This document shows positions 1-64,000 of a DNA stretch of 64,000 nucleotides, piece after piece. The stretch spans positions 128,001-192,000 of the forward strand of contig JADJFV010000035.1 of NCBI GenBank assembly GCA_016708435.1, written 5' to 3'. Positions within the stretch are counted from its first letter, which is position 1, and every line of letters starts with the position of its first letter. The translations under genes and the position numbers were made by a program. Under the pieces are notes generated by a model. It had not been told where the DNA came from. It worked only from the letters and a program-made list of their open reading frames with translations, and ran no database searches. This stretch comes from Leptospiraceae bacterium (GTDB lineage Bacteria; Spirochaetota; Leptospiria; Leptospirales; Leptospiraceae).

Positions 1-2735
1 GACATAGCCCAATGGAGCTTAGAACTTATATTGATTGGGAGTTATCAAAAAAACTTAAATCTACACCGGGAGTAATAGAAGTAAATTCTATCGGTGGGGA
101 AGCAAAAGAATACCAAGTAATCATTGATCCAAGAAACCTTGTAACGCATAATCTTACATTGTCGGAAATTTACGAAGATATAAAATCAGCCAATACAAAT
201 ACAGGTGGCGGTTATATCATAAAAGGAAAAGAGCAGGTTGTAATACGAGGCGAGGGACAGTTTGAAGGAATAGATGAAATCACTCGAGTAGCTGTTAGAA
301 CAGCAGCCGACGGAACACCTTTGTTACTCGGTCAAATTGCTGAAGTGAAAATTGGACCGGCTTTGCGATTCGGAATAGCCAGTAAGAATCAAAAAGAAGT
401 AGTCGGGGCTACTGTCATTATGCTACTAGGACAAAATTCTAGAAATGTAGTAAGTGATGTAAAACTTAAGATTAAAGAAATCGAAGCAAATCTTCCAGAG
501 GGAATGAAGATTGAGCCTTTCTATGATAGATCAGAATTTATCAACCGTGCTTTATCAACCATATTTATTAATCTAACAGAAGGCGCACTGCTTGTATTAG
601 TCACACTTATTGTAACTCTAGGAACAGTAAAGGGTGGAGCGTTAGTTGCAATGGCAATTCCTATTTCTATGCTTTGTGCGGTTATATTTATGAAGCAATT
701 AGATGTTGTTGGAAATCTAATGAGCTTAGGAGCGCTCGATTTTGGATTGTTAGTAGATGGCTCTATCGTCATGCTTGAATCCGTAATGGCAGGCTTTGTT
801 GCAAAGAAATACTTATTCCAAAAACCAATGAACAAATTCGAAATAGCAAAGATCACAGAAAGCATTATCCTCGAAAATTGCAATCGTGTTGGACGGGCGG
901 CGGCGTTTTCAGTAGCGATTATCATGCTTGTCTATTTGCCTCTTATGGTTTTGGAAGGAGTCGAAGGAAGGATGTTTCGACCGATGGCGATTACTGTTGC
1001 TTTGGCGCTAGGAGCGGCACTTTTATTTTCTTTGACTGTATTTCCTGCAAGCTTAGCGATTGCATTTCAGAAACCTATTTTTCATAAGAGTCACTATTGG
1101 GATTGGTTGGAAGAAAAATATCGTATCTTATTGATTTGGGGCTTTCATCATAAAAAAAGAATTTCTTCTACTGCAATCGTGCTGGTAGGCTTATCGCTAT
1201 TACTCGCAACTACTCTTGGTTCTGAATTTATTCCCCGAATAGATGAAGGGGAATTAGAAATGGACGTTAAGCGCCTTCCCTCTACATCGATTGACTATTC
1301 GAGAGACTTGAATATGGAAATAGAAAAAATTCTTACAGAATTTCCAGAAATTAAATCTGTTGTATCTAGAGTTGGTAGGGGAGAGTCAGCAGCAGAGCCA
1401 GCCGGAACAGATGAAACTAGTATTATGATAAAACTAAAAGACAGAAGCGAGTGGAAGACTGCTAAGACAAGAGAAGACTTAATGACTGCAATTAAAGAAA
1501 AAGTCTTACAGAATATTCCTTCTAGTTATATCAGTATGTCACAGCCCATAGAGAATAGGATTAACTCCCTATTAGCCGGTTCAAAGGCAGATATTGTCGT
1601 TAAAATTTATGGAGATGATTTAGACACATTGAAGCGGTTAGGGGAAGAAGTGGCTTCTATCATGAAGGAAATTCCAGGGACAGGAGACATTCGTGTGCAA
1701 AGAGTTCTCGGCCTTCCCGTGCTTCGAGTCAATGCAAACTATGACTTAATGGCTCGCTATGGTGTGTCTGCTTCAGAAATTTTACGAACAGTAGAAATGC
1801 TACGTGTGGGAACTAACGCAGGAAAAATATTTGAAGGACTCAAACGCTTTGATTTGGTTCTTAGGCTTAATTTAGATATTATAAAAGATGTGAAGCAAAT
1901 AGACAATATCCCCGTGATGACGGCTACAGGTAAAACAATTCCACTCGGTCAAGTCGCAGACATCGAATTGATTGAATCAGCTGCCTCTATCCAAAGGGAA
2001 GGCTTAAAGCGTCGGCTATTTGTAGAAGTAAATATACGAGGACGCGATCTTGTAGGATATATAGAAGAAGCACAAGAAAAAACAAAGGTGGTTACTGGTA
2101 ATATGCCGCTTGGTTATGAACTAAAATGGGGCGGGCAGTTTGAAAATTTCACAAGAGCGAAGAATAGGCTAATGCTCGTTGTTCCCATAGCACTTGCAAT
2201 TATCTTTGGAATGCTGATTCTCGCTTTCGGAAATGTATACTATGCAATTGGTGTTTTTATGGTTGTGCCATTAGCCGCATCGGGTGGAATTATTAGTTTA
2301 GTGCTTAGAGGTCTTCCTTTTAGCATACCTGCCGGAGTTGGGTTTATCGCTGTGAGCGGTATAGCAGTATTAAACGGTGTTGTATACGCATCCACACTCA
2401 AAGACAAATTAAAAGAAGGAATAGAATTATCTCATGCAGTTCGTGTTGCTGCTATTGAGTCACTTCGTCCTGTTATGACGACAGAGTTAATTGCGGCTAT
2501 TGGTTTTATACCGATGGCAATTTCGAATATGGCAGGTGCAGAAGTCCAACGCCCATTAGCCACAGTAGTAATCGGTGGAGTCATCATCGCTACCATTCTT
2601 TCCCGTCTACTTCTACCAATTACTATGGAGTATCTACTTACAAAAGCAGAATACATGGAAGAAAAAAAACAGGCAGAGATTGAAGTAACAAAAACAAATC
2701 TCATTGCTCTTTTAGACCAAGGAGAAAGTGAGTAA
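1..2735 (+). CDS. Heavy-metal efflux RND permease (CzcA/CusA family), 5'-partial; the reading frame is open to the window start
   Basis: 907 aa ORF with a 12-TM RND architecture. The large periplasmic loops and TM segments match CzcA/CusA-like HME pumps. No start codon or signal is visible; the frame is open from base 1. Confidence 0.85.
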
Positions 2736-2885
2736 TGTGTCTTTCTCGCAATAAGTAAGAGTCCGTTAGCCGATCCATCCTATCAATTAAAGTTTGTAGC
2801 CTAGTTCGGGAGTCAGTTTAATTTTACTTCTCACAAATTTTCCAGATCCTTTGCCGGCTACTTCATTTTTCATCGTTTTTAAATA

Positions 2886-3233
2886 TCATTCAATCTTATT
2901 GGATTTACGAAATAGCAAATATAACAGTGGACCAAATGAACCTGCTGCCAATGTAATGATGATCCATGGCCACGGGTTGCGATTCGTTGCCTTTGCATCA
3001 CGCCACATCCATACCATGAAAATAGTAAGTGCTATGACTAAATCTACCCATACTTGTATTCCTCCAAAGTTTTTGAATTGATGCTCGAAAATTCCTCGAA
3101 CACCATTTTGCCAAACAGCCAATGCTGTTAGAATAGAGAACAAAAGCGTTACTACAAGTAAGACTATTTTGATCAGTCCATTCCTATTTGTTTCGATGTT
3201 CATTCTATTATTCTCAGTTGATTTAGTTTCCAT
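2886..3233 (-). CDS. Small integral membrane protein (3 predicted TM helices), co-oriented with and overlapping the TetR gene
   Basis: 115 aa ORF with hydrophobic stretches and a W-rich motif WPWIIITL. It overlaps the upstream TetR ORF by 11 nt, suggesting an operon. Confidence 0.4.
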   Translation of the reverse strand: METKSTENNRMNIETNRNGLIKIVLLVVTLLFSILTALAVWQNGVRGIFEHQFKNFGGIQVWVDLVIALTIFMVWMWRDAKATNRNPWPWIIITLAAGSFGPLLYLLFRKSNKIE

Positions 3234-3849
3234 TGTTTTTCTCCTTTTTGATTGTTTTTATTTTAAGTGTTGGTTGCTCTTTCATGAAGCCATTAATAAG
3301 TTCTGTGAATGCTTTATTCGTTTCATAAATTCTGTCAGTGTCTTTTGTTGCGAGCCAATCGAGCATTAGCCCCCGATAGAAAGAAAGTATCATCGTTGCA
3401 TAAATTTTGGATTTCTTTCCATACTTTAGAGAAATCATGCTTTCGATTTCTATAATCCAATTGTGAAGAACTTCATTGAAAAATAATTTATATTTTTCCG
3501 TATCTCTTAATGCTCTAACGTATAACTCAAGAAATAATAGCAATGGCTTTTTGTTCTTATCGAAATATATCGATTCAATGAAAATCTCGGAAACTTCTAC
3601 GAAGGTTTTATTCGGGTTCTCATGGAAGATTTTTTTTAAAGTGCTTTTATGCTTTGTGCTTAAATGAATGAAGACTGAATGTATTAGATTATCAAACGAT
3701 TCGAAGTAATAGATAAGCATCCGCGCGCTAGTTTTTATTTCTTTTGCGATGTCTCTCAGGCTAAGATTGTTTAACCCCTTTTTGGACAGGACTGAAATGA
3801 TTTCTTCTAAAATTTCTTCACTAGCTTGGTTTTCAGGTTTCCTACTCAT
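3223..3849 (-). CDS. TetR/AcrR family transcriptional regulator
   Basis: N-terminal HTH 'LSLRDIAKEIKTSARMLIYYFESFDNL' typical of TetR_N; about 200 aa length. Confidence 0.8.
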   Translation of the reverse strand: MSRKPENQASEEILEEIISVLSKKGLNNLSLRDIAKEIKTSARMLIYYFESFDNLIHSVFIHLSTKHKSTLKKIFHENPNKTFVEVSEIFIESIYFDKNKKPLLLFLELYVRALRDTEKYKLFFNEVLHNWIIEIESMISLKYGKKSKIYATMILSFYRGLMLDWLATKDTDRIYETNKAFTELINGFMKEQPTLKIKTIKKEKNNGN

Positions 3850-3851
3850 AT

Positions 3852-3879
3852 AATAAATGTAACAAGTGTTACATTTATT
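3852..3879. promoter_or_regulatory. 28-bp perfect palindrome (AATAAATGTAACA-AG-TGTTACATTTATT) 3 bp upstream of the TetR start; putative autoregulatory operator
   Basis: Read directly from the sequence. TetR-family operators are typically palindromes overlapping their own promoter. Confidence 0.5.
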
Positions 3880-4184
3880 GTCAATAGATTTAAAAAAAAA
3901 TCTTTACTTTTGCCTTTAGGTTCATAGGCTTGGATTGCCAATCCAGAGAGTGAAGTTCGGGTGTTGCGCACTATCTCTATTGATTAAGTGCTTGCGCATA
4001 CTATTTATTAAACGCTAGTGCGCCGGGCTCTCAACTATTGTCAATTTTTTGAAGAGACAAAAAATTGACACCGTTTCGATCCCTAACACTTAGTGATTTG
4101 AAAAACAAGTTTGTATAACTTGGACAGGCTTTTTAGTTTTTTTCTTGATTGTTTCTTAGTTGTAAGGAATTTTTAGTTGAATTG

Positions 4185-4685
4185 CTATACTTTTACATGG
4201 TAGCCTCGTGCAAAGTTCTGTCTAAAACGCTGCAAAGTCCAAAAACTCGTTAGTTCTAAGCTAGGTAGTGTAGGAACTATTTTTTCCAATGTTGCTTTAA
4301 CTAATAAGCGCCACATACCCAGTAGGTCAAGTTTCAGTAGATAGACAAAAATCCAACAGCGAGATTTTCCAAAAGCTAAAGCAAGTTCTCCAAGTTCAAT
4401 CCAGTCTGTGTTTCTTGGACGAAAGTTTACTCTTTCTAAATTTTGCCCTTCTTCCTGGTATTCTGTTTTTACTTTTTTGGGTTTTGGTAACAAACCTGTA
4501 TGAGTCACAGTTCGATAACGACGCAGTAGTTTTCGAAGGTAAACGGTAAAATGTTCTTTACGCTTTTTATTTTTCAAATAAAATTCTTTAAGTAAACATT
4601 CTGGAATTAAAAGAGTGGAAACAGTATTTTCGCGTTCATCCAATTTATCCATAACAAAGGTATTAGAATTTCTAAAAATTATCAT
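4185..4685 (-). CDS. Hypothetical protein; basic, resembles a lineage-restricted paralogous family (possibly DUF1564-like)
   Basis: 166 aa ORF rich in K/R with no recognisable catalytic motif. The family assignment is from memory and weak. Confidence 0.3.
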   Translation of the reverse strand: MIIFRNSNTFVMDKLDERENTVSTLLIPECLLKEFYLKNKKRKEHFTVYLRKLLRRYRTVTHTGLLPKPKKVKTEYQEEGQNLERVNFRPRNTDWIELGELALAFGKSRCWIFVYLLKLDLLGMWRLLVKATLEKIVPTLPSLELTSFWTLQRFRQNFARGYHVKV

Positions 4686-4754
4686 ACCTACACTAGGTCA
4701 GGAAAACAATTTTTTGAGCGGGATTTTTATAAAAAAATTTAAAAAAAGGAAAAA

Positions 4755-5474
4755 TTATAAATTTAAATTCCTCTCAGCATTTCTCCAAGCTTCGAGATAA
4801 TATTTATAACGTTTTCTTTTTTTATCTAAGTCTTCCCCGAAACTTCTGTCATCGGTAATATAGATTTTATCAACTGCAATTTCTGCGAGGCTAAGATTGT
4901 TTTTCCTCGCGTATGCCCAGAACTCCATTGGAAATGCATATCCATTCTCGGTAAATGTATAATTCTTTAAACTAGATGTGGCATATCGCTTGAAGCCGCA
5001 AAATGCATCAGTAATATACCAACTATATTTTTTATTGATAGCTGTGGTTATACGGCGATTAATCTCTACTCGATCTTCCGGTGGGACTATGCCGATTGAT
5101 TTTGATTTAGGAGCATAACGACTTCCACTCACCACATCTATCTTTCGGTTGTAATTAGCGAAACGCTCTAGATCTTTAGGTTGATGCTGTTCATCACAAT
5201 CCATTGTAATGAGATACGGATAATTCTTATTAATCCCAAATTCAAATCCATAGATCAAACTAGAACCATAGCCCGCATTTTTTTTGTGATGCACATAAAC
5301 GTAAGGATGTTCTTTTTGAATTGTATCTAAGACAAAATTTGTCCCATCGGCGGAGCCATCATCCACAAAAAGAATATCTGCATAGTCGAGACAAGCGGCT
5401 ATTGTGCGTATTGCGACATCGTAGACAGTTGTCTTTTCATTGTAAACAGGGATGATGACTAGAAATTCTTTCAT
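4755..5474 (-). CDS. Family 2 glycosyltransferase (DPM1 / dolichol-phosphate mannosyltransferase-like)
   Basis: N-terminal 'IIPVYNE' and 'VDDGSADGT' DxD-type GT-A motifs; 239 aa. Confidence 0.8.
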   Translation of the reverse strand: MKEFLVIIPVYNEKTTVYDVAIRTIAACLDYADILFVDDGSADGTNFVLDTIQKEHPYVYVHHKKNAGYGSSLIYGFEFGINKNYPYLITMDCDEQHQPKDLERFANYNRKIDVVSGSRYAPKSKSIGIVPPEDRVEINRRITTAINKKYSWYITDAFCGFKRYATSSLKNYTFTENGYAFPMEFWAYARKNNLSLAEIAVDKIYITDDRSFGEDLDKKRKRYKYYLEAWRNAERNLNL

Positions 5475-5486
5475 GGTTAATCGGTT

Positions 5487-5540
5487 TGGTACGTTTGTTG
5501 TAGGTGACGCATATATGCGTCACCTACAACAAACGTACCA
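5487..5540. repeat. 52-54 bp perfect palindrome (26-bp arms, no spacer) lying between the ilvD stop and the GT2 start
   Basis: GGTACGTTTGTTGTAGGTGACGCATAT|ATATGCGTCACCTACAACAAACGTACC read directly. It lies 14 nt after the ilvD stop and 13 nt before the GT2 ATG. It is GC-richer than its flanks. Confidence 0.9.
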
Positions 5541-5553
5541 CCCACAACGATTT

Positions 5554-7236
5554 TTACAGCAAATTCGTAATAGCCCCGTTCGATGCAGATTGAACAAGAT
5601 GCGCATACTTTGCTAAAACCCCTGATTTGTAGCGGGGCTCTGGTTTTTTCCAGGCTTTTAAACGCTTTGCAATTTCTTCGTCTGAAAGTTTTATTTCTAG
5701 TAAGTTTTTGTTGGCGTCTATCGTTACGGTATCACCTTCTTGGACAATCGCAATCGGTCCGCCATCAAATGCTTCTGGAGTGATATGACCTACTACTAGA
5801 CCATGCGTTCCGCCACTGAAGCGGCCATCTGTCATTAGCCCCACATCTTCTCCAAGACCTTTACCTATAATGGCAGCGGTAACAGCAAGCATTTCACGCA
5901 TTCCAGGACCGCCCTTTGGACCTTCGTAGCGGATAATGATTACATCTCCCTTTTTGATTTTGTCTGCCATGATTGCTTGAAAGCAAGCATCTTCCGAGTC
6001 AAACACCTTGGCAGACCCTGTAATATCAAATTTATGCAAACCAGAAATTTTTGCAACGGCACCATCGGGAGCAAGGTTTCCTTTTAGAATAACAAGCGGA
6101 CCGGAGGCAAACAGTGGTTTGTCTTTAGAGCGCACTATGATTTGGTCTTTTGCGAGGTTTGGCATATCTTTTAGATTCTCAGCTATTGTCTTTCCGGTTA
6201 CAGTTAAACAATCTCCATGGAGCATTCCATCGGCTAACATCTGTTTCATCACACCGTGAACGCCGCCTACTTTATCCAAGTCAAACATCGCATATTTTCC
6301 ACCTGGCTTTAAATCAGCCAAGTGTGGGGTAACTTTGCTTATCCGGTCAAAATCTTCTAAGCTAAGTCCAACGCCCATTTCTTTTGCAATTGCGATTAAG
6401 TGGAGAACTGCGTTAGTAGATCCACCTAGAACTAAAACTATACGGATAGCATTTTCGAATGCTTTTTTCGTGAGGATCATTTTGGGAGTAATATTCTTTT
6501 TAATTAATTCCTGAATTGCAATTCCCGCTTCGTAGCAATCGTTCGCCTTACGCGCACTAATCGCAGGCATGGATGCAGAACCCGGTAGACTCATCCCGAG
6601 TGCCTCTATAGCGGATGACATGGTGTTAGCCGTATACATCCCACCACAACTTCCAGCACCTGGAATCGCAGTTTGTTCAACGCGTAAAAATTCTTCTCGT
6701 GTAATTGTTCCAGCGTTAAATTTTCCAACTGCTTCAAATACAGAAACGATATCCACATCATGACCGTCGCAAGTCCCAGGCATAATCGAACCACCATAAA
6801 CGAAAATAGACGGAATATCAAGTCTTGCGAGAGCCATTAAACAACCTGGCATATTTTTATCGCACCCGCCGATTGCGACCACTCCATCAAAACGCATTGC
6901 ATTAGTCACCACTTCAATCGAATCCGCGATTACTTCTCGTGAGGGTAATGAATAATGCATCCCTTCATGACCCATAGAAATTCCATCGGACACAGTGATT
7001 GTATTAAAAATTTGTGGCATCCCACCGGCTCGGCGGATACCTTCTTTTACCTTCTCAGCTAGTTTGTTGACGTGCGAATTACAAGGTGTAATCTCTGACC
7101 AAGTAGATGCGACACCAATCATTGGCTTCTCGAAATCTTCGTCTATAAATCCTACTGCTCGGAGCATAGCACGGTTAGGCGCTCTCATGTCTCCACTGGT
7201 TGTCATACTGCTTCTGCGTTTTAAATTTTCTGCCAT
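5554..7236 (-). CDS. ilvD: Dihydroxy-acid dehydratase
   Basis: 560 aa with the conserved IlvD/EDD motifs 'CDKNMPG', 'SGGTHG', 'GGSTNAVLH', 'TDGRFSGG' and the Fe-S cysteine ligands. Confidence 0.95.
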
Positions 7237-7741
7237 TGTTTTTCCTCTAGGTATTAAGTGTTATATTTTTAATTATTGCAATACTTTTATTTAATTTTAG
7301 GAAAGGCTTTATTGTAAAGGCTTTTATGTTTTGAAGTATTTTTTTCTAAATACGCATATAAAGTCATTTTAGGAATGAAGACATTTATATAAATTAGATT
7401 CATTCCTTCTGACAAATAGAGTTTACTTCTTATTATGCGCTAATTTTTGCTAAAAATAAATTTTGAATCATCTTTAGACTGTCATTCCCGAAATCCCAAT
7501 TTATTCGCTTCATTCACACTTAATGCCAAGTGATGTTCAATGCTGTAAAATTTAAAAAAAAGAAGTTAACGCAATAGATGGTAGGATAGGCATCCTTGTC
7601 TGTCCAAGAACAGGTAAGGATGCTTAGTCTTCATTAAATTGACAGCATCGAACAATTTCGGGAATTTCTATTTGTTTAATACGTCCATACAATCTTTCGC
7701 GAAGGATTCTAATTGTTTTTCTAAAAATGGATTCGCTTTTT

Positions 7742-8344
7742 TTACAAAGGATTCAGAATAAAGATTTTCAAAAGCTGAAAACTTTGCTGGATATTTTTAC
7801 TAAGTAGAGTCTTATTAGTCTTAGCCTCTACTAACTCAAATTCAAATTCTGTATCGAGTTGATGATGGGAAAAAGGTAATCCAAAGGGTAATAAATAGAT
7901 ACCGAATACACTTAATCCGTACAAAGTATATGTTCTTTTAATATCTGTTTTTAAAATCTTTCCACGCAATATAAAATCGGCATCTTTACTATCAGACTCA
8001 GTGGCTACATATACTTCTTTGAATTTTTGATAAGACTGGATTTCTTTTTTCAAAGCATAAGTTAGGACTTTATTGGTTTGATAAAAAGCAAACGGCTCAA
8101 ATATTCTTTTATGTGAATTATCTGTTTCCCAAAGAACGAATGGGAACAAAATATAACCCATGTCAGTTTCATAATCTTTCTGCCTCAAATCTTGCATTAA
8201 TTCAATCGCAAATGATTTTGAAATTTTTTCACTTTCAATTTTTTTTGGTTTAGGTATAAAAAAAAATCTGTTTTGAATATTACAGTTTATAAAGAAAAAC
8301 ATAAGGAAAATAAGAATAAGCCGCTTTAAAAGAGTTAGATTCAT
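7742..8344 (-). CDS. Putative lipoprotein (paralog of the upstream gene)
   Basis: Signal peptide plus lipobox 'FFINC'. The C-terminal half aligns with the neighbour (KDADFILRGKILK / TEFEFELVEAKTNKTLL versus KDADFLISCKLKK / TEFELELKEIKTNQVVL). Confidence 0.5.
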   Translation of the reverse strand: MNLTLLKRLILIFLMFFFINCNIQNRFFFIPKPKKIESEKISKSFAIELMQDLRQKDYETDMGYILFPFVLWETDNSHKRIFEPFAFYQTNKVLTYALKKEIQSYQKFKEVYVATESDSKDADFILRGKILKTDIKRTYTLYGLSVFGIYLLPFGLPFSHHQLDTEFEFELVEAKTNKTLLSKNIQQSFQLLKIFILNPL

Positions 8345-9084
8345 TTTTTATTTTCCTCAAAGTATTGAATTATTTCTTTACTCATTTCTTGAACTACTTT
8401 TTGGTTAAGCAGGACAAACCTATTCACAACCTTTTCATTACTTGTCACAGTGATTTCCCAATCAGATTCTTCTTTAGTGAAAGTTTTTCGCAAAACTACT
8501 TGGTTTGTTTTAATCTCTTTCAGTTCTAATTCAAATTCTGTCTTTATTGTAAAAAAGTCCGTTATTAAAGCAAGCCACAGATACGGTAAAGGCCATTCCT
8601 TTAGAAATACAAAAGCACCTGTGCCGTAAATTGTTTGCTTGCTATAAATTTGATTCTTTTTCAATTTACAGCTAATCAAAAAATCCGCATCTTTAGGATT
8701 GGTTCTATCAGTATAAAAAATTTTATCAAATACATTATAGTCAACTAATTCCGACTCCATCGCTTTTGCTAAATCAATCTCAGGTAAAAAAATTAGTCTA
8801 TAATAAAACGTATTCTCAGATTTATTAAAAAAATTTGAAGCATACGGCATAAAAGGAATGTATAGCATTGGCATATAAGAAATATTTTCATTTTTCCTTT
8901 CATCTACAAATGTTTGAATTGCAATTTTCTTTTTACTTTTAAATATTATTGGTTCTTTATTCGATCTAACAAAATTAAATTTGTAAGAATATATTTCCGG
9001 ATAATCAGCAGTAGAACAAGACAGGATAAACACGAATAGCCCAAGAATGCATTTCGTAGAAATAAATCTCATAAGAGATAACAT
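8341..9084 (-). CDS. Putative lipoprotein (tandem paralog)
   Basis: Signal peptide plus lipobox 'ILSC'. It shares the conserved C-terminal block with 7742..8344, and its stop overlaps the next gene's start. Confidence 0.5.
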   Translation of the reverse strand: MLSLMRFISTKCILGLFVFILSCSTADYPEIYSYKFNFVRSNKEPIIFKSKKKIAIQTFVDERKNENISYMPMLYIPFMPYASNFFNKSENTFYYRLIFLPEIDLAKAMESELVDYNVFDKIFYTDRTNPKDADFLISCKLKKNQIYSKQTIYGTGAFVFLKEWPLPYLWLALITDFFTIKTEFELELKEIKTNQVVLRKTFTKEESDWEITVTSNEKVVNRFVLLNQKVVQEMSKEIIQYFEENKK

Positions 9085-9313
9085 TGTTATACCGCTATTT
9101 TTGAGTCAATCTTTTTTACAATTTTGCAAGCTAACATAAACTTAGCCCGCGGCAGCGAACCCACCGTTAGGTGTAAACCAATCCTCAGCGCGGGGAACGC
9201 TGACATATCATTTCTTTTGCGAAGAAATGATAATAGCGATAGCGTAAGGTGAGAAAATAAGAGTTTACGAAACCCGTTGCTTTGTGTTAAAGTGTAGAAA
9301 CAGGAGAATTACA

Positions 9314-9606
9314 ATGCCTGTTACGATTGAAAATATTAAAATATATGAAGTCTCAGAAATTGCAAAAAAATTAAAAGCAAAAACAAAAGACATTGAAAAT
9401 TTAGTTATCAAGAAAAAACTAAACGGACAAAAAATCGGAAACAAATATTATGTTTCCGAAAATAGCCAAAATATTTTTTTAACAGTAACTCAAATATTCT
9501 TTCTGGTTGGGAAAATTTTCATAACGAAGCACTGAAAGCAAGAAAAGAACATGAATCAGGGAAAGACAAAGGAAAAACTATGAAAGAAGTTTTTGGAAAT
9601 GATTGA
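9314..9606 (+). pseudogene. Antitoxin-like gene with an N-terminal excisionase/MerR-type HTH, frameshifted inside a T7 run
   Basis: HTH 'IYEVSEIAKKLKAKTKDIENLVIKKKLNGQKIGNKYYV'. The -1 frame after the T7 run at 9474-9480 continues '...SGWENFHNEALKARKEHESGKDKGKTMKEVFGND*', ending 2 nt before the toxin ATG. Confidence 0.45.
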
Positions 9607-9608
9607 CA

Positions 9609-9885
9609 ATGTATACTATTCTCATTAAAAAAAGAGCAGAAAAATTTATTTCCAAAGCTGAGAAGAATTTAAAAATATTACTCAAAAGCCATTTAGATAA
9701 TTTATCAGAAAATCCATTTATTGGGGAAGAATTGAAGAAAGATAAAAAAAGGAATTTTATCTTTCCATTTTAAATACAATAAAACGGATTATAGAATTGC
9801 CTACTTAATTGAACGAAATGAAATTCATATTTTACCTATTGGCACGAGAGAAAACTTTTACAAAGAATTAACTCAAATACTTTAA
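9609..9885 (+). pseudogene. RelE/ParE-family toxin gene, frameshifted in an A7 run
   Basis: Frame 0 gives 'MYTILIKKRAEKFISKAEKNLKILLKSHLDNLSENPFIGEELKKDKK'. After the A7 run at 9744-9750 the +1 frame gives 'GILSFHFKYNKTDYRIAYLIERNEIHILPIGTRENFYKELTQIL', a RelE/ParE fold signature (basic YR-I-Y core). Deleting one A restores a single 91-aa ORF. Confidence 0.5.
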
Positions 9886-9915
9886 TCAATCGCTCTAACT
9901 ATTTGCAATCTTGCT

Positions 9916-10776
9916 TCACAACCTATTTATAATCTCCGCTACTTCTTTCGGCTTCTCTAAGTGAATGGCATGTCTTGTGTGTTCGAGTAATATGAGTTTG
10001 CTACCACGGATATAGGACTTTAAAGTTCTCATGGCTTCGGGAGTTGTGATTAAGTCTTGTTTGCCGGAGATGATCCAAGTAGGGATTTTGATTTTACGGG
10101 CTTCGGAACCAAAGAAGATTTCATTTTCGCGCTCGATTGTGTTTTCGGCTAAGAACTTGTATTCTCTACTGTTCCATGCATGGACTAATGTCTTACGAAT
10201 GAGTTTAGATGGCATGGGAGTTTCTTTGTAATATAAATGCTGTAAGAGTCGCCCGACTTCTTCGTGATCAGCAGGAAATAACACAGCGCGCATTTTATCT
10301 CTTTCAGGATGAGGAATTCCTCCAGAAGAAAGTAATACCAGTTTTTGAATTCGTTTTATCTTACTGTCTTTTATCGCGATATGTTGCGAAATCAGCCCTC
10401 CCATGGAATGACCGCATAATATGATGTTATCCAGTGAAAGTATTTGAAATAATTTGTAGATCATATCCGAAAAAATATCTACTTGATAAAGATACTGAAT
10501 TTGTGGAAGCTTGCTTTTTCCAAATCCAGGTATGTCGATTATATTGAGTTTATATTTTTTATCTAGAAAAGGAATTATTTTTCTAAATCCGAAGGCTGAA
10601 TCTAAAAGTCCATGAATGAGAACAAGCGGCTGACCGTCATTTGGCGATACAAAGTAACTAATGTTATGCCCACCTATGTCCGCATAACATTGTTTTAACC
10701 CTAAGTCTTTTGTTAATACTTTGTAACGGGTGTAAGAAAAATATTTGTATATAAGATTGTATAAAATTTGATTCAT
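9916..10776 (-). CDS. Alpha/beta-fold hydrolase
   Basis: 'LVLIHGLLDS' oxyanion region and the 'GHSMGG' nucleophile elbow; 286 aa. Confidence 0.75.
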   Translation of the reverse strand: MNQILYNLIYKYFSYTRYKVLTKDLGLKQCYADIGGHNISYFVSPNDGQPLVLIHGLLDSAFGFRKIIPFLDKKYKLNIIDIPGFGKSKLPQIQYLYQVDIFSDMIYKLFQILSLDNIILCGHSMGGLISQHIAIKDSKIKRIQKLVLLSSGGIPHPERDKMRAVLFPADHEEVGRLLQHLYYKETPMPSKLIRKTLVHAWNSREYKFLAENTIERENEIFFGSEARKIKIPTWIISGKQDLITTPEAMRTLKSYIRGSKLILLEHTRHAIHLEKPKEVAEIINRL

Positions 10777-10823
10777 ATTTATTTTTAATTTTTCGTATAG
10801 TTTGGTGAGGCTGAAGCCTCAGT

Positions 10824-12035
10824 CTAAGATGCAACGCCTTTTATTAAATACATATCAATTTCGCCTTTGTTTTTTGCGGATACTTTGCCGCGATACTCGC
10901 ATAGAAACAAGTCTTTTACAAGTTCGTAGGTTGACGAGGAAATATTTATTTCTCCAACGATGCCAGATGATTCCATTCTGCTTGCAGTGTTGACTGTATC
11001 CCCCCAAATATCGTAGGCGATTTTTTCGTGACCAATTACTCCTGCCACTACACTTCCTGTATGAATTCCAATTCTTAATTCAAAGAATGGTTTTCCTTCT
11101 AATTCTTTTTTAGCACGAAGAAATTGCATATATTCTTTAAATTCTAAAGCGCATAATACTGTATCAACCGCATTTGTTTTGTTTGCTACTGGAATTCCTC
11201 CTGCCGCCATGTATGCATCTCCTATTGTCTTAATTTTTTCTACATTGTGTTTTTTTACAATGGAATCAAACACAGAAAAAATATGATCTAACTCGGATAC
11301 TAGTTCTTCAGGATTCATCTTCTCTGCAATTTTTGTAAATCCTGCCATGTCAGTAAATAACACAGACACAGTTTCATATTTGACAGGGACAACTATATTA
11401 TTTCGTTTTAACTCAATTGCAATCTTCTCAGGGAGGATACTTAAGAGTAGCTTGTCAGATTTTTTTCTTTCTAAGTCTAGATTTCTGGATAAAATAAAAA
11501 TTAAAAAGCCAGTGAATAATTGCACAAATGCATAGTTAAACGATGCGTCTAAGTATCTATCTTGATTAGTTTGAAACATAGTAATATACTGCGGGTAATA
11601 ATATTCTACCCCAAAAAGAGAAAGAGTCAAAATGGCATAGAATCCATAAACGAAGATAATATTATTATTTCGCAAAAGGATCGTTGCGATTACGAGCGCC
11701 GGAATGAGATAATAGTGAGAACCCCCATGCGAGCCACCATTCGTAACCCAATTTACAGAAAGAAAACTTACAATCGTTAAGTTAAGAGGCCAGTATAAAA
11801 CATAATAAATGTTTTTTACGCGAGCTAGATAATATAGAATTAGAAATAGAATGCCAGTTCCAAAATTTAAAACAAATAAAATTAAGAAATTAGGCAAATA
11901 AAAAGTTCCAAAAGAGCCGATTATGTTTAGAATTCCATTTGCAAGGGTAATGGAATTGAAAAGTCTATGTTCTAGAGAATTTATTTTGAAGTCTCCAATC
12001 AGTAGAACTAAGAGAGAAATTAATTTTTCTTTCAT
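10824..12035 (-). CDS. Membrane-anchored class III adenylate/guanylate cyclase
   Basis: N-terminal about 6 TM helices. C-terminal cyclase homology domain with 'FTDMAGFT', 'KTIGDAYMAAGG' and 'GIHTGSVVAGVIG'. Confidence 0.8.
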   Translation of the reverse strand: MKEKLISLLVLLIGDFKINSLEHRLFNSITLANGILNIIGSFGTFYLPNFLILFVLNFGTGILFLILYYLARVKNIYYVLYWPLNLTIVSFLSVNWVTNGGSHGGSHYYLIPALVIATILLRNNNIIFVYGFYAILTLSLFGVEYYYPQYITMFQTNQDRYLDASFNYAFVQLFTGFLIFILSRNLDLERKKSDKLLLSILPEKIAIELKRNNIVVPVKYETVSVLFTDMAGFTKIAEKMNPEELVSELDHIFSVFDSIVKKHNVEKIKTIGDAYMAAGGIPVANKTNAVDTVLCALEFKEYMQFLRAKKELEGKPFFELRIGIHTGSVVAGVIGHEKIAYDIWGDTVNTASRMESSGIVGEINISSSTYELVKDLFLCEYRGKVSAKNKGEIDMYLIKGVAS

Positions 12036-12168
12036 AACGAATTCATTTTCTCTATAAATACTTAACTACAAGTATTTTTCATAGGGTTTCACAAAAAAGA
12101 GCGGAAAACTTTTTTATAACTGGTAATCCTTTCAGGGTAATTGTAAATTAGATAACTAAAGGTAGGTT

Positions 12169-12570
12169 ATGAAAGATAAAATTACAATTATTCTTCGCAT
12201 TTTGACAGCGCTTATATTTCTTCAGACTTTGTATTTCAAATTTTCGGCAAGCCCTGAATCAGTTTATATTTTTTCTAAATTAGGCTTGGAACCGTATGGT
12301 AGAATTGCTTCTGGAATAGCGGAATTAGTCACTGCTGTCTTACTCTTATTACCCGCTACTTTTATACTTGGCGCTTTCATTTCTATTCTGATTATTTCGG
12401 GTGCAATTCTGAGTCATTTGACTTTACTTGGGATTGTAGTAATGGACGATGGTGGGTTGCTGTTTATTTTAGCGATTTCCATTTTTATTTTTTCTATTTT
12501 AATTTTATTCTTAAAGAAAGAAGGCGTAGTCCAAGTATTAAACCAGTTGGGTTTAAAAAAAGGAGTTTAA
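12169..12570 (+). CDS. DoxX-family membrane protein
   Basis: 133 aa with 4 TM helices and a DoxX-like N-terminus (RILTALIFLQTLYFKF). Confidence 0.6.
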   Translation: MKDKITIILRILTALIFLQTLYFKFSASPESVYIFSKLGLEPYGRIASGIAELVTAVLLLLPATFILGAFISILIISGAILSHLTLLGIVVMDDGGLLFILAISIFIFSILILFLKKEGVVQVLNQLGLKKGV

Positions 12571-12576
12571 TAGTCT

Positions 12577-13080
12577 ATGTTAAATCAAAAAATACTTTCA
12601 TTCTTAAGTTTCATAATGTTTTTTTTAATGCTGATTGCCAATTGTGCGAAAACAATAGAAAGTGAACCAACGAAAAAACATAAATTTGAAATTACAAAGA
12701 CTGATCATGAATGGAGAAAAATTCTTCCATCAGAGGCATACACAGTGTTACGCGAAAAAGGAACAGAGCGTCCGTTTTCTAGTGATATGCATTCTAACAA
12801 AGAAAAGGGTCAATATATTTGTGCTGCTTGCGGCAATCAGCTATTTACCTCTAAAGCAAAGTTTGACTCGGGCACAGGCTGGCCTAGTTTTTATGAGCCT
12901 ATCGACAAACAAAAAGTAGGCGAAGAAACCGACAGAAGTTGGGGAATGACTCGCACGGAAGTATTTTGCAATCGTTGCGGTGGTCATTTAGGACATGTAT
13001 TCAATGATGGACCACCACCTACCGGACTCAGGTATTGCATGAATGCCGTGTCACTGAAATTTATCAAGAGTGAAAAGTAA
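12577..13080 (+). CDS. msrB: Peptide-methionine (R)-S-oxide reductase MsrB, lipoprotein/secreted form
   Basis: The SelR domain has both CxxC zinc pairs (CAACGNQ ... CNRCGGH), 'GWPSF' and the catalytic 'RYCMNA'. N-terminal signal with lipobox 'IANC'. Confidence 0.9.
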   Translation: MLNQKILSFLSFIMFFLMLIANCAKTIESEPTKKHKFEITKTDHEWRKILPSEAYTVLREKGTERPFSSDMHSNKEKGQYICAACGNQLFTSKAKFDSGTGWPSFYEPIDKQKVGEETDRSWGMTRTEVFCNRCGGHLGHVFNDGPPPTGLRYCMNAVSLKFIKSEK

Positions 13081-13088
13081 TAGATTCA

Positions 13089-13589
13089 ATGCAAATAGAA
13101 ATTCAAAATTATTCCAATTTGATTCATCAATTAATTAATCATCTGAACCAAGTTCCAGAAAAGGGCTATTCGCAGAAGTTATCCATCTTAGGCGGTTCCA
13201 CCATTGGTGAGCATGTGCGGCATATATATAATTTCCCCGAATGCTTATTATTGGGAATTAAAACTGGAATTGTGAATTATGATAAGAGAAAGCGAGATAT
13301 ACAAATAGAAACGAATAGAGAGTATGCTGTAAAATTATTATTGGGGCAACTGAATGGATTTGCGGATTATGATAATAAACCTCTTATTTTAGAAACTGGC
13401 AACGACGCAACACTATCCTCTATGGACACTAACGTCAAGAGAGAACTTCATTATATCACAGAGCATACCATTCATCATATTGCAATTATTAGAATTGGAT
13501 TTAGTGTAAATTTCCCAGAAATGGACTTAGATAAAACTTTTGGATTTGCTTATTCTACGATACATTTTAAAGGACAGGTTTTTGAATAA
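13089..13589 (+). CDS. DinB/YfiT-like putative metal-dependent hydrolase (DinB_2 superfamily)
   Basis: The spacing of His motifs ('GEHVRH' ... 'EHTIHH') is typical of the DinB four-helix-bundle family. Confidence 0.5.
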   Translation: MQIEIQNYSNLIHQLINHLNQVPEKGYSQKLSILGGSTIGEHVRHIYNFPECLLLGIKTGIVNYDKRKRDIQIETNREYAVKLLLGQLNGFADYDNKPLILETGNDATLSSMDTNVKRELHYITEHTIHHIAIIRIGFSVNFPEMDLDKTFGFAYSTIHFKGQVFE

Positions 13590-13666
13590 AAAATAGTGCT
13601 TTCATAACATCTTTTGCATCGCTTAGGTATAATGAATAATGGCCTCTATTAGAAATTTTCATGGAT

Positions 13667-13897
13667 TTATTTCTTGAGTTTACTCTCTATTTTGCGCCGA
13701 AAGAATTCCCAGTCGTAGGAGATTTGCAACTGTTTCAATTCATTTTCTGCACCATATATTAGAAATTCTAAAACTTCTTGTTTGTTCATGCCTGTGGTTT
13801 GAGATACATCTGAGATGACACTATCCATTCTTCTCGAATCGCGATCATTTAAAATGAGATGGCTAGATATTTGGGATTCAAAAAGAGTAAGTTCCAC
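13667..13897 (-). CDS. Hypothetical small protein, translationally coupled to the upstream PilZ gene
   Basis: 76 aa ORF; its start overlaps the PilZ stop. Confidence 0.3.
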   Translation of the reverse strand: MELTLFESQISSHLILNDRDSRRMDSVISDVSQTTGMNKQEVLEFLIYGAENELKQLQISYDWEFFRRKIESKLKK

Positions 13898-14256
13898 TAG
13901 GCTTTTACCTTTCCTTGTGTAGTAATGCTTTCTGGTAAACCAATTTCATTTTGGAATTCGATACCCAAATAAAGCATATCCTGATCTCTGAATTCTTTAT
14001 GTAAATACCATACCATTTTTCCATTGACGCTCGTTACTTTTTGAAACTCTCCCTGTTCGTTTTTTTCTAAAAATTCAAACGAATAAGGTTTTTCTCTTTG
14101 TAAAAAAATCTCTTTGCTAAGAATGATGCAGGCTCCACTTACAGATATATCGTTTAAGATGCAATCTGCATGTCTTCCTGGATAAACTTCTATTTTTACG
14201 GAATAATGGTCTTTATTCTCTATATAAAACCGATTGTTTCTACGAATTTGTGCCAT
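13897..14256 (-). CDS. PilZ-domain protein (putative c-di-GMP receptor)
   Basis: N-terminal 'RRNNRF' (RxxxR) and 'NDISVSGACI' ((D/N)xSxxG), the two signature c-di-GMP-binding motifs of PilZ. Confidence 0.6.
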   Translation of the reverse strand: MAQIRRNNRFYIENKDHYSVKIEVYPGRHADCILNDISVSGACIILSKEIFLQREKPYSFEFLEKNEQGEFQKVTSVNGKMVWYLHKEFRDQDMLYLGIEFQNEIGLPESITTQGKVKA

Positions 14257-14440
14257 GCTACCTCTCGAACTGTAAGTCTAACACTATCTCCACAAATTTG
14301 CAAGACTTTGTGTGAATTATTGGAAAAAAGGAAAGCAGTTTTTGCAATAAAAGGGAAAAAAATCGCTATCTTTTACTTATGTCGCATGTTACTTTTTATA
14401 AAAAAAAATAACACAAAAAGTAACCCTTTTTTTAAATGGC

Positions 14441-15325
14441 TTGAGAGCCTTAATATTTTTAGGAAAGGAATTAGCATTGTCAAACTGGAATTTTTTAAAA
14501 CAGACTATCGAGAAGGATGATTTTATCATCGATTGCAGAAATCAATCTGCCTATGAAGAGAGCACTATCAAGGGTGCTTATTATTTCCCTTTCATTAAAA
14601 AGGCATTTGGTTCAGATACCGAATCGCAAAAAAAAATGTATACTCCTTTAAAAGCGATTCTTGGTTTAATCAATGATTCCAATAAATCGAGGGTCATTGT
14701 TTTTGATGAGGGCATGGGAATGTTCTCCGCTAGAATGGTTTACCTTCTGCGAGCAATTGGATTTAAAGAAGCTTATATATTAGCATTGAAATGGCCTTTT
14801 GATGGAGAGACAGAGAAGGGCAAATTGCTAGTAGACGTTGAACCGACTGAAAAAGCAAAGCCGTTAGCGGGCGTAGTAGATAAGGCGTTCATGGAAAAGA
14901 ATCTAACTCGCTTGCAAATCTTTGACACTAGAACAAAAGAAGAATACGATGGAAAGCTTCCGCGCCTTACTAGCCCTGAACCAGGAACGTTATCCGGCAG
15001 ACTGCCCGGAGCCTTTCTTTGGGACTGGCAGACATTTTATGATCAAGAAGGGTTTGTCATTACCCGTGAACTTTTTATTAAACGGCTACAGGGCTTTCCT
15101 TTTATGCCGGAGAGAACAACTGTCTTGTATGATTACAATGGCGCAAGATCGTGCTTATGCGCTCTCATGCTTAAAGAAGTTGGATACCAAGATGTTTTAA
15201 CTTATCAGGGTTCTTGGTTTGAATGGAGAAAATCAAATCTACCAAAGCAAGCTGTTTCTCTTTACGGAACAAGTGCTGCTACGACAGCTGCTCCAAGAGT
15301 TGGCGGAATTGACAGGAAGAAATAA
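14441..15325 (+). CDS. Tandem-rhodanese sulfurtransferase (thiosulfate / 3-mercaptopyruvate sulfurtransferase-like)
   Basis: Two rhodanese-like halves. The second carries the active-site cysteine loop 'NGARSCLCA'. 294 aa. Confidence 0.7.
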
Positions 15326-15349
15326 TAATTACAAAACTAGGAGTTTATT

Positions 15350-17725
15350 ATGATTAAAAAAATAATATTAGGTATTCTCATATCCATTTACCTAAATTGT
15401 TCGGGAACTCAGAACATAGGTGTTCGTGTTCTTGAAAATGTATCAACCAAAGGGGAATTAGGATCTGAAGTTCAATACAAAATAGATAATAAAACATTGC
15501 ATATATTCAATGGAAAATTATCATTCGTAGAATTTCCTTTAGATAGATCTTTTTTGACCATAGCAAAAGGTTCTCCGAGCGTTAAATACAATTTAGCCGC
15601 ATTTAAGTTTAAAGATGAGTATACGATGAGATGTGCAAATCAATCGATTGATAAAATCGAAAAGATTCAAGATGGAATTAAAATTTCTGGAATACTACAC
15701 GGACAAGATTGCTTTATTAAATACTTTATTGACTTAACTGCCGAAAACAAACAAAGCCTAAATTTTTCAGTTCATCTTGCTGATAAAACATTCAATCGTA
15801 TTAATTTAGTTTATAGATCTGTAAAAGAAGAACAGTTTTTTGGATTTGGAGAACAATACACTCATTTTAATATGAAAGGAAAAAAGCCTTTTATATTTAC
15901 AGAAGAGCAAGGAATAGGAAGAGGAGATCAACCGATTACCTTTGGTGCTAACCTCACGCAAGGAGCCGGTGGAAATGAATATACAAGTTATGCTCCAATG
16001 CCTCATTACATAACAACGAATAACCGCTCGGTTTATTTTGAAAATAGCGCATACTCCAAATTTAACTTTGAACATGATGAATATGTAAAAGTATTATTCT
16101 GGGACAATAATTTAAAAGGCACTATTTGGGTATCGGATAAACCACTTGAACTAATTGAGATGTATACCGCAAAGACAGGACGTTATCAAGGTCTTCCTGA
16201 TTGGGCTTATGGAACATGGTTAGGTTTACAAGGCGGAACTGATAAAGTTAAAAAAGTTATTAAAGAAGCTAAGCTTGCGGGTAATCCCGTTACTGCGCTT
16301 TGGATTCAGGATTGGGTTGGTAGACGTGTAACAGGATTTGGAGACCAATTAAAATGGAGATGGTATGCACAAGAAAATTCCGAATTTAAAGACTCCGATG
16401 GAAATCCAGAACCAGCGTATCCTGAATTCAAAAATTTCACAGCCGAGATGAATAAGGATGGAGTAAAAGTTTTAGGTTATATTAATTCGTTTCTTGCGGA
16501 GACGAACGCTCCTACAAGTCCTAAGCAACCAATTAAAGAGCCGAACAGTTGCGGTTACAAGCGATTTATCCCATTCAATGACTGTAAGCCAGAGAGAGAG
16601 CCTGATTCATTTGCGAACCCAATGCTAGAAGAAGCAAAAGCAAAAGGATACCTTGTTAAAAATCAATCCGGCGAAGACTATATGATTGAGACGGTGGGCT
16701 TTCCTGCTTACTTAATTGACTTAACAAATCCAGAAGCTGTAAAATGGACAAAAGATATTATCAAAAAAAATATGATAGAACAAGGTCTTTCCGGTTGGAT
16801 GGCCGACTTTGGTGAGTGGCTTCCATTCGACGCAAAACTTCACAGCGGAGTTTCTGCAGAGCTATATCATAATATCTATCCAGTAGATTGGGCAAGAATC
16901 AATCGGGAAGCAATTCAGGAAGCAGGTAAAGAAGGTGAAATCATTTTCTTCACACGCGCGGGTTATACTGGGTCTAATCGTTATTCGACTGCATTTTGGT
17001 TAGGCGATCAAATGGTTAGCTTTGGAGTTAACGACGGATTAGCCTCTACAATCGTTGGACTAAATTCAAGCGGGATAAGTGGAATCGCTATTAACCACAG
17101 CGACATCGGCGGTTATACTGGTCTGAAAAATCCACCTTTTTATTTTCCAAATTACGATAGAACAGAAGAGTTAAATAGACGTTGGTCAGAAATGAATGCG
17201 TTTACTCCGATTTACCGCACACATGAAGGAAATGTTCCTGGACGTTTTAATCAAGTATATTCAAGCACATACAACAAAAAAACGGACAAAGACGGTAGAC
17301 CAATTTTATATCCAGAAAATAATTCAGATATAAACAGTGTAAATGCATTTGCTCGTTTTGGAAAAATTCATTATGCGCTAAAGGATTATTTTTCTCATCT
17401 CGTAGGAGAAGCAAAAGAAAAAGGATATCCTGTCATTCGTCACCCTTACTTAAATTATCCATCTGACCCTAACACTTACAATTTAAAATACCAGTTCATG
17501 GTTGGTGAGGATATTCTCGTTTTGCCGGTATACACAAAAGGCGATACAGAGGTTACTGGGTATTTTCCAAAAGGAAAATGGAAACATGCATTCACTGGAA
17601 AAACTATAATCGGTGGACATACATTTAAAGTCCCCGCACCGTTAGGTGAACCAGCAGTCTATGTAAAAGAAGGTGGTGCCTGGTCTGATAGAATTTTTAA
17701 TAGTATTCAGACGGCTCTCAAGTAA
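15350..17725 (+). CDS. Glycoside hydrolase family 31 lipoprotein (alpha-glucosidase/xylosidase-like; substrate unknown)
   Basis: Lipobox 'YLNC'. GH31 catalytic region 'WIQDWVG' ... 'WMADFGEW' (nucleophile Asp) ... 'RAGYTGSNRY'. 791 aa. Confidence 0.8.
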   Translation: MIKKIILGILISIYLNCSGTQNIGVRVLENVSTKGELGSEVQYKIDNKTLHIFNGKLSFVEFPLDRSFLTIAKGSPSVKYNLAAFKFKDEYTMRCANQSIDKIEKIQDGIKISGILHGQDCFIKYFIDLTAENKQSLNFSVHLADKTFNRINLVYRSVKEEQFFGFGEQYTHFNMKGKKPFIFTEEQGIGRGDQPITFGANLTQGAGGNEYTSYAPMPHYITTNNRSVYFENSAYSKFNFEHDEYVKVLFWDNNLKGTIWVSDKPLELIEMYTAKTGRYQGLPDWAYGTWLGLQGGTDKVKKVIKEAKLAGNPVTALWIQDWVGRRVTGFGDQLKWRWYAQENSEFKDSDGNPEPAYPEFKNFTAEMNKDGVKVLGYINSFLAETNAPTSPKQPIKEPNSCGYKRFIPFNDCKPEREPDSFANPMLEEAKAKGYLVKNQSGEDYMIETVGFPAYLIDLTNPEAVKWTKDIIKKNMIEQGLSGWMADFGEWLPFDAKLHSGVSAELYHNIYPVDWARINREAIQEAGKEGEIIFFTRAGYTGSNRYSTAFWLGDQMVSFGVNDGLASTIVGLNSSGISGIAINHSDIGGYTGLKNPPFYFPNYDRTEELNRRWSEMNAFTPIYRTHEGNVPGRFNQVYSSTYNKKTDKDGRPILYPENNSDINSVNAFARFGKIHYALKDYFSHLVGEAKEKGYPVIRHPYLNYPSDPNTYNLKYQFMVGEDILVLPVYTKGDTEVTGYFPKGKWKHAFTGKTIIGGHTFKVPAPLGEPAVYVKEGGAWSDRIFNSIQTALK

Positions 17726-17730
17726 AAAAA

Positions 17731-17766
17731 TAAAAAAGTGCTCTGTGTTTTTTTCTCACAGAGCAC
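17731..17766 (-). terminator. Hairpin terminator between convergent genes (GTGCTCTGTG-loop-CACAGAGCAC, A-run on the plus side)
   Basis: 10-bp perfect stem with a T-rich loop. The A9 run on the plus strand equals a U-run after the stem for the minus-strand gene. Confidence 0.5.
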
Positions 17767-17796
17767 GCAGAGAGAGTGATCAATACTCTCTATAGA

Positions 17797-19605
17797 TTAC
17801 TCCACTTTCTCCATTTCATATCCCGAATAGGTTAATATCTCTTTGCCGCTAACCTGTTTTACAGAAATTGTGTCACCTTTTCCTCTTCCGAGTCCGGCGA
17901 CAATTGCTTCTTTATCGCTCAATATTTGAAGAGCTAGTTTCTGTATTACGTCAACATTAGCCGCTGGAATTCCATTATTTTCAAAGATGAGAAATCCTTT
18001 TTCTATTTTTAATTCTGGATTTTTTATCATACCAGCATTGTCTTTGTCATCGTTTAGAATTTTATATTTACCGAGACGATTTTTCCATGATACTGAGATT
18101 GAATCTGCTGGCGTAATTTTACTTCCCCATAATACGATATTTCCTCCTACTTTAAGATAAAGCAATTTGTCTTTCTCGATGGTTTTAAATTTAAACTGTA
18201 ATGGCGGGTTAATCGTAAATAGCCCGAAAATTTTTAGTTTTGCATTTTGCCACAATCCTTCTTTGTCCGGTAATATAAACTTTATGCCAGTATCTAATTT
18301 TGCCGAAACATTATTGTCATCGACTTCTACTTTCATAAGAGCACCATTTTGATAAACTCCGGCGTAAGACGACATATCTGTATTTGCCTCTTCGGGCTTT
18401 TTATTTTCTGTTGGTTTTTTGTAACCTGTTTTTGTTTCCAAGGAAATTTGAAGAGCCTTGCTTGCAATATCATACACTACAGGAGCAGAAGTATTTGTAT
18501 TTGATAGCACTATTACTCCTAGCTTTTCTTTTGGAAGAATTCCAAGCATGGCATGATACAAAAAAGTATCTCCTCCATGCGATATGCTAAAAATATCATT
18601 TCCTAAATCAAATGTGTTTATAAAGAAACTTAGACCAATTTTAAAATCATCATCTAGTGCGTTACTCTGATTTTGTATCGTATAAATTTCTTTTAAGGTA
18701 GACTCTTTCAGATAGCTAACACCATTTATCCGCCCATCATTTATAAATAATTGAATCACTTTGGACAGATCATTGACGGATGAATTTAAAAATCCTGCGG
18801 GTAAGTCTCGTAAGCCAGCTTCCGCGACTTCTGATTTAAAGATTAATCCGCCGTATCCTTTGGCGAAAACGTTTTTCTTATCTAAATTTATTTCATAGAA
18901 AGAATGCTCCATGCCCAGTTGTTTAAATAATTTTTTATCTAATACATTTGCATAAGAATCACCGGATACTTTTTCAATGATTCGTCCTAGAATCGAATGT
19001 CCTAAATTCGAATAAGAAAAAATAAATTCAGGTGGGTAACTTACGTATTCCCCGGATATGTCATGAACTAATTTTTCTAAGGAATCAGTCTTTGAATAAG
19101 AAAAAAATCCTTTCATTCTATCAGATGGCAAACCGGAATGATGTGTTAGAATAGAACGAATTGTGATTGGTTTTGATTTTGGAAATCTAGAATTTAGTTT
19201 TAACTCAGGTAGGTATTGGCTAATATCCTTATCTAAATTTAGTTTTCCTTCTTCCACTAATTTCATTGTAATAACTAAATTAATAATCTTAGACACGGAT
19301 GCGGTTCTGAAGATTGTATCCGAATTGACTTCGATTTTATTTACCTTGTCAGAAAAACCAAATCCTTTTGCGAATAATATCTCTTTGTCGGTAACTACAC
19401 TTACTCCTAGTCCAACAACAGATGCTTCATTCATTTTTACGGGAATGTAATTGTTTAGGTATTCATTCAAATAAGAATAATCATTTTTGGGGATTGTATC
19501 CGGTTTTTGCGGTAGAGAATTGCAATTGAATAAAAATATATTCAGTATCAATACTACCGAATATATAAAATTTTGGAGCTTAGGTTTTAATTTTCTATCA
19601 TTCAT
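17797..19605 (-). CDS. Serine hydrolase of the beta-lactamase / PBP family (class C-like) with a C-terminal extension
   Basis: 'FRTASVSK' (S-x-x-K), 'YSN' and a KTG-like box; 602 aa with a signal peptide. Confidence 0.8.
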   Translation of the reverse strand: MNDRKLKPKLQNFIYSVVLILNIFLFNCNSLPQKPDTIPKNDYSYLNEYLNNYIPVKMNEASVVGLGVSVVTDKEILFAKGFGFSDKVNKIEVNSDTIFRTASVSKIINLVITMKLVEEGKLNLDKDISQYLPELKLNSRFPKSKPITIRSILTHHSGLPSDRMKGFFSYSKTDSLEKLVHDISGEYVSYPPEFIFSYSNLGHSILGRIIEKVSGDSYANVLDKKLFKQLGMEHSFYEINLDKKNVFAKGYGGLIFKSEVAEAGLRDLPAGFLNSSVNDLSKVIQLFINDGRINGVSYLKESTLKEIYTIQNQSNALDDDFKIGLSFFINTFDLGNDIFSISHGGDTFLYHAMLGILPKEKLGVIVLSNTNTSAPVVYDIASKALQISLETKTGYKKPTENKKPEEANTDMSSYAGVYQNGALMKVEVDDNNVSAKLDTGIKFILPDKEGLWQNAKLKIFGLFTINPPLQFKFKTIEKDKLLYLKVGGNIVLWGSKITPADSISVSWKNRLGKYKILNDDKDNAGMIKNPELKIEKGFLIFENNGIPAANVDVIQKLALQILSDKEAIVAGLGRGKGDTISVKQVSGKEILTYSGYEMEKVE

Positions 19606-19617
19606 AACATTACCTCT

Positions 19618-19645
19618 ATTTAGATAATTAGACAGTTATCTAAAT
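19618..19645. promoter_or_regulatory. 10-bp perfect inverted repeat (ATTTAGATAA-N8-TTATCTAAAT) between the divergent beta-lactamase-family and arsR genes
   Basis: Read from the sequence. An adjacent ATCTAAAT direct repeat follows. A candidate operator for the ArsR-type regulator. Confidence 0.3.
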
Positions 19646-19757
19646 ATCTAAATGGCGTCAATCTAAAAATAAATTACTTATAGTAGAAAAACTTTCTTTC
19701 AAAAAATAAAAAATCGTATACAAAAATAAATTCTTTAAGCCTTGTTATTTTAAACAG

Positions 19758-20033
19758 ATGGATATTGTATTTAAAGCTCTAAACGATAAAACTAGAAGAG
19801 AAATCCTAGAATTATTAAAGGAAAAAGATTTGACTGCTGGAGAAATTTCGGATCAGTTTAATATTTCAAAGCCTACTATTTCTCATCACTTAGATTTATT
19901 AAGGCAGGCAAATTTAGTAGTGAGCATTAAACAGGGACAGTATATTTATTATTCAATCAACAGCACAGAACTTGATGAATTGCTGAAATGGATTTTAAAG
20001 GTAAAAGACAAAGTCAAAGGAAAGAAAAAATGA
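19758..20033 (+). CDS. ArsR/SmtB-family transcriptional regulator (SdpR-like)
   Basis: wHTH 'ISKPTISHHLDLLRQANLV'. 91 aa. Its stop overlaps the start of the downstream SdpI-like gene (ATGA). Confidence 0.8.
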   Translation: MDIVFKALNDKTRREILELLKEKDLTAGEISDQFNISKPTISHHLDLLRQANLVVSIKQGQYIYYSINSTELDELLKWILKVKDKVKGKKK

Positions 20034-20679
20034 AGTCAATACTCAAGCGAGAAATTTCTTTTTGGATCCTTCTTCTATCGCAGTTTCTATTTTTGATTTA
20101 TGCTGGAGATAAAATTCCTTCTGAATTTCCTGTGCATTGGGACTTCAACGGAAATCCAGATTCCTATTCAAATAAATATACTCTTCCAATTTTAAACACA
20201 GTTATTTATCTTGCTCTTTTATTAATCCCGAAAGTGGATCCGAGAAAAGAAAACTATAAATTATTTTCAGATTCTTATTTTAAAATTCGATTTCTACTAA
20301 CGCTTGCATTTGTCTTAATTTTCTATGGAATCTGTCTTCGATACTTTGGATTTCAATTTTCCGAAGCCAAATTAATCTTTATCTTTGTTTTATCTATCTT
20401 TACAATCATCGGAAATTATATGCGTAGCTTTCGTCCCAATTGGTTTGTTGGAATCCGCACCCCTGGACTTTAGAAAATGAAACAGTTTGGAAAAAGACTC
20501 ATGAACTTGGCGGAAAACTTTTCTTCTACAATGGGCTAATAGGAATTATCCTATGCTTATTTTTAGATGGAAAAATTTTGTCTTTTATTGTTTTTACTTT
20601 AATCCTAACTGCGAGTCTAATACCGGTTATCTACTCCTACATTTACTATCGAAAGATAAATCCTAAATCAACCAAATAG
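20030..20679 (+). pseudogene. SdpI/YhfL-family membrane protein gene split by a 1-nt frameshift in a C-run
   Basis: The upstream ORF ends '...RPNWFVGIRTPGL*'. The next frame begins 'WTLENETVWKKTH...'. One extra C at 20455-20458 would give the SdpI signature 'GIRTPWTLEN'. Confidence 0.6.
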
Positions 20680-20697
20680 ACTCTATTCATATCCCTG

Positions 20698-21216
20698 CTA
20701 TTCGATTTGTCGTAGAATTCCTTTTAGCATGGTAGGGACGATGAGCTGATGAAAAGGTTTTACAGGTAGAAAATATAGACTTCCGAAAATATTCTTGAAC
20801 TTTACTGAAGTCGTAATGTTTATGAAATGTTTTTCTTCTTTAGATTCTACTAGAAGAGACACTCTAAAATCTAAATGCTTATCGTCTTCGCCTAAAATTA
20901 TTTCCTTTTCCGTAAGTGCAAAGACTTTGAATAATCCGATTTGCTTACCTACTTGGAAATCAAAGTCTTTTATAGAAGTTCGATCTAGGTTAGAGCTTGG
21001 AGTCTTTAATCCAAAAAGGGATACGATTTTATTTCGGAGAGAAAATAATTTGTCTATCCAAACAGGAGAAGAAGAAAAAAAGGCTCTGCCTAAATCAATG
21101 GACGTAATTCTTCGTTGGGAAATGCATTCTCCTTTGTAACTATCAAAATAGTCATAGTTTGGGTGCATTTCAGATAATTTAGAATTTTGCAATATGGTTT
21201 GCCTTTGAACTTTCAT
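20698..21216 (-). CDS. DUF2867-like protein
   Basis: 'DYFDSY' and 'LRNKIVSLFGLKT' resemble DUF2867 (family recall, moderate). Confidence 0.4.
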   Translation of the reverse strand: MKVQRQTILQNSKLSEMHPNYDYFDSYKGECISQRRITSIDLGRAFFSSSPVWIDKLFSLRNKIVSLFGLKTPSSNLDRTSIKDFDFQVGKQIGLFKVFALTEKEIILGEDDKHLDFRVSLLVESKEEKHFINITTSVKFKNIFGSLYFLPVKPFHQLIVPTMLKGILRQIE

Positions 21217-21320
21217 AATACTCTACTTACAATAAATTTTACTAGATACCCGATAATCATGATACTCCGCAATGGTTTATTTATAGAAACTACGATAGGA
21301 TATATTTCTTTAAAGATTTA

Positions 21321-21992
21321 CTATTTGACTACTAGCCTTGTCATCTTCTCTGCAAGACCAATGCTTGCAGTAGTGCCAGAATTAAATTCTAAAAAGTCAG
21401 ACTCCATTCCATCGGAAAAAATCACACCTGCTTCGGGCATATGACTTTCGAGGATAATTTTATTTTGCTCGGAAATTTCGCCCGCAACTAAGTCTGCTCC
21501 ACTCCATTTACTACGAAATGGTTCGCGGACAATGAAGATTAGCCTTCTCTCGTCCCATTCGAGCTTCATACCGCCTAATTCTGATTTGTCGCCTTGGAAG
21601 CCAGCGATTCCCCTTACCATATTAAATAAGGAACTCAACCATCCGGTAGAGCCGGCGGGTGTTGATATGACTACGCCACTTGAACTATGACGTTCTTGTC
21701 TGCCCTGAAATTTTATTGTATAACGGGCACTGATATGAGACTTTGCTCCGATAAAAAAATCGTTGAAGGCAAACAAGTGTTGTCCGTCATTTAACTCTAC
21801 TTTGCCCATGGTGATATTTCGAATGCGGGGACTTCCTTTTAATAAAGTATTCACTGCTTGGGCAAGAGTAGGAATTTGAAAGGGAAGTAAAATCCCATCA
21901 AACCTTTCCGGGTCTGGATTGACAGCAATGATTGGCTGACCATTCAAATACTTCGCCGTATTTACAACAAGTCCATCTTGACCTAGAGTCAT
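21321..21992 (-). CDS. NAD kinase family (ATP-NAD kinase-like) catalytic portion
   Basis: 'DVVMTLGQDGLVV' (a GGDG-like motif) and 'ISTPAGSTGWLSS' (NAD kinase C-terminal motif). The frame stays open about 40 codons upstream of the annotated Met. Confidence 0.6.
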   Translation of the reverse strand: MTLGQDGLVVNTAKYLNGQPIIAVNPDPERFDGILLPFQIPTLAQAVNTLLKGSPRIRNITMGKVELNDGQHLFAFNDFFIGAKSHISARYTIKFQGRQERHSSSGVVISTPAGSTGWLSSLFNMVRGIAGFQGDKSELGGMKLEWDERRLIFIVREPFRSKWSGADLVAGEISEQNKIILESHMPEAGVIFSDGMESDFLEFNSGTTASIGLAEKMTRLVVK

Positions 21993-22246
21993 TACAACAT
22001 CTTTGGGACCGAATACGAAGTTTGGAAGAAAATTTCTATCAATAACTTGGAGTTTAATATCAGAGGAATTGCATGTGCTACTTGGTCGCGTGCATACTGA
22101 TAATTAGAATCTTCCTTTTCGTAATCATCGAAAGACTGACCTCTCGATTGAACAAAGAATTTTGCCTGAGCCTTTGTGCTGAAGCGCTGCACGCTCTCTT
22201 GCAAACGAGTGGCTCGGATAACGAGTATTATCTTTTCTATTTCCAT
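21992..22246 (-). CDS. Small ORF overlapping the NAD-kinase-like gene start by 1 nt; probably the frameshifted N-terminus of that gene
   Basis: 84 aa 'MEIEKIILVIRATRL...'. The stop/start overlap is TAATG, while the kinase frame is open far upstream of its Met. Confidence 0.35.
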   Translation of the reverse strand: MEIEKIILVIRATRLQESVQRFSTKAQAKFFVQSRGQSFDDYEKEDSNYQYARDQVAHAIPLILNSKLLIEIFFQTSYSVPKML

Positions 22247-22252
22247 TAAAGT

Positions 22253-22480
22253 TTAGGCTGTAACCTTTGTGTTTTGGAAAATTAGAATATAATCATCAAC
22301 GCCTTCCTGAAAAGTTTTTTTTAATTCGCTCAAAGATTTTCCTTCGAAGGTAACTAGATCATCAATTTCTTCTATCTTGCCATAGAATACTTCATCCCCA
22401 GAATTATAATGCATTGATCCAATAAAATCTTTATAAGTTAAATGGTCTTTCATGATTAAACCTTCCAATTTCTTTCTCAT
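22253..22480 (-). CDS. HicB-like antitoxin (N-terminal HicB_lk_antitox-type domain), orphan
   Basis: 'YKDFIGSMHYNSGDEVFYGKIEEIDDLVTFEGKSLSELKKTFQEGVDDYI' matches the HicB-family core. No HicA ORF was found in the 336-bp upstream gap. Confidence 0.55.
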   Translation of the reverse strand: MRKKLEGLIMKDHLTYKDFIGSMHYNSGDEVFYGKIEEIDDLVTFEGKSLSELKKTFQEGVDDYILIFQNTKVTA

Positions 22481-22816
22481 TCAATTTGCATGAGTAACAA
22501 AGGGCTTGCAACTACTTTTTAGTCAATGTTAAGATTTGACAATTCACCCATTTGCTCTAACCCATAAATATAATAAAGGATTTTACCACCGATTGCACGG
22601 ATGAAAGATATCGGATTTTATAAATATGGCTGTGTTCTGTCCCCCGTCGCTCTAACGACCAACGACTTAGCATGTTCATCTCTGGTGAAAAAATCCTTAA
22701 GTTGACTGCATTACGAAAGAACTGTCGTCCGGTGCAAATATTCCGATTACGAAAAAAATAAAAAAAGATTGTTTTCTAATTATGAAATTCTTTAGCTTAC
22801 ATATACGTGAGGGCAA

Positions 22817-25800
22817 TTGATGGAGTTTTTTGAACCATATACTAAATATATACTCTTTAACTTTTTTTCCTTTGGAACGTTACTCGTTACGATATTCACT
22901 TTTGCGTTCGCGTATTTTTTTCTGACTCTTCCAAATAAATCTGATAGCACATTTCATCTAGGTATAGGTTTCTTTTTTCTCGCTATTTTTAACACGGGAT
23001 ATTTCTTTGCTGCATTTTGCTATCATCCTATAGCTGCCTATCATCGTTGGCTGACAGGCGGGTTTATTTTGCCTGCCTTATTACATTTAGGGCAATTCTT
23101 CTTTAAATATCCAAGAGATACGAACCCAAAACTTTCTTCGCGCGTTCTTAAAGGGATGTGGGCAGTTGCAGTCATCGTTGATATTTTTTTCATTGCGGGC
23201 ACATGGAATGCAGATAGGAAATTTCACTTCACAGGTCATTATTGGGATTTTGATGCAGAGCCGATCAGTCGAATGCTGGCAGCGTTAATCGCAATCTATA
23301 CTATCATTTCCTTTTTGCTCATTGGGGGCTGGAAAATTTATATCACTAAAACAAAAGAACGCTGGGTGTTGTTGAAAATTCTATTCGCAATGCTAGTTGC
23401 TGCCATTACCCCTAACATTACAAATATTATGAGTCGTGATGGAGTAATGGAAAGATCTACTTATTTAATAGCGCTTACTCTTTTTTTGGTGATTGGATTT
23501 TTTATCATTTCGATTGTCTATGTTAATTCCACAAAAGATAGAACTACTTTTATGGTGAAGATTGTAGGGCTAACTCTTGTTACACTTCTTATTATTTTGC
23601 AAGCATCTAGCTTTTATTCTATGAAGGATAAAGATAGAGATTATGACAGCCTTCGCTTTGAAAACATGTCCCGTATTTTAGAGGGAGGAGATAAATCAAA
23701 AGACACAAAGTATTTTATACAACTTTCCTTGGATGAACTTGAAATTCAGAAGAAGGATTATCCAAGTTCGACTAATCTTGATTTGCCTCTTATAGAGGTA
23801 GACTTTCGAAATACGGTCATTTATGAAGATATCAAGAATTTGCCGGAGTCAAATTTTCGTTCTGCCTTAAATGAATACTTATTTAATACGCATCCTTATT
23901 TTGAAGGATTTAAAAATAGCATAGGCGAATACCTTGTTACTAATAAAGACTTAACGGATAGTGAATTAAAAGATGTTATTTTTCCATTTTTAAATAAGCT
24001 CAATAATTATAGCTTTGTTCATTCCAATAAAATTAGTCAGTTAGATTCTAAACAATTCTGTCCTGCTATCACAAAATATTTAAGTTCAAGTAGTCTAAAG
24101 AATTTTAGAATTGCAATCGAAAAGAATTTGTCGAATTGTCAGTGGAATGGAAGACCAATTGACTCAGTCAATCTGCGTCGTGAAATCAACAAATACTTTC
24201 GCTATTTTCAAGCTGCAAATACACGTTACTTTCGAAAAAGTATAGACGAGTTTGGAAACCAAAAGCATTACATTGCATATATACATTATGAAGTGTATAC
24301 GCAAGTTGTAAGCGAAGTAGGTTACTCTTACTTAGCATACAGACAGTATATGCATACTACATCTTCCAACCAGCAATTCATTTTAATTATTGTAGTCTGT
24401 ATAGTCATCGGCATATACCCATTATTCTTTCGAGGTAGTTTGGTAACACCGCTTTGGGATTTAGTTCATGCTTTAGAAAAAGTAAATCACGGAGATTTAG
24501 AGGTAGAAGTTCCCATAAAAGTAAATGACGAGATTGGTTTTCTTTCAGACTCCTTTAACTCGATGGTGATTTCAATCAAGTATGCACGGTCAGAGCTTGT
24601 GCACTATGCTGATAACTTGGAAGAAAAAGTAAACGAGCGCACGAAAGAAGTGCAAGAAAAAATGGATGAAGTGCAAAAATTAAAAGTGCAACAAGATGGA
24701 GATTATTTTTTAACATCACTTCTCACAAAGCCACTTTTCATGAATGCAAATAAATCCGAATTCACAAAGACAGAATTTTTAATAAAACAAAAGAAACATT
24801 TTGAGTTTAAGGGCAAACAAGTAGAAATTGGTGGAGATATTTGTGTTACCGGCAACTTGCGATTTGGCAACAAAGCAAAAGTTACACGTTTTACAATGGC
24901 GATGAATGCAGATGCAATGGGAAAATCAATGCAGGGTGCGGGTGGATCTATTGTAATGGGTGTTGCTATGAACTCAATCATGTCGCGTTCTGCTGCAAAA
25001 GATTGGGTTGTAGATAAGCCGCCTGAAGTGTGGCTAACGGACGTATACTACGAGATTCATAGGGTCTTTAAAACTTTTAACGGCTCGATGGTAATTTCTT
25101 GCACCGTGATGCTAATCAATGATGAGACAGGTGAAGTTTATTATTTTAACGCAGAACACCCGTATGCCGTGCTTTATCGAAATGGAAGAGCTGAGTTTAT
25201 TGAAGACAGATTAAACCTTCGTAAGCTTGGTCTTGATTCGGAAATTCCGTTTCAGGTTTTTAAATTCGAACTAGAGCCGGGAGATGTGATTATACTTGCG
25301 TCAGACGGTAGAGATGATATTGATTTAACGCCTGAAGAGCCGGTTCGCACAATCAATGAAGATGAAACTTTATTTTTAAAGCATGTAGTTGCAGGTCGCG
25401 GTGATATAGAAGAAATCTACCATGGGGTTCAACGCTCTGGTGAATTCATTGATGATTTTTCTATTTTAAGAATTGGTTATAAAGAAGTCCCGGTTCATTA
25501 TGCAAGTCCACAAGATGAGCCTGGAATTATTTTACCAAAAGACATTGACCATGACGACTTGGAAAGTGTCTATAGTGAATGTAAGAAATTGCTGCGAGAT
25601 AATAAAGACGAAGTGGCAAGACAATTACTTCAAATTACCTACAATCGGTCAGAGGCTAATCAGAATAACCCTAAGATTAATAAACTCTATGGACTTCTTT
25701 CTTTTAAAGCAAGAGATTATATTTCAACGATTGAAGTGATTCGTAAATATCTAAAAGATGATCCAACCTATGAAGAATTTTGGTATTATCTCGCTATGGC

Positions 25801-26023
25801 TGAAAAGAAATTAGGTCATTATAATATGGCGACAGAGGCAGGTGAGCGGCTAAAAGAAATTAACCCTAGTCATGCCCTTAATATACTAAACCTTGCTGAT
25901 GTAAATCGACTGATGGGCAAAAAAGAAGCATCCATTGAACTTACAAAATTAGTTTTAGAATTAGAGCCTAACAATACGGGTGCGAATCGTCTCATGCAAA
26001 TTCTTAAGAATGGAACTATATGA
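22817..26023 (+). CDS. Multidomain sensor phosphatase: 7TM (7TMR-DISM-like) - extracytoplasmic region - TM - HAMP - PP2C/SpoIIE phosphatase - TPR
   Basis: 7 N-terminal TM helices. HAMP 'LWDLVHALEKVNHGDLEVEVPIKVNDEIGFLSDSFNSMV'. SpoIIE-type motifs 'GDYFLTSLL', 'GGDICVTG', 'ILASDGRDD'. C-terminal TPR-like helices. Confidence 0.8.
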   Translation: MMEFFEPYTKYILFNFFSFGTLLVTIFTFAFAYFFLTLPNKSDSTFHLGIGFFFLAIFNTGYFFAAFCYHPIAAYHRWLTGGFILPALLHLGQFFFKYPRDTNPKLSSRVLKGMWAVAVIVDIFFIAGTWNADRKFHFTGHYWDFDAEPISRMLAALIAIYTIISFLLIGGWKIYITKTKERWVLLKILFAMLVAAITPNITNIMSRDGVMERSTYLIALTLFLVIGFFIISIVYVNSTKDRTTFMVKIVGLTLVTLLIILQASSFYSMKDKDRDYDSLRFENMSRILEGGDKSKDTKYFIQLSLDELEIQKKDYPSSTNLDLPLIEVDFRNTVIYEDIKNLPESNFRSALNEYLFNTHPYFEGFKNSIGEYLVTNKDLTDSELKDVIFPFLNKLNNYSFVHSNKISQLDSKQFCPAITKYLSSSSLKNFRIAIEKNLSNCQWNGRPIDSVNLRREINKYFRYFQAANTRYFRKSIDEFGNQKHYIAYIHYEVYTQVVSEVGYSYLAYRQYMHTTSSNQQFILIIVVCIVIGIYPLFFRGSLVTPLWDLVHALEKVNHGDLEVEVPIKVNDEIGFLSDSFNSMVISIKYARSELVHYADNLEEKVNERTKEVQEKMDEVQKLKVQQDGDYFLTSLLTKPLFMNANKSEFTKTEFLIKQKKHFEFKGKQVEIGGDICVTGNLRFGNKAKVTRFTMAMNADAMGKSMQGAGGSIVMGVAMNSIMSRSAAKDWVVDKPPEVWLTDVYYEIHRVFKTFNGSMVISCTVMLINDETGEVYYFNAEHPYAVLYRNGRAEFIEDRLNLRKLGLDSEIPFQVFKFELEPGDVIILASDGRDDIDLTPEEPVRTINEDETLFLKHVVAGRGDIEEIYHGVQRSGEFIDDFSILRIGYKEVPVHYASPQDEPGIILPKDIDHDDLESVYSECKKLLRDNKDEVARQLLQITYNRSEANQNNPKINKLYGLLSFKARDYISTIEVIRKYLKDDPTYEEFWYYLAMAEKKLGHYNMATEAGERLKEINPSHALNILNLADVNRLMGKKEASIELTKLVLELEPNNTGANRLMQILKNGTI

Positions 26024-26958
26024 TTCCTGAATTTCCTGAGAATCTGATTTATCTAGAAAAAAGTTCCCGTCATGCAAATTTGTATGATGTAAGCCTTTAT
26101 GGAATTGATAAGCTAGATGAGTATGATTCACTCGAAGCGCATATTGTCCTTTATCCGTATAGCAGGCGCATAACGTCCGAGAATGTTAGCTTTTATCCAT
26201 TTGAAGAATATGTAAAAGATGTTCAATCCAATCATGTATCAGCTTACGCAAAAATCCAACTCAAGTTTCAAAAATTCTTTGGAGTTCTACTAGGCTCAGT
26301 GATTGCGGCAATATTTTACAAATACAAACCGGATGATTTATTTTCTGTTGAGTCTGTCGTTGCGGTATTTGCCGCTTATGCGATAGGAAAAGAAATCTGG
26401 GCGGATATCGAAAGATTTCTAATTAATATTTCTAAACGATCCAGGTTACGTTATACGGAAGACTATTATAAATACGAGCTAGAAAAATTCACAACGATGA
26501 CTCATTATTCTACTCTCGCTAAGAAGCAGCGCTACGGCAAAGCGACATTACTCCCTGAGAAGATTAATTTCTTAGAGCTTAGTAATTCCCAAACTCTCAG
26601 AATGCATTTCAATCTGTCCGACATAAAGCCACCGAATGCTACAAGTGCACATATTTTTTCGATTCACATAGAAGGCGACATGCAATCTGATTTTGAAAAA
26701 TACGGGCATCTATTTGGTGTTAAGATTAGTCTAAATAAGAAAGGTTTTTTCTTCACAAAAAAATTAGAACTATTTCAATCTCTCCACAACCACGAAAAAG
26801 GCTGTCTCGATGACGAAGAAGTCTGGTCAAAGAATGCAATCTACTTTCGAAGAGTTCTCACTGTTGGCAAAATCAAATACTTCCTCGAGCGCGGCGTAAT
26901 TGCCAGTAAGTCGCTAGTTCAATATATAGAGCCAAAGTTTAGGAAGAGGAAGGGCTAA
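26020..26958 (+). CDS. Hypothetical membrane protein, translationally coupled (ATGA) to the PP2C sensor phosphatase
   Basis: 312 aa with one or two TM helices (FFGVLLGSVIAAIFY ... VAVFAAYAIG) and no recognisable domain. Confidence 0.4.
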   Translation: MIPEFPENLIYLEKSSRHANLYDVSLYGIDKLDEYDSLEAHIVLYPYSRRITSENVSFYPFEEYVKDVQSNHVSAYAKIQLKFQKFFGVLLGSVIAAIFYKYKPDDLFSVESVVAVFAAYAIGKEIWADIERFLINISKRSRLRYTEDYYKYELEKFTTMTHYSTLAKKQRYGKATLLPEKINFLELSNSQTLRMHFNLSDIKPPNATSAHIFSIHIEGDMQSDFEKYGHLFGVKISLNKKGFFFTKKLELFQSLHNHEKGCLDDEEVWSKNAIYFRRVLTVGKIKYFLERGVIASKSLVQYIEPKFRKRKG

Positions 26959-26963
26959 TACTA

Positions 26964-27257
26964 TTAAGCCGCAGTAGGTTTATCAAGCGGGTCATCTACT
27001 TCAATACTTTCTTCATATAAAACAACCGGATCGAGGTCAATGCATTCATACGGATTATAATCTCCTGTTACATCCCAAGCTAAGGTTTTATTTAATACAG
27101 TGCACCTATTCAAGTAGAAATCTTTGTCTTGCAACTTTCGGAAAACACCTTTATCTAAAAGAGGTGAAACGTCATAGAGTTTGATTTTTCCGTCACTAAA
27201 ATACAGATACACTTTATAATTTTCAGTTGGATAAACTTGTAGGATAGTTATAATCAT
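26964..27257 (-). CDS. DUF2442-domain protein (orphan)
   Basis: 'YLYFSDGKIKLYDVSPLLDKGVFRKLQDKDFY...VLNKTLAWDVTGD' fits the DUF2442 pattern. No DUF4160 partner is nearby. Confidence 0.5.
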   Translation of the reverse strand: MIITILQVYPTENYKVYLYFSDGKIKLYDVSPLLDKGVFRKLQDKDFYLNRCTVLNKTLAWDVTGDYNPYECIDLDPVVLYEESIEVDDPLDKPTAA

Positions 27258-27571
27258 TTTTTCGTTCTCAATTTAAAGGATCAATCTTTTCAATCGTGCC
27301 ATGATTTTTCGCTGATTCCCAATTAGACATTAATTTAACTTTATTTTATACTTCAAAAGAAAATGGCAAGTCATTTCTGAAATCAATTTTGAGGTAGATT
27401 AGTTTAATTTAAAATAGGAAATAAGGGCGGTTGTCACCCCCATTATGTTTCGACCCAAAGGAGAAACATTAAGTTTCGTTTTCAGTCGGGTGTCTCAAAG
27501 ACTTGAGATTTCAAAAAAATGTTTAGCAGTTTAAATTTCTTATGCCGAATTGAAATTGAACGAAATTAAGG

Positions 27572-27757
27572 CTACTTCTCTTTAACCTCTGTAATCTTTC
27601 CCGTCGGGACATGAAGAAGGTAATTTCGTTTATCCACTGAGAATTCGATATTGCCGGTGTAGGGTTGTTTCAGTTTTAGGATTTGTTCGGAGTCCAATAT
27701 TTCTTTTATAGAAAAACTTTGCTTTATTTGAAGGGGAATTTGTTTGATTAATTTCAT
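27572..27757 (-). CDS. Hypothetical small protein, overlapping the stop of the upstream lipoprotein gene
   Basis: 61 aa ORF with an ATGA overlap to 27754..28548. Confidence 0.25.
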   Translation of the reverse strand: MKLIKQIPLQIKQSFSIKEILDSEQILKLKQPYTGNIEFSVDKRNYLLHVPTGKITEVKEK

Positions 27758-28548
27758 ATCGTTCGCTTTAAGTTCATCAAATAGTTTATAAGGATAAAAA
27801 ATATATTTACTTTATTTTCACCTCTTTGCAGTTTTAAACATTTGTAAAATATACAAACTTCTTCCCAAGCAATGCAGTGATTACAATCACTAATTGGATG
27901 AACATAAACTTGATCAGAACTCTGATATAAATTCTTTTTTTCCAATGTATTTATATCAATAGTGTGGTATGAAAATAAACCGCCACCACCATCTCCGATA
28001 GTATAATAACTTATAAGAGTATCATTATCATACCAATAAGTTATATTTTTTTTCTCAATTCTATTTATAAGCTTAAAATTTTTCTTATTTCGTATTTCCA
28101 TATAACATAGATACTCGATTTCGGCGTATAGATCATTGCAATCTACTTGGTGCGTTGTGCTTACGATATTCCCTGTCTTTGGATGCTTAATTGTAAAAAA
28201 ATAAAACTTATCTCTACTAGGACTAAAGACTGGCTCAGAGAGGTAAACATCGAATACCCAACCAGAATCATTTCCGACTTCGACTTTAAACCATTTACCT
28301 TTTTGTTCTTCGATTGTGTCATTTCTTTCATTTTCAGGAAGTTGTTTGTGGCTAACCATTGTTCCGCGCGGAAGGAGTCGGATAGATTTTGCTTTGCGAG
28401 AAGGCGCATCGCGAAGATTGAGTCCACTATCGGGAGTTACAATCCATTTTTTAATAAGAGCCTTGTCTTCTGGATTTTCATTTGGTTTAGAATCTTGGAT
28501 TGATTTGCAACTCAGTAAGACTAAGATTAGAAACAAAAAGAATTTCAT
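27754..28548 (-). CDS. Lipoprotein with a bacterial SH3-like (SH3b) domain
   Basis: Lipobox 'LLSC'. 'GLNLRDAPSRKAKSIRLLPRGTMVS...KGKWFKVEVGNDSGWVFDVYL' is typical of SH3_3. Confidence 0.5.
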   Translation of the reverse strand: MKFFLFLILVLLSCKSIQDSKPNENPEDKALIKKWIVTPDSGLNLRDAPSRKAKSIRLLPRGTMVSHKQLPENERNDTIEEQKGKWFKVEVGNDSGWVFDVYLSEPVFSPSRDKFYFFTIKHPKTGNIVSTTHQVDCNDLYAEIEYLCYMEIRNKKNFKLINRIEKKNITYWYDNDTLISYYTIGDGGGGLFSYHTIDINTLEKKNLYQSSDQVYVHPISDCNHCIAWEEVCIFYKCLKLQRGENKVNIFFILINYLMNLKRTI

Positions 28549-29012
28549 TGTTCTAATATTTTGAGTAAGTGAGTTTTTTCAACGAAAAAGAGATAAGAAA
28601 TTGTAGCTATTTGGTATAGACAGGTTGCCATTGATTCAATGAAATCATGATTAGTATGGATAGCCTCCGAAATATGTCTCGGTATAAAACACCCTGAATC
28701 CTAGCATTGTATTTCTAAATACATGTTTTGCAATGATCAAAATCACCGTTAATAAATTATTTTTTTGATATTCGAATTATTTGTTGTAGCAAATCGTTGT
28801 TAAATGAAAATTAGGCAATATATAGAAAATTATAATTTAAGAATACGATAGTTGAAATCGCATAACAATAATTATACTTTTATCATTGTATTTAGCAATC
28901 AGAGATCGAGCGAAAAAAAATAAATTAAAATAAGGGAAAATGAAATATTTTTATTCATGAAAAGGTATACATATACAGAGAGATAAAAAATAAAAGCAAG
29001 AGGAATTTAAGT

Positions 29013-29660
29013 ATGAATACAACCACAATGGAAAAAGAAAAAACGGTTGTTCCTGTAGAATCAGAGATTCTTTCAAAACCAGCCACAGCTAATTTTGAAG
29101 GACAGACTCCGCTTCATGTAGCAACAAATCAAGGTGATATCGAACTGGCAAGAACGTTAATCGCCAAAGGTTCCGATGTAAATGCTGTCACAAATTTCTG
29201 GCATACGCCTTTGCATTATGCGGTAAACCGTGGAGGTTACGAAATTGCAAAACTACTTTTAGATAGTGGTGCTAAGGTAAATGCTCTAAGTAATTTCGAT
29301 TACACTCCGCTTCATTATGCCGCTAACCATGGAAAGGTAAGAGTCGCTGAACTTTTAATTGACAAAGGGGCTGCACTAAATATTCAAAATACTTTCGGTC
29401 ATACTCCTCTTCATTGCACGGCTAATCATCCGAAGATTCAATCTGATTGCGATAATTGTAAGAATGGTCGCTATATATTCTGTGGGGGAGTCCATGGTCG
29501 GACTGAAATCGCAAGATTGCTCGTCGATAAAGGTGCAAAGTTAAATTTAGAAGATGGAGATGGAAATACAGCTCTCGAAATTGCCAAAAAGTTTGGCTAT
29601 GCCGAAATGGTGCATATAATTGAAGCAGGATTATTAATGCATACTAGAAGAATGGGTTAA
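29013..29660 (+). CDS. Ankyrin-repeat protein (paralog A)
   Basis: Four to five ANK repeats ('GxTPLHxAxxxGHxExxxxLLxxGA'). Confidence 0.85.
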   Translation: MNTTTMEKEKTVVPVESEILSKPATANFEGQTPLHVATNQGDIELARTLIAKGSDVNAVTNFWHTPLHYAVNRGGYEIAKLLLDSGAKVNALSNFDYTPLHYAANHGKVRVAELLIDKGAALNIQNTFGHTPLHCTANHPKIQSDCDNCKNGRYIFCGGVHGRTEIARLLVDKGAKLNLEDGDGNTALEIAKKFGYAEMVHIIEAGLLMHTRRMG

Positions 29661-30586
29661 GAGTGTTTAATTAAATAGCATTTGTGAATTTTGTCATTTC
29701 GAAAGTCTTCGGGGATCGTATCTCTGGTAATGTCTTGCACATTATCTGTGTTAATCGCATCCCCGTTAAGCTTAAATTTTTGAAAGTTATTTGAGAATAA
29801 TATTATTCCGTCTTGGTTTAAATGATCTAAGCAGTGGTTGATTAGAAATGGATGATCTTTTTGAACGTCAAATGGAATCGGCATTTTCTTAGAGCGAGAA
29901 AACGTCGGAGGATCAATCACTATTAAATCAAATCTCCAGCTTTGTTTCATATTTTCTAAAAAGAATTGCACGTTTTCTCTGATCGCAATATGGTTAAATT
30001 TCTCTAGTCCGTTTAATTGGAAGTTGTCGCGTGACCAATCACAATAGGTATTTGACATATCTACCGATGTCGTATAACGCACACCTGCCTTCGCTGCAAC
30101 AACACTAAAAGAAGAAGTATAGGAGAATAGGTTTAACATTCTCTCTTTACCTTTTGCGAATTCATTTTTTACAAGAGTGCGAGTCTTTCTGTGATCTAAA
30201 AATATTCCTGTGTCTAAATAGTCTTTTAGGTTTACAATTAGCTTTGCGTCATTTTCCCGGATTACAAATCTTTCTTTTTCGGAAGCTACTTTTTCGTATT
30301 GTGCTCCTTCTTTTTGTCTGCGACGGGATTTATAGTATTGGTTTTTTGATGAAATGCCTAGAACTTTTTCTACTGCTAATCCAATTTGTTCTATCAGCAA
30401 ATCTTCATTCGCCGTAGAATCGTCTTCATAGATTTGGATATGGGCTTTCTTTAGATAGATATCAATCGCAGCCGGAAATTCCTGTAATTCCCTATCATAG
30501 ACTCGATAGGCATCTATTTTATTTTTTAAAATCCAGGAATCTAATTTTCCCTGGTTGCTAGTTAAAATTTCTATTAATTCATTCAT
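29657..30586 (-). CDS. Class I SAM-dependent methyltransferase (PF10672 / RlmI-RlmK-like core without PUA/THUMP)
   Basis: 'GIFLDHRKTR' (RlmI-like), the SAM-binding region and the motif IV 'IVIDPPTFSRSKK'. Confidence 0.6.
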   Translation of the reverse strand: MNELIEILTSNQGKLDSWILKNKIDAYRVYDRELQEFPAAIDIYLKKAHIQIYEDDSTANEDLLIEQIGLAVEKVLGISSKNQYYKSRRRQKEGAQYEKVASEKERFVIRENDAKLIVNLKDYLDTGIFLDHRKTRTLVKNEFAKGKERMLNLFSYTSSFSVVAAKAGVRYTTSVDMSNTYCDWSRDNFQLNGLEKFNHIAIRENVQFFLENMKQSWRFDLIVIDPPTFSRSKKMPIPFDVQKDHPFLINHCLDHLNQDGIILFSNNFQKFKLNGDAINTDNVQDITRDTIPEDFRNDKIHKCYLIKHS

Positions 30587-30683
30587 GGATTATTACTACT
30601 TTTTTTGGTAAGAGTGAATAGAAAAGTTTTTTAACTAACACGGTCACCTCTCACGATAAAGCAGTTCGAGGTGACTGTAAAAG

Positions 30684-31754
30684 TCAGCCTTGCTCTCTTT
30701 CTAAAAGGCTATTTAGTAAATCAGGACTGATGTTTAGGTTTCCAATCTTCTGTGCATTCTTCGCAAGGTCACGCATAGCGCGACTGACGATTTGTTGTGA
30801 ATTCATCTGATTAGCCGCTAAGACTTCTAATAGCTCAGGGCTAAGTCCTGCAAGAGCGTTAAGCTCTAAGCGTAAAGCTTCTCCTTTTGCTTTGGAAGCC
30901 TGAATTGTATTTTCGGATTGGTGGCTAACAAGTTTTTTGCGCTCTTCTTCTCTTAGAATTTCTGCTTTTAATCTTTGGGATTCAATTTCATCTTCTTTTT
31001 CTTGCATTGCCATTTGTGAATTCATTCTAGCTTCTTCTAAGAGACTTTGTTTTTCTTGAACGGCAATTTCTATATTCATTTGCTCTTCGCGGATTTTGCG
31101 ATTTTTTTCTTCGATTGCGATTTGTGTTTGTAATTCGTTTTCTTTGATTTTACGCTCTTGCTCTACTGCAAAATTTCTTCTTACGTAAATGGCTTCGTCT
31201 GCTTCTTTGAGGAGTGTTTCTCTCGCACTTGCTTCGAGGGCTCTAGACATTTCGGGAGTAGGACTTACCTTTAGAATGGCAAAGTCTACTACTTCGATTC
31301 CGAGTGCGGATAAGGATTCGTTATCTTTCAGTCTGGATTTAACATGAGTGACTAGCTCACTTCCTGACTTGAGGGCAGTGCGAAGATCCATACCGGAAAG
31401 CTTTTCGCGAATCGTTACTTGGATAACGTTTGTTAGCCGGACTGGAAGTTTTTCAAATCCATCTCCTGTGTAACGACCATTAGCATCTACGGCAAAATCA
31501 AGTAAGCCGGCAAGTTTTGTGGGTTGTAAGACTCGATAGGTGAACTGACCCTGAATGTTTATTTCCTGATAGTCAATTGTAGTCTCTTTGAAAATAAACG
31601 GCGAATCACAACTAGCCGCAGGAACAATGACTACGTTAGCAGAAGGAGCATAGTAAAAAAAACTAAGACCTGTTCCTTCTGCACGAATTTTACCTTTGCG
31701 ATAAAGAATTGCATAATCGGTAGGACGAACTTTTATAAATCGAATTCCAAACAT
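30684..31754 (-). CDS. SPFH/band-7 (prohibitin/flotillin-like) domain protein with a C-terminal coiled coil
   Basis: N-terminal SPFH core followed by long E/K/Q-rich heptad-like repeats. Confidence 0.6.
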   Translation of the reverse strand: MFGIRFIKVRPTDYAILYRKGKIRAEGTGLSFFYYAPSANVVIVPAASCDSPFIFKETTIDYQEINIQGQFTYRVLQPTKLAGLLDFAVDANGRYTGDGFEKLPVRLTNVIQVTIREKLSGMDLRTALKSGSELVTHVKSRLKDNESLSALGIEVVDFAILKVSPTPEMSRALEASARETLLKEADEAIYVRRNFAVEQERKIKENELQTQIAIEEKNRKIREEQMNIEIAVQEKQSLLEEARMNSQMAMQEKEDEIESQRLKAEILREEERKKLVSHQSENTIQASKAKGEALRLELNALAGLSPELLEVLAANQMNSQQIVSRAMRDLAKNAQKIGNLNISPDLLNSLLEREQG

Positions 31755-31796
31755 GGATTCATTGTGATTACAAAAAAAACTCTGTCAAGTGAAAAA

Positions 31797-32663
31797 CTAT
31801 TTCTTCTCAGGAATCACAGAATCTAAAAAGTTTTTAATATCGTTTAAAACAATTTCTCGATTTTCAGGAAGTTCATTCATCAGCTCATGATAAAGACCAG
31901 TATAAATTTTTAAAGTCTTTTTATTGGAAGTTATATGGCTATCTAATTCGATACTTCCTCTTGCTTCAGCAATTCCATCAGCATCTCCGTGAATCATGAG
32001 AACAGGAATTTGGAGGAGCTTTGCTTTTTCAAAAATAGCATACGATAGGTGAAATAGATGATTTGCCATTTGAAAAGAAACTTTACCATGGTTGAGCGGA
32101 TCTTTCTTGTAATCCTCAACTACCGCTTTATCATGACTTAGTAAATTTACATCGATATTTGCATCTACAACAAATTTAGGAATAAATTGAGCAAAGATTT
32201 TAGCTAGCTCACGTTTAAATAATTTCTCCAAATCAAATTTAACTTTTAATGCGGGGGAACTTACGATTAGCCCATGCATCTTATCCTGGTTGTGGACTTC
32301 CAAGGCAAATTGTAAGGAAATGACTCCACCTAATGAGTGACCTAATAAAAAGAATTTTTCTTGTTTTTCCTCTGCTAGAGCTATGTGAACTAAATCAGAC
32401 AAGTCTTCAACATAATATTGAAATTGATCTACGTGCCCTCGAATTCCTTCCGATCTTCCATGACCTCTTGCATCCAATGCGTATATGGAAAAATCAGAAT
32501 CTTTTAATTTTTCTAAAATATTTTTATAACGATCACTATGCTCTCCAAATCCATGTTGTATAATAAGGAGTCGATTTGCATTCGGCTTTTTCCAAGATTG
32601 ATAAAATATTTTTGTATTGTCTACTGAGGAATTAAAGCTGCTTTGTTTGTTCGTGTATGTCAT
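31797..32663 (-). CDS. Alpha/beta hydrolase (lysophospholipase / monoglyceride lipase-like)
   Basis: 'IIQHGFGEHSDRY' and the 'GHSLGG' nucleophile elbow; 288 aa. Confidence 0.7.
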   Translation of the reverse strand: MTYTNKQSSFNSSVDNTKIFYQSWKKPNANRLLIIQHGFGEHSDRYKNILEKLKDSDFSIYALDARGHGRSEGIRGHVDQFQYYVEDLSDLVHIALAEEKQEKFFLLGHSLGGVISLQFALEVHNQDKMHGLIVSSPALKVKFDLEKLFKRELAKIFAQFIPKFVVDANIDVNLLSHDKAVVEDYKKDPLNHGKVSFQMANHLFHLSYAIFEKAKLLQIPVLMIHGDADGIAEARGSIELDSHITSNKKTLKIYTGLYHELMNELPENREIVLNDIKNFLDSVIPEKK

Positions 32664-32863
32664 AATATCCTTCTTTTGGTATTATTAACAATTTTTTTAA
32701 TTTTGAGTAAATCGTATACTTAAATTTGATTGAATCTGAACAAATATTTGTTTGGTAGTCTTGTCATTCCCTGATATCTTTTAGAAGGGATCTAATTGGA
32801 AATCTCAACTCCTTCGATATGGCAAATAACATTATACTACTTTACACTGAATGGAAGGAATTG

Positions 32864-34264
32864 CTACTTTATCAAAAAACAATTCCCATTAGTTGTAAGA
32901 GGCATTACAAACATATCAAATTTTCCTTTTGAAGTATTTCCGGCAAATGCGCCCTCTGTTTGTCCGGAGATATAAATATTTTTGTTCAAACCAGTTGCAA
33001 CACTGAAACCATAATCATTGTTAGCCGTTCCATATAATTTTACTAAGAGTTTTTGACCCGATGTATCGTATTTTGCTAGAAGTATATCATATCCACCTGC
33101 ATTTGTATTCCCATCTAAAGTAGAACTATTACTTGATCCTGTAAGTATAAGATTATTTTCAGGATCAATAACAATATAACGGAATATATCATCATTAGTT
33201 CCCCCGATTTGACGAGACCAAATTTGATTTCCTGACGAGTCATATTTTAAAATCACTGCATCGCTACCGCCTAATTGTGTGTTGCCGCTTAGACCGCCAG
33301 TTACATAACCCGATATATAAATGTTTTAGCTTTTATCAATGACTATGCCGGAGGAGCTATCATCACCAGCAGTCCCAATTAAACGGGTCCAGAGTAGATT
33401 TCCTGAAGAATCGTACTTTGTCAAAAATATATCCGAGCCCCCAGCATTTACATTTCCATTTAGATTCCCGTTCGTGATACCAACTACATAGATATTTCCA
33501 CTATCGTCTGTTGCTACTGAATATGCAAAATCATCGCTTGAAGTTCCAAGCAATGTAGTCCACTGTCTTGTTCCAAGGGAATTAATCTTCATAAGAAATG
33601 CGTCTTGTCCTCCTAAGTTTGTATTCCCGTCTAAATTACCATTACTAGCACCTACAACGTATGAATTACTCGAACTATCAGTCGTTAGTCCGAAGATGAT
33701 ATCCATACCAGAAGTTCCTGATTGGTATAACCATTTTTTATTTCCATCGGCATCATAAGAAGCAAGAAACAAATCTAAACTACCCGCATAAACATTACCG
33801 TCGATAGAGCCCTGAACCGCTCCTCCCACATAAAGAGTATTTTTTGTGTCAATTGCTAAACTAAAACCATAATCGTTTAAAGCACTACCAAATTGTTTAA
33901 TCCAAGAAAGGTTACCGGCTAAATCATGTTTGGCGATAAAAAAATCAGAGGCACCAATGCGTGATTCACTATTGATTGCGCCGGACGCATAGCCAGTTGA
34001 ATACAATGCATCCGTTGAATTAAACACAGTATCAGCGATTCCATCATCTGCTTTAGATCCTCTTTGAGCTATGGCACAATATTGAGTAGGATTCAAATAA
34101 TTATAAAGAAATATGTAAGCAGTTAGTTTAGGTCTGACAGAATCAGAAATAGTAAATAGATCGCCCTTTTGCTTTTGCCCACAAACTATAAAAAATAAAG
34201 GAAAAATTATTATCAGGTTAATCATTATAATGCGTTTCATATATACTATTTCCATTCTATCCAT
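32864..34264 (-). pseudogene. SBBP (beta-propeller) repeat lipoprotein interrupted by an in-frame TAA
   Basis: The 312-aa and 130-aa ORFs are in the same frame, separated only by a TAA at 33324-33326 ('...GIVIDKS*NIYISGYVTGGLSG...'). SBBP 'YDSSGN.LW..Q.G' repeats run across both. Confidence 0.55.
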
Positions 34265-34355
34265 TTTTAATGTTTACTTTAAGAATAAAAGCCTAAAAAA
34301 AACTCTTCTTATTTTAGTGAAATGCGAACAGAACGGCGATGACAATTCTTCAAAT

Positions 34356-35201
34356 TCATTTTATCTTACAACTAGCCATCGCCGGCAAATGAGATGTAAC
34401 CGTTTCGAATTCTTTTTGTCCACCCGTTACACTTGGAAATTTATCTAGACCTAAAACTTTTCCAGAACAATTTAATTGGGTAATCTTATCGGTGAAGATA
34501 AGATCATTTTTCTCACCCGTGAATGTAGTTGGCTCCGTGATTAGATTTTTTAGAATTTGAAAGTATAGTAGGGATTTTAGGAAATTCTCTGTGTGGTATT
34601 TTTTATCTGTATAAAAATCTCCACCGAAGAAAGTTTTTCTCTCGGAATACTTTTGATACGCAAAGTTTACAACTTTTTCAAAGTCTATAAGCTCGCTTTT
34701 GTTTCCGGCACTCGCATGAAAGGGCAATACGGAAACCTTTGCTCCATTGGTTAACTCTAAAAAGAAAAAAGTAGGTGGGGATGCAAAGTCATTTCTGGCT
34801 TCTGGATATTCTAGTGGAATCATGTCTACAACCTTGTCTTTATTGACGCAGGTTGTATTTTTTGTATGGTTTAGAATTTGATTTCTTTCGTCGAGTCTGG
34901 GAAAACTATCTGCACAGGAATAGTTTAGATTTTCTTTTGCATAAAAACTTTCTAACTCAGTGGATATATTGTCGTTATCCGTTCTAAGTCCTACTAACGA
35001 AATCGAATCACATTTTTTTGTTAATTCGATTAAGTAGTTATTCTTTCCAGTCCAATCTGTTAGTTTCTTGGGAGTTAATTTTTCTAGATTCCAAAAGCAA
35101 ACGGAAAATAAAATAGGTTTCGATTTGCCTTCGAAGTTTTCATCTACAGTAACGCATTGAGTTAAAATTAGAATAATCAGGATTATCCAGTGCTTTCTCA
35201 T
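34356..35201 (-). CDS. Lipoprotein with weak endonuclease/exonuclease/phosphatase (DNase I-like) features
   Basis: Lipobox 'LTQC'. 'CFWNLE' near the N-terminus, 'FGGDFY' (GDFN-like) and C-terminal 'TSHLP' (SDHxP-like). Confidence 0.35.
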   Translation of the reverse strand: MRKHWIILIILILTQCVTVDENFEGKSKPILFSVCFWNLEKLTPKKLTDWTGKNNYLIELTKKCDSISLVGLRTDNDNISTELESFYAKENLNYSCADSFPRLDERNQILNHTKNTTCVNKDKVVDMIPLEYPEARNDFASPPTFFFLELTNGAKVSVLPFHASAGNKSELIDFEKVVNFAYQKYSERKTFFGGDFYTDKKYHTENFLKSLLYFQILKNLITEPTTFTGEKNDLIFTDKITQLNCSGKVLGLDKFPSVTGGQKEFETVTSHLPAMASCKIK

Positions 35202-36298
35202 TTCTTAAGATTTACAATAGCGGATAATTGCTCTAAGATTCCACCGCTAGAAGAAAGAGAAATCGAATTTACCTTTTCTGAAATTTTTTCAATGTATTCT
35301 AATTCTTTTAGGCGATAGAGAGTTGGGTTTTCTTCCATGAGTTTTGCTGTGTTTAATAAACTGCGAGTAGAAGCTGTTTCTTCTCTACGGGTAATGATAT
35401 TTGCCTGTGCTTTTTTTTCTGCAATCAATACAAGGTTAAGAATATCTTTTATTTCTCCGGGGAGGATAATATCTTTTACCCCCGCGAAGGTAAACTCAAT
35501 TCCGAAAGTGGATGATTTTTCTTTTAGTTTAGATAATACAAAGTCACCAATTTCTTGTTTCTTTTGTAAAAGCTCATCTAGCTTGAGAGAGCCAATGTAT
35601 TCACGAAGACTGAGTTGGAGTAAAATATAGATTTGCTCCTGATAGTTTTTGATTTCCATAAATTTCATTGGGTCAATGATTTTATACTGCGAAGTGAAAT
35701 TTAATCGGAGAGTAATTTTATCTTCTGTCATCAACTCTTGTCCATTGACATCAAGCTGTTGTTGTCTCAAATCAATTTTTACAACGTTAGTCGTCACAAC
35801 TCCCGCCCAGAAATAGTATTTGCCAGGCTTTAAAGTTGCCTGATATACTCCATTAAAATACAAAAGTCCCGCTTCGTGATTCTCAACTTGAAAGGCATAA
35901 TAATAACCCTGTAGTTTTAAGTTTGTGAAAATGGATTGTTGGAACTCTTCACTCGGAATTGGATTTCGCGTGTCGATTAATCTAAACTCATGTATCTTTA
36001 AAACATTCCAATACGCATAACGTCCTGGCTTTAGCACTTCACTTAGTAGATTATCTTCATAGTGAAGACAGATTTCAAAGTCTTTTACTTCTACAATTGT
36101 GAGTTCGGCTAATAACGATTCGTCTTTAATGAATAGATTTAAATTCTTACTTGTAAGAAATGGTTTATTCAAATCCATTCTGATGAGTTCGTGTCCTAGA
36201 AATGCGGATAATAGATGTTTTCCTGGCTTAAGAGTTTTGATATAATTTCCATCTTTAAATAAAAGTCCTCTTTCGTCGTTATGTATGAGTGTTAGCAT
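35198..36298 (-). CDS. SPFH/band-7-like protein with N-terminal triplicated 'LKPGK.Y.W' repeats
   Basis: The C-terminal about 180 aa resemble the SPFH core. The N-terminus has three similar about 60-aa repeats. Overlaps the downstream gene (ATGA). Confidence 0.45.
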   Translation of the reverse strand: MLTLIHNDERGLLFKDGNYIKTLKPGKHLLSAFLGHELIRMDLNKPFLTSKNLNLFIKDESLLAELTIVEVKDFEICLHYEDNLLSEVLKPGRYAYWNVLKIHEFRLIDTRNPIPSEEFQQSIFTNLKLQGYYYAFQVENHEAGLLYFNGVYQATLKPGKYYFWAGVVTTNVVKIDLRQQQLDVNGQELMTEDKITLRLNFTSQYKIIDPMKFMEIKNYQEQIYILLQLSLREYIGSLKLDELLQKKQEIGDFVLSKLKEKSSTFGIEFTFAGVKDIILPGEIKDILNLVLIAEKKAQANIITRREETASTRSLLNTAKLMEENPTLYRLKELEYIEKISEKVNSISLSSSGGILEQLSAIVNLKK

Positions 36299-36540
36299 TA
36301 TGCTCTCCTTATAAAATTCAAATAGAGAGAAAGAAAAATCCTCCCGAAAAGAATACGGAATAGAGATTAAGATAAAACCCTAAGCACCGGTTCCAAAGGA
36401 ATGGGTGAAGTCAGATTCAATCGGTATCTGCTCTACTGCAAAGTTTTTTCCTCGGCGCTGGCAAATGCAAAGTAGCCGCAAAGGTCAGCATGAGAATTTT
36501 TCTTTCTCTCGGAGTTTTGGTTTGTTGACAGATCCATAGT

Positions 36541-36600
36541 CTGGTGCCTTAACCACTTGGCTATATCCCCTGAGAGATAGTAGGATTCGAACCTACGTTG
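36541..36600 (-). other. Rearranged tRNA gene fragments (T-arm/acceptor 3' half placed 5' of an acceptor/D-arm 5' half)
   Basis: The minus strand reads ...CAACGTAGGTTCGAATCCTACTATCTCT-CA-GGGGATATAGCCAAGTGGTTAAGGCACCAGACTATGGATCTG. The T-loop GGTTCGAATCC and the D-arm are canonical but in permuted order, so no intact tRNA is formed. Confidence 0.4.
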
Positions 36601-36745
36601 GATTCATACTTTGCAACCGCCAAAATACTGATTCTCGATGTAAGAGTAAAAGTAATGCTAGATCTTTTTGAAATCTAAACGTCACAGCAATTGCTAATTA
36701 CAAACCCAAAGTTAATTTCTTTGAGCTAGTGAGATTTGGCAAGAA

Positions 36746-37612
36746 TTACTTCTTTGTGAAATTTTTCTTTTGTAAGTTTTTAATTTGGTGAATGGAAAGA
36801 CCGGTGACTTCGGAAATAAAATCAGGCTTAAGATTTTTAGAAAGCATGGTCTGAGCAATCTCAATATTTCTTTGTTCAATTGCTTCTTCTTTTGATTTTT
36901 CGAGTTGGTATTCCGTGCGGGCTGCATAGTCTCTTTCTGTTTTGAGCCATGCTTCGTAGTATTCACGAGATTTCTTATCATGGGAAACAAACTTCAATTC
37001 GTCTAAAGCTTTTTTAATTTTAGGATTTTTCTTTTTTAAAGTCTTCATTTGTTCCCCCTTTAATTTTGTTGCTTCTTTTAGCAGATAAACCCAGTCATCC
37101 AAAGGACTTTGCGATGAATGGAAAGTCTTTATATATTTAGGTAATTCTATGATGTAGATGTTTAAATTATCTGTCAACAGAATTTCAGGCTTGTTTTTAT
37201 CAGAAATCTGAAAATACCATAGGAATTTTTCTTCTTTCGGGAATATTTCAAAGTTCACAAAATTGAAAGAATAAATTCTAGGAAGCTCTGAGTATTTTTG
37301 ACCCTTCGAAATTGACTTTGAATATAGTTTCGCCCAATAGTATAGAATTCTCTGGGAGAAGAATTTTTGATAAGAGGCTTGCATTTCGATCAGGAATTTA
37401 TTACCAGTCGCATCAACTGCTTTAATATCCAACACAATTACTTTTTCTGTATTCCTATCTTTTGGAATTTCTGGATTCAAAACTTTAAGGCTAACAATGC
37501 GTTTCTCCTTTTGGAATTCTGGAAAGGAATTCAGAAGATTCATCAATACATCTTCATGCTTGGAAAAAACTGCCTTAAATACGAAATCATTTGTAAGAGG
37601 AAGGAGCTTCAT
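36746..37612 (-). CDS. Rpn/YhgA-like recombination-promoting nuclease / putative transposase (PD-(D/E)XK)
   Basis: N-terminal 'LTNDFVFKAVF' (family hallmark) and the nuclease core; 288 aa. Confidence 0.65.
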   Translation of the reverse strand: MKLLPLTNDFVFKAVFSKHEDVLMNLLNSFPEFQKEKRIVSLKVLNPEIPKDRNTEKVIVLDIKAVDATGNKFLIEMQASYQKFFSQRILYYWAKLYSKSISKGQKYSELPRIYSFNFVNFEIFPKEEKFLWYFQISDKNKPEILLTDNLNIYIIELPKYIKTFHSSQSPLDDWVYLLKEATKLKGEQMKTLKKKNPKIKKALDELKFVSHDKKSREYYEAWLKTERDYAARTEYQLEKSKEEAIEQRNIEIAQTMLSKNLKPDFISEVTGLSIHQIKNLQKKNFTKK

Positions 37613-38139
37613 TCTGCGCAGAATTATAGCATTGCGGCTAATGGAAATACTATTTTGAAAAAAGTTTGGTTTATTACATAGTTTGACAAGTTTTTGTCGC
37701 TAGAGCGTAATCTGATTCAATATACTTCCGATAGCCTGTCGTTTACTCCTCTTCGGTCTACCTGCGCTTATTTCTACGGTGATTTTGCGGTGTAAGTTGG
37801 GGTGGGTAACCGATGTTAGACCGAAGCTATAAGCGTAGCTAGACCGGGGGAGAGTAAAAGGAAGCTGAAAGGAATCCCTTTCTAGATACTCGAAGAAATG
37901 AAATTCATTGGCTCGAATTTTTATGCTTTTTATTGATTTTGTTCATTTCCTCGACTATGATAAATATCATAGTCGAGAAAATTTCAAATTAATAAAAAAA
38001 TCTTTGACTTTTTTGAAAACCATTACTCTAACTACTAACACAGATTTATAGAGGAGACGAATTTTTCAATTCAGGTAACCTATAAATCAAAAAGCATACA
38101 TATAAATATCGATTAAAAACAAGAGGATGGAAAATTACT

Positions 38140-38715
38140 ATGAACAGAGAGTTAATAAATATTAAAGGAACACATGAAAAAGTAGAATTTGAAAGTATTT
38201 TAAATGTGCACGGAAAGAACGAAGAAGGACAGACTCCTCTTCATATGGCGGCAACTCGCGGTCATATTGAGTTAGTTGCTTCGCTAATTGAAAGAGGAGC
38301 TGATCTAAATCCTAAGAGTAATTTTGGTTATACCCCGCTTCATTATGCTGCCAACCAAAGTGGTGTTGATATTGCAAAGCTTCTAATCGATAATGGTGCC
38401 GATGTGAATGCAAAAAGCGATTTCGAATATACTCCCCTTCATTATGCAGCACATCATGGCAAGACAGAGATTGTTAAACTTCTTATTGAGAAGGGAGCTA
38501 CTATCAGCAGGCAGAATATGTTTGGTTTCACTCCTCTTCATTATGCTGCAACACATGGACGAGTCGAAGCCGCTAAAGTTCTGGTTGAAAAAGGTGCTGC
38601 TTTGCATCTCGAAGATGAAGATGGGCATACTGCATTGGAACTTGCCAAAAAATCTGGTTATGCCCAAATCGCTGAAATGATTGAACGCACCATGAAGAGA
38701 TCTAAGCTTATTTGA
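38140..38715 (+). CDS. Ankyrin-repeat protein (paralog B)
   Basis: Five ANK repeats, about 55 % identical to 29013..29660 over the repeats and the C-terminal tail. Confidence 0.85.
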   Translation: MNRELINIKGTHEKVEFESILNVHGKNEEGQTPLHMAATRGHIELVASLIERGADLNPKSNFGYTPLHYAANQSGVDIAKLLIDNGADVNAKSDFEYTPLHYAAHHGKTEIVKLLIEKGATISRQNMFGFTPLHYAATHGRVEAAKVLVEKGAALHLEDEDGHTALELAKKSGYAQIAEMIERTMKRSKLI

Positions 38716-38716
38716 A

Positions 38717-39358
38717 TTACTGATTAAAAAGCGGTTTGAGAATTTGTGTTCTGATCTCTTCCGCTTTTTGAGTTTCCCCAAACATTTTCCCCTCGTGATC
38801 GACTAGAAAGAAAGTATCCTTTGCTCGTTGTGTAATATTGTCTGTGTCGATGATTCCAGATAAAATATTAATTTTATTTTCTAAAAGGACCTTTGTTACA
38901 TGGTATAGAAGACCTCGACCCGAGTCAGCTTCGATATAAAAACAAGTTTGCTTTCTGTCTAATTCATCTTGAAAAATAAGCTCAGCACGCTCGCGAAAGA
39001 AATTTTTAATGATAGGTGCTTTGAATTCATGATTTAGAAAAAGCTCTTCTAGGCCTTTTCGTTTTGAAAAGATTGCGTCCATCATCAAACCAATCTCTAC
39101 AGCTTTTTTGGTTCCCATATTGGATTCTGCTTTGAGTCGAAGCGTGTCGATAGCGTATTCGGTTCCATTTTCTTCTACGGTTAGAATTTCTCCTGAAATA
39201 ATATCCCAGCCTAGAAGAAATATGACGGAAGCCATTCGGTGGAATGTCCCAATCTCTGTAACATCTGTCTTGAGTGTCACTAGAATTTCATCGTCTAGTG
39301 TTTTGTAATGGAAATCAATCATCGCATGTAAGTATTTTCTTAATACAATTATAATCAA
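38717..39358 (-). CDS. Tandem ACT-domain protein
   Basis: Two beta-alpha-beta-beta-alpha-beta-like regulatory modules ('ILVTLKTDVTEIGTFHRMASV', 'CFYIEADSGRGLLYHVTKVLLENKINI'). Confidence 0.4.
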   Translation of the reverse strand: MIIIVLRKYLHAMIDFHYKTLDDEILVTLKTDVTEIGTFHRMASVIFLLGWDIISGEILTVEENGTEYAIDTLRLKAESNMGTKKAVEIGLMMDAIFSKRKGLEELFLNHEFKAPIIKNFFRERAELIFQDELDRKQTCFYIEADSGRGLLYHVTKVLLENKINILSGIIDTDNITQRAKDTFFLVDHEGKMFGETQKAEEIRTQILKPLFNQ

Positions 39359-39371
39359 TTAGAAATTCTTA

Positions 39372-39671
39372 CTATTCTGGGAGGAACCAGGTTTCGAATT
39401 CTTTTTGGAATTTGACGGGAATGTATTCGGTGAAATGATAATTAGCAAAATCATTCTTTGCAAAAGGATCTTCCTTACAAAAATCTTTCATCGCTTCTAA
39501 GCTTTCTGCTCTTGCAATTAAGATTCCTCCATCTCTTGGATTTTGTGGACCTGAGCTTAAAAGAATTTTTCTTTGATAACCTGAATCTAAGAATTCTCTA
39601 TGCTGAGTGAGGACCGTATCAATTTTCTCTATTGGGACTTTGTATTCTAAACGGATGATGAAATGTTTCAT
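39372..39671 (-). CDS. YciI-like (Dabb-fold) protein
   Basis: 'HREFLDSGYQRKILLSSGPQ' and 'KEDPFAKNDFANY' match the YciI family pattern; 99 aa. Confidence 0.65.
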   Translation of the reverse strand: MKHFIIRLEYKVPIEKIDTVLTQHREFLDSGYQRKILLSSGPQNPRDGGILIARAESLEAMKDFCKEDPFAKNDFANYHFTEYIPVKFQKEFETWFLPE

Positions 39672-39769
39672 ATATTTCTTAGATTTTAAAGGGTAACTTG
39701 CTCTACAAGTGAAAAATTATTTTGTTTACTTTTATTCGTGTAATAGTTTGATTTACTCTGGATGGCAAT

Positions 39770-41353
39770 ATGTTTAAACGAAACCTTATTTTTTATTTAT
39801 TAATTTCCACTTTCTTTTTTTCCTGCATTCCTCCTTTTCAGAAGAAGGAAAAAAAAGACAATCTTGGTCTTTACCTTCTGGCTGCTCGATTATTAAATAC
39901 TAACTCTTGTGTCGGCGGATTTTGGGCGCTGAGCCTTACCTCGAATGCTTATTCTTGTCAGCCCGCTAAACTTGTGGCATCAGGCACCAATATTGAAATT
40001 TATGAACAGACAGGTCTTTCGGCTGAGACAAATTATTCTGGCTTTAAGTATTCCAATGTTGTAACTGCTTTCGATACGATTATATATCCCAAGATGACGA
40101 ATGCCTTTGGTGCTCCTACTGATATTGATGGGAATAAAAAAATTACTGTTTTTGTTTTAGACATCGGGAGTGGAGTAGGCGGCTATGTTGATCCAGTTCA
40201 GTTTATTCAAGACTACCCCGATGATATTACGTTTAGGTCAAATCAGAAAGAACTCATCTATCTAGACGGCAACGCCTTATTAGCCCTTCGAAAGAAAGAA
40301 TTGTCTGCTAACTTGCCGGATACTTTTTTATCTAGCCTCGCTCATGAATACCAACACTTAATCAGGATGCAGCATGAGCTTGGGTTTAAGACTCTTATCC
40401 GCACACTAGATGATGTTACGAATAAAACTTTGACCTTTGATGATACTTGGATCAATGAAGGAACGAGTGAAGTGGCAAGTGATATTGCAGGTTATGGTCC
40501 ACAATCTTCTAGAATGGCATGTTTTAGAGGGGATCCTGCAACTAGTTGCGTAGAGGGCGCTGCTGGTTTTTCGCTTATTACATGGGAATCGTCTATTCGC
40601 AATTACGCGTCCGCTTATACTTTTATGTCCTACTTATACAATGTATCTGGAAGCACGGATACTGAAAAGACTGCGTTTATTAAAAATACAGTTGTGGGTA
40701 ATAGCTCTAAGCTTCGAGCCAATACATTGACTAATATGATGACTCTTTTTCAATCTGCGGCTAAGTATAATTCGACGCTTCTAGGTGCTGATGCAACCGG
40801 CATATATAGAAGATTATATGCTACCTTTCTTTCGCAGGCATTTAATCCAAATCGATATCCGGGAACATCTACTTTATTTATTGGCACATCTACTATTGGC
40901 ACAATGAGTGCATTACAGACTGCGTATCCATTGCCTTCTGTGTTAAATCCAATTTATACCTACGCGTCCAATTTTGGAATTGTAAAGGGCTCTACATTTT
41001 TAATATACCCATCTGCCTTCTATCGAGTATCTGAAAATTCTTCCATTGCACCGGATAATGTAGACACTGTTAAAATTTGGAATGGAAGCCCAGGTGCCTT
41101 TGGTCCTGAATTTATTATCTTTAACGGAAGAATAGATACAACTCCAGTCTTGTCAAATGGAAGTATTCTTTCTGAGAAGAACTCTTCTGAAGTGAACACA
41201 AGAATGGCTACAACAGAAAATTTGAAATGGACTCCGCTCATTTCTAAGACAGGTGAGTTATTTTGTCCGCATTCTTTTGTTTCAAGAGAACGGTTTGCCG
41301 CTAAACAATTCAATATGCAAAGGCGATTCAATACCAATCAGATATTGAAATAA
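39770..41353 (+). CDS. Putative zinc metallopeptidase lipoprotein (HExxH)
   Basis: Lipobox 'FFSC'. 'LAHEYQHLI' (HExxH) with a downstream 'NEGTSE' glutamate, the gluzincin arrangement. Confidence 0.45.
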   Translation: MFKRNLIFYLLISTFFFSCIPPFQKKEKKDNLGLYLLAARLLNTNSCVGGFWALSLTSNAYSCQPAKLVASGTNIEIYEQTGLSAETNYSGFKYSNVVTAFDTIIYPKMTNAFGAPTDIDGNKKITVFVLDIGSGVGGYVDPVQFIQDYPDDITFRSNQKELIYLDGNALLALRKKELSANLPDTFLSSLAHEYQHLIRMQHELGFKTLIRTLDDVTNKTLTFDDTWINEGTSEVASDIAGYGPQSSRMACFRGDPATSCVEGAAGFSLITWESSIRNYASAYTFMSYLYNVSGSTDTEKTAFIKNTVVGNSSKLRANTLTNMMTLFQSAAKYNSTLLGADATGIYRRLYATFLSQAFNPNRYPGTSTLFIGTSTIGTMSALQTAYPLPSVLNPIYTYASNFGIVKGSTFLIYPSAFYRVSENSSIAPDNVDTVKIWNGSPGAFGPEFIIFNGRIDTTPVLSNGSILSEKNSSEVNTRMATTENLKWTPLISKTGELFCPHSFVSRERFAAKQFNMQRRFNTNQILK

Positions 41354-41409
41354 AAAACTTGTTTATAATTCTGTAATACTCATTCTGGTATTAATAAAAG
41401 GATACGTGT

Positions 41410-42426
41410 ATGCCCGTTGCTGACTATTTTAAAGTGAGTTTTAAAAAACCAGAGTTAAGTGAATCGATCGCTCAGATTATAGAAAAAAAAGCGAAGTTAA
41501 AAAGCCAATTAGAATCATGCTACTCTAGACTCGAGTCTATTGAAATTTGTAACAGCAATGCAAAATCAAGTGATGCTCTTATTCTAGCAAATTATCTCAT
41601 TGCGGATATTGCGAATTTGGCGCTATCTTACTTTAATAAACCCGCAATTTTAAATACCGATAATTGGCTAGATAAAATAAAAACCATTTCCGATGAAGAG
41701 ATTTCTTCTAGTTTTAATGCGCATAATTTGATTCTTACTTCTGCATACAAGACAGAAGAAGAAAAAAGTGAAAAAGTAGAAACCTCTCTTGCTGATTTAC
41801 TCTATTCGATTGAAAAATTTATATTTAAAAAGAACAAAGCTCAGTTTGCAAATCCTGTGGATGATTTTAAAAAGAAATCTGCCATTCAAGCCATTATAAG
41901 CATAATTGTAGTTATCCTCTTGCTCAACGTTGGCATTAAGCAATTCAATAAATTAAAACCAATTAAGAGTGACACTGCAAAAATTTATTTCATGAACGCG
42001 CAAGCTCCTGCACCGGTTGCGGCTAATACGGTTACTGCTGAAGTAAAACCTTCCGAAGAATGGAAAGATGTTAGTTTCGTTTTTCCTCAGCCGACAGATA
42101 TCAAAGACATTAAAGTTGAGCCAGTGCATCAAAATTTTGCAAGGATGCAATTAAAAGAAATAAAATACTTAGATGAAAGTAAAAGTGTATTGAGAGAAAG
42201 AAATTTCCAACTCAGCAAAATTGGAATGATCGAAAACACAGAGACAAATGAAATTTGCTGCACGGAAGACTTGAAGCCAGGAAAACTTATTCCCGGTGCA
42301 TACTTCGAAGTAGAATCAACAAGTGCAAATCCAGCCTTCTATGTAAAAATGGAAAATACGAAAGCAGTAAAAGAAATCATTTTAACATTCCGCTATATTA
42401 AGAATACTAAGAAGTTTGCGGATTAG
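41410..42426 (+). CDS. Hypothetical single-pass membrane protein (cytoplasmic N-domain, TM, extracytoplasmic C-domain)
   Basis: 338 aa with a central TM 'IQAIISIIVVILLLNVGI'. First gene of a tightly spaced four-gene cluster. Confidence 0.35.
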   Translation: MPVADYFKVSFKKPELSESIAQIIEKKAKLKSQLESCYSRLESIEICNSNAKSSDALILANYLIADIANLALSYFNKPAILNTDNWLDKIKTISDEEISSSFNAHNLILTSAYKTEEEKSEKVETSLADLLYSIEKFIFKKNKAQFANPVDDFKKKSAIQAIISIIVVILLLNVGIKQFNKLKPIKSDTAKIYFMNAQAPAPVAANTVTAEVKPSEEWKDVSFVFPQPTDIKDIKVEPVHQNFARMQLKEIKYLDESKSVLRERNFQLSKIGMIENTETNEICCTEDLKPGKLIPGAYFEVESTSANPAFYVKMENTKAVKEIILTFRYIKNTKKFAD

Positions 42427-42432
42427 GAATAT

Positions 42433-43329
42433 TTGCCTCAAATGCTAGTTCAATACATATTATTAATGCGTGTTCACCAGTGGATTAAGAACACCATTAT
42501 ATTTGCAGGGATCATCTTCGGTCACAAGTTATCAGACACAGATGCCTTATTAAAAAGCTTCTTTGCGTTTATCATATTTTCTGTAATTGCTAGTTGCCAG
42601 TATGTAGTGAATGATTATCTCGATAGAAAGGAAGATGCACTTCATCCTGAAAAGAAACATCGCCCTCTTGCCTCCGGCAAAATTGAAGCAGGTCTTGCTC
42701 TTCTGATAACTGTTTTTATTCTTCCGATTTCCTTGATACTTTCTTATACACTCCATCCTTACTTCTTTGCACTCTGTAGTTTTTATTTCGGATTCAATCT
42801 AGTATATAGCAAATATTTAAAACATATTGTTATCTTAGATGTGATGAGTATCAGCATTGGTTTTGTTGTGCGTGCCATTTCGGGAGCGGTTGTGATTGGT
42901 GTAAGCTTTTCGTCTTGGCTTTTACTTTGCACTTTTATGCTTGCTCTCTTCTGGGGATTTAGCAAGAGAAGAGGAGAACTGATTCTATTAGAAAAATCAG
43001 CAACTTCTCACCGCAAAATTTTAGAAGAATACTCTCCTCAGTTTTTAGATTTAATGATGTCGATTGCATCTACAATGACATTGATTAGTTACGTCATGTA
43101 TACCATTAGCCCCGACACGATTCAAAAGATGGGAACAGACAAGCTTGTATATACAATTCCTATTGTTGTCTACGCAATTTTTAGAAGTCTATACATCATC
43201 TACATCAAGAATATGGGGCATAATCCTAGTAAGGCGATACTCACCGACATAAGCGTGTTAGCCTCCGGACTCGTATGGGTTCTCATGGTGACAGTGATTC
43301 TATACTTTAAAATACCTTCTATCCAATGA
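42433..43329 (+). CDS. UbiA-family prenyltransferase (decaprenyl-phosphate phosphoribosyltransferase-like)
   Basis: 'NDYLDRKEDALHPEKKHRPLASGKI' (the first Asp-rich motif) and multiple TM helices. Confidence 0.8.
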   Translation: MPQMLVQYILLMRVHQWIKNTIIFAGIIFGHKLSDTDALLKSFFAFIIFSVIASCQYVVNDYLDRKEDALHPEKKHRPLASGKIEAGLALLITVFILPISLILSYTLHPYFFALCSFYFGFNLVYSKYLKHIVILDVMSISIGFVVRAISGAVVIGVSFSSWLLLCTFMLALFWGFSKRRGELILLEKSATSHRKILEEYSPQFLDLMMSIASTMTLISYVMYTISPDTIQKMGTDKLVYTIPIVVYAIFRSLYIIYIKNMGHNPSKAILTDISVLASGLVWVLMVTVILYFKIPSIQ

Positions 43330-43835
43330 AAGTATTTCGCAAAATCTTAGAGTATTCCTTTTATATTTTAGTCGTCCTTTGCTTTACTTTTTTGCTTTCA
43401 CTCTTCAATGGGAATGGCAGGAAATTAATCTTTCAACCTGCTGATTATCCTTTACTGACAGAGTCAAAGATTTCACCTGAGTTTAATCAAAAAAACAAAG
43501 TCATTTATTTTTGGGCAACCTGGTGCAGTGTATGTCAAACAAATCTTAATCTATTTAAGAGCAGCTACTCTATGTTAAATGGTAAATACAATACAGAGTT
43601 TATCTCGGTAGAAGAAGGCGGCGGGAATGCTTTGTATGTAAAGAAATATATAGAGAAAAATGAAATCAATTTTCCTACTGTGTTTGGAAATCAAGCACTC
43701 TTAGAGGCTAATAAGATTTATGCGTTCCCCACAACAGTCTTTGTTAATGAAAAAAATGAAATTAAATTTATTGATACAGGAATTATGAATCCACTCAGTA
43801 TTTGGATTCGAATCCTGTTTTTATATTGGAGTTAA
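43326..43835 (+). CDS. TlpA/ResA-like thioredoxin-fold thiol-disulfide oxidoreductase (membrane-anchored)
   Basis: 'FWATWCSVCQ' (WCxxC). N-terminal anchor. ATGA overlap with the UbiA gene. Confidence 0.75.
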   Translation: MKVFRKILEYSFYILVVLCFTFLLSLFNGNGRKLIFQPADYPLLTESKISPEFNQKNKVIYFWATWCSVCQTNLNLFKSSYSMLNGKYNTEFISVEEGGGNALYVKKYIEKNEINFPTVFGNQALLEANKIYAFPTTVFVNEKNEIKFIDTGIMNPLSIWIRILFLYWS

Positions 43836-43836
43836 A

Positions 43837-45039
43837 ATGATTGATTTAAAAACGTTACAAAAATTAAAATTGGAATTATTCAATAGTCTAATAGCAGAAG
43901 CTAACCAATCTCTTACTAAATTACCAAAAGAGCATCGCAAAAAGTCTGAGTCAATTCTAAAGCAATACATTGATACAAAGTCGATTGCAGGTCTTGAGTT
44001 GTGGGTAAATGGAGTATCCGAACATCTATATTTTTCAGAAGCAATGAAAGATTTAAAAGAAATCGGAAATGATTCAACTTTACTAACAGAATTTCAATCA
44101 GCTTTCACTGAAACCTTGAAAGCTGATTTTGGAGTAGAGGATTTTCGCTTTATTGAATGGGAAAGGGCTAAACCAACGTATCCGACACTGCAAGGTCTAT
44201 TAAAGACTTACTGCGACCAAGCGCTTACTCCTTGTTATACCCTAAATGACAATGTATTTCTCGGAACAGAATCTGATTTGACTACTTTCGAGAAAGCAGA
44301 TGGTCCTTCTAAGAAAGGAGTGAAAGTAAAAATAGTTCGTAAGAAAACTCCAAAGGAAAAGCTGATTCAAATCCAAGAAGCGCAAGAATTCTTAGAAGCA
44401 TTCTGGCCTGATGGATTTGCGTTATACAAGCTATTAACCGATAAATTGCATATTGTTCAATCGAATGGACTTGTAAGTTACAGTCATTTTCATGAGCAGG
44501 GAATTTCGTATATTAACTTTATAGACAGAGATATACTTGAGTCTATTGATGATTTGATTCATGAAAATGCTCATCATCATCTCAATTTAATCCTAAAGAA
44601 ATACAATCTGATTAAAAAAGAATTTAAAGATGATATTTTTTATTCTCCCTGGAGAAAAACGCTAAGACCTCTTTATGGAATCTTTCATGCTACGTTTACA
44701 TTTTCCTATGCTGCTTTACTTTTTTACCATATTGCAAAATCAGAGAATTGGACTTATACAGACTTAGATGAAACCTATAAGCAGAGAGCCTACTTTCGAT
44801 TTGCCGAAGAAACTCTTTATGTTCAGTATTCTCTCTTTGATTTACACTGGGCTATCGACAAAGGACTATTTACCGCAAAAGGAATTAGCTTGATTGAAAG
44901 CCTGGAAAAATACAACCAAGAATGTCTTTCTTTCTTACCAGATGTAAAAAAGAAAATCAAATCTAAAGACTTAAGGCATGAATTAGACCAAGTGCAAAAG
45001 GTATTACGGGAATGCAGAGCTAAATACAAATTAGCTTAA
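43837..45039 (+). CDS. HExxH-motif protein (putative metalloenzyme; resembles the 'HEXXH motif domain' family seen near peptide-modification genes)
   Basis: 'SYSHFHEQG' and 'LIHENAHHHLNL' followed by 'YSPWRKTLRPLYGIFHATFTF'. The family match is from memory. Confidence 0.35.
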   Translation: MIDLKTLQKLKLELFNSLIAEANQSLTKLPKEHRKKSESILKQYIDTKSIAGLELWVNGVSEHLYFSEAMKDLKEIGNDSTLLTEFQSAFTETLKADFGVEDFRFIEWERAKPTYPTLQGLLKTYCDQALTPCYTLNDNVFLGTESDLTTFEKADGPSKKGVKVKIVRKKTPKEKLIQIQEAQEFLEAFWPDGFALYKLLTDKLHIVQSNGLVSYSHFHEQGISYINFIDRDILESIDDLIHENAHHHLNLILKKYNLIKKEFKDDIFYSPWRKTLRPLYGIFHATFTFSYAALLFYHIAKSENWTYTDLDETYKQRAYFRFAEETLYVQYSLFDLHWAIDKGLFTAKGISLIESLEKYNQECLSFLPDVKKKIKSKDLRHELDQVQKVLRECRAKYKLA

Positions 45040-45115
45040 AGAGAAAATTTAACAGAACGGGGTTAAAAAATTTGAATTCACACTTGTAATCAAAGCTATC
45101 GGTGTGCATCGGTGT

Positions 45116-45682
45116 TTATCTTTTTTTCAGATCTTCCAGTATATTCAGGTTCATCTTTTCGATTAAGTCGCTTTCGAAGTTAAAACGATTGTGATTATCT
45201 TCAGAGGAGAATTGAATCATTCCTTTGGCAAAGAAGTATAACCCAAACCAATAGTTAAGTCTTTGTGCTCGGTTTGATTGAAATACAATGTCACCATTCT
45301 TTTTTAGGAGTCGAAATTTTTCACTTAGTTCAATGGTTTGAAAATAAGGAACTAGGGTTAGAGTAAATACTGTAAAGAAAGGCAAATAGCGATTATTCTC
45401 TTTACGGGTTTGGATTTCTATTTCAAGAATCAAATCTGCTTTTTCTATATCAGTTTGGATATTTGGAAATTGACCACTGTCTTTCAATTGAGCAAGAAGA
45501 GCATTGTAGCTAGATTCGGATTTGCCCTTAAATCCATTTCTATAGGACTCTTGGTTAAGAATGAAATAAACCGAAGACGTTACCGGCTGATTCATATTTG
45601 CCGCTTCTGGAAACAGGGGAAGAGGATTTCCTTTTTGTATGACCGCGCATTTTAAAATGAGTAACAGTAGAAGGAATCTCAT
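45116..45682 (-). CDS. Hypothetical lipoprotein
   Basis: Signal peptide plus lipobox 'ILKC'. Confidence 0.4.
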   Translation of the reverse strand: MRFLLLLLILKCAVIQKGNPLPLFPEAANMNQPVTSSVYFILNQESYRNGFKGKSESSYNALLAQLKDSGQFPNIQTDIEKADLILEIEIQTRKENNRYLPFFTVFTLTLVPYFQTIELSEKFRLLKKNGDIVFQSNRAQRLNYWFGLYFFAKGMIQFSSEDNHNRFNFESDLIEKMNLNILEDLKKR

Positions 45683-46353
45683 TTTGCCTCCCAGTTCTTT
45701 AAGATGTTTTGTATTGCGAGATTTAGCATTTCACTTCGTTTCAAGTTTGCCTCTGTAGCCTTATCATAGTAAAGCAAATTACTATTAAACTCTGTTTGCA
45801 GTTGAATTGGAATTCTCGCTTTCTCCTGATTTTTATTATTGTATGCAATTAAATTTCCTGAATAGTCCATTTTACTAATTGTATCCGGTCCTCCTAAAAG
45901 ACTGTAGACTAAAAACCCATAGGAACTTCTTACCAAGTATTGACTGATTGCAAGACCGGTAAGACCAACTGGGAATAGTAAGTGATGAAATTTTTCTTTT
46001 TCTTCTAATTTGGAAAATTGAAACTCTAAAATGATAGCATTCTCAGGAAGCTTTGTGTCTTTCGAGTAGAGTATATTTACTTTTTCAAATTGATTTAATT
46101 CTCTTACAAACTTATAGAGAGTATAAGTAGTAAATGTATTTACATCCTCTTTGGGATTATCGTGATTAAACTCCGGCAGGCTAACAAGCTTTATCCAAGC
46201 ATGGAGATTCTTCTTTTCTTTTACAGAAAGAGGGTCTTGGGCTGCGAAATGAATTTTGCTTTCTTGATAGGAAAAGCATCCTATGAATCCAGTTGGAATT
46301 GCTAATAGAATAAAAAAGTATTTCAAGATAAAAATAGGCAGATTCTTTTGCAT
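45679..46353 (-). CDS. Hypothetical lipoprotein
   Basis: Signal peptide plus 'FIGC'. Overlaps the downstream gene. Confidence 0.4.
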   Translation of the reverse strand: MQKNLPIFILKYFFILLAIPTGFIGCFSYQESKIHFAAQDPLSVKEKKNLHAWIKLVSLPEFNHDNPKEDVNTFTTYTLYKFVRELNQFEKVNILYSKDTKLPENAIILEFQFSKLEEKEKFHHLLFPVGLTGLAISQYLVRSSYGFLVYSLLGGPDTISKMDYSGNLIAYNNKNQEKARIPIQLQTEFNSNLLYYDKATEANLKRSEMLNLAIQNILKNWEAK

Positions 46354-46461
46354 AAAACAATCTTATAGGGCAAATAAAAAATACAAGTAGATAAATGTAG
46401 GATTGTGGTAACTTGTCCTAAAGAGAAAATTATTCTAGACTTTCTTTAGGATTGATTAATC

Positions 46462-48267
46462 TTGTTGTCTATGAAATCTATTAGTGCATTAATACTGACT
46501 TTTTTATTTTCCCTGTCCCTTTTTTCGCAGTCGAGAACGCCTGAAAATATTCTAGAGCCAAATAAATTTGAGACACCTAGAGAAACATATATAATATTTA
46601 TGAAAGCGATGGAAGATTATCGGAAGGGAATGCAATCCAAGAATAATCAAATGATTGCAGAGCTTGACACAGCAGTGCGATGTTTAAATTTAGATGGCGT
46701 TCCCTTTGCACTGAGAACTGAGAAAGGTAGGGAATCTGCCATTTTACTGAAAGAAGTAATTGACAGAATTGCTGTTCTTGATCCTTCTAGTATTCCCGAA
46801 GTGGGGGATAAGCCTGATATACCACTTACGAAATGGACGTTTGAAAGAACGGAAATCTCAATGACAAAAGTAGAAAGTGGAGAGAGAGCGAATGAATTTT
46901 TATTTTCCCGTGAGACAGTTGCACGAGTGTATGAATTCTATGCAAAGACAAAGCATCTTTCCTATTTACCTAATAGCGGTGGAGGGGCAGGATACAAAGA
47001 TCCCTGGTCAGAAAGTCTTCCCGGTTGGATGAAGTTTAAGATTTCTTCTATTTATGTCTGGCAGATAGTCGGTATTATCCTCTCTATTTTATTTGGTTAT
47101 GTCATCAAATGGTTTACTAAATTTTTAACTCATTTCATTACTCGATTAGTAAACCGTGTGCCACAGGGAAAGATTAATTGGAAAGAAAAATTCCTATCTT
47201 TTTGTGATAAGCCTCTTTCTTATATTGTCACCATTGGATTTTGGTTTTTTTGTTTAGACGTTTTAGATATCGAAGGAGGAGCCTTTAGAGTCAGTAGCAT
47301 ACTCTTACAGATATTACTCAGCATAAACATTATTCGCCTCTTCTATGATTTGACAAAAGCATCTACCGAATACTTAGAAGTAGTCGCTAAGGAAAATAAG
47401 AATGATTTCTTAATTGATGCCCAGATTATCCCTTTGATTTCAAGAACTGCACGGATACTTGTCGTTTTACTCGGAAGCCTATTTGCATTACAAAATCTAG
47501 GTGTAAATGTAATGTCAGTGCTTGCAGGACTGGGAGTAGGAGGTCTTGCACTTGCACTTGCCGCAAAAGATACAGCGGCAAATCTATTTGGTTCTATCAT
47601 GATTTTTCTAGATAGACCCTTTAAACTAGGCGATACAGTCATTGTAGGAGGAATAGAAGGAGATGTAGAAGAAATTGGATTTCGCTGCACACGAATTAGA
47701 ACTTTCTATGATTCAGTAGTGTCTATTCCGAACTCGGAGGTAGCAAATTCAAAAATAGACAATATGGGGCTAAGAAGATATAGGCGCACAAATGTAACGA
47801 TTGGACTTACCTATGATACTCCTCCGCAAAAGATAGAAGCATTCCTTGAAGGGATAAAGAATATCCTTCGTAAGAATGAACTAGTCGTTCAAGATAGAAT
47901 TCATGTAATATTCAAAGGCTTTGGGAGTTCTAGTCTGGATATACTATTAAATTATTTTGCAACCGTTACAGAATGGGGGCAAGACATGATTTTGCGCCAG
48001 AATATTTATTTAGAAATTATCACTCTTGCCAAAGAATTAAAAATAGACTTTGCATTCCCTACGCAAACACTTCATATCGAATCGACACCGGGGCAAACAG
48101 CTATTAAGCGAGAACATTCACAATCTACAGAAGAATTAAAACAAACAGCAAAGAATTTTGCCAGAGAAGGAAAGTCTTCTCGTCCTACAGGTTTTGGTAT
48201 ATTCATTCATCCAAGCCGTGAGCATAAAAACACAGATGTTGGCGTTGAATTCAAGGAGCAGAGTTAA
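46462..48267 (+). CDS. MscS-family mechanosensitive channel with a large N-terminal periplasmic domain
   Basis: TM3-beta domain signature 'IMIFLDRPFKLGDTVIVGGIEGDVEEIGFRCTRIRTFYDSVVSIPNS'. Confidence 0.8.
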   Translation: MLSMKSISALILTFLFSLSLFSQSRTPENILEPNKFETPRETYIIFMKAMEDYRKGMQSKNNQMIAELDTAVRCLNLDGVPFALRTEKGRESAILLKEVIDRIAVLDPSSIPEVGDKPDIPLTKWTFERTEISMTKVESGERANEFLFSRETVARVYEFYAKTKHLSYLPNSGGGAGYKDPWSESLPGWMKFKISSIYVWQIVGIILSILFGYVIKWFTKFLTHFITRLVNRVPQGKINWKEKFLSFCDKPLSYIVTIGFWFFCLDVLDIEGGAFRVSSILLQILLSINIIRLFYDLTKASTEYLEVVAKENKNDFLIDAQIIPLISRTARILVVLLGSLFALQNLGVNVMSVLAGLGVGGLALALAAKDTAANLFGSIMIFLDRPFKLGDTVIVGGIEGDVEEIGFRCTRIRTFYDSVVSIPNSEVANSKIDNMGLRRYRRTNVTIGLTYDTPPQKIEAFLEGIKNILRKNELVVQDRIHVIFKGFGSSSLDILLNYFATVTEWGQDMILRQNIYLEIITLAKELKIDFAFPTQTLHIESTPGQTAIKREHSQSTEELKQTAKNFAREGKSSRPTGFGIFIHPSREHKNTDVGVEFKEQS

Positions 48268-48317
48268 CCATAGAAAAGAAGTATTCAAAAATAAAAATCC
48301 GAAAGGAATTGAATCAA

Positions 48318-49156
48318 TGAAAAAAGCAATTTTAGTTTTGATTGGATTGACTATGCTCGTCCAATGCGGCTCTTTATGGAATGATGTTCCAATACTTGGA
48401 GATGTATTAGGTAATCAAGACGAGTTAGAGAAAAAAGATTTACAAAAAAGAAATCTTACACTCGCAGCGTTAGTCGCGAGCCAACGAACATCCAGTCCCT
48501 CTAGTGGAACCATTTCTGTCGGCTCAGATGGAGTCTCACGTGAATTTCGATCCTGCCCTACAACAGAGCCGATAAGTCCTAAGAGCGAGACTACTGCGAC
48601 TAACGGCTCTATCACTATACGCGGGGGTTCCTCACAAGTAACCTCAAATAACCAGGATGCTTTTTTACAAAAGAAAGAGGGGAATAACGTTGTTTGGTGC
48701 TACTTGTATGATTCCTCTACAGACGACTCGGGGGTAAGCACGATTTACTTCAATGAGAAAAATCTTATCGTAGCATTCACTGTCACCGGTGGTAATACAA
48801 GTCTCAAAGCATCAACAGATGCATTTCAGAAAAGCTATGGTTCAAATGGGGGACCTAAAATAACCTTCCTAGCAATTCTAGATTCCGATACAGGAGCGAT
48901 TCAAAGAGGGACTTTTTTAGGAACAAGAATGGACAGCAATTCACAAGGGAGAGTAAGTGGATTAGGCATTAGCTCCATCTCCGTTTCTGCTTCTGGCTCA
49001 ATCGACTTAAAAGGAAGCGCTTGCTACGATGAAGGCACTGCAACTAATAGTATTGCAACAGATAAAAGTTGCTCGGTCGGCTGCACTGGAAATCCTCCTT
49101 GGTCAGGCTCTCTCAGTGCAACACTCTCTACCTTATCTTCTGGAAAATGTCTGTGA
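48318..49156 (+). CDS. Hypothetical lipoprotein, S/T/G-rich
   Basis: Internal start 'MKKAILVLIGLTMLVQC' with lipobox 'LVQC'. The longer ORF-track start (48158) overlaps the MscS gene. Confidence 0.45.
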
Positions 49157-49268
49157 TCGGATTACGACGCTTATCCGCACATGATGGAGTCATGGGAAGC
49201 CTTGGATAGTTTAGGGATGCCAATTTTAAAATTATATTTTTACGAAATGAACACTAAGGAAGGAATCA

Positions 49269-50414
49269 ATGCTTGAAAAAAATAGACTTGCTTATTTAGA
49301 TTTACTAAGAGGTTTTGCTATACTGGGAATTCTAATTTCTAATTTACCAATCATAGCAGAGCCGCCTTTCAGTATGGTTACTCATCACGATGATTTATCT
49401 CGTTGGGTAAAGCTTTTTAGTCTTTTCTTTGTGGCTGGCAAATTCTTTTTGATCTTTTCATTTGTATTTGGATATGGATTTACCATTTTACTTGCAAGCT
49501 CGGAGCGAAATGGTCTCGATGCAAAGAGAATTTTCTTTCGTAGACTCTTTGGTCTTTTATTTCTTGGAATCCTTCATGCCACATTATTTTTTAATGGAGA
49601 TATACTTGTAACCTATTCATTGTTAGGCGTGGTTTTATATTCTTCCAGAAATATGAAAGATACCAAATTATTTAAAATTGTAGGATTGTTTTGGCTTATT
49701 TCTTTTCTCTGTTATGGACTTCTTGGAATTGTTTCTCATTACTCTTCCATGGAAGATCCAAACCTTACGACGAGAATGATACAAGATTCCTTAACAGGGT
49801 ATTCAGGAAATTTCTTTTTAGCAGTAAAACAAAGAGTAAAGGAATTATCCTACACATTTCCATTTATCCTTTTATTTAATTGGCCTTCTGCTTTCTTTAT
49901 GTTTTTGATTGGATTATATTTAGGGAAAAAAGAATCATTGGCTAATCCTGATTTGCTCTTTGAACGATTTCGCGGCAAATGGTTTTGGATCATTATTGTG
50001 GGGATCATTGGCAACGGATTTTTCTGTTTGGGGCAAATGAAAGAAACCTCTTATTTAGTTAGTTTCTTTTCTACAGCAATGCTCGCTGTCGGTGGAGTTT
50101 GCTTTGCTTTAGTCTACTGTTATGTATTATTTCAATTTTCTAACAGCGATAACTTCCTGCTTTCCAATCTGAGAGAAGCAATGAAGAGCGCGGGCACAAT
50201 GTCTCTTACAAATTATCTTTCTCATTCTATCTTACTTTCTTTTATCTTCAACGGATGGGGACTCGGACTGTATGGAAAATTAAAACCCGAGATTGCATTA
50301 CTCTTAGTCATTCCTATATACGGATTCAATTTAGTTTTCAGTTCTATTTGGAAGAAATATTTTTCTTTAGGACCCTTTGAAATTGTTCTAAGAAAATTTA
50401 CGTATTGGAAATAA
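49269..50414 (+). CDS. DUF418-family multi-pass membrane protein
   Basis: N-terminal 'YLDLLRGFAILGIL' is the DUF418/DUF1624 hallmark; about 10 TM helices. Confidence 0.6.
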   Translation: MLEKNRLAYLDLLRGFAILGILISNLPIIAEPPFSMVTHHDDLSRWVKLFSLFFVAGKFFLIFSFVFGYGFTILLASSERNGLDAKRIFFRRLFGLLFLGILHATLFFNGDILVTYSLLGVVLYSSRNMKDTKLFKIVGLFWLISFLCYGLLGIVSHYSSMEDPNLTTRMIQDSLTGYSGNFFLAVKQRVKELSYTFPFILLFNWPSAFFMFLIGLYLGKKESLANPDLLFERFRGKWFWIIIVGIIGNGFFCLGQMKETSYLVSFFSTAMLAVGGVCFALVYCYVLFQFSNSDNFLLSNLREAMKSAGTMSLTNYLSHSILLSFIFNGWGLGLYGKLKPEIALLLVIPIYGFNLVFSSIWKKYFSLGPFEIVLRKFTYWK

Positions 50415-50539
50415 TTTTACATATTAAAAAAAATTCTGAATACTTATTGCCCAATGAAATTTGAGTAGCATGGCTAAAAATCCTTTTTTCCTTTACAATT
50501 TATAACAATTAGATTAAACTAAGTAAAGGAGAAAAACAA

Positions 50540-50791
50540 ATGCATACGATTACAAAAAAAGACAACCAAGTTTTCATTCAAATTCAGAATCCGAAAGAGA
50601 AGACAATCGAATCAATACAGGAATGTAAAGAGGGAAGATGCAGTTGTAAGACAGAAGAATACAAAAAAATGGAAAAGATTGAAATGGAAGAAAAGAAAGA
50701 AAATCTTTCCATCACACTTACTGCCAAAGAAGGAGAGGAAATTAACACTTCCGAAATAGAAAAATGCATTCAATATGCAACGGGAGAATAG
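50540..50791 (+). CDS. Hypothetical small acidic protein
   Basis: 83 aa, E/K-rich. Confidence 0.25.
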   Translation: MHTITKKDNQVFIQIQNPKEKTIESIQECKEGRCSCKTEEYKKMEKIEMEEKKENLSITLTAKEGEEINTSEIEKCIQYATGE

Positions 50792-50823
50792 TGGAAATTC
50801 CTAAAAAAACTTTGCTTACGAGA

Positions 50824-50859
50824 ATTCATTGAATTATTTCATTTGTCCTTGACAAAGCA
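50824..50859. repeat. Direct repeat copy 1 (promoter-like, contains TTGACA), upstream of the TA cassette
   Basis: ATTCATTGAATTATTTCATTTGTCCTTGACAAAGCA. Confidence 0.7.
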
Positions 50860-50904
50860 GAAATTTACTTGACATTAAGCACTACAATGTAGTATATCAA
50901 AAAA

Positions 50905-51273
50905 GTGAAGAAATATAAATCAAGATGGTTTCAAAAGTGGGCAAATAAGAACCATCTTTCTGATAAAGCTCTGATTGATTCCATTCAGGATTTGAAAGAG
51001 AATAAAGGGACTGTTAAGCTGGGCTTTAATTTATTTAAAGTTAGAGTTTCTTCTCGCAATCAAGGAAAGAGAGGGGCTTTTAGAACTATTGTTGTTTATG
51101 TATCGGATGTCCGTTCGATTTATGTTTTTGGTTTTTCTAAAAATGAATTGGATAATATTTCAAATAAGGAATTAGAAGATTTTAAAGAATTAGCTAGAAC
51201 ATACACGAACATGAATGAAAAGGAAATTAAAATCCTTTTAGAGCAAGATTCTATTTTTGAATTGGAGGAATAG
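50905..51273 (+). CDS. RelE/ParE-superfamily toxin (HigB / Gp49-like)
   Basis: 'GAFRTIVVYVSDVRSIYVFGFSKNELDNISNKELEDFKELA'. A GTG start is inferred. Immediately followed by an HTH antitoxin. Confidence 0.55.
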   Translation: MKKYKSRWFQKWANKNHLSDKALIDSIQDLKENKGTVKLGFNLFKVRVSSRNQGKRGAFRTIVVYVSDVRSIYVFGFSKNELDNISNKELEDFKELARTYTNMNEKEIKILLEQDSIFELEE

Positions 51274-51274
51274 T

Positions 51275-51631
51275 ATGTCAAAAAAAATGAAAGAAGCAAT
51301 TGTGGAGAATTTGCAAGATATTGTCAATGCAGGTATAAAAACTACATTTACTAAAAAAAGATTGGATGAACTCGGAGTAAAAATCCAAGCAACAAATATA
51401 AATCCCACTAAAATAAAAAAAGCTAGAAAGAATCTAAATCTAAGTCAATCCATATTTGCACAGTTACTGAATGTCAGCATTGCCTCAGTCAGACATTGGG
51501 AACAAGGATTGAGAGAGCCAACAGGTTCTACAAAAGTTTTATTGGAATTGTTATTAAAACAACCGCATATACTTGATTATAGAATTACAAAATCAAAACA
51601 AAATGGGCTCGATACAAAGTTTGAGTATTGA
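51275..51631 (+). CDS. XRE-family HTH antitoxin (HigA/NadS-like)
   Basis: 'LNLSQSIFAQLLNVSIASVRHWEQGLREPTGSTKVLLELL' is a canonical NadS/HigA-type HTH. Confidence 0.65.
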   Translation: MSKKMKEAIVENLQDIVNAGIKTTFTKKRLDELGVKIQATNINPTKIKKARKNLNLSQSIFAQLLNVSIASVRHWEQGLREPTGSTKVLLELLLKQPHILDYRITKSKQNGLDTKFEY

Positions 51632-51646
51632 ATGATGTCTTTAAGC

Positions 51647-51682
51647 ATTCATCGAATTGTTTCATTTGTCCTTGACAAAACA
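51647..51682. repeat. Direct repeat copy 2 (33/36 identical), downstream of the TA cassette and upstream of the SGNH gene
   Basis: ATTCATCGAATTGTTTCATTTGTCCTTGACAAAACA. Confidence 0.7.
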
Positions 51683-51751
51683 ATTATTGAATCGTAAATG
51701 ATGTTTACAATAAAGTAGATGGCATTGCATAATTCGATTCTGTCTTAGTAA

Positions 51752-52615
51752 TTGATCATGAAAAAAATATTCTATACCTTTCTTTTTTTTGTTCTTATAG
51801 TTGCAGGCATTTATTGCGCTGCCTATTTTTATATTAGTAGTAAAGCTTCTGCATTACCGATCAACTCACCCATCCTATGTAAGAATCATCCAAATTCAAA
51901 ATTGCCTAGAATGGTTGCAATTGGTGATAGCATTACTCATGGCCGAGTTAGTTTTAATTATGTAAATAGTTTGGAAGAAAAATTTGGAACTCATTATGAA
52001 TTTGTAAATGCGGGAATTAATTCCAACCTTGCTTTTAATGTATTAAATCGCATTCAAGATATAATTGATTGTAATCCAGAAAAGATTTCTATATTGATTG
52101 GAACAAACGATGTAAACTCTACCTTAGATGAAGCAAGAAGGAATCGCTATAAAAAGGATATGCAATTACCCCAAGATCCAGATAAAGCTTGGTATGAAAA
52201 AAATCTAAGATTAATTATCGCTACCTTAAAAGAAAAAACCAAAGCAGAAATTGCAATTTTATCTTTACCCGTGATCGGAGAAATTTTAACCTCAGAAGAA
52301 AATCGAAAGGCAAAAGAATATTCTGATTCAATCAAAACAATCGCTTCTGAATTAGGAATCACTTATCTTCCACTGAATGAGAAAATGCATTCATATCTTT
52401 TAGAAAAAAAGAATCTTGTGAATATTTGCAGTGGAGATTTTAACCTTTACAATGGAGCATTTATAAATTATTTTTTATTAAGTGAATCGTGGGATCAAGT
52501 TTCACAGGAGAATGGTTTTTATTTAGTAACAGATTGCCTGCATCTAAATGCTGTTGGTGCTAGAATGATTTCCGATCTAATTGGTGAGTTTTTAGAAAAA
52601 GGAAATAGATTGTAA
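51752..52615 (+). CDS. SGNH/GDSL-family hydrolase, membrane-anchored
   Basis: 'VAIGDSITHG' (block I GDS) and 'LIGTNDV' (block III) with an N-terminal TM. Confidence 0.75.
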   Translation: MIMKKIFYTFLFFVLIVAGIYCAAYFYISSKASALPINSPILCKNHPNSKLPRMVAIGDSITHGRVSFNYVNSLEEKFGTHYEFVNAGINSNLAFNVLNRIQDIIDCNPEKISILIGTNDVNSTLDEARRNRYKKDMQLPQDPDKAWYEKNLRLIIATLKEKTKAEIAILSLPVIGEILTSEENRKAKEYSDSIKTIASELGITYLPLNEKMHSYLLEKKNLVNICSGDFNLYNGAFINYFLLSESWDQVSQENGFYLVTDCLHLNAVGARMISDLIGEFLEKGNRL

Positions 52616-52681
52616 CCATCCTCCTTGGCTTTAGAGCTGACTGAATAGTAAACAGGGCATTAGTTGCTCTTTATAGCTATG

Positions 52682-52726
52682 AAAAAAAAATCCCTCTCTA
52701 TCCAATGGATAAAGAGGGATTGTTCA
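52682..52726 (-). terminator. Rho-independent terminator for the Thr-rich protein gene
   Basis: About 14-bp stem (ATCCCTCTCTATCCA / TGGATAAAGAGGGAT) preceded on the plus strand by A9, which is U9 after the stem on the minus strand. Confidence 0.55.
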
Positions 52727-52748
52727 ATGACACCTTTGAGGATAATTG

Positions 52749-54230
52749 TTATTTAACGAAGCTTAGGTCTTTTACTTTGAAGACTTTCACATCGTCTTTG
52801 GTTCCTTTCTTTTCAGCTGCGGTTACTATTACTTCGTCGCCGATTATTTGGATGATAGATCTTTGGCTTATAGTCGCTTCACTTCTGAGTTCGAATTCTA
52901 ATTCTGTATTAAACTGTGCAACGTAGGCATCATTTTTCAAAAGCTCGATAACATAGATTTTACCGTCTGCATAGACCATAGGTGAATCAGGGGACAGTTT
53001 AATTCCTTCTGAAGAGCGTTTGAGGTCATAGTCTGCTCCAGTAGAAGTCATGAAAATACGAAGGTCTTTTTTAGTTGGTGCACTTGCATCGTATCCAATT
53101 GCTAATATTCCAGAGCCAGGAATAAATAGAAATTCTCTTGCATTGATTCCGGGATGATTGGTTCCTGCAATGAAAGTTGTGAATTTATCTTTAGGAACTT
53201 CAGGTCCTGCGGGTAATGCAGAGTTGACTGTAGTAGAGCCAATGGTGGTTGTAGTTGTAGTAGTCGTAGTCGCGGTTGTTGCAGTTGATGTGGTTTCTTT
53301 TTTGTTTTTTGAGTCTAGATACGCAATGTATTCTTTTTCAGAAGTGATGTTTACTTTTCTCATCTCTTCTCTTCGTTTGTTGAGTGCAAGTTTATCGGAA
53401 ATGCTTTTTACTTCGGCAGGATTTGCAGTCATCATACGATTGTTTAATTCATCGTTTTCTGAAATCATTTTTTTATTTAAAAAAGTATCAATTTTCTTTT
53501 TTTGCTCATCTCCGTCTTTTTGTAAAACTAAATCAGATTTGGTTTGGTCGACTAGCTCAAGAGAGGCAATGTCTATTGCATATTTCTTAAGAATATTTTT
53601 TTCTATTGGAAGTAGAATTTGGGATTGACCGTTTATATTTTCAGCAGTGGCTACAGCCGGTAAGCCGATTTTTTCTTTCCTAACGCCTAATACTGCGTTT
53701 GTGCTATAATTTTTGATTAGGTAGTCTTGGTTGTTTCTATTCTTTGTGTTGTATAGAACTATGAATTGAGCAAGAGTATCTGCATCTTCAGTGGTATATT
53801 CGAAATTATCCGCAATGTAAGAACTTAAGATAGTAGTAACAGAGGCTAATTCTAATTTTGCGTCTCCTGTAACTTCTAATACATCGGCTCCCAATTTTCC
53901 TTCCTCGTTTGAAACATATCGCTTAATGATTATTCCAGAAATGCTATGTGCTTTTAAACTATCTGATTTGATCGCCGAAGATAGTTTCTTTCCGAGTGCC
54001 AAGTCTTGCTTCTTTTGTTCTTCTGCGGAAACTTTTGTTTCTAGGGCTTTTTTTTCTACTGTAGTTGTCGTTTTGCTACTTGTGGTAGTTGTTGTTTTAG
54101 TAGTCTTTGTGGTTTTAGTGATTTTTGTGCTTTTCTTTTTTGATTTTTGGGCAAAGACACTTCCTGTTGATAAAATCAGGATGAGTGAGAAAGAAATGCC
54201 TTTTATGATTTGCTTGAATAATTGTGCCAT
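52749..54230 (-). CDS. Secreted protein with two Thr-rich low-complexity linkers
   Basis: Signal peptide. 'TKTTKTTKTTTTTSSKTTTTV' and 'TTSTATTATTTTTTTTTIGSTT' tracts; 493 aa. Confidence 0.45.
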   Translation of the reverse strand: MAQLFKQIIKGISFSLILILSTGSVFAQKSKKKSTKITKTTKTTKTTTTTSSKTTTTVEKKALETKVSAEEQKKQDLALGKKLSSAIKSDSLKAHSISGIIIKRYVSNEEGKLGADVLEVTGDAKLELASVTTILSSYIADNFEYTTEDADTLAQFIVLYNTKNRNNQDYLIKNYSTNAVLGVRKEKIGLPAVATAENINGQSQILLPIEKNILKKYAIDIASLELVDQTKSDLVLQKDGDEQKKKIDTFLNKKMISENDELNNRMMTANPAEVKSISDKLALNKRREEMRKVNITSEKEYIAYLDSKNKKETTSTATTATTTTTTTTTIGSTTVNSALPAGPEVPKDKFTTFIAGTNHPGINAREFLFIPGSGILAIGYDASAPTKKDLRIFMTSTGADYDLKRSSEGIKLSPDSPMVYADGKIYVIELLKNDAYVAQFNTELEFELRSEATISQRSIIQIIGDEVIVTAAEKKGTKDDVKVFKVKDLSFVK

Positions 54231-54458
54231 CGAATTGTATTCTCCAATAATTTTTAACTAATGCTTCAAATTATACGTTCCTTTTTAGGAAGAGATAGAT
54301 ATAATTTGAGCCTATTAATCACTTTTTCTAGTGGAAATGATTTATTCAAGCATATTATATAAGCTTTTTGTTTGTGTCACTGACATTAACGACTATAAAT
54401 CTTATTTAAAAATTCATTGACTATTGCATTATGCATAACATAATAGACAATCGCGTCT

Positions 54459-55148
54459 GTGAGAAACCCTATGAAGAATTCGCTTGAACTTGCTATAGAA
54501 AAAGGAAGAAGAATAGTTATCGTAGTCTATTCATTTCAACCGAAAACTGAAAAGCTAATTCAATCCATTTTGGAAACAATCTTAAAACAATATGATAAAG
54601 AATACCTTCAGGACTCTATCTATAGTGTTTTATTTGAAGCGATTATGAATTGTGTTAAAGCAAATGCGAAGCGCGTTTTCTTTGAAGAGAATAATTTGAA
54701 TATTAAAAACATCGAAGATTACAAGCAAGGAATTCGCATCTTCAAGGAAGAAATTGGAAATAAAAAGCTTAGGGAGCTTTGCGAGAAAGGCAGAGAAAAG
54801 AAAATCTATATCAAGATTGTTTATACTCACCAAAAGAACGGATTGAAAATAGAAATTTTGAACAATGCTGAAATCTTAAAAGAAGAAGAGCGTCGAATTC
54901 GTGCGAAGCTTTCTAAGGGGCAACGCTACGAGAACTTATTTGATTTTTATAATGACAATTCAGATACTACAGAGGGAGAGGGTCTAGGATTAGTCCTAAG
55001 CCTTTTAATGTTAAAGGGAGAGGGAGTTGATCCTTCTAATTTTCGCATTGGTAGTAAAAATGGAATCACTAAAACCAGAATTGAAATTCCTTTCGCTGAA
55101 GACTATATAAGTGAGCGTTCTCTATATGCATTGGATTCCAATAGATAA
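54459..55148 (+). CDS. HATPase_c anti-sigma regulatory factor / serine kinase (RsbW/SpoIIAB-like)
   Basis: N-box 'MNCVKANAKR' and G2-box 'GEGLGLVLSL'. Confidence 0.5.
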   Translation: MRNPMKNSLELAIEKGRRIVIVVYSFQPKTEKLIQSILETILKQYDKEYLQDSIYSVLFEAIMNCVKANAKRVFFEENNLNIKNIEDYKQGIRIFKEEIGNKKLRELCEKGREKKIYIKIVYTHQKNGLKIEILNNAEILKEEERRIRAKLSKGQRYENLFDFYNDNSDTTEGEGLGLVLSLLMLKGEGVDPSNFRIGSKNGITKTRIEIPFAEDYISERSLYALDSNR

Positions 55149-55159
55149 AGGCTATACAA

Positions 55160-55519
55160 ATGGATAATGAAAAAATTCGTGTGAATGTTCAGAAAGAGGG
55201 GCAAGTCAGTATCATCTTCATTAATGGTGAATTGACTTTGTTAGATGCACCTGATTTAAAGCAAGTTTTGGATACAATTCTAGAGACTGGAATTCATCGA
55301 TTTCTTTTTGATTTTGAACAATTAGATTTCATAGATTCTTCTGGAATTAGTATACTATTGAGATTTCATGCTCAATTGACTAAATTAGATGGCAAGATTG
55401 GATTTGTGAATTTCCATAAAAATGTTGCGAATACTATGCATAAGGCGCTCCCCTTGTATATACGAGAGAAAGCCTATTTTGAAAATGCGCAAGAAGCATT
55501 GAAGTATCTTAATTCGTAA
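55160..55519 (+). CDS. STAS-domain anti-sigma-factor antagonist (RsbV/SpoIIAA-like)
   Basis: 'FDFEQLDFIDSSGISILL' with the phosphorylatable Ser in DSSG. Confidence 0.75.
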   Translation: MDNEKIRVNVQKEGQVSIIFINGELTLLDAPDLKQVLDTILETGIHRFLFDFEQLDFIDSSGISILLRFHAQLTKLDGKIGFVNFHKNVANTMHKALPLYIREKAYFENAQEALKYLNS

Positions 55520-55524
55520 TTGTT

Positions 55525-56136
55525 TTAAAGGCTAGATGAGAGTTTGCGATACTTACCATATTCATTTCGGAAAAACTTCCAAAAATAAAAAAAAGTAATC
55601 GGCACAAGAAAAGTATAAATAATAATCCACAGATTCCAATAAAAATTATACTCTTGGTATAGACTTGAATGTAGAATGCTTACGTTGTGGATAATAATAA
55701 GTAAACTCCAACTAATAAACACCCTTGGAAATAAAAAACCAGTAAAACTCAAAATTGCTTTTTTATTATGTGGAACAAAAAAATAAATCTTATGAAAAGA
55801 AAATTTATCATTATATAAAAAATGAGAGATGAATTCTTTGAAAGAGTAATTGCTTTCAGTTGGATAAGAATCTGCTGGAAAACGAGTTGAAAAATAAAGA
55901 ATCAAGATGGTCAAAGAAACAACGAGACTATTTACAATGAGTAACGTTGTCCAACCTAAATTTGCTATGTATACAAGTGGATTCCCCTCATGACTCAAGT
56001 CCGGCGTAATAGTAAATGTAACTAAAGCGTCGATTGCCCTCACAAATACTAAAGAAAAAGAAAGAATCCAAAATTCAAAACTTACTTTCAAAATAAAACC
56101 CTTTATCCCATTTATTAGAGTTGTCGAAAGAGACAA
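55525..56136 (-). CDS. Hypothetical multi-pass membrane protein
   Basis: 203 aa, 5-6 TM helices, no motif recognised. Confidence 0.35.
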   Translation of the reverse strand: MSLSTTLINGIKGFILKVSFEFWILSFSLVFVRAIDALVTFTITPDLSHEGNPLVYIANLGWTTLLIVNSLVVSLTILILYFSTRFPADSYPTESNYSFKEFISHFLYNDKFSFHKIYFFVPHNKKAILSFTGFLFPRVFISWSLLIIIHNVSILHSSLYQEYNFYWNLWIIIYTFLVPITFFYFWKFFRNEYGKYRKLSSSL

Positions 56137-56174
56137 CTAATCTATTCTAAAAAAGAAAGAGGAAAGAAAATTTT

Positions 56175-56744
56175 ATGAAATTAACTGATCCCTATACAAA
56201 AGAAGAACTGAAAAACTTTGTCCTAACTTTAAAAAGAAATCTAGAAACTAGATTTAACTCTCTTGAAGAAAAAATATTCTTTCAAAAGTCGACGACTGGT
56301 TGGTCGCCTGCGGAAAATATGCAGCATATCAACCGAGTCACTAGGCTGTTAACATTGACTTTCGCTACTCCGAAGTTCTTAGCTTCGATTGTATTTGGGG
56401 AATCAGCAACTCCTGCTCGTCGATTTCAAGTTGTTGGAGATATTTATCTAGAAGCACTGAGCAAAGGACAGAATTCAGGACCATTTGCTCCGAATAAAGA
56501 AAAAGTAGATGGGGATACGGGCAAACGCAAAGGTGAATTAATTTTGGAATGGAATAAAGCATGGGACAAATACGCATTAGCCATTGATCAATGGAGTGAA
56601 GAACAATTAAATAAAGTTTTAATGCCACATCCATTTCTGGGGAAAATTCCAGCTCGCGAAATGTATATGATTGGAATGCTTCATCCAATTCACCATTGCA
56701 ATATTGTATCAAAACGTTTAAATCAAGAATGGACATATTTTTAA
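56175..56744 (+). CDS. DinB-family / DUF1569-like protein
   Basis: The His triad pattern ('MQHINRV' ... 'HPIHHCN') is typical of DinB_2-like proteins. Confidence 0.45.
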   Translation: MKLTDPYTKEELKNFVLTLKRNLETRFNSLEEKIFFQKSTTGWSPAENMQHINRVTRLLTLTFATPKFLASIVFGESATPARRFQVVGDIYLEALSKGQNSGPFAPNKEKVDGDTGKRKGELILEWNKAWDKYALAIDQWSEEQLNKVLMPHPFLGKIPAREMYMIGMLHPIHHCNIVSKRLNQEWTYF

Positions 56745-56810
56745 TGGAATTGGTTTGCTCGTTATTTGCCTCTGACGGCAGAAGTGTAAGAATTTAGAAA
56801 GGAGAACTAA

Positions 56811-58139
56811 ATGGATGTAGCTAGTCTAGACTTATGGTTTCGACGTGGGATAAGTGTTATTACGCTCGCGTTTGGAATTGTGCAACTTTATCTCACTGAA
56901 AAAAATATTTGGGTCGATGCAGGATTTATTATTTGTATGGCTGGAATTGTTGGATATTATACAAATTATCTTGCAATCAAAATGCTATTTCAACCCAAGC
57001 AAGGAAAAGTATTAGGTTGGGAGGGACTTGTTCCTAAAAACAAAGCAAATATTGCACAAAGTCTAGGCAAAAGCATTCAGACAAATCTTCTTGCTCCCGA
57101 AATTCTTTTAGAATATGTTTATGAGAGAAAGCTAATCGAAACAGGCACTCAGAAATTAGGAGAATGGCTAGATGAACTTTTGAAAGACGAAGATGTTCGT
57201 CATAGAGTAACAGCTAAGATTATTACTCTTCTCCAAGAAAAAGGACCCGATCTTCTCTCGCAGGTATTTAATTTTACAGAAGAAACACTAAAAGAGCTTG
57301 CTAAGAATCCAGAAGAAATCAAAAAACTCTGGGACCAAACTCGTGTTAAGATAAATGAATACATTCAATCGAGGGAAAACAGAGAGTATCTAGTAGAACT
57401 GATTCGTAAATTGGTTTTGGAAGAATTACCACGATTATCCGTTGTTCTAAATCATGCAATCGATGAATACTTAAAACAAAAAGATACAATAGGCAATATT
57501 GGAATTGGTCTTAAAAAGATTATTTCTTTTGATAGCGCTGCCCTGCAAGATATGCTACAAAAATTTATAGAAGATGAAGATACTACAGAACAATTCATGG
57601 GGGTTATGGATATTCTTGTCATTGATCTACAAAAGAAAATGGAGTCGCCGGAGACACAGGAATTTATTTTATCTCAAGTAAAAGACTGGGTGGATGTGGC
57701 AAGTGAATACTCAAGGCAGACTTTTTTGCCTGCAGCAATTGAGAGATTAAAGAAGTTCTTAGATAATCCTGCGAACTGGGCAAAGGTTGGAAATTATTCG
57801 TTTCGAATTTTAGATTATGCTAAGCATAAAATGATTGAGTTCATGCAATCCCCCGAAGGCAGTGAGTATCTAAAAACAAATATCGCTAAGATCATTCACC
57901 AAATCAACGTGACCAACTTAGTCCAAGAGCAAGTGATGAAATTAGATACGGACGAATTGGAGAAAATGATTTTAGATAATACCGGCGGAAATTTAGTTAT
58001 GATTCAATTTCTTGGCGGAGTATTGGGATTAATCGCTGGATTTATCCAAGTGCATATCTACTTTGCAGTTCCGGTCTTCGGACTTGTTGTATTAACATGG
58101 ATTTCCTATTACCGAAACCAAAAACTTTACGAGAAATAA
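56811..58139 (+). CDS. DUF445-family membrane protein
   Basis: N-terminal TM pair with 'GYYTNYLAIKMLFQPKQG ... GLVPKNKANIAQSLGKSI' and a C-terminal TM, as in YheB/DUF445. Confidence 0.6.
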   Translation: MDVASLDLWFRRGISVITLAFGIVQLYLTEKNIWVDAGFIICMAGIVGYYTNYLAIKMLFQPKQGKVLGWEGLVPKNKANIAQSLGKSIQTNLLAPEILLEYVYERKLIETGTQKLGEWLDELLKDEDVRHRVTAKIITLLQEKGPDLLSQVFNFTEETLKELAKNPEEIKKLWDQTRVKINEYIQSRENREYLVELIRKLVLEELPRLSVVLNHAIDEYLKQKDTIGNIGIGLKKIISFDSAALQDMLQKFIEDEDTTEQFMGVMDILVIDLQKKMESPETQEFILSQVKDWVDVASEYSRQTFLPAAIERLKKFLDNPANWAKVGNYSFRILDYAKHKMIEFMQSPEGSEYLKTNIAKIIHQINVTNLVQEQVMKLDTDELEKMILDNTGGNLVMIQFLGGVLGLIAGFIQVHIYFAVPVFGLVVLTWISYYRNQKLYEK

Positions 58140-58245
58140 TTTACGCCACAGAGGCACTGAGTCACAGAGGAAGAAATATGTATTGTGAATTTTATGTATA
58201 CTCTCTTTAAATAACTCTGTGTCTTTGTGTCTCTGTGGCAAACAC

Positions 58246-59859
58246 TTATTTACTGCTGAGTCTTTCTACTCCGTCCCAGGATTCTCCAATTCCAAATTCA
58301 ATTGCATGGTTGCATCTTTCGATATATTTTTGTGCTGCAACATCAATTGGATTTTTTACCAATACAGTCTTAAAGCATTCCAATGCCTGTCTAAATTCTT
58401 TTGTTTGATAGGTAAAAATTCCCATTTCAAAGTCTGCCTTTGTATTTATGTATTGCTCTAAAACATTTTCCGCTATTCCGTCTAAGATTTCAAAAATAGA
58501 GATTACTTCCTTTTTGCCTTTGACTTGCACATTGTCCAATAGTCTATATTGGTATCTGTCTGGATCTGATAGTCCAAAAAAAGTTCTCTCGCTAATAATG
58601 GTAGAAGCTCCATACATTTTAGTTAATCCCTCGATTCGAGAGGCAAGGTTTACGGCATCTGCAATCACAGTTCCGTCCATCCTTTGGTTTTCGCCTATCG
58701 TTCCAAGCATTAAGTTTCCAGTATGAATTCCTACTCCGATTTTAATTGGTTTATATCCATGCTGTTCGCGCCTAACGTTATAAACTTGAATTACTTTATG
58801 CATTTCTACACATGCTTTAATGGAATCTTCTGGCTCATATGGAAAGAGTGCCATAATAGCATCGCCAATGTATTTATCAATGAAGCCATTGTGCTTGCGG
58901 ATAACAGGACCTACTCTCTCAAGGTAGGAATTTAAAAAGTCAAAATTTTCTTTAGGTGTCATAGTCTCTGACAAATTAGTAAATGATCTGATATCTGAAA
59001 ATAAAACCGTCATCTCTGTTTGCACTTGGTCTCCGAGATGAATGTCCAGGATAGAATCCTTCTTTAAAAATTTCAGAAATTCTTGAGGCACAAATCGATT
59101 ATACGCTACCATATAATCATTTTTTAATTTATCAGAGCCTTGAATTTTTGCAGTCATTTCATTAAACGCAATTGCCAGTGTTCCAATTTCATCTCGCACT
59201 GGAATTGCAATTCTATGTTCATAATTTCCAAGACCAATGATTTCTGCACCGCGGGTAAGTGCATTGATTGGTCGGGTAATGGCAAATGATGTTAGTATGG
59301 AAACAAAAATCACAACTATGAAAATACCAATAGAGAGATAGATGATGAAATTGCGGATACTTTGAATTGGCGCATAAAGAATTTTCTGATCAAATTCGAT
59401 TACAGCAAATCCGATTCGAATCGGATGCTCTTCATCTAAGTAAACAGGAAAACTAAAACGAAGAATCTCAGCGCCCGATCGTTCTAGAGTATCGGTTAAC
59501 GGTTCGTTGATAGATTCATAGAATTTTAATTCTTCTTTAGAAATCAATTGTCCAATTTTTATATTCTGCATATCAACTACAAACTTTCCGTAGACGTTTA
59601 TGATATATACGTTCATGAGCCCTGTGATTTGCGAGTCTTTCAATTTTGAAATAACGGACTCTGTTGCCTCATAGGTATTATCTAGAAAAAGTTCTTCTCT
59701 TGCAATATTGGAAATATTTTGAGCAAGGTTGCGGCAAACATCCGTTGTCTTCTCTAGAATGATTTTTTGACTTTGCTTTAGAGTAAAATAGGCGAGGGGT
59801 AAAATACTTAAGATTGCAACGCCTCCAATGACTAGAATAAGTTTATAGCGAAGTTTCAT
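58246..59859 (-). CDS. Sensor class III adenylate/guanylate cyclase (periplasmic sensor - TM - HAMP - cyclase - TPR-like tail)
   Basis: HAMP 'ITRPINALTRGAEIIGLGNYEHRIAIPVRDEIGTLAIAFNEMT'. Cyclase motifs 'VLFSDIRSFT', 'KYIGDAIMALF', 'GIHTGNLMLGTIG'. Confidence 0.8.
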   Translation of the reverse strand: MKLRYKLILVIGGVAILSILPLAYFTLKQSQKIILEKTTDVCRNLAQNISNIAREELFLDNTYEATESVISKLKDSQITGLMNVYIINVYGKFVVDMQNIKIGQLISKEELKFYESINEPLTDTLERSGAEILRFSFPVYLDEEHPIRIGFAVIEFDQKILYAPIQSIRNFIIYLSIGIFIVVIFVSILTSFAITRPINALTRGAEIIGLGNYEHRIAIPVRDEIGTLAIAFNEMTAKIQGSDKLKNDYMVAYNRFVPQEFLKFLKKDSILDIHLGDQVQTEMTVLFSDIRSFTNLSETMTPKENFDFLNSYLERVGPVIRKHNGFIDKYIGDAIMALFPYEPEDSIKACVEMHKVIQVYNVRREQHGYKPIKIGVGIHTGNLMLGTIGENQRMDGTVIADAVNLASRIEGLTKMYGASTIISERTFFGLSDPDRYQYRLLDNVQVKGKKEVISIFEILDGIAENVLEQYINTKADFEMGIFTYQTKEFRQALECFKTVLVKNPIDVAAQKYIERCNHAIEFGIGESWDGVERLSSK

Positions 59860-59860
59860 A

Positions 59861-61441
59861 TCATTTCCTATTTAGTAGAGAACATTTTTCATCCGTATTG
59901 TTTGCACAGTTAGAAAGTCGATCCATTGCATTTTTTTTTACGAGGGAAAGTCTTTGGTATTCCTGTGATTTTTTATCTTCCGGTGTGATGAGTAGAATAT
60001 TCGTAAAGAGTTCAATGGATTTAATGTATTCTCTTTTATTGTATAGAGTGACTCCATTTTTAAAATAGTCACCAATTTTTCCGTATTCTCTTTGTCGGAT
60101 GACGGATAATTCATTTTGAGCTTCTTTGTTTGTCGGATAAAGAGAAATAGCCTCTTGGTAAAGACGGATTGCTTGAAATGGATCGCCAGTTGCATCTTTT
60201 CTTTTTGCACTTTCCCGAATTCCTTCTGATTCTTCTTTTAGAGAAGTCTCAATTGCATCCTTCGCTTGTAAGTATTCGGGGTTAATGTCGAGTATCTTCT
60301 TGTAATGAACTCTTGCTTCTTTGTATTTTTTAGATTGATGGAGAGTTTCTCCTTTTGCCCAGAGCGAGTCGATTTCTGTTTTAGTTGTCACATTTATAGT
60401 TTCGGAAAGATAATGCTTAGCAATTTTATTCTTGGGATCTTTTTTTAAAATAGAGGTAAATATGTTCTTAGCCGACTTATACATTTTTTTATAATACAAT
60501 TCTACTCCGAAAGATAGTATTCTATCTGTTTTCACTTTTACTTTTAATACTTCTGGTATTATAATTCCAGACTCTTCTGCATATTTTTCATTCAAATAAA
60601 GAAAAGGTTGCTCTGGTTGAAGCACAGGTCCTAATTCACACTCTGCTTTTTTCTCAACGATTAGATTTGCCATTTGCCCCGCCAGAACTCCTACATTAGA
60701 TGAATCTGGGACTAATGCGAATGTTGCACCTAATTCTACTAGTGCAGGGTAAAGAGTCATGAGGATAATTCCATTTTTCCGACAGAAAGAAGAAATGTAT
60801 TCAAACATTTCTTGATCGTAAATTCTATCAGAAGAAAGATACAATGCATCGAAACTTCCCAATTTATCGCTTAATGCTTTTTTTAATTCATCCTTACCGG
60901 CAACTTTAATTCTTTTAAAAAGAATTCCCTTCCAAATATCTTGATATTCTCCAGAAGCAGTAAGTATTTCTCCCTGTTCTGAATTATAAAATGTTAGAAC
61001 TCTTCTCGCTGTTGGTTTAAGTTCTCTCAGTGTTGCAAAATAATCTGTAAAAGAAACATCCTTCTCAAATCCACAAAATTTTCCTTGTTCTGGATTCATT
61101 GATTTTGGTTCATCTACCATTAGAAATAGAGTAGGGGTTTCTTTCACGTATTCCCTGGTTGTGCGGGTGGCTTCGTTTCCAATTGTGATAATAAGAGATG
61201 GCGATTCACTTTGGATTTTCGCAAAGAAGTCTTTTATGTCTGGATATTCTTCTTTGATATTGTTCATATAATAAATTCCGCTTTCATATTTTGAAGAGTA
61301 TTGAACTCCAGCTAGAGCTTGCAGATAAAAGGGATTATTCGATGAAACAATAATCGGAACGGATAATATTGGATTATCCTCCGTATATAGAGATAGAGCA
61401 AATAGAAATGCTAATAGAATTGCAAAGAATCTTTTTATCAT
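59861..61441 (-). CDS. Periplasmic ABC-type substrate-binding-like domain (PF04392-like) fused to TPR repeats
   Basis: Signal peptide; an about 300-aa SBP-like N-domain; C-terminal TPR helices. The gene sits 2 nt after the receptor and 1 nt before the cyclase. Confidence 0.5.
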   Translation of the reverse strand: MIKRFFAILLAFLFALSLYTEDNPILSVPIIVSSNNPFYLQALAGVQYSSKYESGIYYMNNIKEEYPDIKDFFAKIQSESPSLIITIGNEATRTTREYVKETPTLFLMVDEPKSMNPEQGKFCGFEKDVSFTDYFATLRELKPTARRVLTFYNSEQGEILTASGEYQDIWKGILFKRIKVAGKDELKKALSDKLGSFDALYLSSDRIYDQEMFEYISSFCRKNGIILMTLYPALVELGATFALVPDSSNVGVLAGQMANLIVEKKAECELGPVLQPEQPFLYLNEKYAEESGIIIPEVLKVKVKTDRILSFGVELYYKKMYKSAKNIFTSILKKDPKNKIAKHYLSETINVTTKTEIDSLWAKGETLHQSKKYKEARVHYKKILDINPEYLQAKDAIETSLKEESEGIRESAKRKDATGDPFQAIRLYQEAISLYPTNKEAQNELSVIRQREYGKIGDYFKNGVTLYNKREYIKSIELFTNILLITPEDKKSQEYQRLSLVKKNAMDRLSNCANNTDEKCSLLNRK

Positions 61442-61443
61442 GG

Positions 61444-64000
61444 CTAGAAATTATACCCAACTGAAATCCAAATATTTCGTTTCTCTAAGGGGTGCATAGT
61501 GGGAGGACCACCGAGACTACCAGAACCTCCCAATACTCCGGGATCAAAGTAAAGATTATTGGCAAGATTAACAACCAATAGATTGATATACATTCCATCT
61601 TTGATAAAATCATCCCATCGAAAATTGAGTTTACCCATAGTATATCCAGAAACTGTCTTTACAGGATTTGAAACAACTGTTCTGCGAATGTCTACATAAT
61701 TGACTCCCACATACAAACTCATCTTCTTCCAGATAGTATAAGTGCCACCTAAAAAGAATTTATTTGGTGCGATATGCGGAATAGGACCACTCGATGGAAT
61801 ATTTTTGATCCCCGCTAAATTTAAAAGATCAGAAGTTAGATCATCTCCCGGTCTACCATAAGCAGAAGGAGAAGAAGTAACAGAGCGCAATAGATCAAAG
61901 TATCTTCCTTCGCTATAAGTGTAGTTAGCATTGAGCAAAAACTTTTCGGTCAAATTTATATTAGCCTCTATTTCTGTTCCAAAAATTTCTGCTTTTCCCA
62001 CGTTTTGATTTTGTTGCCATGTATTCGATGGATTTGATCCAGGAATTACTTCTAAGGTTTGCGCTGTGGAAATCAAATTGGTTACTTTGTAGTAATAGCT
62101 TTGAGCGGATAAATAGAGTTTGTTCCATCTATAGGCAATGCCAATTTCGATAGAACGCAAATACTCAGGGCGAAGACCTCGATTTTCTTTTCTTGTTGCC
62201 GTTCGATTTAAGAATTCAAATGTGCTAGGCTCGCGGAACCCAGTTCCTAGTAAAAGTTTGAAAGTTAAGTTTTGTGTTGGTTTATAGATGGCACTTACTC
62301 TAGGTGTTTGTGATCTACCGAAGATAGAACTATAATCTTGGCGATACCCAGCGGAAAATATCCAATAGTCGGAAGGTCGAAAGGTATGTTGATAAAATGC
62401 GCCAAAGTTATTGATGCTAACACGATTAGATAAATTACTTATATCTTGTGATAATGTCGCTTGGCTACTAGTATTGACGGAAGTAAATTCTGGAACATCC
62501 GAATGTCTTGCTATGATTCCCGCAACAGAGGAATTTTTTTGACTTGGATTGTATTGTAATTTTTCTTCGAGTTGATAGCTGTGATCGGGTCGAGTTGTAA
62601 AGCTAGTTGTGTAATTATTGCTCGTAATATTTGAATCTTTAAAATTATAATAGCTATTAGTTGATTTAGTTCGAGTGTTATCTTGAAAGCTCGAACTCAT
62701 AATTTCCGTATTTCGAACTACAAGCTCTGAGTCAAGAGTGAGTGTTTCTGAAATCTGCTTGGTATGTCCAACAACCATACTATTATTTCTAAAATTGTAT
62801 TGTCCACCTCTTCTTCCACGAGTTCCAGCATTTCCAAGTAAAACTCCTGCTCGCCTTGCGTTGTTTCTGTCATCAAAGACGTTAGTTTCTAAGCCTCTTT
62901 CATTTACATCGTATCGATTCGTTCCATTGGTAAAAGTTCCAAATCCATTTAGGTATTGCCAGTTGACAGTTTGAAATCGAAAGTTTCCAATAGTAAACTT
63001 TGCCGTCAAATTGTAAGTATCCACATTCGCAGAATTAAATCCGGGTGACCAAGTGTAGCCTACACCTCTTGTTGAATTGCAAACACCCCCGCAGGCTTTA
63101 TTTTCAACGTAGTTATTTACATTGTTTGGATTAGCATAATTAGCCGCTGAAGGATTTACTGTTTGCCTTTCGATTCTTTGGATTCCACCAAAGTTAGGTC
63201 CTTCTGTTTGAAAGTAATATCCACCGAGGCTATAGCTCATGTCCATTGTTTGACTTTTGCCTCTAGTAGAAAAATTCAATCCTGCTCCGGGGCTTCTAAA
63301 ATTACTGTCATATCCACCATAGATTGCTTCTACATGAGATCCGCCTGAGTTAGCACCATCGCGTGTGATGATGTTGATGATACCATTGAATGCGTTCGCT
63401 CCGTATAAGCTAGAAGCAGGACCGGAAACAATTTCGATTCTGTCTACATTGCTCAAAGGAAAATGCAGTGTGCCCGCAAGTGGACCGACACCAGAAATAT
63501 TGTTATCCGAAACTCCATCGACATAGACAAGGGATCTTGTGTTTTCTCCGATTAGCCCCCGTTGGTGAACAAGCTCAGGATAAACTCCATATGTGTGTTG
63601 AAAATCAAAACCGGGAACATCTTTTAGCGCGTCGATTAATGTCCTGTAGCCTCTCTCTTCCATTTGCTTGCGAGTTATTACATAGACTGCCGCCGGTGCA
63701 TCTTTGATTTTCGATTTTGTTCTTGTAGCGGTTACTACGATTTGCTCCTCTAAAAGTAAAAACACATTTTTAGATGCATCCCCACTCAAGGCTTTTTGCT
63801 TTTGAAATTCTGGAGACTTACCCACTCGCTCTTTTGTGAGATGTTCAATTATATTTTCTCCCTGTGTTTTTCTGGCTGGATTTAATTTTAATGTGATATC
63901 TAGTTTACGAGAAAATTCTTGGGCTCGCTCTGAGTCCGGAATATTGAATTCATTTTTATCAAGCTCAGCTTCGATTTCATTTAGGAGTTCGTATTTAGTA
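61444..64000 (-). CDS. TonB-dependent receptor with an N-terminal extension; the 5' end lies beyond the window
   Basis: TonB box 'EEQIVVTA'; plug 'DAPAAVYVITRKQMEERGYRTLIDALKDVPGF'; barrel ending '...ISVGYNF'. The frame is open upstream to base 64000 with 80 or more aa before the TonB box and no signal peptide yet. Confidence 0.8.
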   Translation of the reverse strand, partial: TKYELLNEIEAELDKNEFNIPDSERAQEFSRKLDITLKLNPARKTQGENIIEHLTKERVGKSPEFQKQKALSGDASKNVFLLLEEQIVVTATRTKSKIKDAPAAVYVITRKQMEERGYRTLIDALKDVPGFDFQHTYGVYPELVHQRGLIGENTRSLVYVDGVSDNNISGVGPLAGTLHFPLSNVDRIEIVSGPASSLYGANAFNGIINIITRDGANSGGSHVEAIYGGYDSNFRSPGAGLNFSTRGKSQTMDMSYSLGGYYFQTEGPNFGGIQRIERQTVNPSAANYANPNNVNNYVENKACGGVCNSTRGVGYTWSPGFNSANVDTYNLTAKFTIGNFRFQTVNWQYLNGFGTFTNGTNRYDVNERGLETNVFDDRNNARRAGVLLGNAGTRGRRGGQYNFRNNSMVVGHTKQISETLTLDSELVVRNTEIMSSSFQDNTRTKSTNSYYNFKDSNITSNNYTTSFTTRPDHSYQLEEKLQYNPSQKNSSVAGIIARHSDVPEFTSVNTSSQATLSQDISNLSNRVSINNFGAFYQHTFRPSDYWIFSAGYRQDYSSIFGRSQTPRVSAIYKPTQNLTFKLLLGTGFREPSTFEFLNRTATRKENRGLRPEYLRSIEIGIAYRWNKLYLSAQSYYYKVTNLISTAQTLEVIPGSNPSNTWQQNQNVGKAEIFGTEIEANINLTEKFLLNANYTYSEGRYFDLLRSVTSSPSAYGRPGDDLTSDLLNLAGIKNIPSSGPIPHIAPNKFFLGGTYTIWKKMSLYVGVNYVDIRRTVVSNPVKTVSGYTMGKLNFRWDDFIKDGMYINLLVVNLANNLYFDPGVLGGSGSLGGPPTMHPLEKRNIWISVGYNF

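Follow-up and report, generated by a model that had tools for sequence, protein, structure and literature searches.

Intercistronic hairpins of known function and palindromes generated by replication are the closest described systems with which the present element can be compared. In E. coli, REP325, located between the tandem genes yjdM and yjdN, acts both as a partial terminator and as a stabilizer of the upstream mRNA (bioRxiv 10.64898/2026.03.23.713779). Replication template switching in the same species turns quasipalindromes into perfect ones (PMC7202029), and one template-switch event can yield a whole perfect hairpin (PMC10710096). In a survey of 118,019 genomes, bacterial perfect inverted repeats mostly had 4-bp spacers (PMC13155455), so that the zero-spacer form described here is atypical. 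Here, a perfect spacerless palindrome located between ilvD and a family-2 glycosyltransferase gene (GT2) was analyzed in the window, i.e. the whole 64-kb stretch of DNA under study, which comes from an uncultured Leptospiraceae bacterium, and compared with the orthologous site in related lineages. An intercistronic or 3′-UTR stem-loop is a known kind of element; judged from the sequences searched, what is unusual at this locus is that it is single-copy, very long, perfect and spacerless, with a turnover that preserves structure and an outward growth of the arms.

The two genes and the palindrome share the same coding strand, and the palindrome lies inside a spacer of 79 nt (Table 1). Its arms (5487–5513 and 5514–5540) are 27 nt each and 100% complementary with 0 nt between them, making it the longest among the inverted repeats of the window. 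In 30 composition-preserving shuffles, perfect stems reached no more than 9–13 bp, against the 27 bp observed, and the chance expectation for such a palindrome was ~3e-11 per 64 kb, which bears out the original prediction, made from the DNA letters, of a long, spacerless and statistically striking perfect palindrome. That prediction also had the palindrome precisely filling the gap between the two genes, 14 nt after the ilvD stop codon and 13 nt before the GT2 start codon; it in fact occupies 54 of the 79 spacer bases, and the two distances are corrected to 13 nt and 12 nt, respectively. The predicted absence of a U-tract was confirmed, the mRNA downstream of the stem reading AAACCGAUUAACCAUG. 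No family was matched by the palindrome in Rfam 15 at gathering thresholds, and relaxed E-values returned only generic miRNA-precursor-like hairpins, far below threshold.

Table 1. Positions in the window of the palindrome, its parts and the flanking genes, in the order of transcription, with the half-sites of the shared core.
Feature	Position	Strand	Description
ilvD (upstream gene)	7236..5554	(-)	Dihydroxy-acid dehydratase, 560 aa; Pfam ILVD_EDD_N (E 4e-137) and ILV_EDD_C (E 1.8e-73)
Linker, ilvD stop codon to stem base	5541..5553	(-)	13 nt; mRNA sense AAAAUCGUUGUGG
Palindrome	5487..5540	(-)	Perfect, spacerless, 27+27 = 54 bp; mRNA sense UGGUACGUUUGUUGUAGGUGACGCAUA followed by UAUGCGUCACCUACAACAAACGUACCA
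Outer 13 bp, one arm	5487..5499	(-)	Lineage-specific outward extension of the core; partner 5528–5540
Core	5500..5527	(-)	28 bp; GTAGGTGACGCATA followed by TATGCGTCACCTAC; in-register match to differing palindromes of related lineages
Outer 13 bp, other arm	5528..5540	(-)	
Linker, stem to GT2 ATG	5475..5486	(-)	12 nt; AACCGAUUAACC; no Shine-Dalgarno-like motif, no U-tract
GT2 (downstream gene)	5474..4755	(-)	Family-2 glycosyltransferase, 239 aa; Pfam Glycos_transf_2
Core half-sites by type			A, GTAGGTGACGCATA; E, GTAGGGAACGCATA; B, GTAGAGACGCGATT; F, GTAAGGACTTGATT

Folded as RNA, the ilvD–GT2 spacer gave a computed energy of -49.3 kcal/mol (z = -10.4), and the predicted stem comprises 25 bp with a 4-nt closing loop. 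A stem of this length contains the at least 20 bp (about two turns) of uninterrupted dsRNA by which RNase III substrates are recognized. With a linker of 13 nt, a ribosome that terminates at the ilvD stop codon should be too far from the stem to unwind it. On the other side, the GT2 ATG and the 12 nt preceding it are outside the stem and mostly unpaired in the predicted fold, so that direct occlusion of the GT2 start codon, one of the roles proposed originally, is unlikely. A consensus scan of the ilvD–GT2 spacer, palindrome included, detected nothing resembling a promoter or a terminator. With regard to the neighborhood, relatives of GT2 bear the name dolichol-phosphate mannosyltransferase in some sources, the gene next after GT2 encodes a DUF1564 protein, and a TetR gene close by has a separate palindrome (3852–3879). 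The DUF1564 gene and GT2 homologues labelled Leptospiraceae bacterium place the organism in that family. A tie of the ilvD–GT2 palindrome to the DUF1564 or TetR gene was considered and rejected, both genes being missing from the lineages that carry the B and F palindromes described below.

An assembly artefact was ruled out because close relatives have the identical 54-mer in nine independent assemblies, contigs as long as 747 kb and 154 kb among them. Assemblies that carry the locus include GCA_016718635.1, GCA_016703885.1, GCA_016720625.1 and GCA_016711485.1. Specifically, the exact GT2 protein was found on eight contigs from independent assemblies, and every one of them that spans the spacer (including the 747-kb contig) has the identical 54-mer, while the 154-kb contig is from a near-identical strain that also carries it. 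Three contigs showed defects at this site. One (L005) is folded back, with exact inverted sequence extending 431 nt on each side of the palindrome and then a different strain, and two short ones (L007 and L008) have ends that fall inside the palindrome. These defects are consequences of the palindrome and not its cause, and are what a real palindrome does to de Bruijn-graph assemblers. In practical terms, short-read metagenome assemblies are visibly broken or folded back at the ilvD–GT2 palindrome.

The ilvD–GT2 pair is kept in a group of related lineages, with GT2 84–95% and ilvD 94–98% identical, and the length of the spacer between the two genes is highly variable among them (43, 79, 94, 125–127, 149 or 267 nt). 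The relatives sharing the 54-bp form (type A) include L124 and L125, in which GT2 is 95% identical and third-codon divergence from the window is 21–24%, roughly at the species level. Their spacer contains a different perfect 54-mer (TGAAATGTTTGTTGTAGGTGACGCATA followed by TATGCGTCACCTACAACAAACATTTCA), and the six positions at which it differs from that of the window make up three exactly compensated pairs (chance ~4e-6). An abundant lineage (L097 and L130–138) at 27–32% third-codon divergence showed three compensated pairs together with three mismatches, leaving a perfect stem of 21 bp, and a U·G intermediate was present in L140. In L127, a G-to-T change in the flank lengthens the palindrome to 28+28 nt, an event with a probability of ~3% by chance. 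Across the six distinct type-A variants, 96.3% of cells were paired and 5 pairs were changed on both sides; the covariation score was reached by 0 of 500 shuffles, and slid control registers were 25–44% paired. Change in the spacer between lineages amounted to 10–13% compared with 21–32% at third codon positions. A comparison with the orthologous regions downstream of ilvD had been put forward in the original prediction as a check, and it showed pairing kept at the same site by compensated changes through 21–32% third-codon divergence. On the evidence of these alignments, the conserved property is base-pair complementarity and not sequence, and the element is site-persistent through species-level divergence.

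Further palindromes at the same site differ from type A in length and sequence. Type B (L011 and L012) is a perfect 30-mer (CGTAGAGACGCGATT followed by AATCGCGTCTCTACG), type F (L147 and L148) a perfect spacerless 50-mer (ATGCCTAGTATGTAAGGACTTGATT followed by AATCAAGTCCTTACATACTAGGCAT) and type E (L139) a long hairpin, imperfectly paired and centered on GGGAACGCATA followed by TATGCGTTCCC, which is recognized by the type-A covariance model at E = 4e-5. A 28-bp core of the form GTAG-N20-CTAC is common to types A, B, E and F in register, with GTA(G/A) beginning exactly 14 nt from the dyad center. Pairwise identities between the core half-sites were 12/14 for A and E, 10/14 for B and F, and 8/14 for E and B. 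In an ungapped alignment of the cores, both sides were changed in 9 of the 14 pairs, 97.6% of cells were paired and 0 of 500 shuffles reached this value; the cores were picked for being palindromes, so that proof of covariation from these numbers depends on homology of the cores, and the sample is small (~6 type-A variants and four core types). Homology of the cores is likely given the shared site, the shared register and the chain of similarity that links them (8–12 of 14 identities). Invariant in every core variant are GTA...TAC and an A/T at ±3; the center-most pair is complementary in every core, and the center is self-complementary (ATAT or TTAA). Beyond the core, the arms are extended outward by sequence that is unrelated between the types (+13 bp in A, +11 bp in F), the outer 13-bp extension of the window being missing from the 30-bp form (L011) and an unrelated 11-bp extension taking its place in the 50-bp form (L147). 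An attempt to establish a template-switch origin by tracing the source of each arm gave suggestive similarities only; TCTCTACG, for example, immediately follows the stop codon in types C and F and is also present in the type-B right arm. No unambiguous palindrome-free ancestor was present among the sequences.

The core is absent from two other spacer types, and each of these has another hairpin. Type C (L009 and L094–096) contains a GC-rich nested hairpin right after ilvD, and type D (L010), with a spacer of 267 nt, an ordinary stem-loop and a U-rich stretch behind it. A strong hairpin was found in 6/6 ilvD–GT2 spacer architectures, with z from -4.3 to -10.4. GT2 located after a peptidase gene (L141–146, 16-nt gap, z +1.35) or after a gene without an ilvD match (L013, 40 nt, z -0.8) has no hairpin in front of it, in a comparison that comprises these two GT2 loci without ilvD upstream and in which all ilvD loci had GT2 downstream. 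Within the window, canonical terminators consisting of a hairpin and a U-tract occur at 17738–17766 and at ~52.7 kb, with folding energies of about -26 kcal/mol against -49 kcal/mol for the palindrome, and the hairpins between other tandem genes range from -7 to -18 kcal/mol. The notion that the palindrome simply reflects the terminator style of this genome was therefore rejected: the terminators of the window have U-tracts and its other tandem-gene hairpins are far weaker, which makes the palindrome an extreme outlier and not an instance of the local terminator type. An intrinsic terminator consists of a GC-rich stem-loop and then a U-tract; the sequence following the stem is AAACCGAUUAACC, and the terminator scan, which picks up canonical sites elsewhere in this genome, was silent here.

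Searches for further copies were carried out at several scales. Within the window, the part of its genome that the searches covered, an arm search allowing up to 3 mismatches returned just the two arms and hence no second copy, a motif search detected no repeat of the core, and a covariance model of five variants, searched without filters, recovered this site only, the next best match having E = 0.29. In ~700 kb of fetched related loci, stems of at least 19 bp were found at the orthologous site only. The arm 20-mer ACGTTTGTTGTAGGTGACGC had 0 exact matches in species-representative genomes (a collection without the species of the window) and JGI metagenomes, the central 20-mer GTGACGCATATATGCGTCAC had 0 exact matches in viral contigs, and blastn against plasmids and phages returned nothing. 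The negative from the genome collection is a weak one, as the species of the window is not among the species-representative genomes and the best GT2 match there is 62%; likewise, the arm 20-mer is one base off the L124 variant, which is in the JGI data, and a pattern placed two bases further in would match. Two other classes of palindromic site were considered and rejected. An integron attC site is an imperfect palindrome with R''/L''-L'/R' boxes and extrahelical bases, found beside cassette arrays and an intI gene, and the perfect pairing here leaves no extrahelical base; the neighboring genes are of the housekeeping type, without an integrase. A target of a protelomerase or telomere resolvase (telRL-type) does not agree with a site that is internal to the 747-kb and 154-kb contigs, between conserved chromosomal genes and in many samples, and no viral or phage matches were found for this reading. 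In length and perfection the palindrome is similar to telRL-type palindromes (~40–56 bp), which mark the junction from which the hairpin ends of a linear replicon are formed.

The explanation that best fits these observations is a single-copy, locus-bound intercistronic stem-loop, grown from a hairpin at the 3′ end of ilvD, perfected by replication template switching and serving as a REP-like attenuator/stabilizer or as an RNase III site; we put its probability at roughly 0.5. An intercistronic RNA stem-loop is favored because pairing is conserved directly 3′ of ilvD and because the spacer is too short and featureless for an obvious promoter. Under this explanation, ilvD and GT2 would be at least partly co-transcribed, and the transcript would contain a stem of ~25 bp with an energy of about -45 to -49 kcal/mol. 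Such a stem may attenuate read-through into GT2 and block 3′-to-5′ exonucleases, as a result of which the ilvD mRNA would be stabilized and expressed above the unrelated GT2. A perfect duplex of >20 bp would also be a natural substrate of RNase III, and cleavage would physically separate the two cistrons. Of the roles suggested in the original prediction, an RNA stabilizer or processing site is the one that agrees best with the position in a presumably transcribed spacer, the compensated pairing, and the hairpin seen at every ilvD–GT2 junction examined and at neither of the two other GT2 loci, although the function itself is reached by inference.

Selection on an RNA stem alone leaves unexplained the 27 Watson-Crick pairs with few G·U, the lack of a strand bias and the self-complementary center. 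G·U pairs, which such selection would tolerate, are almost absent from the alignments, and the folding energies of the sense and antisense strands show no bias, which makes them uninformative as a strand test for selection at the RNA level. The conserved property looks like DNA dyad symmetry, and is explained by the stem-loop reading only when a template-switch process is added. Through template switching (quasipalindrome correction), one arm would be copied from the other, producing perfect spacerless symmetry and outward growth of the arms; such arm-to-arm copying would explain the exact compensation, the near-absence of G·U and the self-complementary center. Template switching also fits the lengthening by one base in L127 and the independent growth of the A and F arms.

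The same mechanism might, on the other hand, operate with no selection at all, a short ancestral inverted repeat having been repeatedly perfected and lengthened by template switching, so that compensation reflects arm copying and not selection. This neutral origin is possible but unlikely. It agrees with the Watson-Crick symmetry that runs through the center, with the scarcity of G·U and the unbiased folding energy, with outward arm growth by unrelated sequence in each lineage and with the three mismatches tolerated in the abundant L097 lineage, and the mechanism itself is documented (PMC7202029, PMC10710096). It does not readily account for persistence at one site through 21–39% third-codon divergence when long palindromes are prone to deletion, for a spacer that changes by 10–13% between lineages while third codon positions change by 21–32%, or for the presence of another strong hairpin in the same place in the core-less types C and D and of none where GT2 stands behind other genes. 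The invariant GTA/TAC and the A/T at ±3 could instead mean a sequence-specific binding protein, a protein-binding site being another of the roles suggested originally, and this leads to the alternative of an element acting as double-stranded DNA, either a dyad site for a dimeric protein or a cruciform, which might for example regulate GT2 or form a recombination boundary where the conserved ilvD gives way to a variable region beginning at GT2. The fixed position of GTA...TAC 14 nt from the dyad center in all core types speaks for it, as does a self-complementary center that would not be required of an RNA loop. Divergence is also mosaic: between the window and L147 it is 3–15% in ilvD and 17–22% in GT2, L097 and L009 are only 3–5% apart in GT2 yet differ in spacer type, and the gene content after GT2 varies between lineages. 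The jump in divergence, however, is partly due to GT2 evolving faster than ilvD anyway; 9 of the 14 core positions vary between lineages, an unusual degree of change in an operator; in some lineages the core is replaced by non-homologous hairpins (types C and D); and neither a regulator nor a recombinase gene accompanies the site, TetR having a palindrome of its own and the B and F lineages being without TetR and DUF1564. A double-stranded DNA element is, in our judgment, quite improbable. A more specific form of this idea would be a vertically inherited single-copy 28-bp dyad core whose symmetry is actively maintained in DNA, with repeated growth to 50–54-bp palindromes and a duplex or cruciform function (a protein-recognized boundary or a recombination hotspot) in place of an RNA hairpin; this would be a previously undescribed kind of element, and we regard it as quite doubtful.

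The palindrome as a factor-independent, U-tract-less terminator of ilvD is a still less probable reading, and one we consider very unlikely. Its placement 13 nt past the stop codon is the usual one for a terminator hairpin, and L010, with the 267-nt spacer, has an ordinary hairpin and a U-rich stretch at that position. Reduced dependence of hairpin termination on the U-tract has been argued for from a data set that includes Leptospira interrogans (PMC8355165); Czyz et al., which appears in the reference list of that paper, is to be set on the opposite side, together with the use of canonical U-tract terminators in the same genome. As GT2 starts 12 nt past the stem with no promoter-like match between, full termination would silence GT2. 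Least probable of all, and to our mind scarcely credible, is a dispersed mobile palindrome of the REP/REPIN or MITE kind inserted between ilvD and GT2, a membership that the original prediction had entertained. REPs are imperfect palindromes of ~20–40 nt with a conserved GT(A/G)G at their head. The core starts with GTAG (GTAA in L147), the tetranucleotide that heads classical REPs, yet here GTAG pairs with CTAC in a perfect stem and the element is 54 bp. The hypervariability of the spacer and the occurrence of other hairpin elements in some lineages, such as the GC-rich type C, would also fit a mobile family. REPs and REPINs are present in tens to hundreds of copies per genome, compared with a single copy in the 64 kb of the window and the orthologous site only in ~700 kb of related loci. 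Assignment to the MITEs fails likewise, for a target-site duplication is lacking (no direct repeat is shared by ...TTGTGGG on one side and AACCGAT... on the other), and the searches gave no dispersed copy and no match in plasmids or phages; the species-representative genomes (without the species of the window), JGI metagenomes and viral contigs also returned no matches. Among the 16 neighboring ORFs scanned, none was a transposase-like or RAYT-like (Y1 transposase) gene, and no mobile-element gene lies within ~10 kb. The proposed REP/MITE-like membership is thus unsupported in the sequences searched. According to the original prediction, a lack of additional copies together with a lack of conservation in relatives would have marked the palindrome as sporadic; no extra copies were encountered in the sequences searched, and conservation is clear.

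If the intercistronic stem-loop perfected by template switching is the correct explanation, the ilvD–GT2 junction would be a clean bacterial example of a regulatory hairpin conserved purely by structure while its sequence turns over across species-level divergence. It would also imply that template switching during replication both perfects and lengthens a hairpin, giving rise to perfect palindromes of 50–54 bp that are otherwise rare and unstable in bacterial chromosomes, and that a single-copy hairpin arisen at its own locus can take on the attenuator/stabilizer role of a REP.

Compared with known systems, the palindrome resembles the intercistronic RNase III hairpins of phage T7 early mRNA, rpsO-pnp and lambda sib in having a dsRNA stem of >20 bp between or 3′ of genes, through which the messages on either side could meet separate fates. 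In known RNase III sites, cleavage is usually directed by internal loops or bulges, and the likeness is one of stem length. With canonical intrinsic terminators it shares the location of a hairpin immediately past the stop codon, and it differs from them in the absence of a U-tract, in a stem 2–3 times that of the terminators of the window and in a next gene that begins 12 nt past the stem. The E. coli REP elements (REP325 in yjdMN and the classical malE-malF stabilizer) are similar in that a stable hairpin without a U-tract is found between genes of the same strand after the upstream stop codon, and the dual effect proposed for REP325, i.e. limiting read-through and shielding the upstream mRNA from 3′ exonucleases (bioRxiv 10.64898/2026.03.23.713779), is of the kind envisaged for ilvD and GT2. 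REPs are, however, imperfect palindromes of ~35 nt that occur by the hundreds and are associated with RAYT transposases, whereas the present element is single-copy in the sequences searched, 54 bp, perfect, spacerless and vertically inherited at one locus. Finally, exact complementarity, changes in both arms and stepwise lengthening are features that it has in common with the products of quasipalindrome template switching, as described by the Ripley model, in the E. coli thyA and lacZ reporters and for the hairpins born from template-switch mutations (TSM) in primates (PMC7202029, PMC10710096). Those products are reporter events or were inferred from eukaryotic genomes, whereas here they have apparently been retained at one bacterial intergenic site in several species-level lineages.

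Comparison of the locus comprising ilvD (dihydroxy-acid dehydratase) and GT2 (family-2 glycosyltransferase) between the window and four related loci (L097, L009, L095 and L147) showed mosaic divergence around the ilvD-GT2 spacer, and the genes following GT2 varied by lineage, with DUF1564-TetR, cation efflux, AcrB, defence-like AAA/AIPR or PilZ genes at this position. Because divergence is mosaic and the gene content beyond GT2 differs between lineages, recombination breakpoints at or near the spacer are suggested.

In type C spacers, the 54-bp palindrome found in the window is replaced by a GC-rich nested hairpin element of ~95 nt in an otherwise AT-rich genome, with an outer inverted repeat TTGACCTCACCCC...GGGGAGAGGTCA enclosing GCCCCTCTCCTT-A-AAGGAGAGGGGC. 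The lineages carrying this element have a GT2 that is 90-97% identical to the GT2 of palindrome-bearing lineages; the element was looked for in the window and not found. Directly after the ilvD stop codon, spacers of type C and type F (the latter with a 50-bp palindrome) start with TAATATCTCTACG, of which TCTCTACG also terminates the right arm of the 30-bp type B palindrome on its outer side (...CGCGTCTCTACG). Judged from these shared sequences, an old palindrome-associated deletion would fit, although type F carries its own complete 28-bp core, which complicates this scenario.

The 54-bp palindrome also disrupted metagenome assembly, as seen in three related contigs. Contig ends of L007 and L008 fall inside the palindrome, and L005 contains an exact inverted fold-back extending 431 nt on either side of the dyad, past which it runs on into a GT2 of just 89% identity, so that L005 is a chimera of two strains. 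In assembly GCA_016718635.1, the locus is present on two contigs, JADKCW010000035.1 (L001) and JADKCW010000010.1 (L129), with GT2 identities to that of the window of 100% and 99%, respectively, which points to a duplication or to a bin containing more than one strain. In the copy on L129, 2 nt are deleted at the edge of the palindrome, and gene calling missed ilvD, possibly owing to sequencing indels.

Positions of the hairpins, palindromes and associated features in the window and related loci
Feature	Locus	Position	Strand
Hairpin 3' of DUF1564 gene	Window	4039-4070	
Variant of this hairpin	L139	1442-1473	
TetR-family gene	Window	3849..3223	minus
TetR-adjacent palindrome	Window	3852-3879	
TetR-adjacent palindrome	L001	5597-5622	
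TetR-adjacent palindrome	L004	2957-2988	
TetR-adjacent palindrome	L127	3098-3125	
GC-rich nested hairpin	L009	540-645	
GC-rich nested hairpin	L094	380-480	
GC-rich nested hairpin	L095	2350-2455	
GC-rich nested hairpin	L096		
Type C spacer start	L095	2342-2371	
Type F spacer start	L147	2404-2433	
Type B palindrome region	L011	2955-3000	
Fold-back	L005	1407-2268	
AT-rich intergenic region	Window	9085-9915	
Hairpins therein	Window	9206-9232, 9435-9459, 9737-9765	
Near-spacerless palindrome	Window	37950-37977	
Flanking divergent ORF	Window	37612..36746	minus
Flanking divergent ORF	Window	38140..38715	plus
Canonical terminators	Window	17738-17766, about 52,690-52,722	

Downstream of the DUF1564 gene lies a hairpin, TGTCAATTTTTTG-6 nt-CAAAAAATTGACA, whose stem is identical in >20 related loci, with a variable loop (TCTCTT, TCCCTT, TTTCTT or TCTTTT); no U-tract follows it. 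The ilvD-GT2 spacer of L139, the locus with an imperfect palindrome, contains a variant of this hairpin, TGTCAATAAATCG aagaga CGATTTATTGACA, in which the inner stem has compensated changes and the loop orientation is reversed. The TetR-family gene is adjoined at its 5' end by a palindrome of 13+13 nt, AATAAATGTAACA-nn-TGTTACATTTATT, whose arms are kept in relatives with a variable central dinucleotide (AG, CT, AA or TT); it looks like an operator of the TetR-family regulator itself. Another near-spacerless palindrome, CTCGACTATGATA-aa-TATCATAGTCGAG (13+13), sits within the 527-nt region separating two divergent ORFs and is possibly an operator.

Elsewhere in the window, three separate perfect hairpins with stems of 9-11 bp lie in an AT-rich intergenic region of 831 nt (GC ~0.29 over 8-10 kb), which coincides with a local minimum of the cumulative GC skew. 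Canonical terminators are located at two sites between convergent genes, each with a 10-15 bp GC-rich stem flanked by a T-run and, on the opposite side, an A-run; ordinary intrinsic terminators are thus in use in this organism.

Follow-up and report, generated by a model that had tools for sequence, protein, structure and literature searches.

A chromosomal RelE-family toxin-antitoxin pair with homopolymer frameshifts in both genes in a Leptospiraceae bacterium

The DNA analysed here, called the window throughout, is a stretch of 64,000 nucleotides from a wastewater Leptospiraceae bacterium (GCA_016708435.1 JADJFV010000035.1:128001-192000), and all positions are counted from its first letter. 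Two small genes at 9314-9885 are very probably what is left of a type II toxin-antitoxin operon of the chromosome, both of them inactivated by one-base homopolymer slips. Sequence comparison across public assemblies shows that the two frameshifts are real mutations and not sequencing errors, and the locus is a pair of toxin-antitoxin pseudogenes that is recent in evolutionary terms and of an ordinary kind.

Layout of the locus and identity of its genes

An earlier, sequence-only reading of the window had described here an antitoxin gene and a toxin gene with the close spacing typical of such modules, both broken at homopolymer runs, and this description is confirmed. The T7 and A7 runs, read directly from the sequence, lie exactly where it had placed them (Table 1). 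Adding one T, which is equivalent to the -1 shift it had called for, gives an antitoxin of 97 aa that ends in TGA at 9604-9606, two nucleotides before the toxin ATG at 9609, and removing one A gives, as it had predicted, a toxin of 91 aa that ends in TAA at 9883-9885. Unrepaired, the antitoxin ORF covers 9314-9535 (73 aa, TGA stop at 9533-9535) and the toxin ORF 9609-9773 (54 aa). After repair, the locus has the type II layout of two small co-oriented genes with the antitoxin upstream and a 2-nt gap, and the same gap is found in an intact orthologue (L014/L015).

Table 1. Features of the locus in window coordinates
Feature	Position	Strand	Basis
Conserved upstream block, including RBS AGGAGA at 9302-9307	9258..9313	+	conservation; RBS from sequence
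Antitoxin N-terminal part, aa 1-55, HTH_17 / excisionase-type DNA-binding domain	9314..9480	+	PF12728 match
T7 run, antitoxin-breaking frameshift; 1 nt fewer than ancestral T8	9474..9480	+	locus comparison
Antitoxin out-of-frame 18-aa tail LTVTQIFFLVGKIFITKH; Leu codon TTA spans 9479-9481	9481..9535	+	translation
Antitoxin C-terminal part, aa 57-97 ancestral, now out of frame; predicted toxin-neutralising tail	9481..9606	+	
Toxin N-terminal part, aa 1-47: strand 1 and two helices (E3-6, H8-16, H19-34)	9609..9750	+	
A7 run, toxin-breaking frameshift; 1 nt more than ancestral A6	9744..9750	+	locus comparison
Toxin out-of-frame 7-aa tail RNFIFPF, codons from 9750; TAA at 9771-9773	9751..9773	+	translation
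Toxin C-terminal part, aa 48-91, out of frame: three-strand sheet and C-terminal helix	9751..9885	+	

The upstream block is conserved among the window, two intact orthologous loci (L014 and L012) and a locus of a further lineage (L086), and the DNA farther upstream diverges; the promoter and operator of the pair presumably lie within the block. A consensus promoter scan made no convincing call of a sigma-70 promoter on the + strand directly upstream of 9314, and Rfam found no RNA family in window 8900-10000 at E up to 1. The antitoxin coding sequence also contains, at 9435-9459 on the minus strand, a hairpin resembling a terminator and followed by a T-tail (TCGGAAACATAATATTTGTTTCCGA TTTTTTGTCC), which is probably a by-product of that coding sequence. 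The DNA around the conserved block also differs between lineages. About 100 nt of extra GC-rich DNA, at window 9140-9260 upstream of the antitoxin promoter, is absent from L014, L012 and L086; a hairpin (9185-9203) and a perfect inverted repeat of 11 nt (9206-9216 / 9222-9232) lie within it, and it occurs as a single copy in the window and has no Rfam match. Its core CCTAACGGTGGGTTCGCTGCCGCG (9148-9171, minus) recurs in two contigs of a further lineage, L086 3291-3340 and L087 855-905, exactly at a deletion of the toxin gene, and the insert may be a small mobile or repeat element. In addition, the first 2565 nt of L014, with Band_7 and methyltransferase genes 2-5 kb upstream of the intact pair, correspond to window 29096-31643, about 20 kb away and inverted, so that the lineages differ by a rearrangement adjoining the locus.

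Through the A7 run the toxin frame is shifted at codon 48, leaving no uninterrupted translatable toxin gene. All of the family-invariant residues H53, K55, R62, R80 and Y84 fall in the out-of-frame C-terminal part, where a scan found no ATG, GTG or TTG start; some public annotations place in this part a 47-aa fragment that carries the PF15781 match.

The identities proposed earlier, an HTH antitoxin and a toxin of the RelE/ParE superfamily, are borne out by Pfam, family-profile, PDB and fold matches. The repaired toxin matches PF15781 (ParE-like_toxin) with E 9.4e-17 and 61.2 bits (cut-off 28) over profile positions 2-86 of 87; this match spans the frameshift point and was obtained only after in-silico removal of one A, and, together with the intact orthologues of the antitoxin and the toxin, it indicates that in each of the two genes the halves belong together and are not a chance association. 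PF05016 (ParE_toxin) is matched with E 2.6e-7 and 31.5 bits (cut-off 23), the best NCBIfam match is RelE_StbE, below its cut-off, and a 61%-identical homologue is named RelE by JGI. A search of the PDB with the single toxin sequence gave no match. A profile of 19 family members matched E. coli RelE best (E 6e-9), together with other RelE chains, RelG (Rv2866), YoeB and archaeal RelE, and matched no ParE chain at E up to 10; hhalign aligned the toxin family with E. coli RelE at 95.9% probability.

The AlphaFold model of the toxin, built on nine sequences (pLDDT 91.4, elements E-H-H-E-E-E-H), has the compact alpha/beta fold of RelE/ParE proteins, with an N-terminal helical hairpin packed on an antiparallel sheet. 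Foldseek gave it a probability of 1.00 against RelE, RelE1/2, HigB2, YafQ and ParE2 structures, the best matches being the RelE-type nucleases 4fxe, 9g12, 3g5o and 4v7k with TM 0.68-0.76, against 0.50-0.55 for ParE matches (about 0.55 for ParE2). The basic and aromatic catalytic residues of E. coli RelE are K52/K54, R61, R81 and Y87. Toxin residues K55, R62 and R80, all invariant in the family, align with RelE K54, R61 and R81; RelE K52 has no aligned counterpart, an invariant H53 lying nearby, and the family-invariant Y84, beyond the region aligned to RelE, is a candidate equivalent of Y87.

By these comparisons the toxin looks more like RelE, an mRNA interferase, than like ParE, a gyrase poison, and the ancestral protein was most likely a ribosome-dependent mRNA endonuclease. 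That it was a ParE-type DNA-gyrase poison, which would leave the history of decay unchanged, is unlikely: the names of the best Pfam matches and the occurrence of ParE2 and ParDE structures among the fold matches would suit such an activity, but the profile matches to RelE, YoeB and RelG chains and to no ParE chain at E up to 10, the higher TM values for RelE-type nucleases, the invariance of the three residues aligned with RelE and the RelE names from NCBIfam and JGI all speak against it.

For the antitoxin, PF12728 (HTH_17) matches residues 11-49; the window protein scores below the cut-off of 27 (E 0.0063, 17.2 bits), and the domain is matched in 9/9 aligned members of the family, with a best E of 5.3e-6. 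The antitoxin has few relatives in the protein search, and its intact allele (P0016) is named 'helix-turn-helix domain-containing protein' by NCBI. Its structural model is of low confidence (pLDDT 58.6) and has a strand-HTH-hairpin-helix topology, which fits a putative winged HTH (1-56) joined by a floppy linker (57-65) to a C-terminal helix. The frameshift, at residue 55/56, falls on the domain boundary and coincides with the predicted low-confidence linker. In the family, W66, F69, H70, E72, A73, H80, G83 and K84 are invariant, and the repaired protein ends in ...GKTMKEVFGND.

Distant homologues of the toxin (32-45% identity), found in Clostridia, Syntrophomonadaceae, Peptoniphilus, Nitrospirota and other hosts, sit behind antitoxins of the AbrB/SpoVT type or of other types, to which the window antitoxin has no similarity detectable by phmmer. 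Nevertheless, the C-terminal ending '..G.TM.E/D.FG..' is common to the window antitoxin and the AbrB/SpoVT-type ones (...KGSTMKDIFGSGDE vs ...KGKTMKEVFGND). The sharing of this motif by otherwise unrelated antitoxins suggests that the segment lost through the T7 frameshift is the toxin-binding part, and the antitoxin is thus predicted to consist of a DNA-binding domain and a separate toxin-binding C-terminal region. Its composition is a further case of modular shuffling, familiar among antitoxins, and combines an HTH_17 head with the tail motif found on the AbrB-type partners of this toxin family; such a head is unusual, not unprecedented.

The two lesions in independent assemblies

The sequence-only reading had left open whether both genes had decayed or whether an intact module was disguised by homopolymer errors, and of these explanations only decay has stood. 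The 572-nt segment 9314-9885 was found exactly in 17 further fetched loci; as these include several re-fetches of the same contig, distinct accessions carrying T7 and A7 were counted separately, and there are at least 15 of them (ERZ28653834, ERZ28653779, ERZ28653964, ERZ28653844, ERZ27239170, ERZ28573675, ERZ15184913, ERZ15185012, ERZ22161298, ERZ964821, the last labelled wastewater metagenome, GCA_018057905.1, GCA_016718635.1, GCA_020049755.1, GCA_020051655.1 and SRR11674011). They comprise NCBI MAGs, ENA assemblies and Logan contigs from several SRA runs, and contig names of the k141_, k127_ and NODE_..._cov_ styles indicate MEGAHIT and SPAdes short-read assemblies. Judged from contig names, the lesions are therefore not confined to one assembly or one sequencing technology; the independence and short-read origin of the assemblies were judged from accession numbers, contig-name styles and SNP patterns. 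Relative to the window, the flanks of the contigs with T7 and A7 show 3-25 SNPs per 3.5-6 kb in varying combinations, which points to separate populations and not to copies of one assembly. At the protein level, the truncated toxin of 54 aa (P0004) was found exactly in 37 blocks of a public protein collection and the truncated antitoxin of 73 aa in 29 blocks, and a search among about 15 billion proteins gave no intact toxin above 91% identity to the repaired one.

An intact module in the living organism, with both frameshifts arising from errors of sequencing or assembly, is scarcely credible against this evidence. Each lesion alters the length of a homopolymer, now 7 nt, by one base, and it is at such runs that long-read and pyrosequencing platforms classically err; the window also does carry a private T5 in place of T6 at 7793 that is seen in no other conspecific assembly. 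However, the same T7 and A7 recur in different samples and projects with flanks that differ by SNPs, the truncated toxin recurs in the protein collection with no intact conspecific counterpart there, and 52 A/T homopolymers of at least 7 nt occur within intact ORFs of at least 200 aa in the window, so that its assembly generally reads such runs in frame. In sister lineages, by contrast with the species of the window, the loci are intact.

Other length differences and products were seen in this comparison. The T-run at 7789-7793 is T5 in the window and T6 in 9/9 other conspecific assemblies covering the site, and it shortens the product of the gene at 7742-8344 (minus), a 225-aa hypothetical protein, to 200 aa. 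Either a mutation private to the window or a true homopolymer error in its assembly could account for this; unlike the toxin-antitoxin lesions, the difference has no corroboration in other assemblies, and it means that the window assembly is not beyond suspicion in general. At window 7239, within a T-rich stretch just downstream of the end of an ilvD-like gene, a single-T indel is polymorphic among conspecifics, the T being absent in three of the loci (L003, L004 and L005). Among public gene calls at the toxin-antitoxin locus (P0021, P0024 and P0025), some read TGA as Trp and yield, for example, 'antitoxin' products of 104 aa and 119 aa, and one product of 136 aa comes from a chimeric contig fused to the truncated toxin; these are annotation artefacts, not variants.

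Lineage states and the order of decay

Four states of the locus were found (Table 2). The intact orthologues encode an antitoxin of 87-96% identity and a toxin of 88-91% identity, and their loci align with the window base for base, with no difference in length other than T8 vs T7 and A6 vs A7. One of them, L014 (GCA_025360185.1), is a Leptospiraceae MAG with the same neighbour genes on both sides as in the window (lipoprotein, alpha/beta-hydrolase, adenylate/guanylate-cyclase, DoxX and MsrB), and L011-L013 are short contigs. In the further lineage the toxin gene is replaced by about 55 nt of unrelated GC-rich DNA, and the orphan antitoxin has four altered C-terminal residues. About 2 kb upstream of this orphan, L086 carries at 693-1310 a second putative toxin-antitoxin pair, in which a gene of 83 aa precedes a PIN-domain gene of 120 aa.

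Table 2. States of the toxin-antitoxin locus among lineages
State	T run	A run	Relation to window	Loci or assemblies
Both intact (97 aa and 91 aa)	T8	A6	sister lineages, about 88-90% nt identity	L014, L011-L013
Antitoxin intact (P0016), toxin broken	T8	A7	conspecific	GCA_016720625.1, SRR14932682, SRR11674008, SRR11673992
Both broken	T7	A7	conspecific	window and at least 15 other assemblies
Toxin deleted, antitoxin kept (orphan, 97 aa)	in frame	none	further lineage	JGI 3300036715, 3300035180

The comparison of aligned loci shows A7 and T7 both to be derived states. A7 is present in all conspecific assemblies read (19 or more, including those with T8), and the antitoxin lesion is polymorphic in the species, with T7 in most assemblies and T8 in four; the T8 conspecific allele also retains the ancestral T at 9468. 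By parsimony, this distribution implies that the toxin broke first and the antitoxin second, and we infer this as the likely order of events.

The history of the module can thus be sketched as follows. In the ancestor, one promoter would have driven an antitoxin of 97 aa, with an HTH_17-type DNA-binding domain at its N-terminus and, at the other end, a tail wrapping the toxin, and, starting 2 nt past the antitoxin stop, a RelE-like toxin of 91 aa of the RelE/ParE superfamily, the sizes of both genes being those of the intact orthologues. Replication slippage would then have added one A to the A6 run at toxin codons 45-47. As this slip removes the beta-sheet and every conserved catalytic-type residue, the toxin would have been dead, and with nothing left to neutralise, the antitoxin would have been free to decay. 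In most strains, the window included, the T8 run would subsequently have lost one T, removing the toxin-binding tail and leaving an HTH stub of 73 aa. We infer, within this scheme, autoregulation by the HTH domain of the antitoxin, a nuclease mechanism for the toxin and loss of function of both genes.

Substitutions in the two genes are consistent with relaxed selection, in numbers too small for significance. The toxin of the window branch carries F5L, Y28H, Y50L and L76P, the last at a position where each of the 60 inspected homologues has a hydrophobic residue. Changes on the window lineage number 5 nonsynonymous and 4 synonymous in the toxin, with a crude dN/dS of about 0.28 vs about 0.14-0.15 on sister branches, and 3 nonsynonymous and 7 synonymous in the antitoxin. 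Neither repaired frame contains further stop codons, which suggests either a recent origin of the lesions, when set against the 10% divergence between the species and its sister lineages, or residual constraint. At the antitoxin SNPs 9416 (K34E) and 9468 (L52Q) the window has A/A, L003 G/A, L009 G/T and the outgroups A/T, and the presence of all four haplotypes, with the outgroup counted, indicates that, within the species, recombination or recurrent mutation has acted across these 52 nt.

The module has a narrow distribution. Among 185,579 species representatives, for which the search did not return the window's species, a close copy of the toxin was found in only one other Leptospiraceae genome, and the toxin-antitoxin module is restricted, among these representatives, to Leptospiraceae MAGs; conspecific assemblies were compared by way of exact matches to the proteins of the locus. 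A scan of JGI metagenomes with a pattern allowing a variable length of the A run, GAAGAAAGATAAAAAAN{0,2}GGNATTTWWTCTTT, gave no match.

Several features of the two sites would fit a functional role of the frameshifts, through programmed ribosomal frameshifting, transcriptional slippage or phase variation, in a module that is expressed at a low level or is switchable. The zero-frame antitoxin site T_TTT_TTA (9474-9480 plus A) is a classic X_XXY_YYZ heptamer, at which a -1 slip would yield the full antitoxin with only one residue altered, F to L; at the toxin site AAA_AGG, where AGG is a rare codon (3.1 per 1000 codons in the window), a +1 slip would restore the exact ancestral toxin. Moreover, the variation of the T run between T7 and T8 among conspecific strains, the four haplotypes at 9416/9468, which fit recombination or recurrent change, and the stop-free repaired frames can be read in the same way. 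Nevertheless, such a role is very improbable. Both sites are derived, and all orthologues of the sister lineages as well as the distant homologues are in frame, so that there is no conserved recoding signal; the RNA downstream of the two sites folds no better than shuffles (z = +0.68 and -1.32); the toxin A7 has no A6 counterpart in any conspecific assembly and so does not act as a switch; the toxin was simply lost by deletion in a different lineage; and the window toxin also carries L76P. Seven-base runs are, in addition, short for efficient transcriptional slippage.

A related idea is that, once the toxin was dead, the HTH protein was retained because it served as a transcription factor or an anti-addiction antitoxin, with T7/T8 as an ON/OFF (contingency) switch between strains, or that rare recoding at T_TTT_TTA and AAA_AGG yields traces of the full-length proteins. 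The T7/T8 polymorphism, the four-haplotype pattern and the lack of secondary stops are compatible with it, and we consider it equally improbable.

Comparison with known systems and meaning of the locus

The module reconstructed here resembles E. coli RelBE (PDB 4fxe, 4v7k) in being a type II operon of two genes in which the antitoxin leads, in the size of its toxin (about 90-95 aa) and its fold (TM about 0.7, with the profile match to RelE given above), in the conservation of the residues equivalent to K54, R61 and R81 in the toxin family, and in having the toxin-binding part, predicted here, in the C-terminal region of the antitoxin. It differs in that its toxin is only about 21% identical to E. 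coli RelE, a RelE-like activity being assigned from homology, in that the head of its antitoxin is of the HTH_17 / excisionase-like type, unlike the ribbon-helix-helix of E. coli RelB, and in that both of its genes are frameshifted. With the PF15781 family, the toxin shares a full-length match, the near-invariant C-terminal motif GTRENFYKELK and the YRIAY strand, whereas its relatives in that family are only about 32-45% identical and are paired with AbrB/SpoVT-type or other antitoxins.

Degenerating chromosomal toxin-antitoxin systems and orphan antitoxins are documented phenomena, with examples in the chromosomal ccdAB of E. coli and in the orphan antitoxins of Klebsiella and Mycobacterium (PMC7354431). 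As in those systems, the function of a chromosomal toxin would here have been lost, after which the antitoxin decayed or was orphaned; there is no difference in principle, the particular feature of the present case being that both slips occurred in A/T homopolymers of a genome with 35% GC.

The locus has little significance beyond its correct annotation: it should be recorded as two pseudogenes of a RelE-family type II module, and neither as three 'hypothetical proteins' nor 'corrected' as an error. It also illustrates that, for AT-rich MAGs, a comparison of independent public assemblies can settle the nature of homopolymer frameshifts with no recourse to reads. All stages of decay, from intact through toxin-dead to both-dead, and also toxin-deleted in a further lineage, are found at one orthologous locus, which makes it a tidy natural example of the expected order of decay for a chromosomal toxin-antitoxin module.

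Follow-up and report, generated by a model that had tools for sequence, protein, structure and literature searches.

The window, a stretch of 64,000 nucleotides from a contig of a Leptospiraceae bacterium metagenome-assembled genome (MAG), contains a pair of small toxin–antitoxin (TA) genes, an SdpI-like membrane protein gene preceded by a regulator gene, and a NAD-kinase-like gene. An earlier note on this DNA had described both TA genes, the SdpI-like gene and the NAD-kinase-like gene as broken. All four splits were confirmed, each caused by the gain or loss of one base in a homopolymer run, but the count was too low: a further base is missing at both 7793-7797 and 27795-27800, and there is a nonsense codon at 33326-33328. 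The genes and lesions are as follows (a private lesion is one seen in the window and not in its relatives).

7668..8344, minus strand: hypothetical gene with a private T6 to T5 lesion at 7793-7797; T6 and a 225-aa gene in 4/4 relatives
9314..9606, plus strand: antitoxin pseudogene, frame change at T7; one added T gives 97 aa
9474..9480, plus strand: T7 run, a real 1-nt deletion (T8 to T7); T8 in orthologues, T7 in the window and L001
9609..9885, plus strand: ParE-like (RelE/ParE superfamily) toxin pseudogene, frame change at A7; removal of one A gives 91 aa
9744..9750, plus strand: A7 run, a real 1-nt insertion (A6 to A7); A6 in intact orthologues, A7 in the window and conspecifics
19758..20033, plus strand: ArsR-family HTH regulator gene, from relatives' gene calls and Pfam HTH_5/HTH_20 matches
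20030..20679, plus strand: SdpI-like membrane protein gene, a single 216-aa product in relatives, here 147 aa and 79 aa
20460..20463, plus strand: C4 run, private lesion C5 to C4; in frame in 7/7 conspecific assemblies
21321..22246, minus strand: NAD-kinase-like gene, called as 308 aa in all conspecifics, here 84 aa and 223 aa
22065..22066, minus strand: CC on the gene strand (GG on the plus strand), private lesion C3 to C2; plus-strand GGG in 4/4 conspecific assemblies
27575..28548, minus strand: SH3-domain protein gene with a private A7 to A6 lesion at 27795-27800, split into 264 aa and 61 aa; A7 in L110 and L111
33326..33328, minus strand: private nonsense codon, CAA to TAA, in an SBBP-repeat gene (32867-34240); CAA in three other assemblies

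Five of the six single-base length changes fall in ancestral runs of at least 5 bases, and such runs make up 5.5% of the bases of the window. The association of lesions with homopolymers is therefore far above chance (P ~3e-6, binomial, by our own arithmetic). All four private length changes are deletions (T6 to T5, C5 to C4, C3 to C2 and A7 to A6), and every assembly covering them disagrees with the window: 4/4 at 7794, 7/7 at 20460-63, 4/4 at 22065 and 2/2 at 27796. Two other candidates were rejected as lesions. The TonB-receptor ORF at the end of the window continues to the edge without interruption, and it is the sister MAGs that are broken there; the overlapping ORFs at 46462-48267 and 48158-49156 agree with the gene calls of relatives.

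Source of the window and comparison set

The window comes from an NCBI MAG named Leptospiraceae bacterium (321,773-bp contig, proteins MBK70584xx, locus tags IPH52_). It shares its accession series with the activated-sludge MAGs that Singleton et al. (2021) assembled from Nanopore reads; the link to that study runs through the accession, the locus-tag series and the sibling MAG JADJBD. In that study, Nanopore reads were assembled with CANU, followed by Racon, two rounds of medaka and one round of Racon with Illumina reads (PMC8012365). Its Supplementary Data 3 places JADJBD in the genus UBA2033 at 14.7x Illumina and 8.3x Nanopore coverage (PMC8012365); for the MAG of the window, accession arithmetic points to JADJFV, with 11.3x Illumina and 14.1x Nanopore coverage. 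Sibling MAGs of the genus UBA2033 are of ~6 Mb (PMC8012365).

The window was compared with sister species and with about 20 independently assembled genomes or contigs of its own species, at 99.0-99.7% identity. The scan of the genome collection returned matches from other species only. Recombination tracts and ~170 private SNPs set the window apart from its conspecifics as a strain of its own.

Lesions of the toxin–antitoxin module are common to conspecifics

The two TA genes are neighbours, the antitoxin stop codon at 9604-9606 adjoining the toxin ATG at 9609. When repaired, the 97-aa antitoxin shares 94-95% identity with intact orthologues of the same length in L027-L030; its N-terminus gave sub-threshold DNA-binding matches only (HTH_17, E 0.006; excisionase, E 0.017). 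The toxin, repaired to A6, matches Pfam PF15781 (ParE-like_toxin) over positions 2-86 of the 87 in the profile (E 9.4e-17, 61.2 bits, cut-off 28), and its 91 residues also match PF05016 with 31.5 bits (cut-off 23). Its identity to P0001 and P0002, two intact homologues of 91 aa, is 88-91%. Beyond the two frame changes, the TA genes carry no further stops or indels.

The combination T7/A7 occurs in six assemblies including the window, and it aligns without a gap in the five others, namely GCA_018057905.1, GCA_016718635.1 and three ENA metagenome scaffolds. Compared with the window, the TA region shows gap-free identity in L001, L005, L006 and L007 and is 99.85% identical in L002. Among the six assemblies, no run-length polymorphism was found at the TA sites. 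T8/A6 is present in L027-L030 and L032, and syntenic orthologues with T8/A6 and intact 97-aa and 91-aa genes come from GCA_025360185.1 and three short contigs; in L031 the TA module is absent. Substitutions in the toxin on the lineage of the window (4 synonymous, 5 nonsynonymous) are compatible with relaxed constraint. Because T7/A7 is identical in five other assemblies, which come from other projects, the TA lesions are genuine, and both genes are pseudogenes throughout the species. This loss of both genes of a ParE-like module in an entire species-level population is the one biological result here, and a modest one.

Lesions private to the window

The ArsR-family gene and the beginning of the SdpI-like gene share 4 nt. 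In its intact conspecific form of 216 aa, the SdpI-like protein matches PF13630 (SdpI) with 71 bits (cut-off 28.2) and PF07853 (DUF1648) with 41 bits, and this domain match, together with the HTH gene upstream, places it in the SdpI family with an ArsR/SdpR-like regulator. The split had been correctly ascribed to a C4 run at which C5 restores 'GIRTPWTLEN', giving 216 aa; the run lies at 20460-20463, 5 nt from the position 20455-20458 first assigned to it. The two fragments, MBK7058435.1 and MBK7058436.1, were found in the MAG of the window only. L126, reached through a member of a protein cluster, carries the local SdpI allele of the window, but with C5, and is intact, and the ancestral state at this site was taken from it. 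In scans of metagenome DNA, the window SdpI haplotype was not found with either C4 or C5, the L126 allele differing from the scan pattern by one downstream base. The lesion is located within a strain-specific recombination tract.

In the NAD-kinase-like gene, one base added at 22065-22066 gives the 308-aa product. The 223-aa ORF begins at an internal Met, and the lesion is found 24 codons upstream of it. The split is real and the kinase frame is open upstream of this Met, as had been noticed, over 37 codons instead of about 40. A conserved separate gene in relatives, matching the N-terminal ORF, would have counted against the reading of the earlier note. The outcome favours that reading, as the N-terminal ORF is no such gene: in tblastn searches, a single-frame match over residues 1-307 was obtained in five other species (87-96% identity), in which the two parts are fused in frame. 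Alignment to human NADK2 runs across the split (residues 5-124, E 8e-6, a distant similarity), with the N-terminal ORF aligned as a portion of the NAD kinase fold. Among the NAD kinase models of NCBIfam, the best match reaches 27 bits, far below its cut-off of 309; Pfam returned NAD_kinase_C alone, at E 0.25, and the motif is GQDG as against GGDG of NAD kinase. From these matches, the protein is best described as NAD-kinase-like in its fold, short of an assignment as NadK (NadK/PpnK). A PADLOC scan of the gene and its neighbours gave no matches, and an exact look-up of the 84-aa fragment and several private-variant proteins gave no match in the positional index.

Three other genes carry private changes. 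The repaired product of 7668..8344 reads through to 225 aa. The SH3-domain gene was recovered by tblastn in two frames in the window; its 264-aa and 61-aa products occur in the MAG of the window only, while intact products of 321-325 aa are found in NCBI, ENA and Logan sources and strengthen the case at 27796. The SBBP-repeat gene is interrupted by the nonsense codon, and its 304-aa product was likewise found in the MAG of the window only, most other members of the cluster having 449-466 aa. The nonsense change at 33328 is either a real mutation or a mixed-strain polishing error. As it is no homopolymer error, at least one gene-breaking change here needs another cause.

Assembly error or mutation

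Comparison with further assemblies separates the four genes of the earlier note into two groups: the TA lesions are common to conspecifics, and those of the SdpI-like and NAD-kinase-like genes are private to the window. The proposed choice between sequencing error and decay for all four genes together holds in part, since error fits the latter two and is wrong for both TA genes. Private indels were also found in other MAGs of the series. Four homopolymer deletions in an AcrB-like gene are private to GCA_016718635.1, the window matching a contig from another project there; this MAG has two further private indels, and GCA_016703885.1 has three. In sum, private 1-2-nt coding indels number 13 in ~198 kb of the MAG series versus 0 in ~280 kb from other projects (P ~1e-5, our own arithmetic). 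Private substitutions of the window amount to 116 synonymous and 23 nonsynonymous, and the isolated ones to 15 synonymous, 6 nonsynonymous and 1 nonsense. Because they are strongly synonymous, selection is acting, and broken genes should be rare. With the genes of relatives intact, the same substitutions leave the suggested genome-wide reductive decay unsupported.

The explanation that best accounts for all these data, and that we consider probable with good confidence, joins real decay of the toxin and antitoxin with residual assembly errors at the four private deletions. According to it, replication slippage in the common ancestor of the species-level population would have removed one T from the T8 run of the antitoxin gene and inserted one A into the A6 run of the gene for the ParE-like toxin; both changes would then have been fixed, leaving the module a dead remnant. 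The window, in turn, would stem from a lightly polished, low-coverage Nanopore MAG in which one base was under-called in each of four homopolymer runs (7793-7797, 20460-20463, 22065-22066 and 27795-27800), artificially splitting the SdpI-like gene, the NAD-kinase-like gene and two others that are most likely intact in the organism. The sequences show where each lesion lies and what it is, which lesions are shared and which are private, and what the intact ancestral states were; that the private ones are errors and not strain-specific mutations is the most likely reading of the assemblies.

The main alternative, which we consider unlikely, is that all lesions are real and the strain is losing accessory genes by homopolymer slippage, either as a mutator deficient in mismatch repair or under relaxed selection. 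Slippage in vivo has the same homopolymer and deletion bias, the strain is distinct by its private SNPs and recombination tracts, the affected SdpI-like, SH3, SBBP and hypothetical genes look dispensable, and the nonsense transition at 33328 is no homopolymer artefact. In exact look-ups and metagenome scans, the haplotype of this strain for the affected genes was not found independently, either intact or broken; the repaired window-haplotype SdpI, NAD-kinase-like and SH3 proteins had no exact match in the collection. However, given the substitution counts, frameshifts would need to survive far better than missense changes, and the same class of lesion occurs at other sites in two sister MAGs of the long-read series and nowhere in the ~280 kb from other projects. 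A MAG is moreover a population consensus, so that knock-outs fixed at this density, four in 20 kb, would add up to hundreds genome-wide. It is accordingly doubtful, slightly more so than the general form of this alternative, that the four deletions and the nonsense codon are real and mark a strain that is a hypermutator (e.g., through defective mismatch repair) or under relaxed selection, within a member of the Leptospiraceae (UBA2033) abundant in activated sludge. If true, it would mean that the strain sheds accessory envelope and immunity genes by homopolymer slippage while close relatives keep them.

Two other alternatives concern the TA genes. That everything, TA frameshifts included, is sequencing error would be favoured by the position of the TA lesions in the longest runs (7-8 nt), the worst context for Nanopore, 454 and Ion reads; but the five other assemblies with identical T7/A7 come from at least three other projects and samples and show no indel polymorphism, and related lineages assembled by similar methods have T8/A6, which makes this reading scarcely credible. 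It is also very improbable that the TA frameshifts are functional, allowing low expression by ribosomal or transcriptional slippage, or phase-variable. In the zero frame, the sequence at the antitoxin site is T TTT TTA, a canonical slippery heptamer for -1 shifting, and such a shift would bring the gene back into frame; at the toxin site, AAA AGG requires +1 and AAA re-pairing is possible, and the genes have not accumulated other stops or indels. Nevertheless, a one-base change in a long homopolymer yields such a motif automatically, the orthologues are simply in frame with T8/A6, run length is invariant in the six assemblies, and the toxin substitutions are compatible with relaxed constraint. 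Nor is there a downstream stimulatory structure (z = +0.68 after T7 and -1.3 after A7, against shuffled sequences). Programmed recoding of the TA genes was rejected, as the out-of-frame arrangement is not conserved and a downstream structure is lacking.

Consequences for annotation

The value of these results is practical and lies chiefly in annotation. In GenBank, the fragments already stand as proteins of their own (MBK7058435.1/436.1 for SdpI, MBK7058442.1/443.1 for SH3 and MBK7058449.1 for SBBP), and the split genes of the window should not be taken as biology unless the split is common to other assemblies. Comparison of near-identical public assemblies can separate real pseudogenes from assembly artefacts without reads. 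What is found here is most likely a known artefact beside ordinary TA decay.

Comparison with known systems

The private lesions resemble the residual homopolymer indels of R9-era Nanopore genomes and MAGs in that they are single-base deletions private to one assembly, split conserved genes and recur at other sites in siblings from the same pipeline. They differ in that the run at 22065 is only 3 nt long, that the SdpI lesion lies in a strain-specific recombination tract, where strain divergence may add to polishing failure, and that the errors are inferred here from assemblies and not seen in reads. Reductive decay is another parallel. Leptospira borgpetersenii undergoes it genome-wide and has many pseudogenes, and here too a member of the Leptospiraceae has several genes broken over a few tens of kb. 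Unlike in such decay, there are no IS elements and no nonsynonymous excess, the affected genes are intact in conspecific assemblies, and the genome is large, sibling MAGs of the genus being of ~6 Mb.

Programmed -1/+1 frameshifting or slippage is known from the A AAA AAG site of dnaX, the retroviral U UUU UUA and the poly(A) slippage rescue of endosymbionts. Slippery motifs are present at both TA sites, and for the antitoxin the shift needed has the correct direction; in contrast to programmed sites, there is no downstream structure, orthologues are in frame and the TA runs are only 7 nt. The TA genes can also be set beside the pseudogenisation of type II (ParE/RelE) modules by slipped-strand events, with which they have in common adjacent small antitoxin and toxin genes and a ParE-like domain. 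Presence/absence turnover is expected of TA modules, and this one has been kept intact by sister lineages while L031 lacks it. It departs from the TA pseudogenes known in having one lesion in each partner, both homopolymeric, with the intact form known from sequence.

Split genes in the window

All four gene splits at homopolymers claimed in the earlier note are seen in the sequence, and single-base repair yields products of 97 aa (antitoxin), 91 aa (toxin), 216 aa (SdpI-like), and 308 aa (NAD-kinase-like). The observation is extended by two further frameshifts and a stop, to six frameshifts and one nonsense codon in total. Homopolymer runs of at least 5 bases make up only 5.5% of the window bases and runs of at least 6 only 2.4%, so the placement of lesions in runs is far from chance. 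For a survey of private lesions (seen in one assembly only), 40-odd loci of about 20 other assemblies were aligned to the window, and four single-base deletions were found at which every covering assembly differs from it.

Broken genes of the window (homopolymer length given as intact state to window)
7668-8344, minus strand: 225-aa hypothetical gene; private T6 to T5 at 7793-7797, outside the range of the earlier note; intact in 4 of 4 assemblies
9314-9606: antitoxin gene; frame switch at T7 run 9474-9480
9609-9885: toxin gene; frame switch at A7 run 9744-9750
20030-20679: SdpI-like gene; private C5 to C4 at 20460-20463; intact in 7 of 7 assemblies
21321-22246, minus strand: NAD-kinase-like gene, split into 84 + 223 aa; private C3 to C2 at 22065-22066; intact in 4 of 4 assemblies
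27575-28548, minus strand: SH3-domain gene, split into 264 + 61 aa; private A7 to A6 at 27795-27800; intact in 2 of 2 assemblies
32867-34240, minus strand: SBBP-repeat gene; private nonsense CAA to TAA at 33326-33328 (transition at 33328)

Comparison with about 20 other assemblies divides the four genes of the earlier note. Its sequencing-error reading is supported for the SdpI-like and kinase-like genes, where the deletions are private, and fails for the two toxin–antitoxin (TA) genes, whose T7 and A7 runs are shared by other assemblies.

The toxin–antitoxin pair

Over its 661 bp, the TA region has the same gapless sequence in four other assemblies and differs slightly in a fifth (99.85% identity); the five are GCA_018057905.1, GCA_016718635.1, and three scaffolds from ENA metagenomes. 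Searching with the repaired toxin returned intact 91-aa homologues with 88–91% identity, at loci carrying an intact pair of 97-aa and 91-aa genes; in GCA_025360185.1 the surroundings of the pair also match the window, with a 243-aa gene upstream and a hydrolase followed by a cyclase downstream. In the DNA alignment, intact orthologues have T8 and A6 where the window’s species has T7 and A7. The repaired toxin matches the whole Pfam ParE-like_toxin model (E 9e-17) and belongs to the ParE/RelE superfamily by Pfam thresholds, while the helix-turn-helix (HTH) matches of the antitoxin are all sub-threshold. The module is absent from a third lineage (L031). On these alignments the TA lesions are genuine and not errors of assembly; the module presents ordinary decay via slipped-strand changes, one per gene, fixed in the population. 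Programmed frameshifting was also considered and rejected, as there is no supporting downstream RNA structure and the run length is invariant among assemblies.

A second TA-like pair, at 50905-51631, is intact in the window and consists of a RelE-family gene (122 aa; PF06296 in relatives) and an MqsA/HTH_3-like gene. Two more divergent relatives, L016 and L017, have truncated versions of the RelE gene (84 and 41 aa).

Genes with private lesions

The SdpI-like gene terminates after ‘GIRTPGL’ owing to its C4 run, which the earlier note had identified correctly but placed 5 nt away. Its guess that C5 would restore the frame is borne out by L126, an independent ENA scaffold with the window’s allele, which has C5 and an intact 216-aa gene. 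The protein passes the SdpI and DUF1648 thresholds, and its gene comes after an ArsR-family gene. The deletion lies within a tract of synonymous SNPs private to the window, a tract that agrees with the L126 allele. Private SNP clusters spaced by multiples of three occur at 15265-15313, 20350-20461, 52847-52965, 58438-58654, and 63088-63150; window-wide, clustered private SNPs are 101 synonymous vs. 18 nonsynonymous, and the clusters resemble short tracts recombined from diverged alleles. Examples of individual window-private SNPs are those at 20449-20458, 21616, and 27846.

The open kinase frame upstream of the second ORF’s Met, put at about 40 codons in the earlier note, extends over 37 codons. 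In five other species the NAD-kinase-like gene is matched over 307 residues in one frame, and its alignment to human NADK2, over residues 5–124, crosses the split; the N-terminal ORF is therefore not a separate conserved gene. The curated NAD kinase cut-offs are not reached and the similarity to NAD kinases is distant, and the protein is best described as NAD-kinase-like in its predicted fold, not as NadK. Directly upstream lies a 75-aa UPF0150/HicB-like ORF (22253-22480, minus strand), a neighbour conserved in relatives; PADLOC gave no match for this ORF or for the kinase-like protein.

The deletion at 7793-7797 leaves a 200-aa ORF with a changed C-terminus. The two SH3-domain fragments, deposited in GenBank as MBK7058443.1 and MBK7058442.1, are confined to this metagenome-assembled genome (MAG), and other sources have products of 321–325 aa. 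The SBBP-repeat product is 304 aa here vs. 449–466 aa in most other cluster members.

Other features of the window and its relatives were recorded. A perfect 54-bp palindrome (5487-5540; 27-nt arms, no spacer) between a glycosyltransferase gene and ilvD is kept in relatives. A private in-frame 3-nt (CGC) insertion at 53271-53273 falls in the repetitive part of a Borrelia_P83-like gene, and the repeat around it is length-variable among assemblies. In L122 (ERZ17861834) the contig duplicates the glycosyltransferase/DUF1564 region in inverted orientation, which probably reflects misassembly of that data set.

Sequencing error or mutation

By exact-sequence look-up, the window proteins belong to an NCBI ‘Leptospiraceae bacterium’ MAG (MBK70584xx, locus tags IPH52_, 321,773-bp contig). 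Its siblings in the accession series, GCA_016718635.1 (IPO06), GCA_016720625.1 (IPQ05), and GCA_016703885.1 (JADJBD), are 99.0–99.7% identical to the window. Supplementary Data 3 of Singleton et al. 2021 (PMC8012365) places JADJBD in genus UBA2033 and gives its coverage as 14.7x Illumina and 8.3x Nanopore. Judging by the accession series, the window’s assembly is probably the JADJFV entry of the same paper, Bjer_18-Q3-R1-45_MAXAC.114 of BioProject PRJNA629478, for which 11.3x Illumina and 14.1x Nanopore are given. The paper describes CANU assembly of Nanopore reads, polished with Racon, twice with medaka, and once with Racon using Illumina reads (PMC8012365).

Four lines of evidence suggest that the private deletions are sequencing or assembly errors. 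All private frameshifting lesions of the window (4/4) are deletions in homopolymers. Private lesions of this type also occur in sister MAGs: GCA_016718635.1 shows four homopolymer deletions (A7 to A6, A6 to A5, G4 to G3, and G3 to G2, corresponding to window 1152, 1324, 1641, and 2282) within 1.2 kb of an AcrB-like gene, where it has no gene called and where the window and L120, a scaffold of another project, agree with each other and are intact; two further private indels occur in GCA_016718635.1 and three in GCA_016703885.1. Other projects have none: about 280 kb of their aligned sequence contains 0 private 1–2-nt coding indels, and about 198 kb of this MAG series contains 13 (P ~1e-5 by our own arithmetic). 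Finally, window-private substitutions are 116 synonymous vs. 23 nonsynonymous (isolated ones 15 synonymous, 6 nonsynonymous, and 1 nonsense), and selection is therefore acting; under it, genuine frameshifts would be expected far less often than missense changes, and not at the observed 4 vs. 23. The same ratio lends no support to reductive genome decay, the other explanation offered in the earlier note.

However, error as the source of every private gene-breaking change meets several objections. The transition at 33328 is no homopolymer artefact; either a true mutation or a mixed-strain polishing error may account for it. For the comparison assemblies, contig names are the one hint at sequencing technology, and some of these are in SPAdes or MEGAHIT style. 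Metagenome DNA scans and exact protein look-up returned no independent copy of the window’s strain haplotype for the affected genes. Error remains the reading favoured for the four deletions. The significance of these results is mainly a warning for the annotation of the window, and all of the observations are within known phenomena.

What the first reader, a model, noticed from the sequence alone, without database searches (positions are those of the whole stretch)
39770..45039. Cluster of HExxH lipoprotein, single-pass membrane protein, UbiA prenyltransferase, TlpA-like thioredoxin and a second HExxH protein
Four plus-strand genes (41410-45039) are spaced -4 to +7 nt apart. They combine a decaprenyl-phosphate-phosphoribosyltransferase-like UbiA enzyme, an extracytoplasmic thiol-disulfide oxidoreductase, a 400-aa protein with HFHE / HENAHHH metal motifs and an uncharacterised bitopic protein. 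A zinc-metallopeptidase-like lipoprotein gene precedes them. This mix (lipid-carrier prenyl chemistry, extracytoplasmic redox, metalloenzymes) matches no pathway I know. It looks like an envelope glycolipid or peptide-modification system.
Basis: partly seen in the sequence, partly recalled or inferred. Interest (0 to 1): 0.7.

Follow-up and report, generated by a model that had tools for sequence, protein, structure and literature searches.

The report
Leptospiraceae lipid-linked ribose operon with odd partners
Four tightly packed genes form an operon conserved across the Leptospira family; it is built around an enzyme that loads ribose phosphate onto a membrane lipid carrier, and its three undescribed partner proteins may explain where the abundant arabinose and xylose of the Leptospira cell surface come from.

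Summary
All five ORFs exist as described. The four plus-strand genes (41410-45039) are separated by +6, -4 and +1 nt.

**Family assignments**
- UbiA (42433-43329) is a phosphoribosyltransferase that uses PRPP and polyprenyl phosphate, not a quinone or heme prenyltransferase. It scores 426 bits on NCBIfam NF008977. It keeps 15 of 17 mapped ligand-contact or catalytic-motif residues of M. tuberculosis Rv3806c, and the other two changes are conservative.
- The 169-aa protein is a membrane-anchored TlpA/ResA-like CxxC thioredoxin.
- The 400-aa protein belongs to the recently characterised αKG-HExxH dioxygenase family (TIGR04267; ChlH fold).
- The 338-aa protein has a cytoplasmic four-helix bundle, one transmembrane helix and a periplasmic β-sandwich. 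It belongs to a tiny family of its own.
- The upstream lipoprotein is an M30 lugdulysin-like zinc peptidase. It is not a conserved member of the cluster.

**Conservation across Leptospiraceae**
- UbiA-Trx is always present.
- The bitopic gene is nearly always present.
- The HExxH gene sits directly after Trx in about half of the loci, with protein identity as low as 34%.
- No precursor peptide or other RiPP gene is present.

**Interpretation**
The most likely reading is an envelope module that makes a lipid-linked pentofuranose donor. The thioredoxin and the bitopic protein would be new accessory partners, and the hydroxylase an optional one. The roles of these partners are inferred, not shown. 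I rate this a new variant of a known kind, of moderate to high interest.

The parts
41410..42426 (+). Bitopic membrane protein (338 aa). N-terminal cytoplasmic four-helix bundle (about 18-146), one transmembrane helix (about 149-182), C-terminal periplasmic β-sandwich (about 188-331). First gene of the conserved module.
42433..43329 (+). UbiA-superfamily phosphoribosyltransferase acting on PRPP and polyprenyl phosphate (PPPRS/DPPR-synthase homologue). 298 aa from TTG 42433, or 295 aa from ATG 42442.
   Evidence: NF008977 426 bits against a cut-off of 234; Pfam UbiA 2.8e-23. Full-length match to M. tuberculosis Rv3806c (8j8j), E 1.4e-32. Of 17 mapped Rv3806c ligand-contact or catalytic-motif residues, 15 are identical and 2 conservative (Q135N, Y157F). 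All 17 are invariant in the 15 module UbiAs (residue roles from PMC10994848 and PMC11127046). It is 62-92% identical across Leptospiraceae.
43326..43835 (+). Membrane-anchored TlpA/ResA/StoA-like thiol-disulfide oxidoreductase (169 aa). N-terminal signal-anchor helix, WCxxC active site, conserved hydrophobic C-terminal tail.
   Evidence: Pfam AhpC-TSA 36 bits, Redoxin 32.6, Thioredoxin_8 32.5, all above cut-off. NCBIfam StoA and ResA hits lie below the equivalog cut-offs. PDB StoA 3erw E 4.9e-10; ResA 1.3e-8. FWATWCxxC, EEG, the cis-Pro 'PT' and the DTGIxNPxS motif are conserved in 15 orthologues. It follows UbiA in every Leptospiraceae locus examined.
43837..45039 (+). Cytoplasmic αKG-HExxH-type Fe(II)/2-oxoglutarate dioxygenase (400 aa). 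A lineage-variable fourth gene of the module.
   Evidence: TIGR04267 55.7 bits against a cut-off of 40. PDB sequence match to ChlH 8s5f E 1.8e-6 over HExxH...SPWR..LRP..HA.F. Model pLDDT 93.6 and pTM 0.89. Best Foldseek hits are ChlH (E 7e-10, probability 1.0) and SjiH. Invariant across 34 homologues: D238 D239 H242 E243 H246 H247 N250 S270 P271 W272 R273 R277 H284 R321 E325. No hydrophobic helix. Found directly after Trx in 13 genome and 10 metagenome loci; absent from at least 9 otherwise syntenic loci.
39770..41353 (+). Neighbouring lipoprotein: an M30 (hyicolysin/lugdulysin)-like zinc metallopeptidase of 527 aa. It is part of the finding but not of the conserved module.
   Evidence: PDB lugdulysin 7bb8 E 4.2e-13, aligned through AHEYQH and W(I/L)NE. 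Weak NCBIfam flagellinolysin hit. Homologue upstream of the module only in L001, L002 and L009.

Best explanation
Genes 41410-45039 form a Leptospiraceae-specific envelope operon. It is built around a membrane phosphoribosyltransferase.

**Shown**
- The UbiA protein has the complete PRPP, Mg2+ and polyprenyl-phosphate binding residue set of the mycobacterial DPPR synthase.
- In every Leptospiraceae locus examined it is immediately followed by a membrane-anchored CxxC thioredoxin-fold protein.
- It is nearly always preceded by a family-specific bitopic protein.
- The αKG-HExxH dioxygenase is an add-on, present directly after the thioredoxin in roughly half of the loci.
- The upstream M30 peptidase lipoprotein is unrelated to the unit.

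**Inferred mechanism**
1. At the cytoplasmic face, UbiA transfers 5-phosphoribose from PRPP to polyprenyl phosphate. This makes a lipid-linked pentofuranose precursor.
2. As in the mycobacterial arabinan pathway and the enterobacterial three-component systems, enzymes encoded elsewhere dephosphorylate it, optionally epimerise it, flip it across the membrane and use it to glycosylate an envelope glycan in the periplasm.
3. The target is plausibly the arabinose- and xylose-rich leptospiral LPS.
4. The bitopic protein (cytoplasmic helical bundle, transmembrane helix, periplasmic β-sandwich) acts as an accessory or regulatory subunit that links the two sides of the membrane.
5. The thioredoxin keeps a periplasmic partner or acceptor in the correct thiol state.
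6. Where present, the HExxH enzyme hydroxylates a cytoplasmic protein segment of the machinery. The bitopic protein's N-terminal domain is the best candidate.
For: **Enzyme identity**
- Family scores and the full-length match to Rv3806c.
- Residue mapping: 15 of 17 identical, 2 conservative, all invariant in the 15 module UbiAs.
- PMC10994848 states that the phosphoribose-binding sites are not shared with ordinary UbiA prenyltransferases, so these residues discriminate.

**Module conservation**
- The same order and strand, with short gaps, in L006-L010, L012, L015, L018-L023 and L090-L097, L099, L108, while the flanks vary.
- UbiA-Trx also occurs in cultured Leptospira of the P1, P2 and S clades.

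**Link between the bitopic protein and the hydroxylase**
- Leptospira sp. GIMC2001 carries a second, decayed copy of the module.
- In that copy UbiA is a frameshifted relic (residues 45-84 and 236-281) and Trx is gone, but the second bitopic paralogue and the HExxH gene are intact and adjacent.

**Topology**
- Predicted topology puts the UbiA active site, the helical bundle and the HExxH enzyme in the cytoplasm, and the Trx domain and β-sandwich outside (family precedent for TlpA/ResA).

**Precedent**
- Pathways that start with a PPPRS: PMC11127046.
- Leptospiral LPS contains 20-36% arabinose and about 20% xylose: PMC4628369.
Against: - None of the genes that complete known PPPRS pathways (HAD or PAP2 phosphatase, MATE/SMR flippase, GT-C transferase, DprE1/E2 or ORF13-type epimerase) lies in the module or was recognised in the 64-kb window.
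- A more distant UbiA relative outside Leptospiraceae does have the usual HAD partner.
- No known PPPRS system uses a thioredoxin or a hydroxylase, so their roles rest on position alone.
- No residue of the bitopic protein co-varies with the presence of the HExxH gene.
- HExxH homologues also occur away from any UbiA: after an MBOAT, after MoeA, before QueG, and in about 62 Nitrospira loci.
- The ring form and configuration of leptospiral Ara and Xyl are not established in the paper cited. They could come from UDP-sugar routes.
- Pathogenic and intermediate Leptospira lack the bitopic gene, so it is not essential for UbiA function.
Confidence: 0.5

Rival explanations
1. The core and the hydroxylase are not functionally coupled. 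UbiA-Trx (with or without the bitopic protein) is the real unit. The αKG-HExxH gene is an independent cytoplasmic protein or peptide hydroxylase that landed at the 3' end of this operon in some lineages and is carried along by co-transcription.
For: - The HExxH gene is absent from at least 9 otherwise syntenic loci (L088, L098, L100-L104, L106, L107).
- In Leptospira-type loci it looks like an insertion between Trx and the conserved p256 gene.
- Homologues sit in unrelated contexts: L004 after MoeA, L017 after an MBOAT, L013 and L014 before QueG, L005 in Bacteriovoracaceae, and Nitrospira.
- No bitopic residue tracks its presence.
Against: - Adjacency with gaps of about 55 nt or less is kept while the protein diverges to 34-42% identity and the flanks change.
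- 15 of 19 informative Leptospiraceae HExxH loci are module-linked.
- In GIMC2001 the HExxH gene stayed beside a retained bitopic paralogue while the UbiA copy between them decayed.
Confidence: 0.25
2. The HExxH dioxygenase tailors the lipid-linked sugar rather than a peptide. It would oxidise or epimerise polyprenyl-phospho-ribose, or hydroxylate the carrier. This would be the counterpart of the optional epimerases that diversify the pentose in known three-component systems.
For: - It is the optional last gene next to a PPPRS, just as epimerases are the optional component in PMC11127046.
- It is cytoplasmic like the UbiA active site.
- No peptide substrate gene is present.
- It also occurs directly after another membrane glycan-modifying enzyme, an MBOAT, in L017.
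- Leptospiral LPS holds Ara and Xyl, which are C2 and C3 epimers of ribose (PMC4628369, PMC11127046).
Against: - Every characterised αKG-HExxH enzyme acts on peptide residues: His, Asp, Phe, Gln, Asn, Pro (PMC12636437, PMC13060819).
- Nothing in the model or the sequence was tested for lipid or sugar binding.
- Cultured Leptospira whose LPS contains Ara and Xyl appear to lack the gene at this locus.
Confidence: 0.12
3. This is a RiPP-like peptide-modification cluster. The HExxH enzyme would hydroxylate a ribosomal precursor, which the other membrane proteins would then process, lipidate or export.
For: - TIGR04267 membership and the ChlH fold.
- All known members are RiPP tailoring enzymes (PMC12636437, PMC13060819).
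- A peptidase gene lies upstream.
Against: - No free short ORF in or beside the operon. Gaps are -4 to +6 nt, and the only small ORFs overlap genes.
- No radical SAM, MNIO, YcaO, transporter or leader-peptidase genes.
- The peptidase is not conserved with the module.
- The UbiA has a PRPP site, not a prenyl-diphosphate site.
- The hydroxylase is dispensable in half of the loci.
Confidence: 0.05
4. This is an ordinary cofactor prenyltransferase paired with a redox partner: heme O synthase, or a menaquinone or ubiquinone prenyltransferase, with a cytochrome-maturation thioredoxin.
For: UbiA-superfamily enzymes for heme O are often near Sco/TlpA-type thioredoxin-fold proteins (general knowledge). 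The Trx resembles ResA and StoA.
Against: - Scores lie far below the curated cut-offs for CyoE/CtaB (34.6 against 210), UbiA (36 against 275) and MqnP (24.5 against 375), but above the cut-off for the DPPR-synthase model.
- The phosphoribose and pyrophosphate contact residues of Rv3806c are conserved.
- No cytochrome or quinone genes are adjacent.
Confidence: 0.03

Closest known systems
Polyprenyl-phosphate phosphoribosyltransferases: M. tuberculosis Rv3806c (DPPR synthase), P. aeruginosa PPPRS and C. youngae ORF15. These are the entry enzymes of the DPA/arabinan pathway and of the 'three-component' periplasmic pentofuranosylation systems (PMC10994848, PMC11127046).
   Same: - Same fold family, with a full-length alignment to Rv3806c (E 1.4e-32).
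- The N-D-x-x-D-x-x-x-D and K-R-x-x-E motifs are conserved.
- The K/R cluster, the Tyr and Lys residues that bind the 5'-phosphate, and the Lys residues that bind the lipid phosphate are conserved.
- It passes the curated cut-off of NCBIfam NF008977.
   Different: - No fused or adjacent phosphatase, and no flippase, GT-C transferase or epimerase in the locus.
- Instead it is flanked by a bitopic protein, a thioredoxin and, in some lineages, an αKG-HExxH dioxygenase or the p256 protein.
- It scores below the cut-offs of the other two DPPR-synthase models, NF008976 and NF008978. I did not establish which model holds the experimentally characterised enzymes.
αKG-HExxH peptide β-hydroxylases: ChlH, BpmH, PflC/PosC, PesO, SjiH (TIGR04267 / IPR026337).
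   Same: - HExxH...SPWR..RP...HA.F signature.
- Predicted fold best matched by ChlH (8s5f) and SjiH (22ob).
- Above the curated family cut-off.
   Different: - Stand-alone, with no precursor peptide and no radical SAM, MNIO or other RiPP genes.
- It is embedded in an operon of membrane proteins.
- Only about 15% identity to ChlH over the structural alignment.
- The substrate is unknown.
TlpA/ResA/StoA extracytoplasmic thiol-disulfide oxidoreductases.
   Same: N-terminal membrane anchor, thioredoxin fold, WCxxC motif and cis-Pro.
   Different: - Below all equivalog cut-offs: StoA 53.5 against 210, ResA 52 against 170, TlpA 15.5 against 230.
- Not next to cytochrome c maturation, Sco or sporulation genes.
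- It has a conserved hydrophobic C-terminal tail and a DTGIxNPxS motif of its own.
M30 peptidases (hyicolysin, lugdulysin). This applies to the upstream lipoprotein only.
   Same: HEYQH zinc motif and the downstream NE ligand segment align with lugdulysin 7bb8 (E 4e-13).
   Different: It is a lipoprotein with a roughly 230-aa C-terminal extension. It is not conserved with the operon.

Membership tests
PPPRS / DPPR synthase (Rv3806c-type UbiA phosphoribosyltransferase) | Full-length homology to a characterised member, and a score above a curated family threshold | tested here: met
   8j8j E 1.4e-32, residues 8-284 against 17-293. NF008977 426 bits against a cut-off of 234.
PPPRS / DPPR synthase (Rv3806c-type UbiA phosphoribosyltransferase) | Mg2+/ribose ligands N73 and D77, plus the Asp-rich loop (N-D-x-x-D-x-x-x-D) | tested here: met
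   Window N60, D61, D64 and D68 are present and invariant in the 15 module UbiAs.
PPPRS / DPPR synthase (Rv3806c-type UbiA phosphoribosyltransferase) | Phosphoribose- and pyrophosphate-specific contacts that ordinary UbiA enzymes lack (R22, K28, Y70, K87, R90, Q135, Y138, K143, Y157, K191, K208) | tested here: met
   Nine of the 11 are identical. Q135 becomes N122 and Y157 becomes F144; the paper notes that Phe occurs at this position in some mycobacteria (PMC10994848).
PPPRS / DPPR synthase (Rv3806c-type UbiA phosphoribosyltransferase) | Catalysis: PRPP + polyprenyl-P gives polyprenyl-P-ribose-5-P | not testable with these tools
   Needs the membrane enzyme assay used in PMC11127046.
Three-component periplasmic pentofuranosylation system (Kelly et al. 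2024) | PPPRS together with a phosphoribose phosphatase (fused HAD/PRP domain or a separate enzyme) | tested here: not met
   There is no phosphatase domain in the 298-aa protein and none in the module. A distant non-Leptospiraceae relative does have an adjacent HAD.
Three-component periplasmic pentofuranosylation system (Kelly et al. 2024) | Linked MATE/SMR flippase and GT-C (GT136-like) glycosyltransferase | tested here: not met
   Neither is in the module nor among the annotated neighbours. A 437-aa polytopic protein inserted in the GIMC2001 locus has no Pfam, NCBIfam or PDB match. Such genes could lie elsewhere in the genome, which was not searchable here.
αKG-HExxH dioxygenases (TIGR04267) | HExxH iron-binding motif within the family signature, above the curated cut-off | tested here: met
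   H242-E-N-A-H246. 55.7 bits against a cut-off of 40. The motif and S270 P271 W272 R273 R277 H284 are invariant in 34 homologues.
αKG-HExxH dioxygenases (TIGR04267) | ChlH-type fold | tested here: met
   Model pLDDT 93.6. Foldseek to 8s5f gives E 6.8e-10, probability 1.0, TM 0.49-0.59. The next hit is SjiH; all other hits have E above 0.01.
αKG-HExxH dioxygenases (TIGR04267) | A RiPP context: an adjacent precursor peptide and partner maturases | tested here: not met
   No free short ORF and no RiPP enzymes. This is a contextual feature of the known members, not a requirement of the protein family.
αKG-HExxH dioxygenases (TIGR04267) | Fe(II)/αKG-dependent hydroxylation activity | not testable with these tools
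   Needs an enzyme assay.
TlpA/ResA-like thioredoxins | Thioredoxin fold with CxxC and cis-Pro, plus an N-terminal membrane anchor | tested here: met
   Pfam domains above cut-off. WCSVC at 66-70 and the 'PT' cis-Pro motif are conserved. Hydrophobic helix at 7-25.
TlpA/ResA-like thioredoxins | Equivalog-level identity with ResA, StoA, TlpA or DsbE | tested here: not met
   All scores are far below the curated cut-offs. It is a family member, not an orthologue of any named enzyme.
HEPN domain (for the bitopic N-terminal bundle) | Rx4-6H catalytic motif | tested here: not met
M30 zinc peptidase (upstream lipoprotein) | HExxH plus a downstream Glu ligand, aligned to a solved member | tested here: met
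   7bb8 E 4.2e-13, with AHEYQH and WxNE aligned.

The most novel reading that the evidence does not exclude
Leptospiraceae run a so far undescribed kind of lipid-linked pentofuranose pathway. In it, the PRPP-dependent polyprenyl-phosphate phosphoribosyltransferase works in a fixed complex with a periplasmic thioredoxin and a transmembrane 'bundle plus β-sandwich' subunit. An αKG-HExxH dioxygenase, a family known only from RiPP tailoring, has been recruited either to hydroxylate a membrane-protein partner or to modify the lipid-linked sugar itself. This pathway would be the source of the abundant arabinose and xylose of leptospiral LPS.
Probability: 0.2. Interest if true: 0.75.

Novelty: new variant of a known kind. 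Interest (0 to 1): 0.55.

Why it matters
**Leptospiral LPS.** LPS defines serovars, drives host adaptation and is the main vaccine antigen. About 40-55% of its sugar is arabinose plus xylose (PMC4628369). A full-text search for Leptospira together with 'decaprenyl' and 'phosphoribosyltransferase' found no paper. A family-wide, highly conserved PPPRS with fixed partners gives a concrete, testable entry point. Its mycobacterial homologue is considered an attractive drug target (PMC10994848).

**Enzymology.** This would be the first αKG-HExxH dioxygenase tied to a membrane glycolipid module rather than to a RiPP cluster. It would also be the first PPPRS paired with a thioredoxin instead of a phosphatase, flippase and GT-C set.

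If the coupling proves spurious, the result is still useful annotation. It gives four correct family assignments and removes the peptidase from the cluster.

Tried and rejected
1. **Precursor-peptide search.** All ORFs of 20 aa or more in 39300-45200 were listed. Nothing lies free in the intergenic gaps of -4 to +6 nt, and the flanking small ORFs overlap genes. Rejected.
2. **RNA elements, promoters, terminators, repeats.** Rfam at E ≤ 0.1 found nothing in 38000-47000. Promoter-like and terminator-like sites did not exceed the shuffled controls. There were no meaningful repeats.
3. **Is the bitopic protein the hydroxylase's substrate?** I aligned 22 HExxH-linked and 9 HExxH-free bitopic proteins. 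No residue is specific to the linked set, so this is neither supported nor excluded.
5. **Nitrospira homologues.** Their conserved neighbours (NFACT, PKD protein, permease, response regulator, a classical 2OG oxygenase) gave no functional lead.
6. **The 437-aa polytopic protein in the GIMC2001 locus.** I suspected a GT-C transferase from a DGFGYY motif. It has no Pfam, NCBIfam or PDB match, so I do not claim this.
7. **Heme-O, menaquinone or ubiquinone prenyltransferase.** Rejected on curated scores and active-site residues.
8. **Window-wide scan for phosphatase, flippase or GT-C genes by size and TM count.** No candidate lies near the module. A GT2-like gene at 4755-5474 is 35 kb away and was not pursued.
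9. **Morishita et al. 2024 (the ChlH structure paper).** It is not in the library. The iron and αKG ligand assignments for the HExxH protein therefore rest on motif alignment and on secondary descriptions.

Full report
**1. Observation**

The window is AT-rich, about 35% G+C. It is 99.1-99.6% identical to contigs of an uncultured Leptospiraceae bacterium: GCA_016720625.1 contig JADKKG010000006.1 and an ENA metagenome scaffold.

All five ORFs of the finding are present at the stated coordinates.
- The four plus-strand genes at 41410-45039 are separated by +6, -4 and +1 nt.
- The UbiA gap is +15 nt if its ATG at 42442 is used, as the gene callers did.

**2. Family assignments**

UbiA (42433-43329)
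- It passes the curated cut-off of NCBIfam NF008977, 'decaprenyl-phosphate phosphoribosyltransferase' (426 bits against 234).
- It falls far below the cut-offs for heme O synthase, UbiA, MqnP, chlorophyll synthase and the archaeal lipid prenyltransferases.
- Its best solved relative is M. tuberculosis Rv3806c, aligned over the full length (E 1.4e-32).
- I mapped the residues that the Rv3806c cryo-EM paper identifies as contacts (PMC10994848, section read): Mg2+, ribose, the 5'-phosphate, the pyrophosphate and the decaprenyl-phosphate head group. I added the catalytic-motif residues mutated in C. youngae ORF15 (PMC11127046).
- Of 17 positions, 15 are identical and two are conservative (Q135N; Y157F, a substitution the paper notes in some mycobacteria). 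All 17 are invariant in 15 orthologues from the conserved module.
- The paper states that the phosphoribose-binding sites are not shared with ordinary UbiA prenyltransferases. This is therefore a discriminating test, and the enzyme passes it.

The 169-aa protein
- It is a thioredoxin-fold protein with three Pfam domains above cut-off.
- It has an N-terminal hydrophobic anchor and conserved WCxxC and cis-Pro motifs.
- Its best solved relatives are StoA and ResA.
- It reaches no equivalog cut-off. It is TlpA-like, but not an orthologue of a named enzyme.

The 400-aa protein
- It passes TIGR04267, now named 'aKG-HExxH-type peptide beta-hydroxylase' (55.7 bits against 40).
- It aligns with ChlH through the HExxH...SPWR..LRP..HA.F signature.
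- A confident model (pLDDT 93.6) finds ChlH and SjiH as its only significant structural matches.
- The signature residues are invariant in 34 homologues.
- Characterised members hydroxylate His, Asp, Phe, Gln, Asn or Pro in RiPP precursors, and one also cleaves the backbone (PMC12636437, PMC13060819).

The 338-aa protein
- It has no significant family match; the only NCBIfam hits are marginal (E 0.019 and 0.097, far below cut-off).
- Its model (pLDDT 89.9) shows a four-helix bundle, one long transmembrane helix and a β-sandwich.
- An exhaustive profile search finds only 71 representative clusters among 1.84 billion proteins. Most are 330-345 aa long.

The upstream lipoprotein is an M30 lugdulysin-like zinc peptidase (7bb8, E 4e-13).

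**3. Conservation**

Scan centred on the HExxH protein
- Scanning one genome per species with an alignment of the HExxH protein returned 352 loci. I searched the best 80, in six frames, with the window's proteins.
- The block bitopic-UbiA-Trx-HExxH occurs in the same order and strand in 13 other Leptospiraceae genomes: L006-L010, L012, L015 and L018-L023.
- In these, HExxH identity falls to 34% and bitopic identity to about 20-30%. The flanks differ.
- The peptidase lipoprotein recurs only in the closest relatives.
- Four Leptospiraceae loci carry the HExxH gene elsewhere: after MoeA (L004), after an MBOAT (L017) and before QueG (L013 and L014).
- About 62 Nitrospira loci and one Bacteriovoracaceae locus have homologues with no UbiA or Trx nearby.

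Scan centred on UbiA
- In a UbiA-centred metagenome scan, every Leptospiraceae-type locus has Trx directly after UbiA.
- Nearly all have the bitopic gene before it.
- Ten have the HExxH gene directly after Trx and eight do not.

Cultured Leptospira
- Species from all clades carry a UbiA orthologue at 62-71% identity.
- Saprophytes have bitopic-UbiA-Trx-p256.
- L. yasudae (P1 clade) and L. inadai (P2 clade) have UbiA-Trx-...-p256 without the bitopic gene.
- p256 is a very conserved soluble protein with no family match. Where both genes are present, the HExxH gene lies between Trx and p256.

The layered picture is therefore:
- UbiA-Trx is universal.
- The bitopic gene is nearly universal.
- p256 or the HExxH gene is a lineage-specific addition.

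UbiA is by far the most conserved protein of the set.

**4. A natural experiment**

Leptospira sp. GIMC2001 has the canonical bitopic-UbiA-Trx. This is followed by an unassigned polytopic protein, then a second bitopic paralogue, a 290-nt stretch, and the HExxH gene.

The 290-nt stretch encodes two frameshifted fragments of a UbiA, residues 45-84 and 236-281. A second copy of the whole module has decayed there. UbiA and Trx, which were redundant, were lost. The bitopic paralogue and the hydroxylase were kept side by side. This is the best evidence I found that the hydroxylase is tied specifically to the bitopic protein. It is a single case.

**5. What it most likely does**

The first chemical step is well supported: transfer of 5-phosphoribose from PRPP to a polyprenyl phosphate at the cytoplasmic face.

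In all characterised systems the product is dephosphorylated, sometimes epimerised to Araf or Xylf, flipped, and used by GT-C enzymes outside the cytoplasm (PMC11127046). None of those genes is in the module or was recognised in the window. A more distant UbiA outside Leptospiraceae does have the usual HAD neighbour. The downstream steps are therefore inferred and must be encoded elsewhere.

Leptospiral LPS holds 20-36% arabinose and about 20% xylose in both a pathogen and an intermediate species (PMC4628369). That makes LPS a plausible destination, but the ring form was not determined there.

Predicted topology places the UbiA active site, the helical bundle and the hydroxylase in the cytoplasm, and the thioredoxin domain and the β-sandwich outside. 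From this I infer the following:
- The bitopic protein is an accessory or regulatory subunit that spans the membrane.
- The thioredoxin serves a periplasmic partner.
- The hydroxylase modifies a cytoplasmic protein segment, most likely of the bitopic protein.

These three assignments rest on position and topology only. No residue of the bitopic protein tracks the presence of the hydroxylase.

**6. Rivals**

- The main rival is that the hydroxylase is merely co-located with the module (0.25).
- A more novel rival is that it tailors the lipid-linked sugar, taking the place of the optional epimerases of known systems (0.12).
- A RiPP cluster is unlikely (0.05). There is no precursor ORF, there are no partner enzymes, and the hydroxylase is dispensable.
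- An ordinary cofactor prenyltransferase is excluded by scores and active-site residues (0.03).

**7. Novelty and verdict**

Each protein except the bitopic one belongs to a known family. The combination has no described counterpart. A full-text search for Leptospira with 'decaprenyl' and 'phosphoribosyltransferase' found nothing, and the papers I read on αKG-HExxH enzymes treat them only as RiPP-tailoring enzymes.

I class it as a new variant of a known kind: a PPPRS-based envelope module with unprecedented partners. Interest is moderate to high because it makes the origin of leptospiral LPS pentoses directly testable, and because it places an αKG-HExxH dioxygenase outside RiPP biosynthesis.

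Noticed in passing
L003:5156-9281 (Leptospira sp. GIMC2001, CP115468.1): A partial second copy of the module. It holds an unassigned 437-aa polytopic protein, a second bitopic paralogue (6645-7709), a frameshifted and internally deleted UbiA relic (7721-7998), and then the intact HExxH gene.
   Followed up: yes
L088:8431-9204, L003:9300-10070, L086:10080-10859, L121:6506-7276, L122:6436-7209 and others: A very conserved soluble protein of about 256 aa with no Pfam or NCBIfam match follows Trx (or the HExxH gene) in Leptospira-genus loci. Conserved segments include FKPKPLLNKSELRQIK, YYKEPIWIEYYIPKESRFA and LIKRRN..WE...DEDF. It has no homologue in the 64-kb window.
   Followed up: partly
L017:8599-11149; L004:6800-9203; L013:6639-8811: Homologues of the HExxH protein sit in other operons: 2 nt after an MBOAT (AlgI/DltB-like) acyltransferase, 4 nt after MoeA at the end of a molybdenum-cofactor operon, and overlapping the start of a QueG-like gene.
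   Followed up: partly
L024-L085 (Nitrospira genomes, e.g. N. moscoviensis L034:9137-10831): About 62 Nitrospira species carry a longer homologue of the HExxH protein (ORF of 530-600 aa). It matches only residues of about 150-390. The conserved neighbourhood holds an NFACT/RqcH-like protein, a PKD protein, an amino-acid permease, and a classical 2OG oxygenase a few kb away. No UbiA or Trx is present.
   Followed up: partly
L086 and L121 (L. yasudae, L. inadai): Pathogenic and intermediate-clade Leptospira lack the bitopic gene upstream of UbiA. L. yasudae has eutBC there, and L. inadai has a 480-nt gap with no detectable relic. L. inadai has a DSBA-family gene after p256.
   Followed up: partly
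L001:9491-9999 (GCA_016720625.1), equivalent to window 43326-43835: The thioredoxin gene is split into two ORFs by a single indel in this public MAG assembly. It is intact in the window and in L002. This is either an assembly error or a strain-specific pseudogene.
   Followed up: partly
window 45042-45075, against L002:5828-6029: The closely related contigs L001 and L002 carry about 170 extra bases between the HExxH stop codon and the next gene. The stretch has short inverted cacgaag/cttcgtg repeats. The window has 33 unrelated bases there. This may be a small mobile or repeat element.
   Followed up: no
window 36746-37612 (-), 38140-38715 (+), 29013-29660 (+): A 288-aa protein has an N-terminus typical of PD-(D/E)XK Rpn/YhgA-type 'transposase-like' nucleases (judged by eye, not tested). 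An ankyrin-repeat protein was confirmed by Pfam. A second probable ankyrin-repeat protein lies at the third site.
   Followed up: no
window 50905-51631 (+): An adjacent pair of small genes. In the equivalent contig L001 they carry the Pfam RelE and MqsA-antitoxin/HTH_3 domains, so this is a toxin-antitoxin pair.
   Followed up: no
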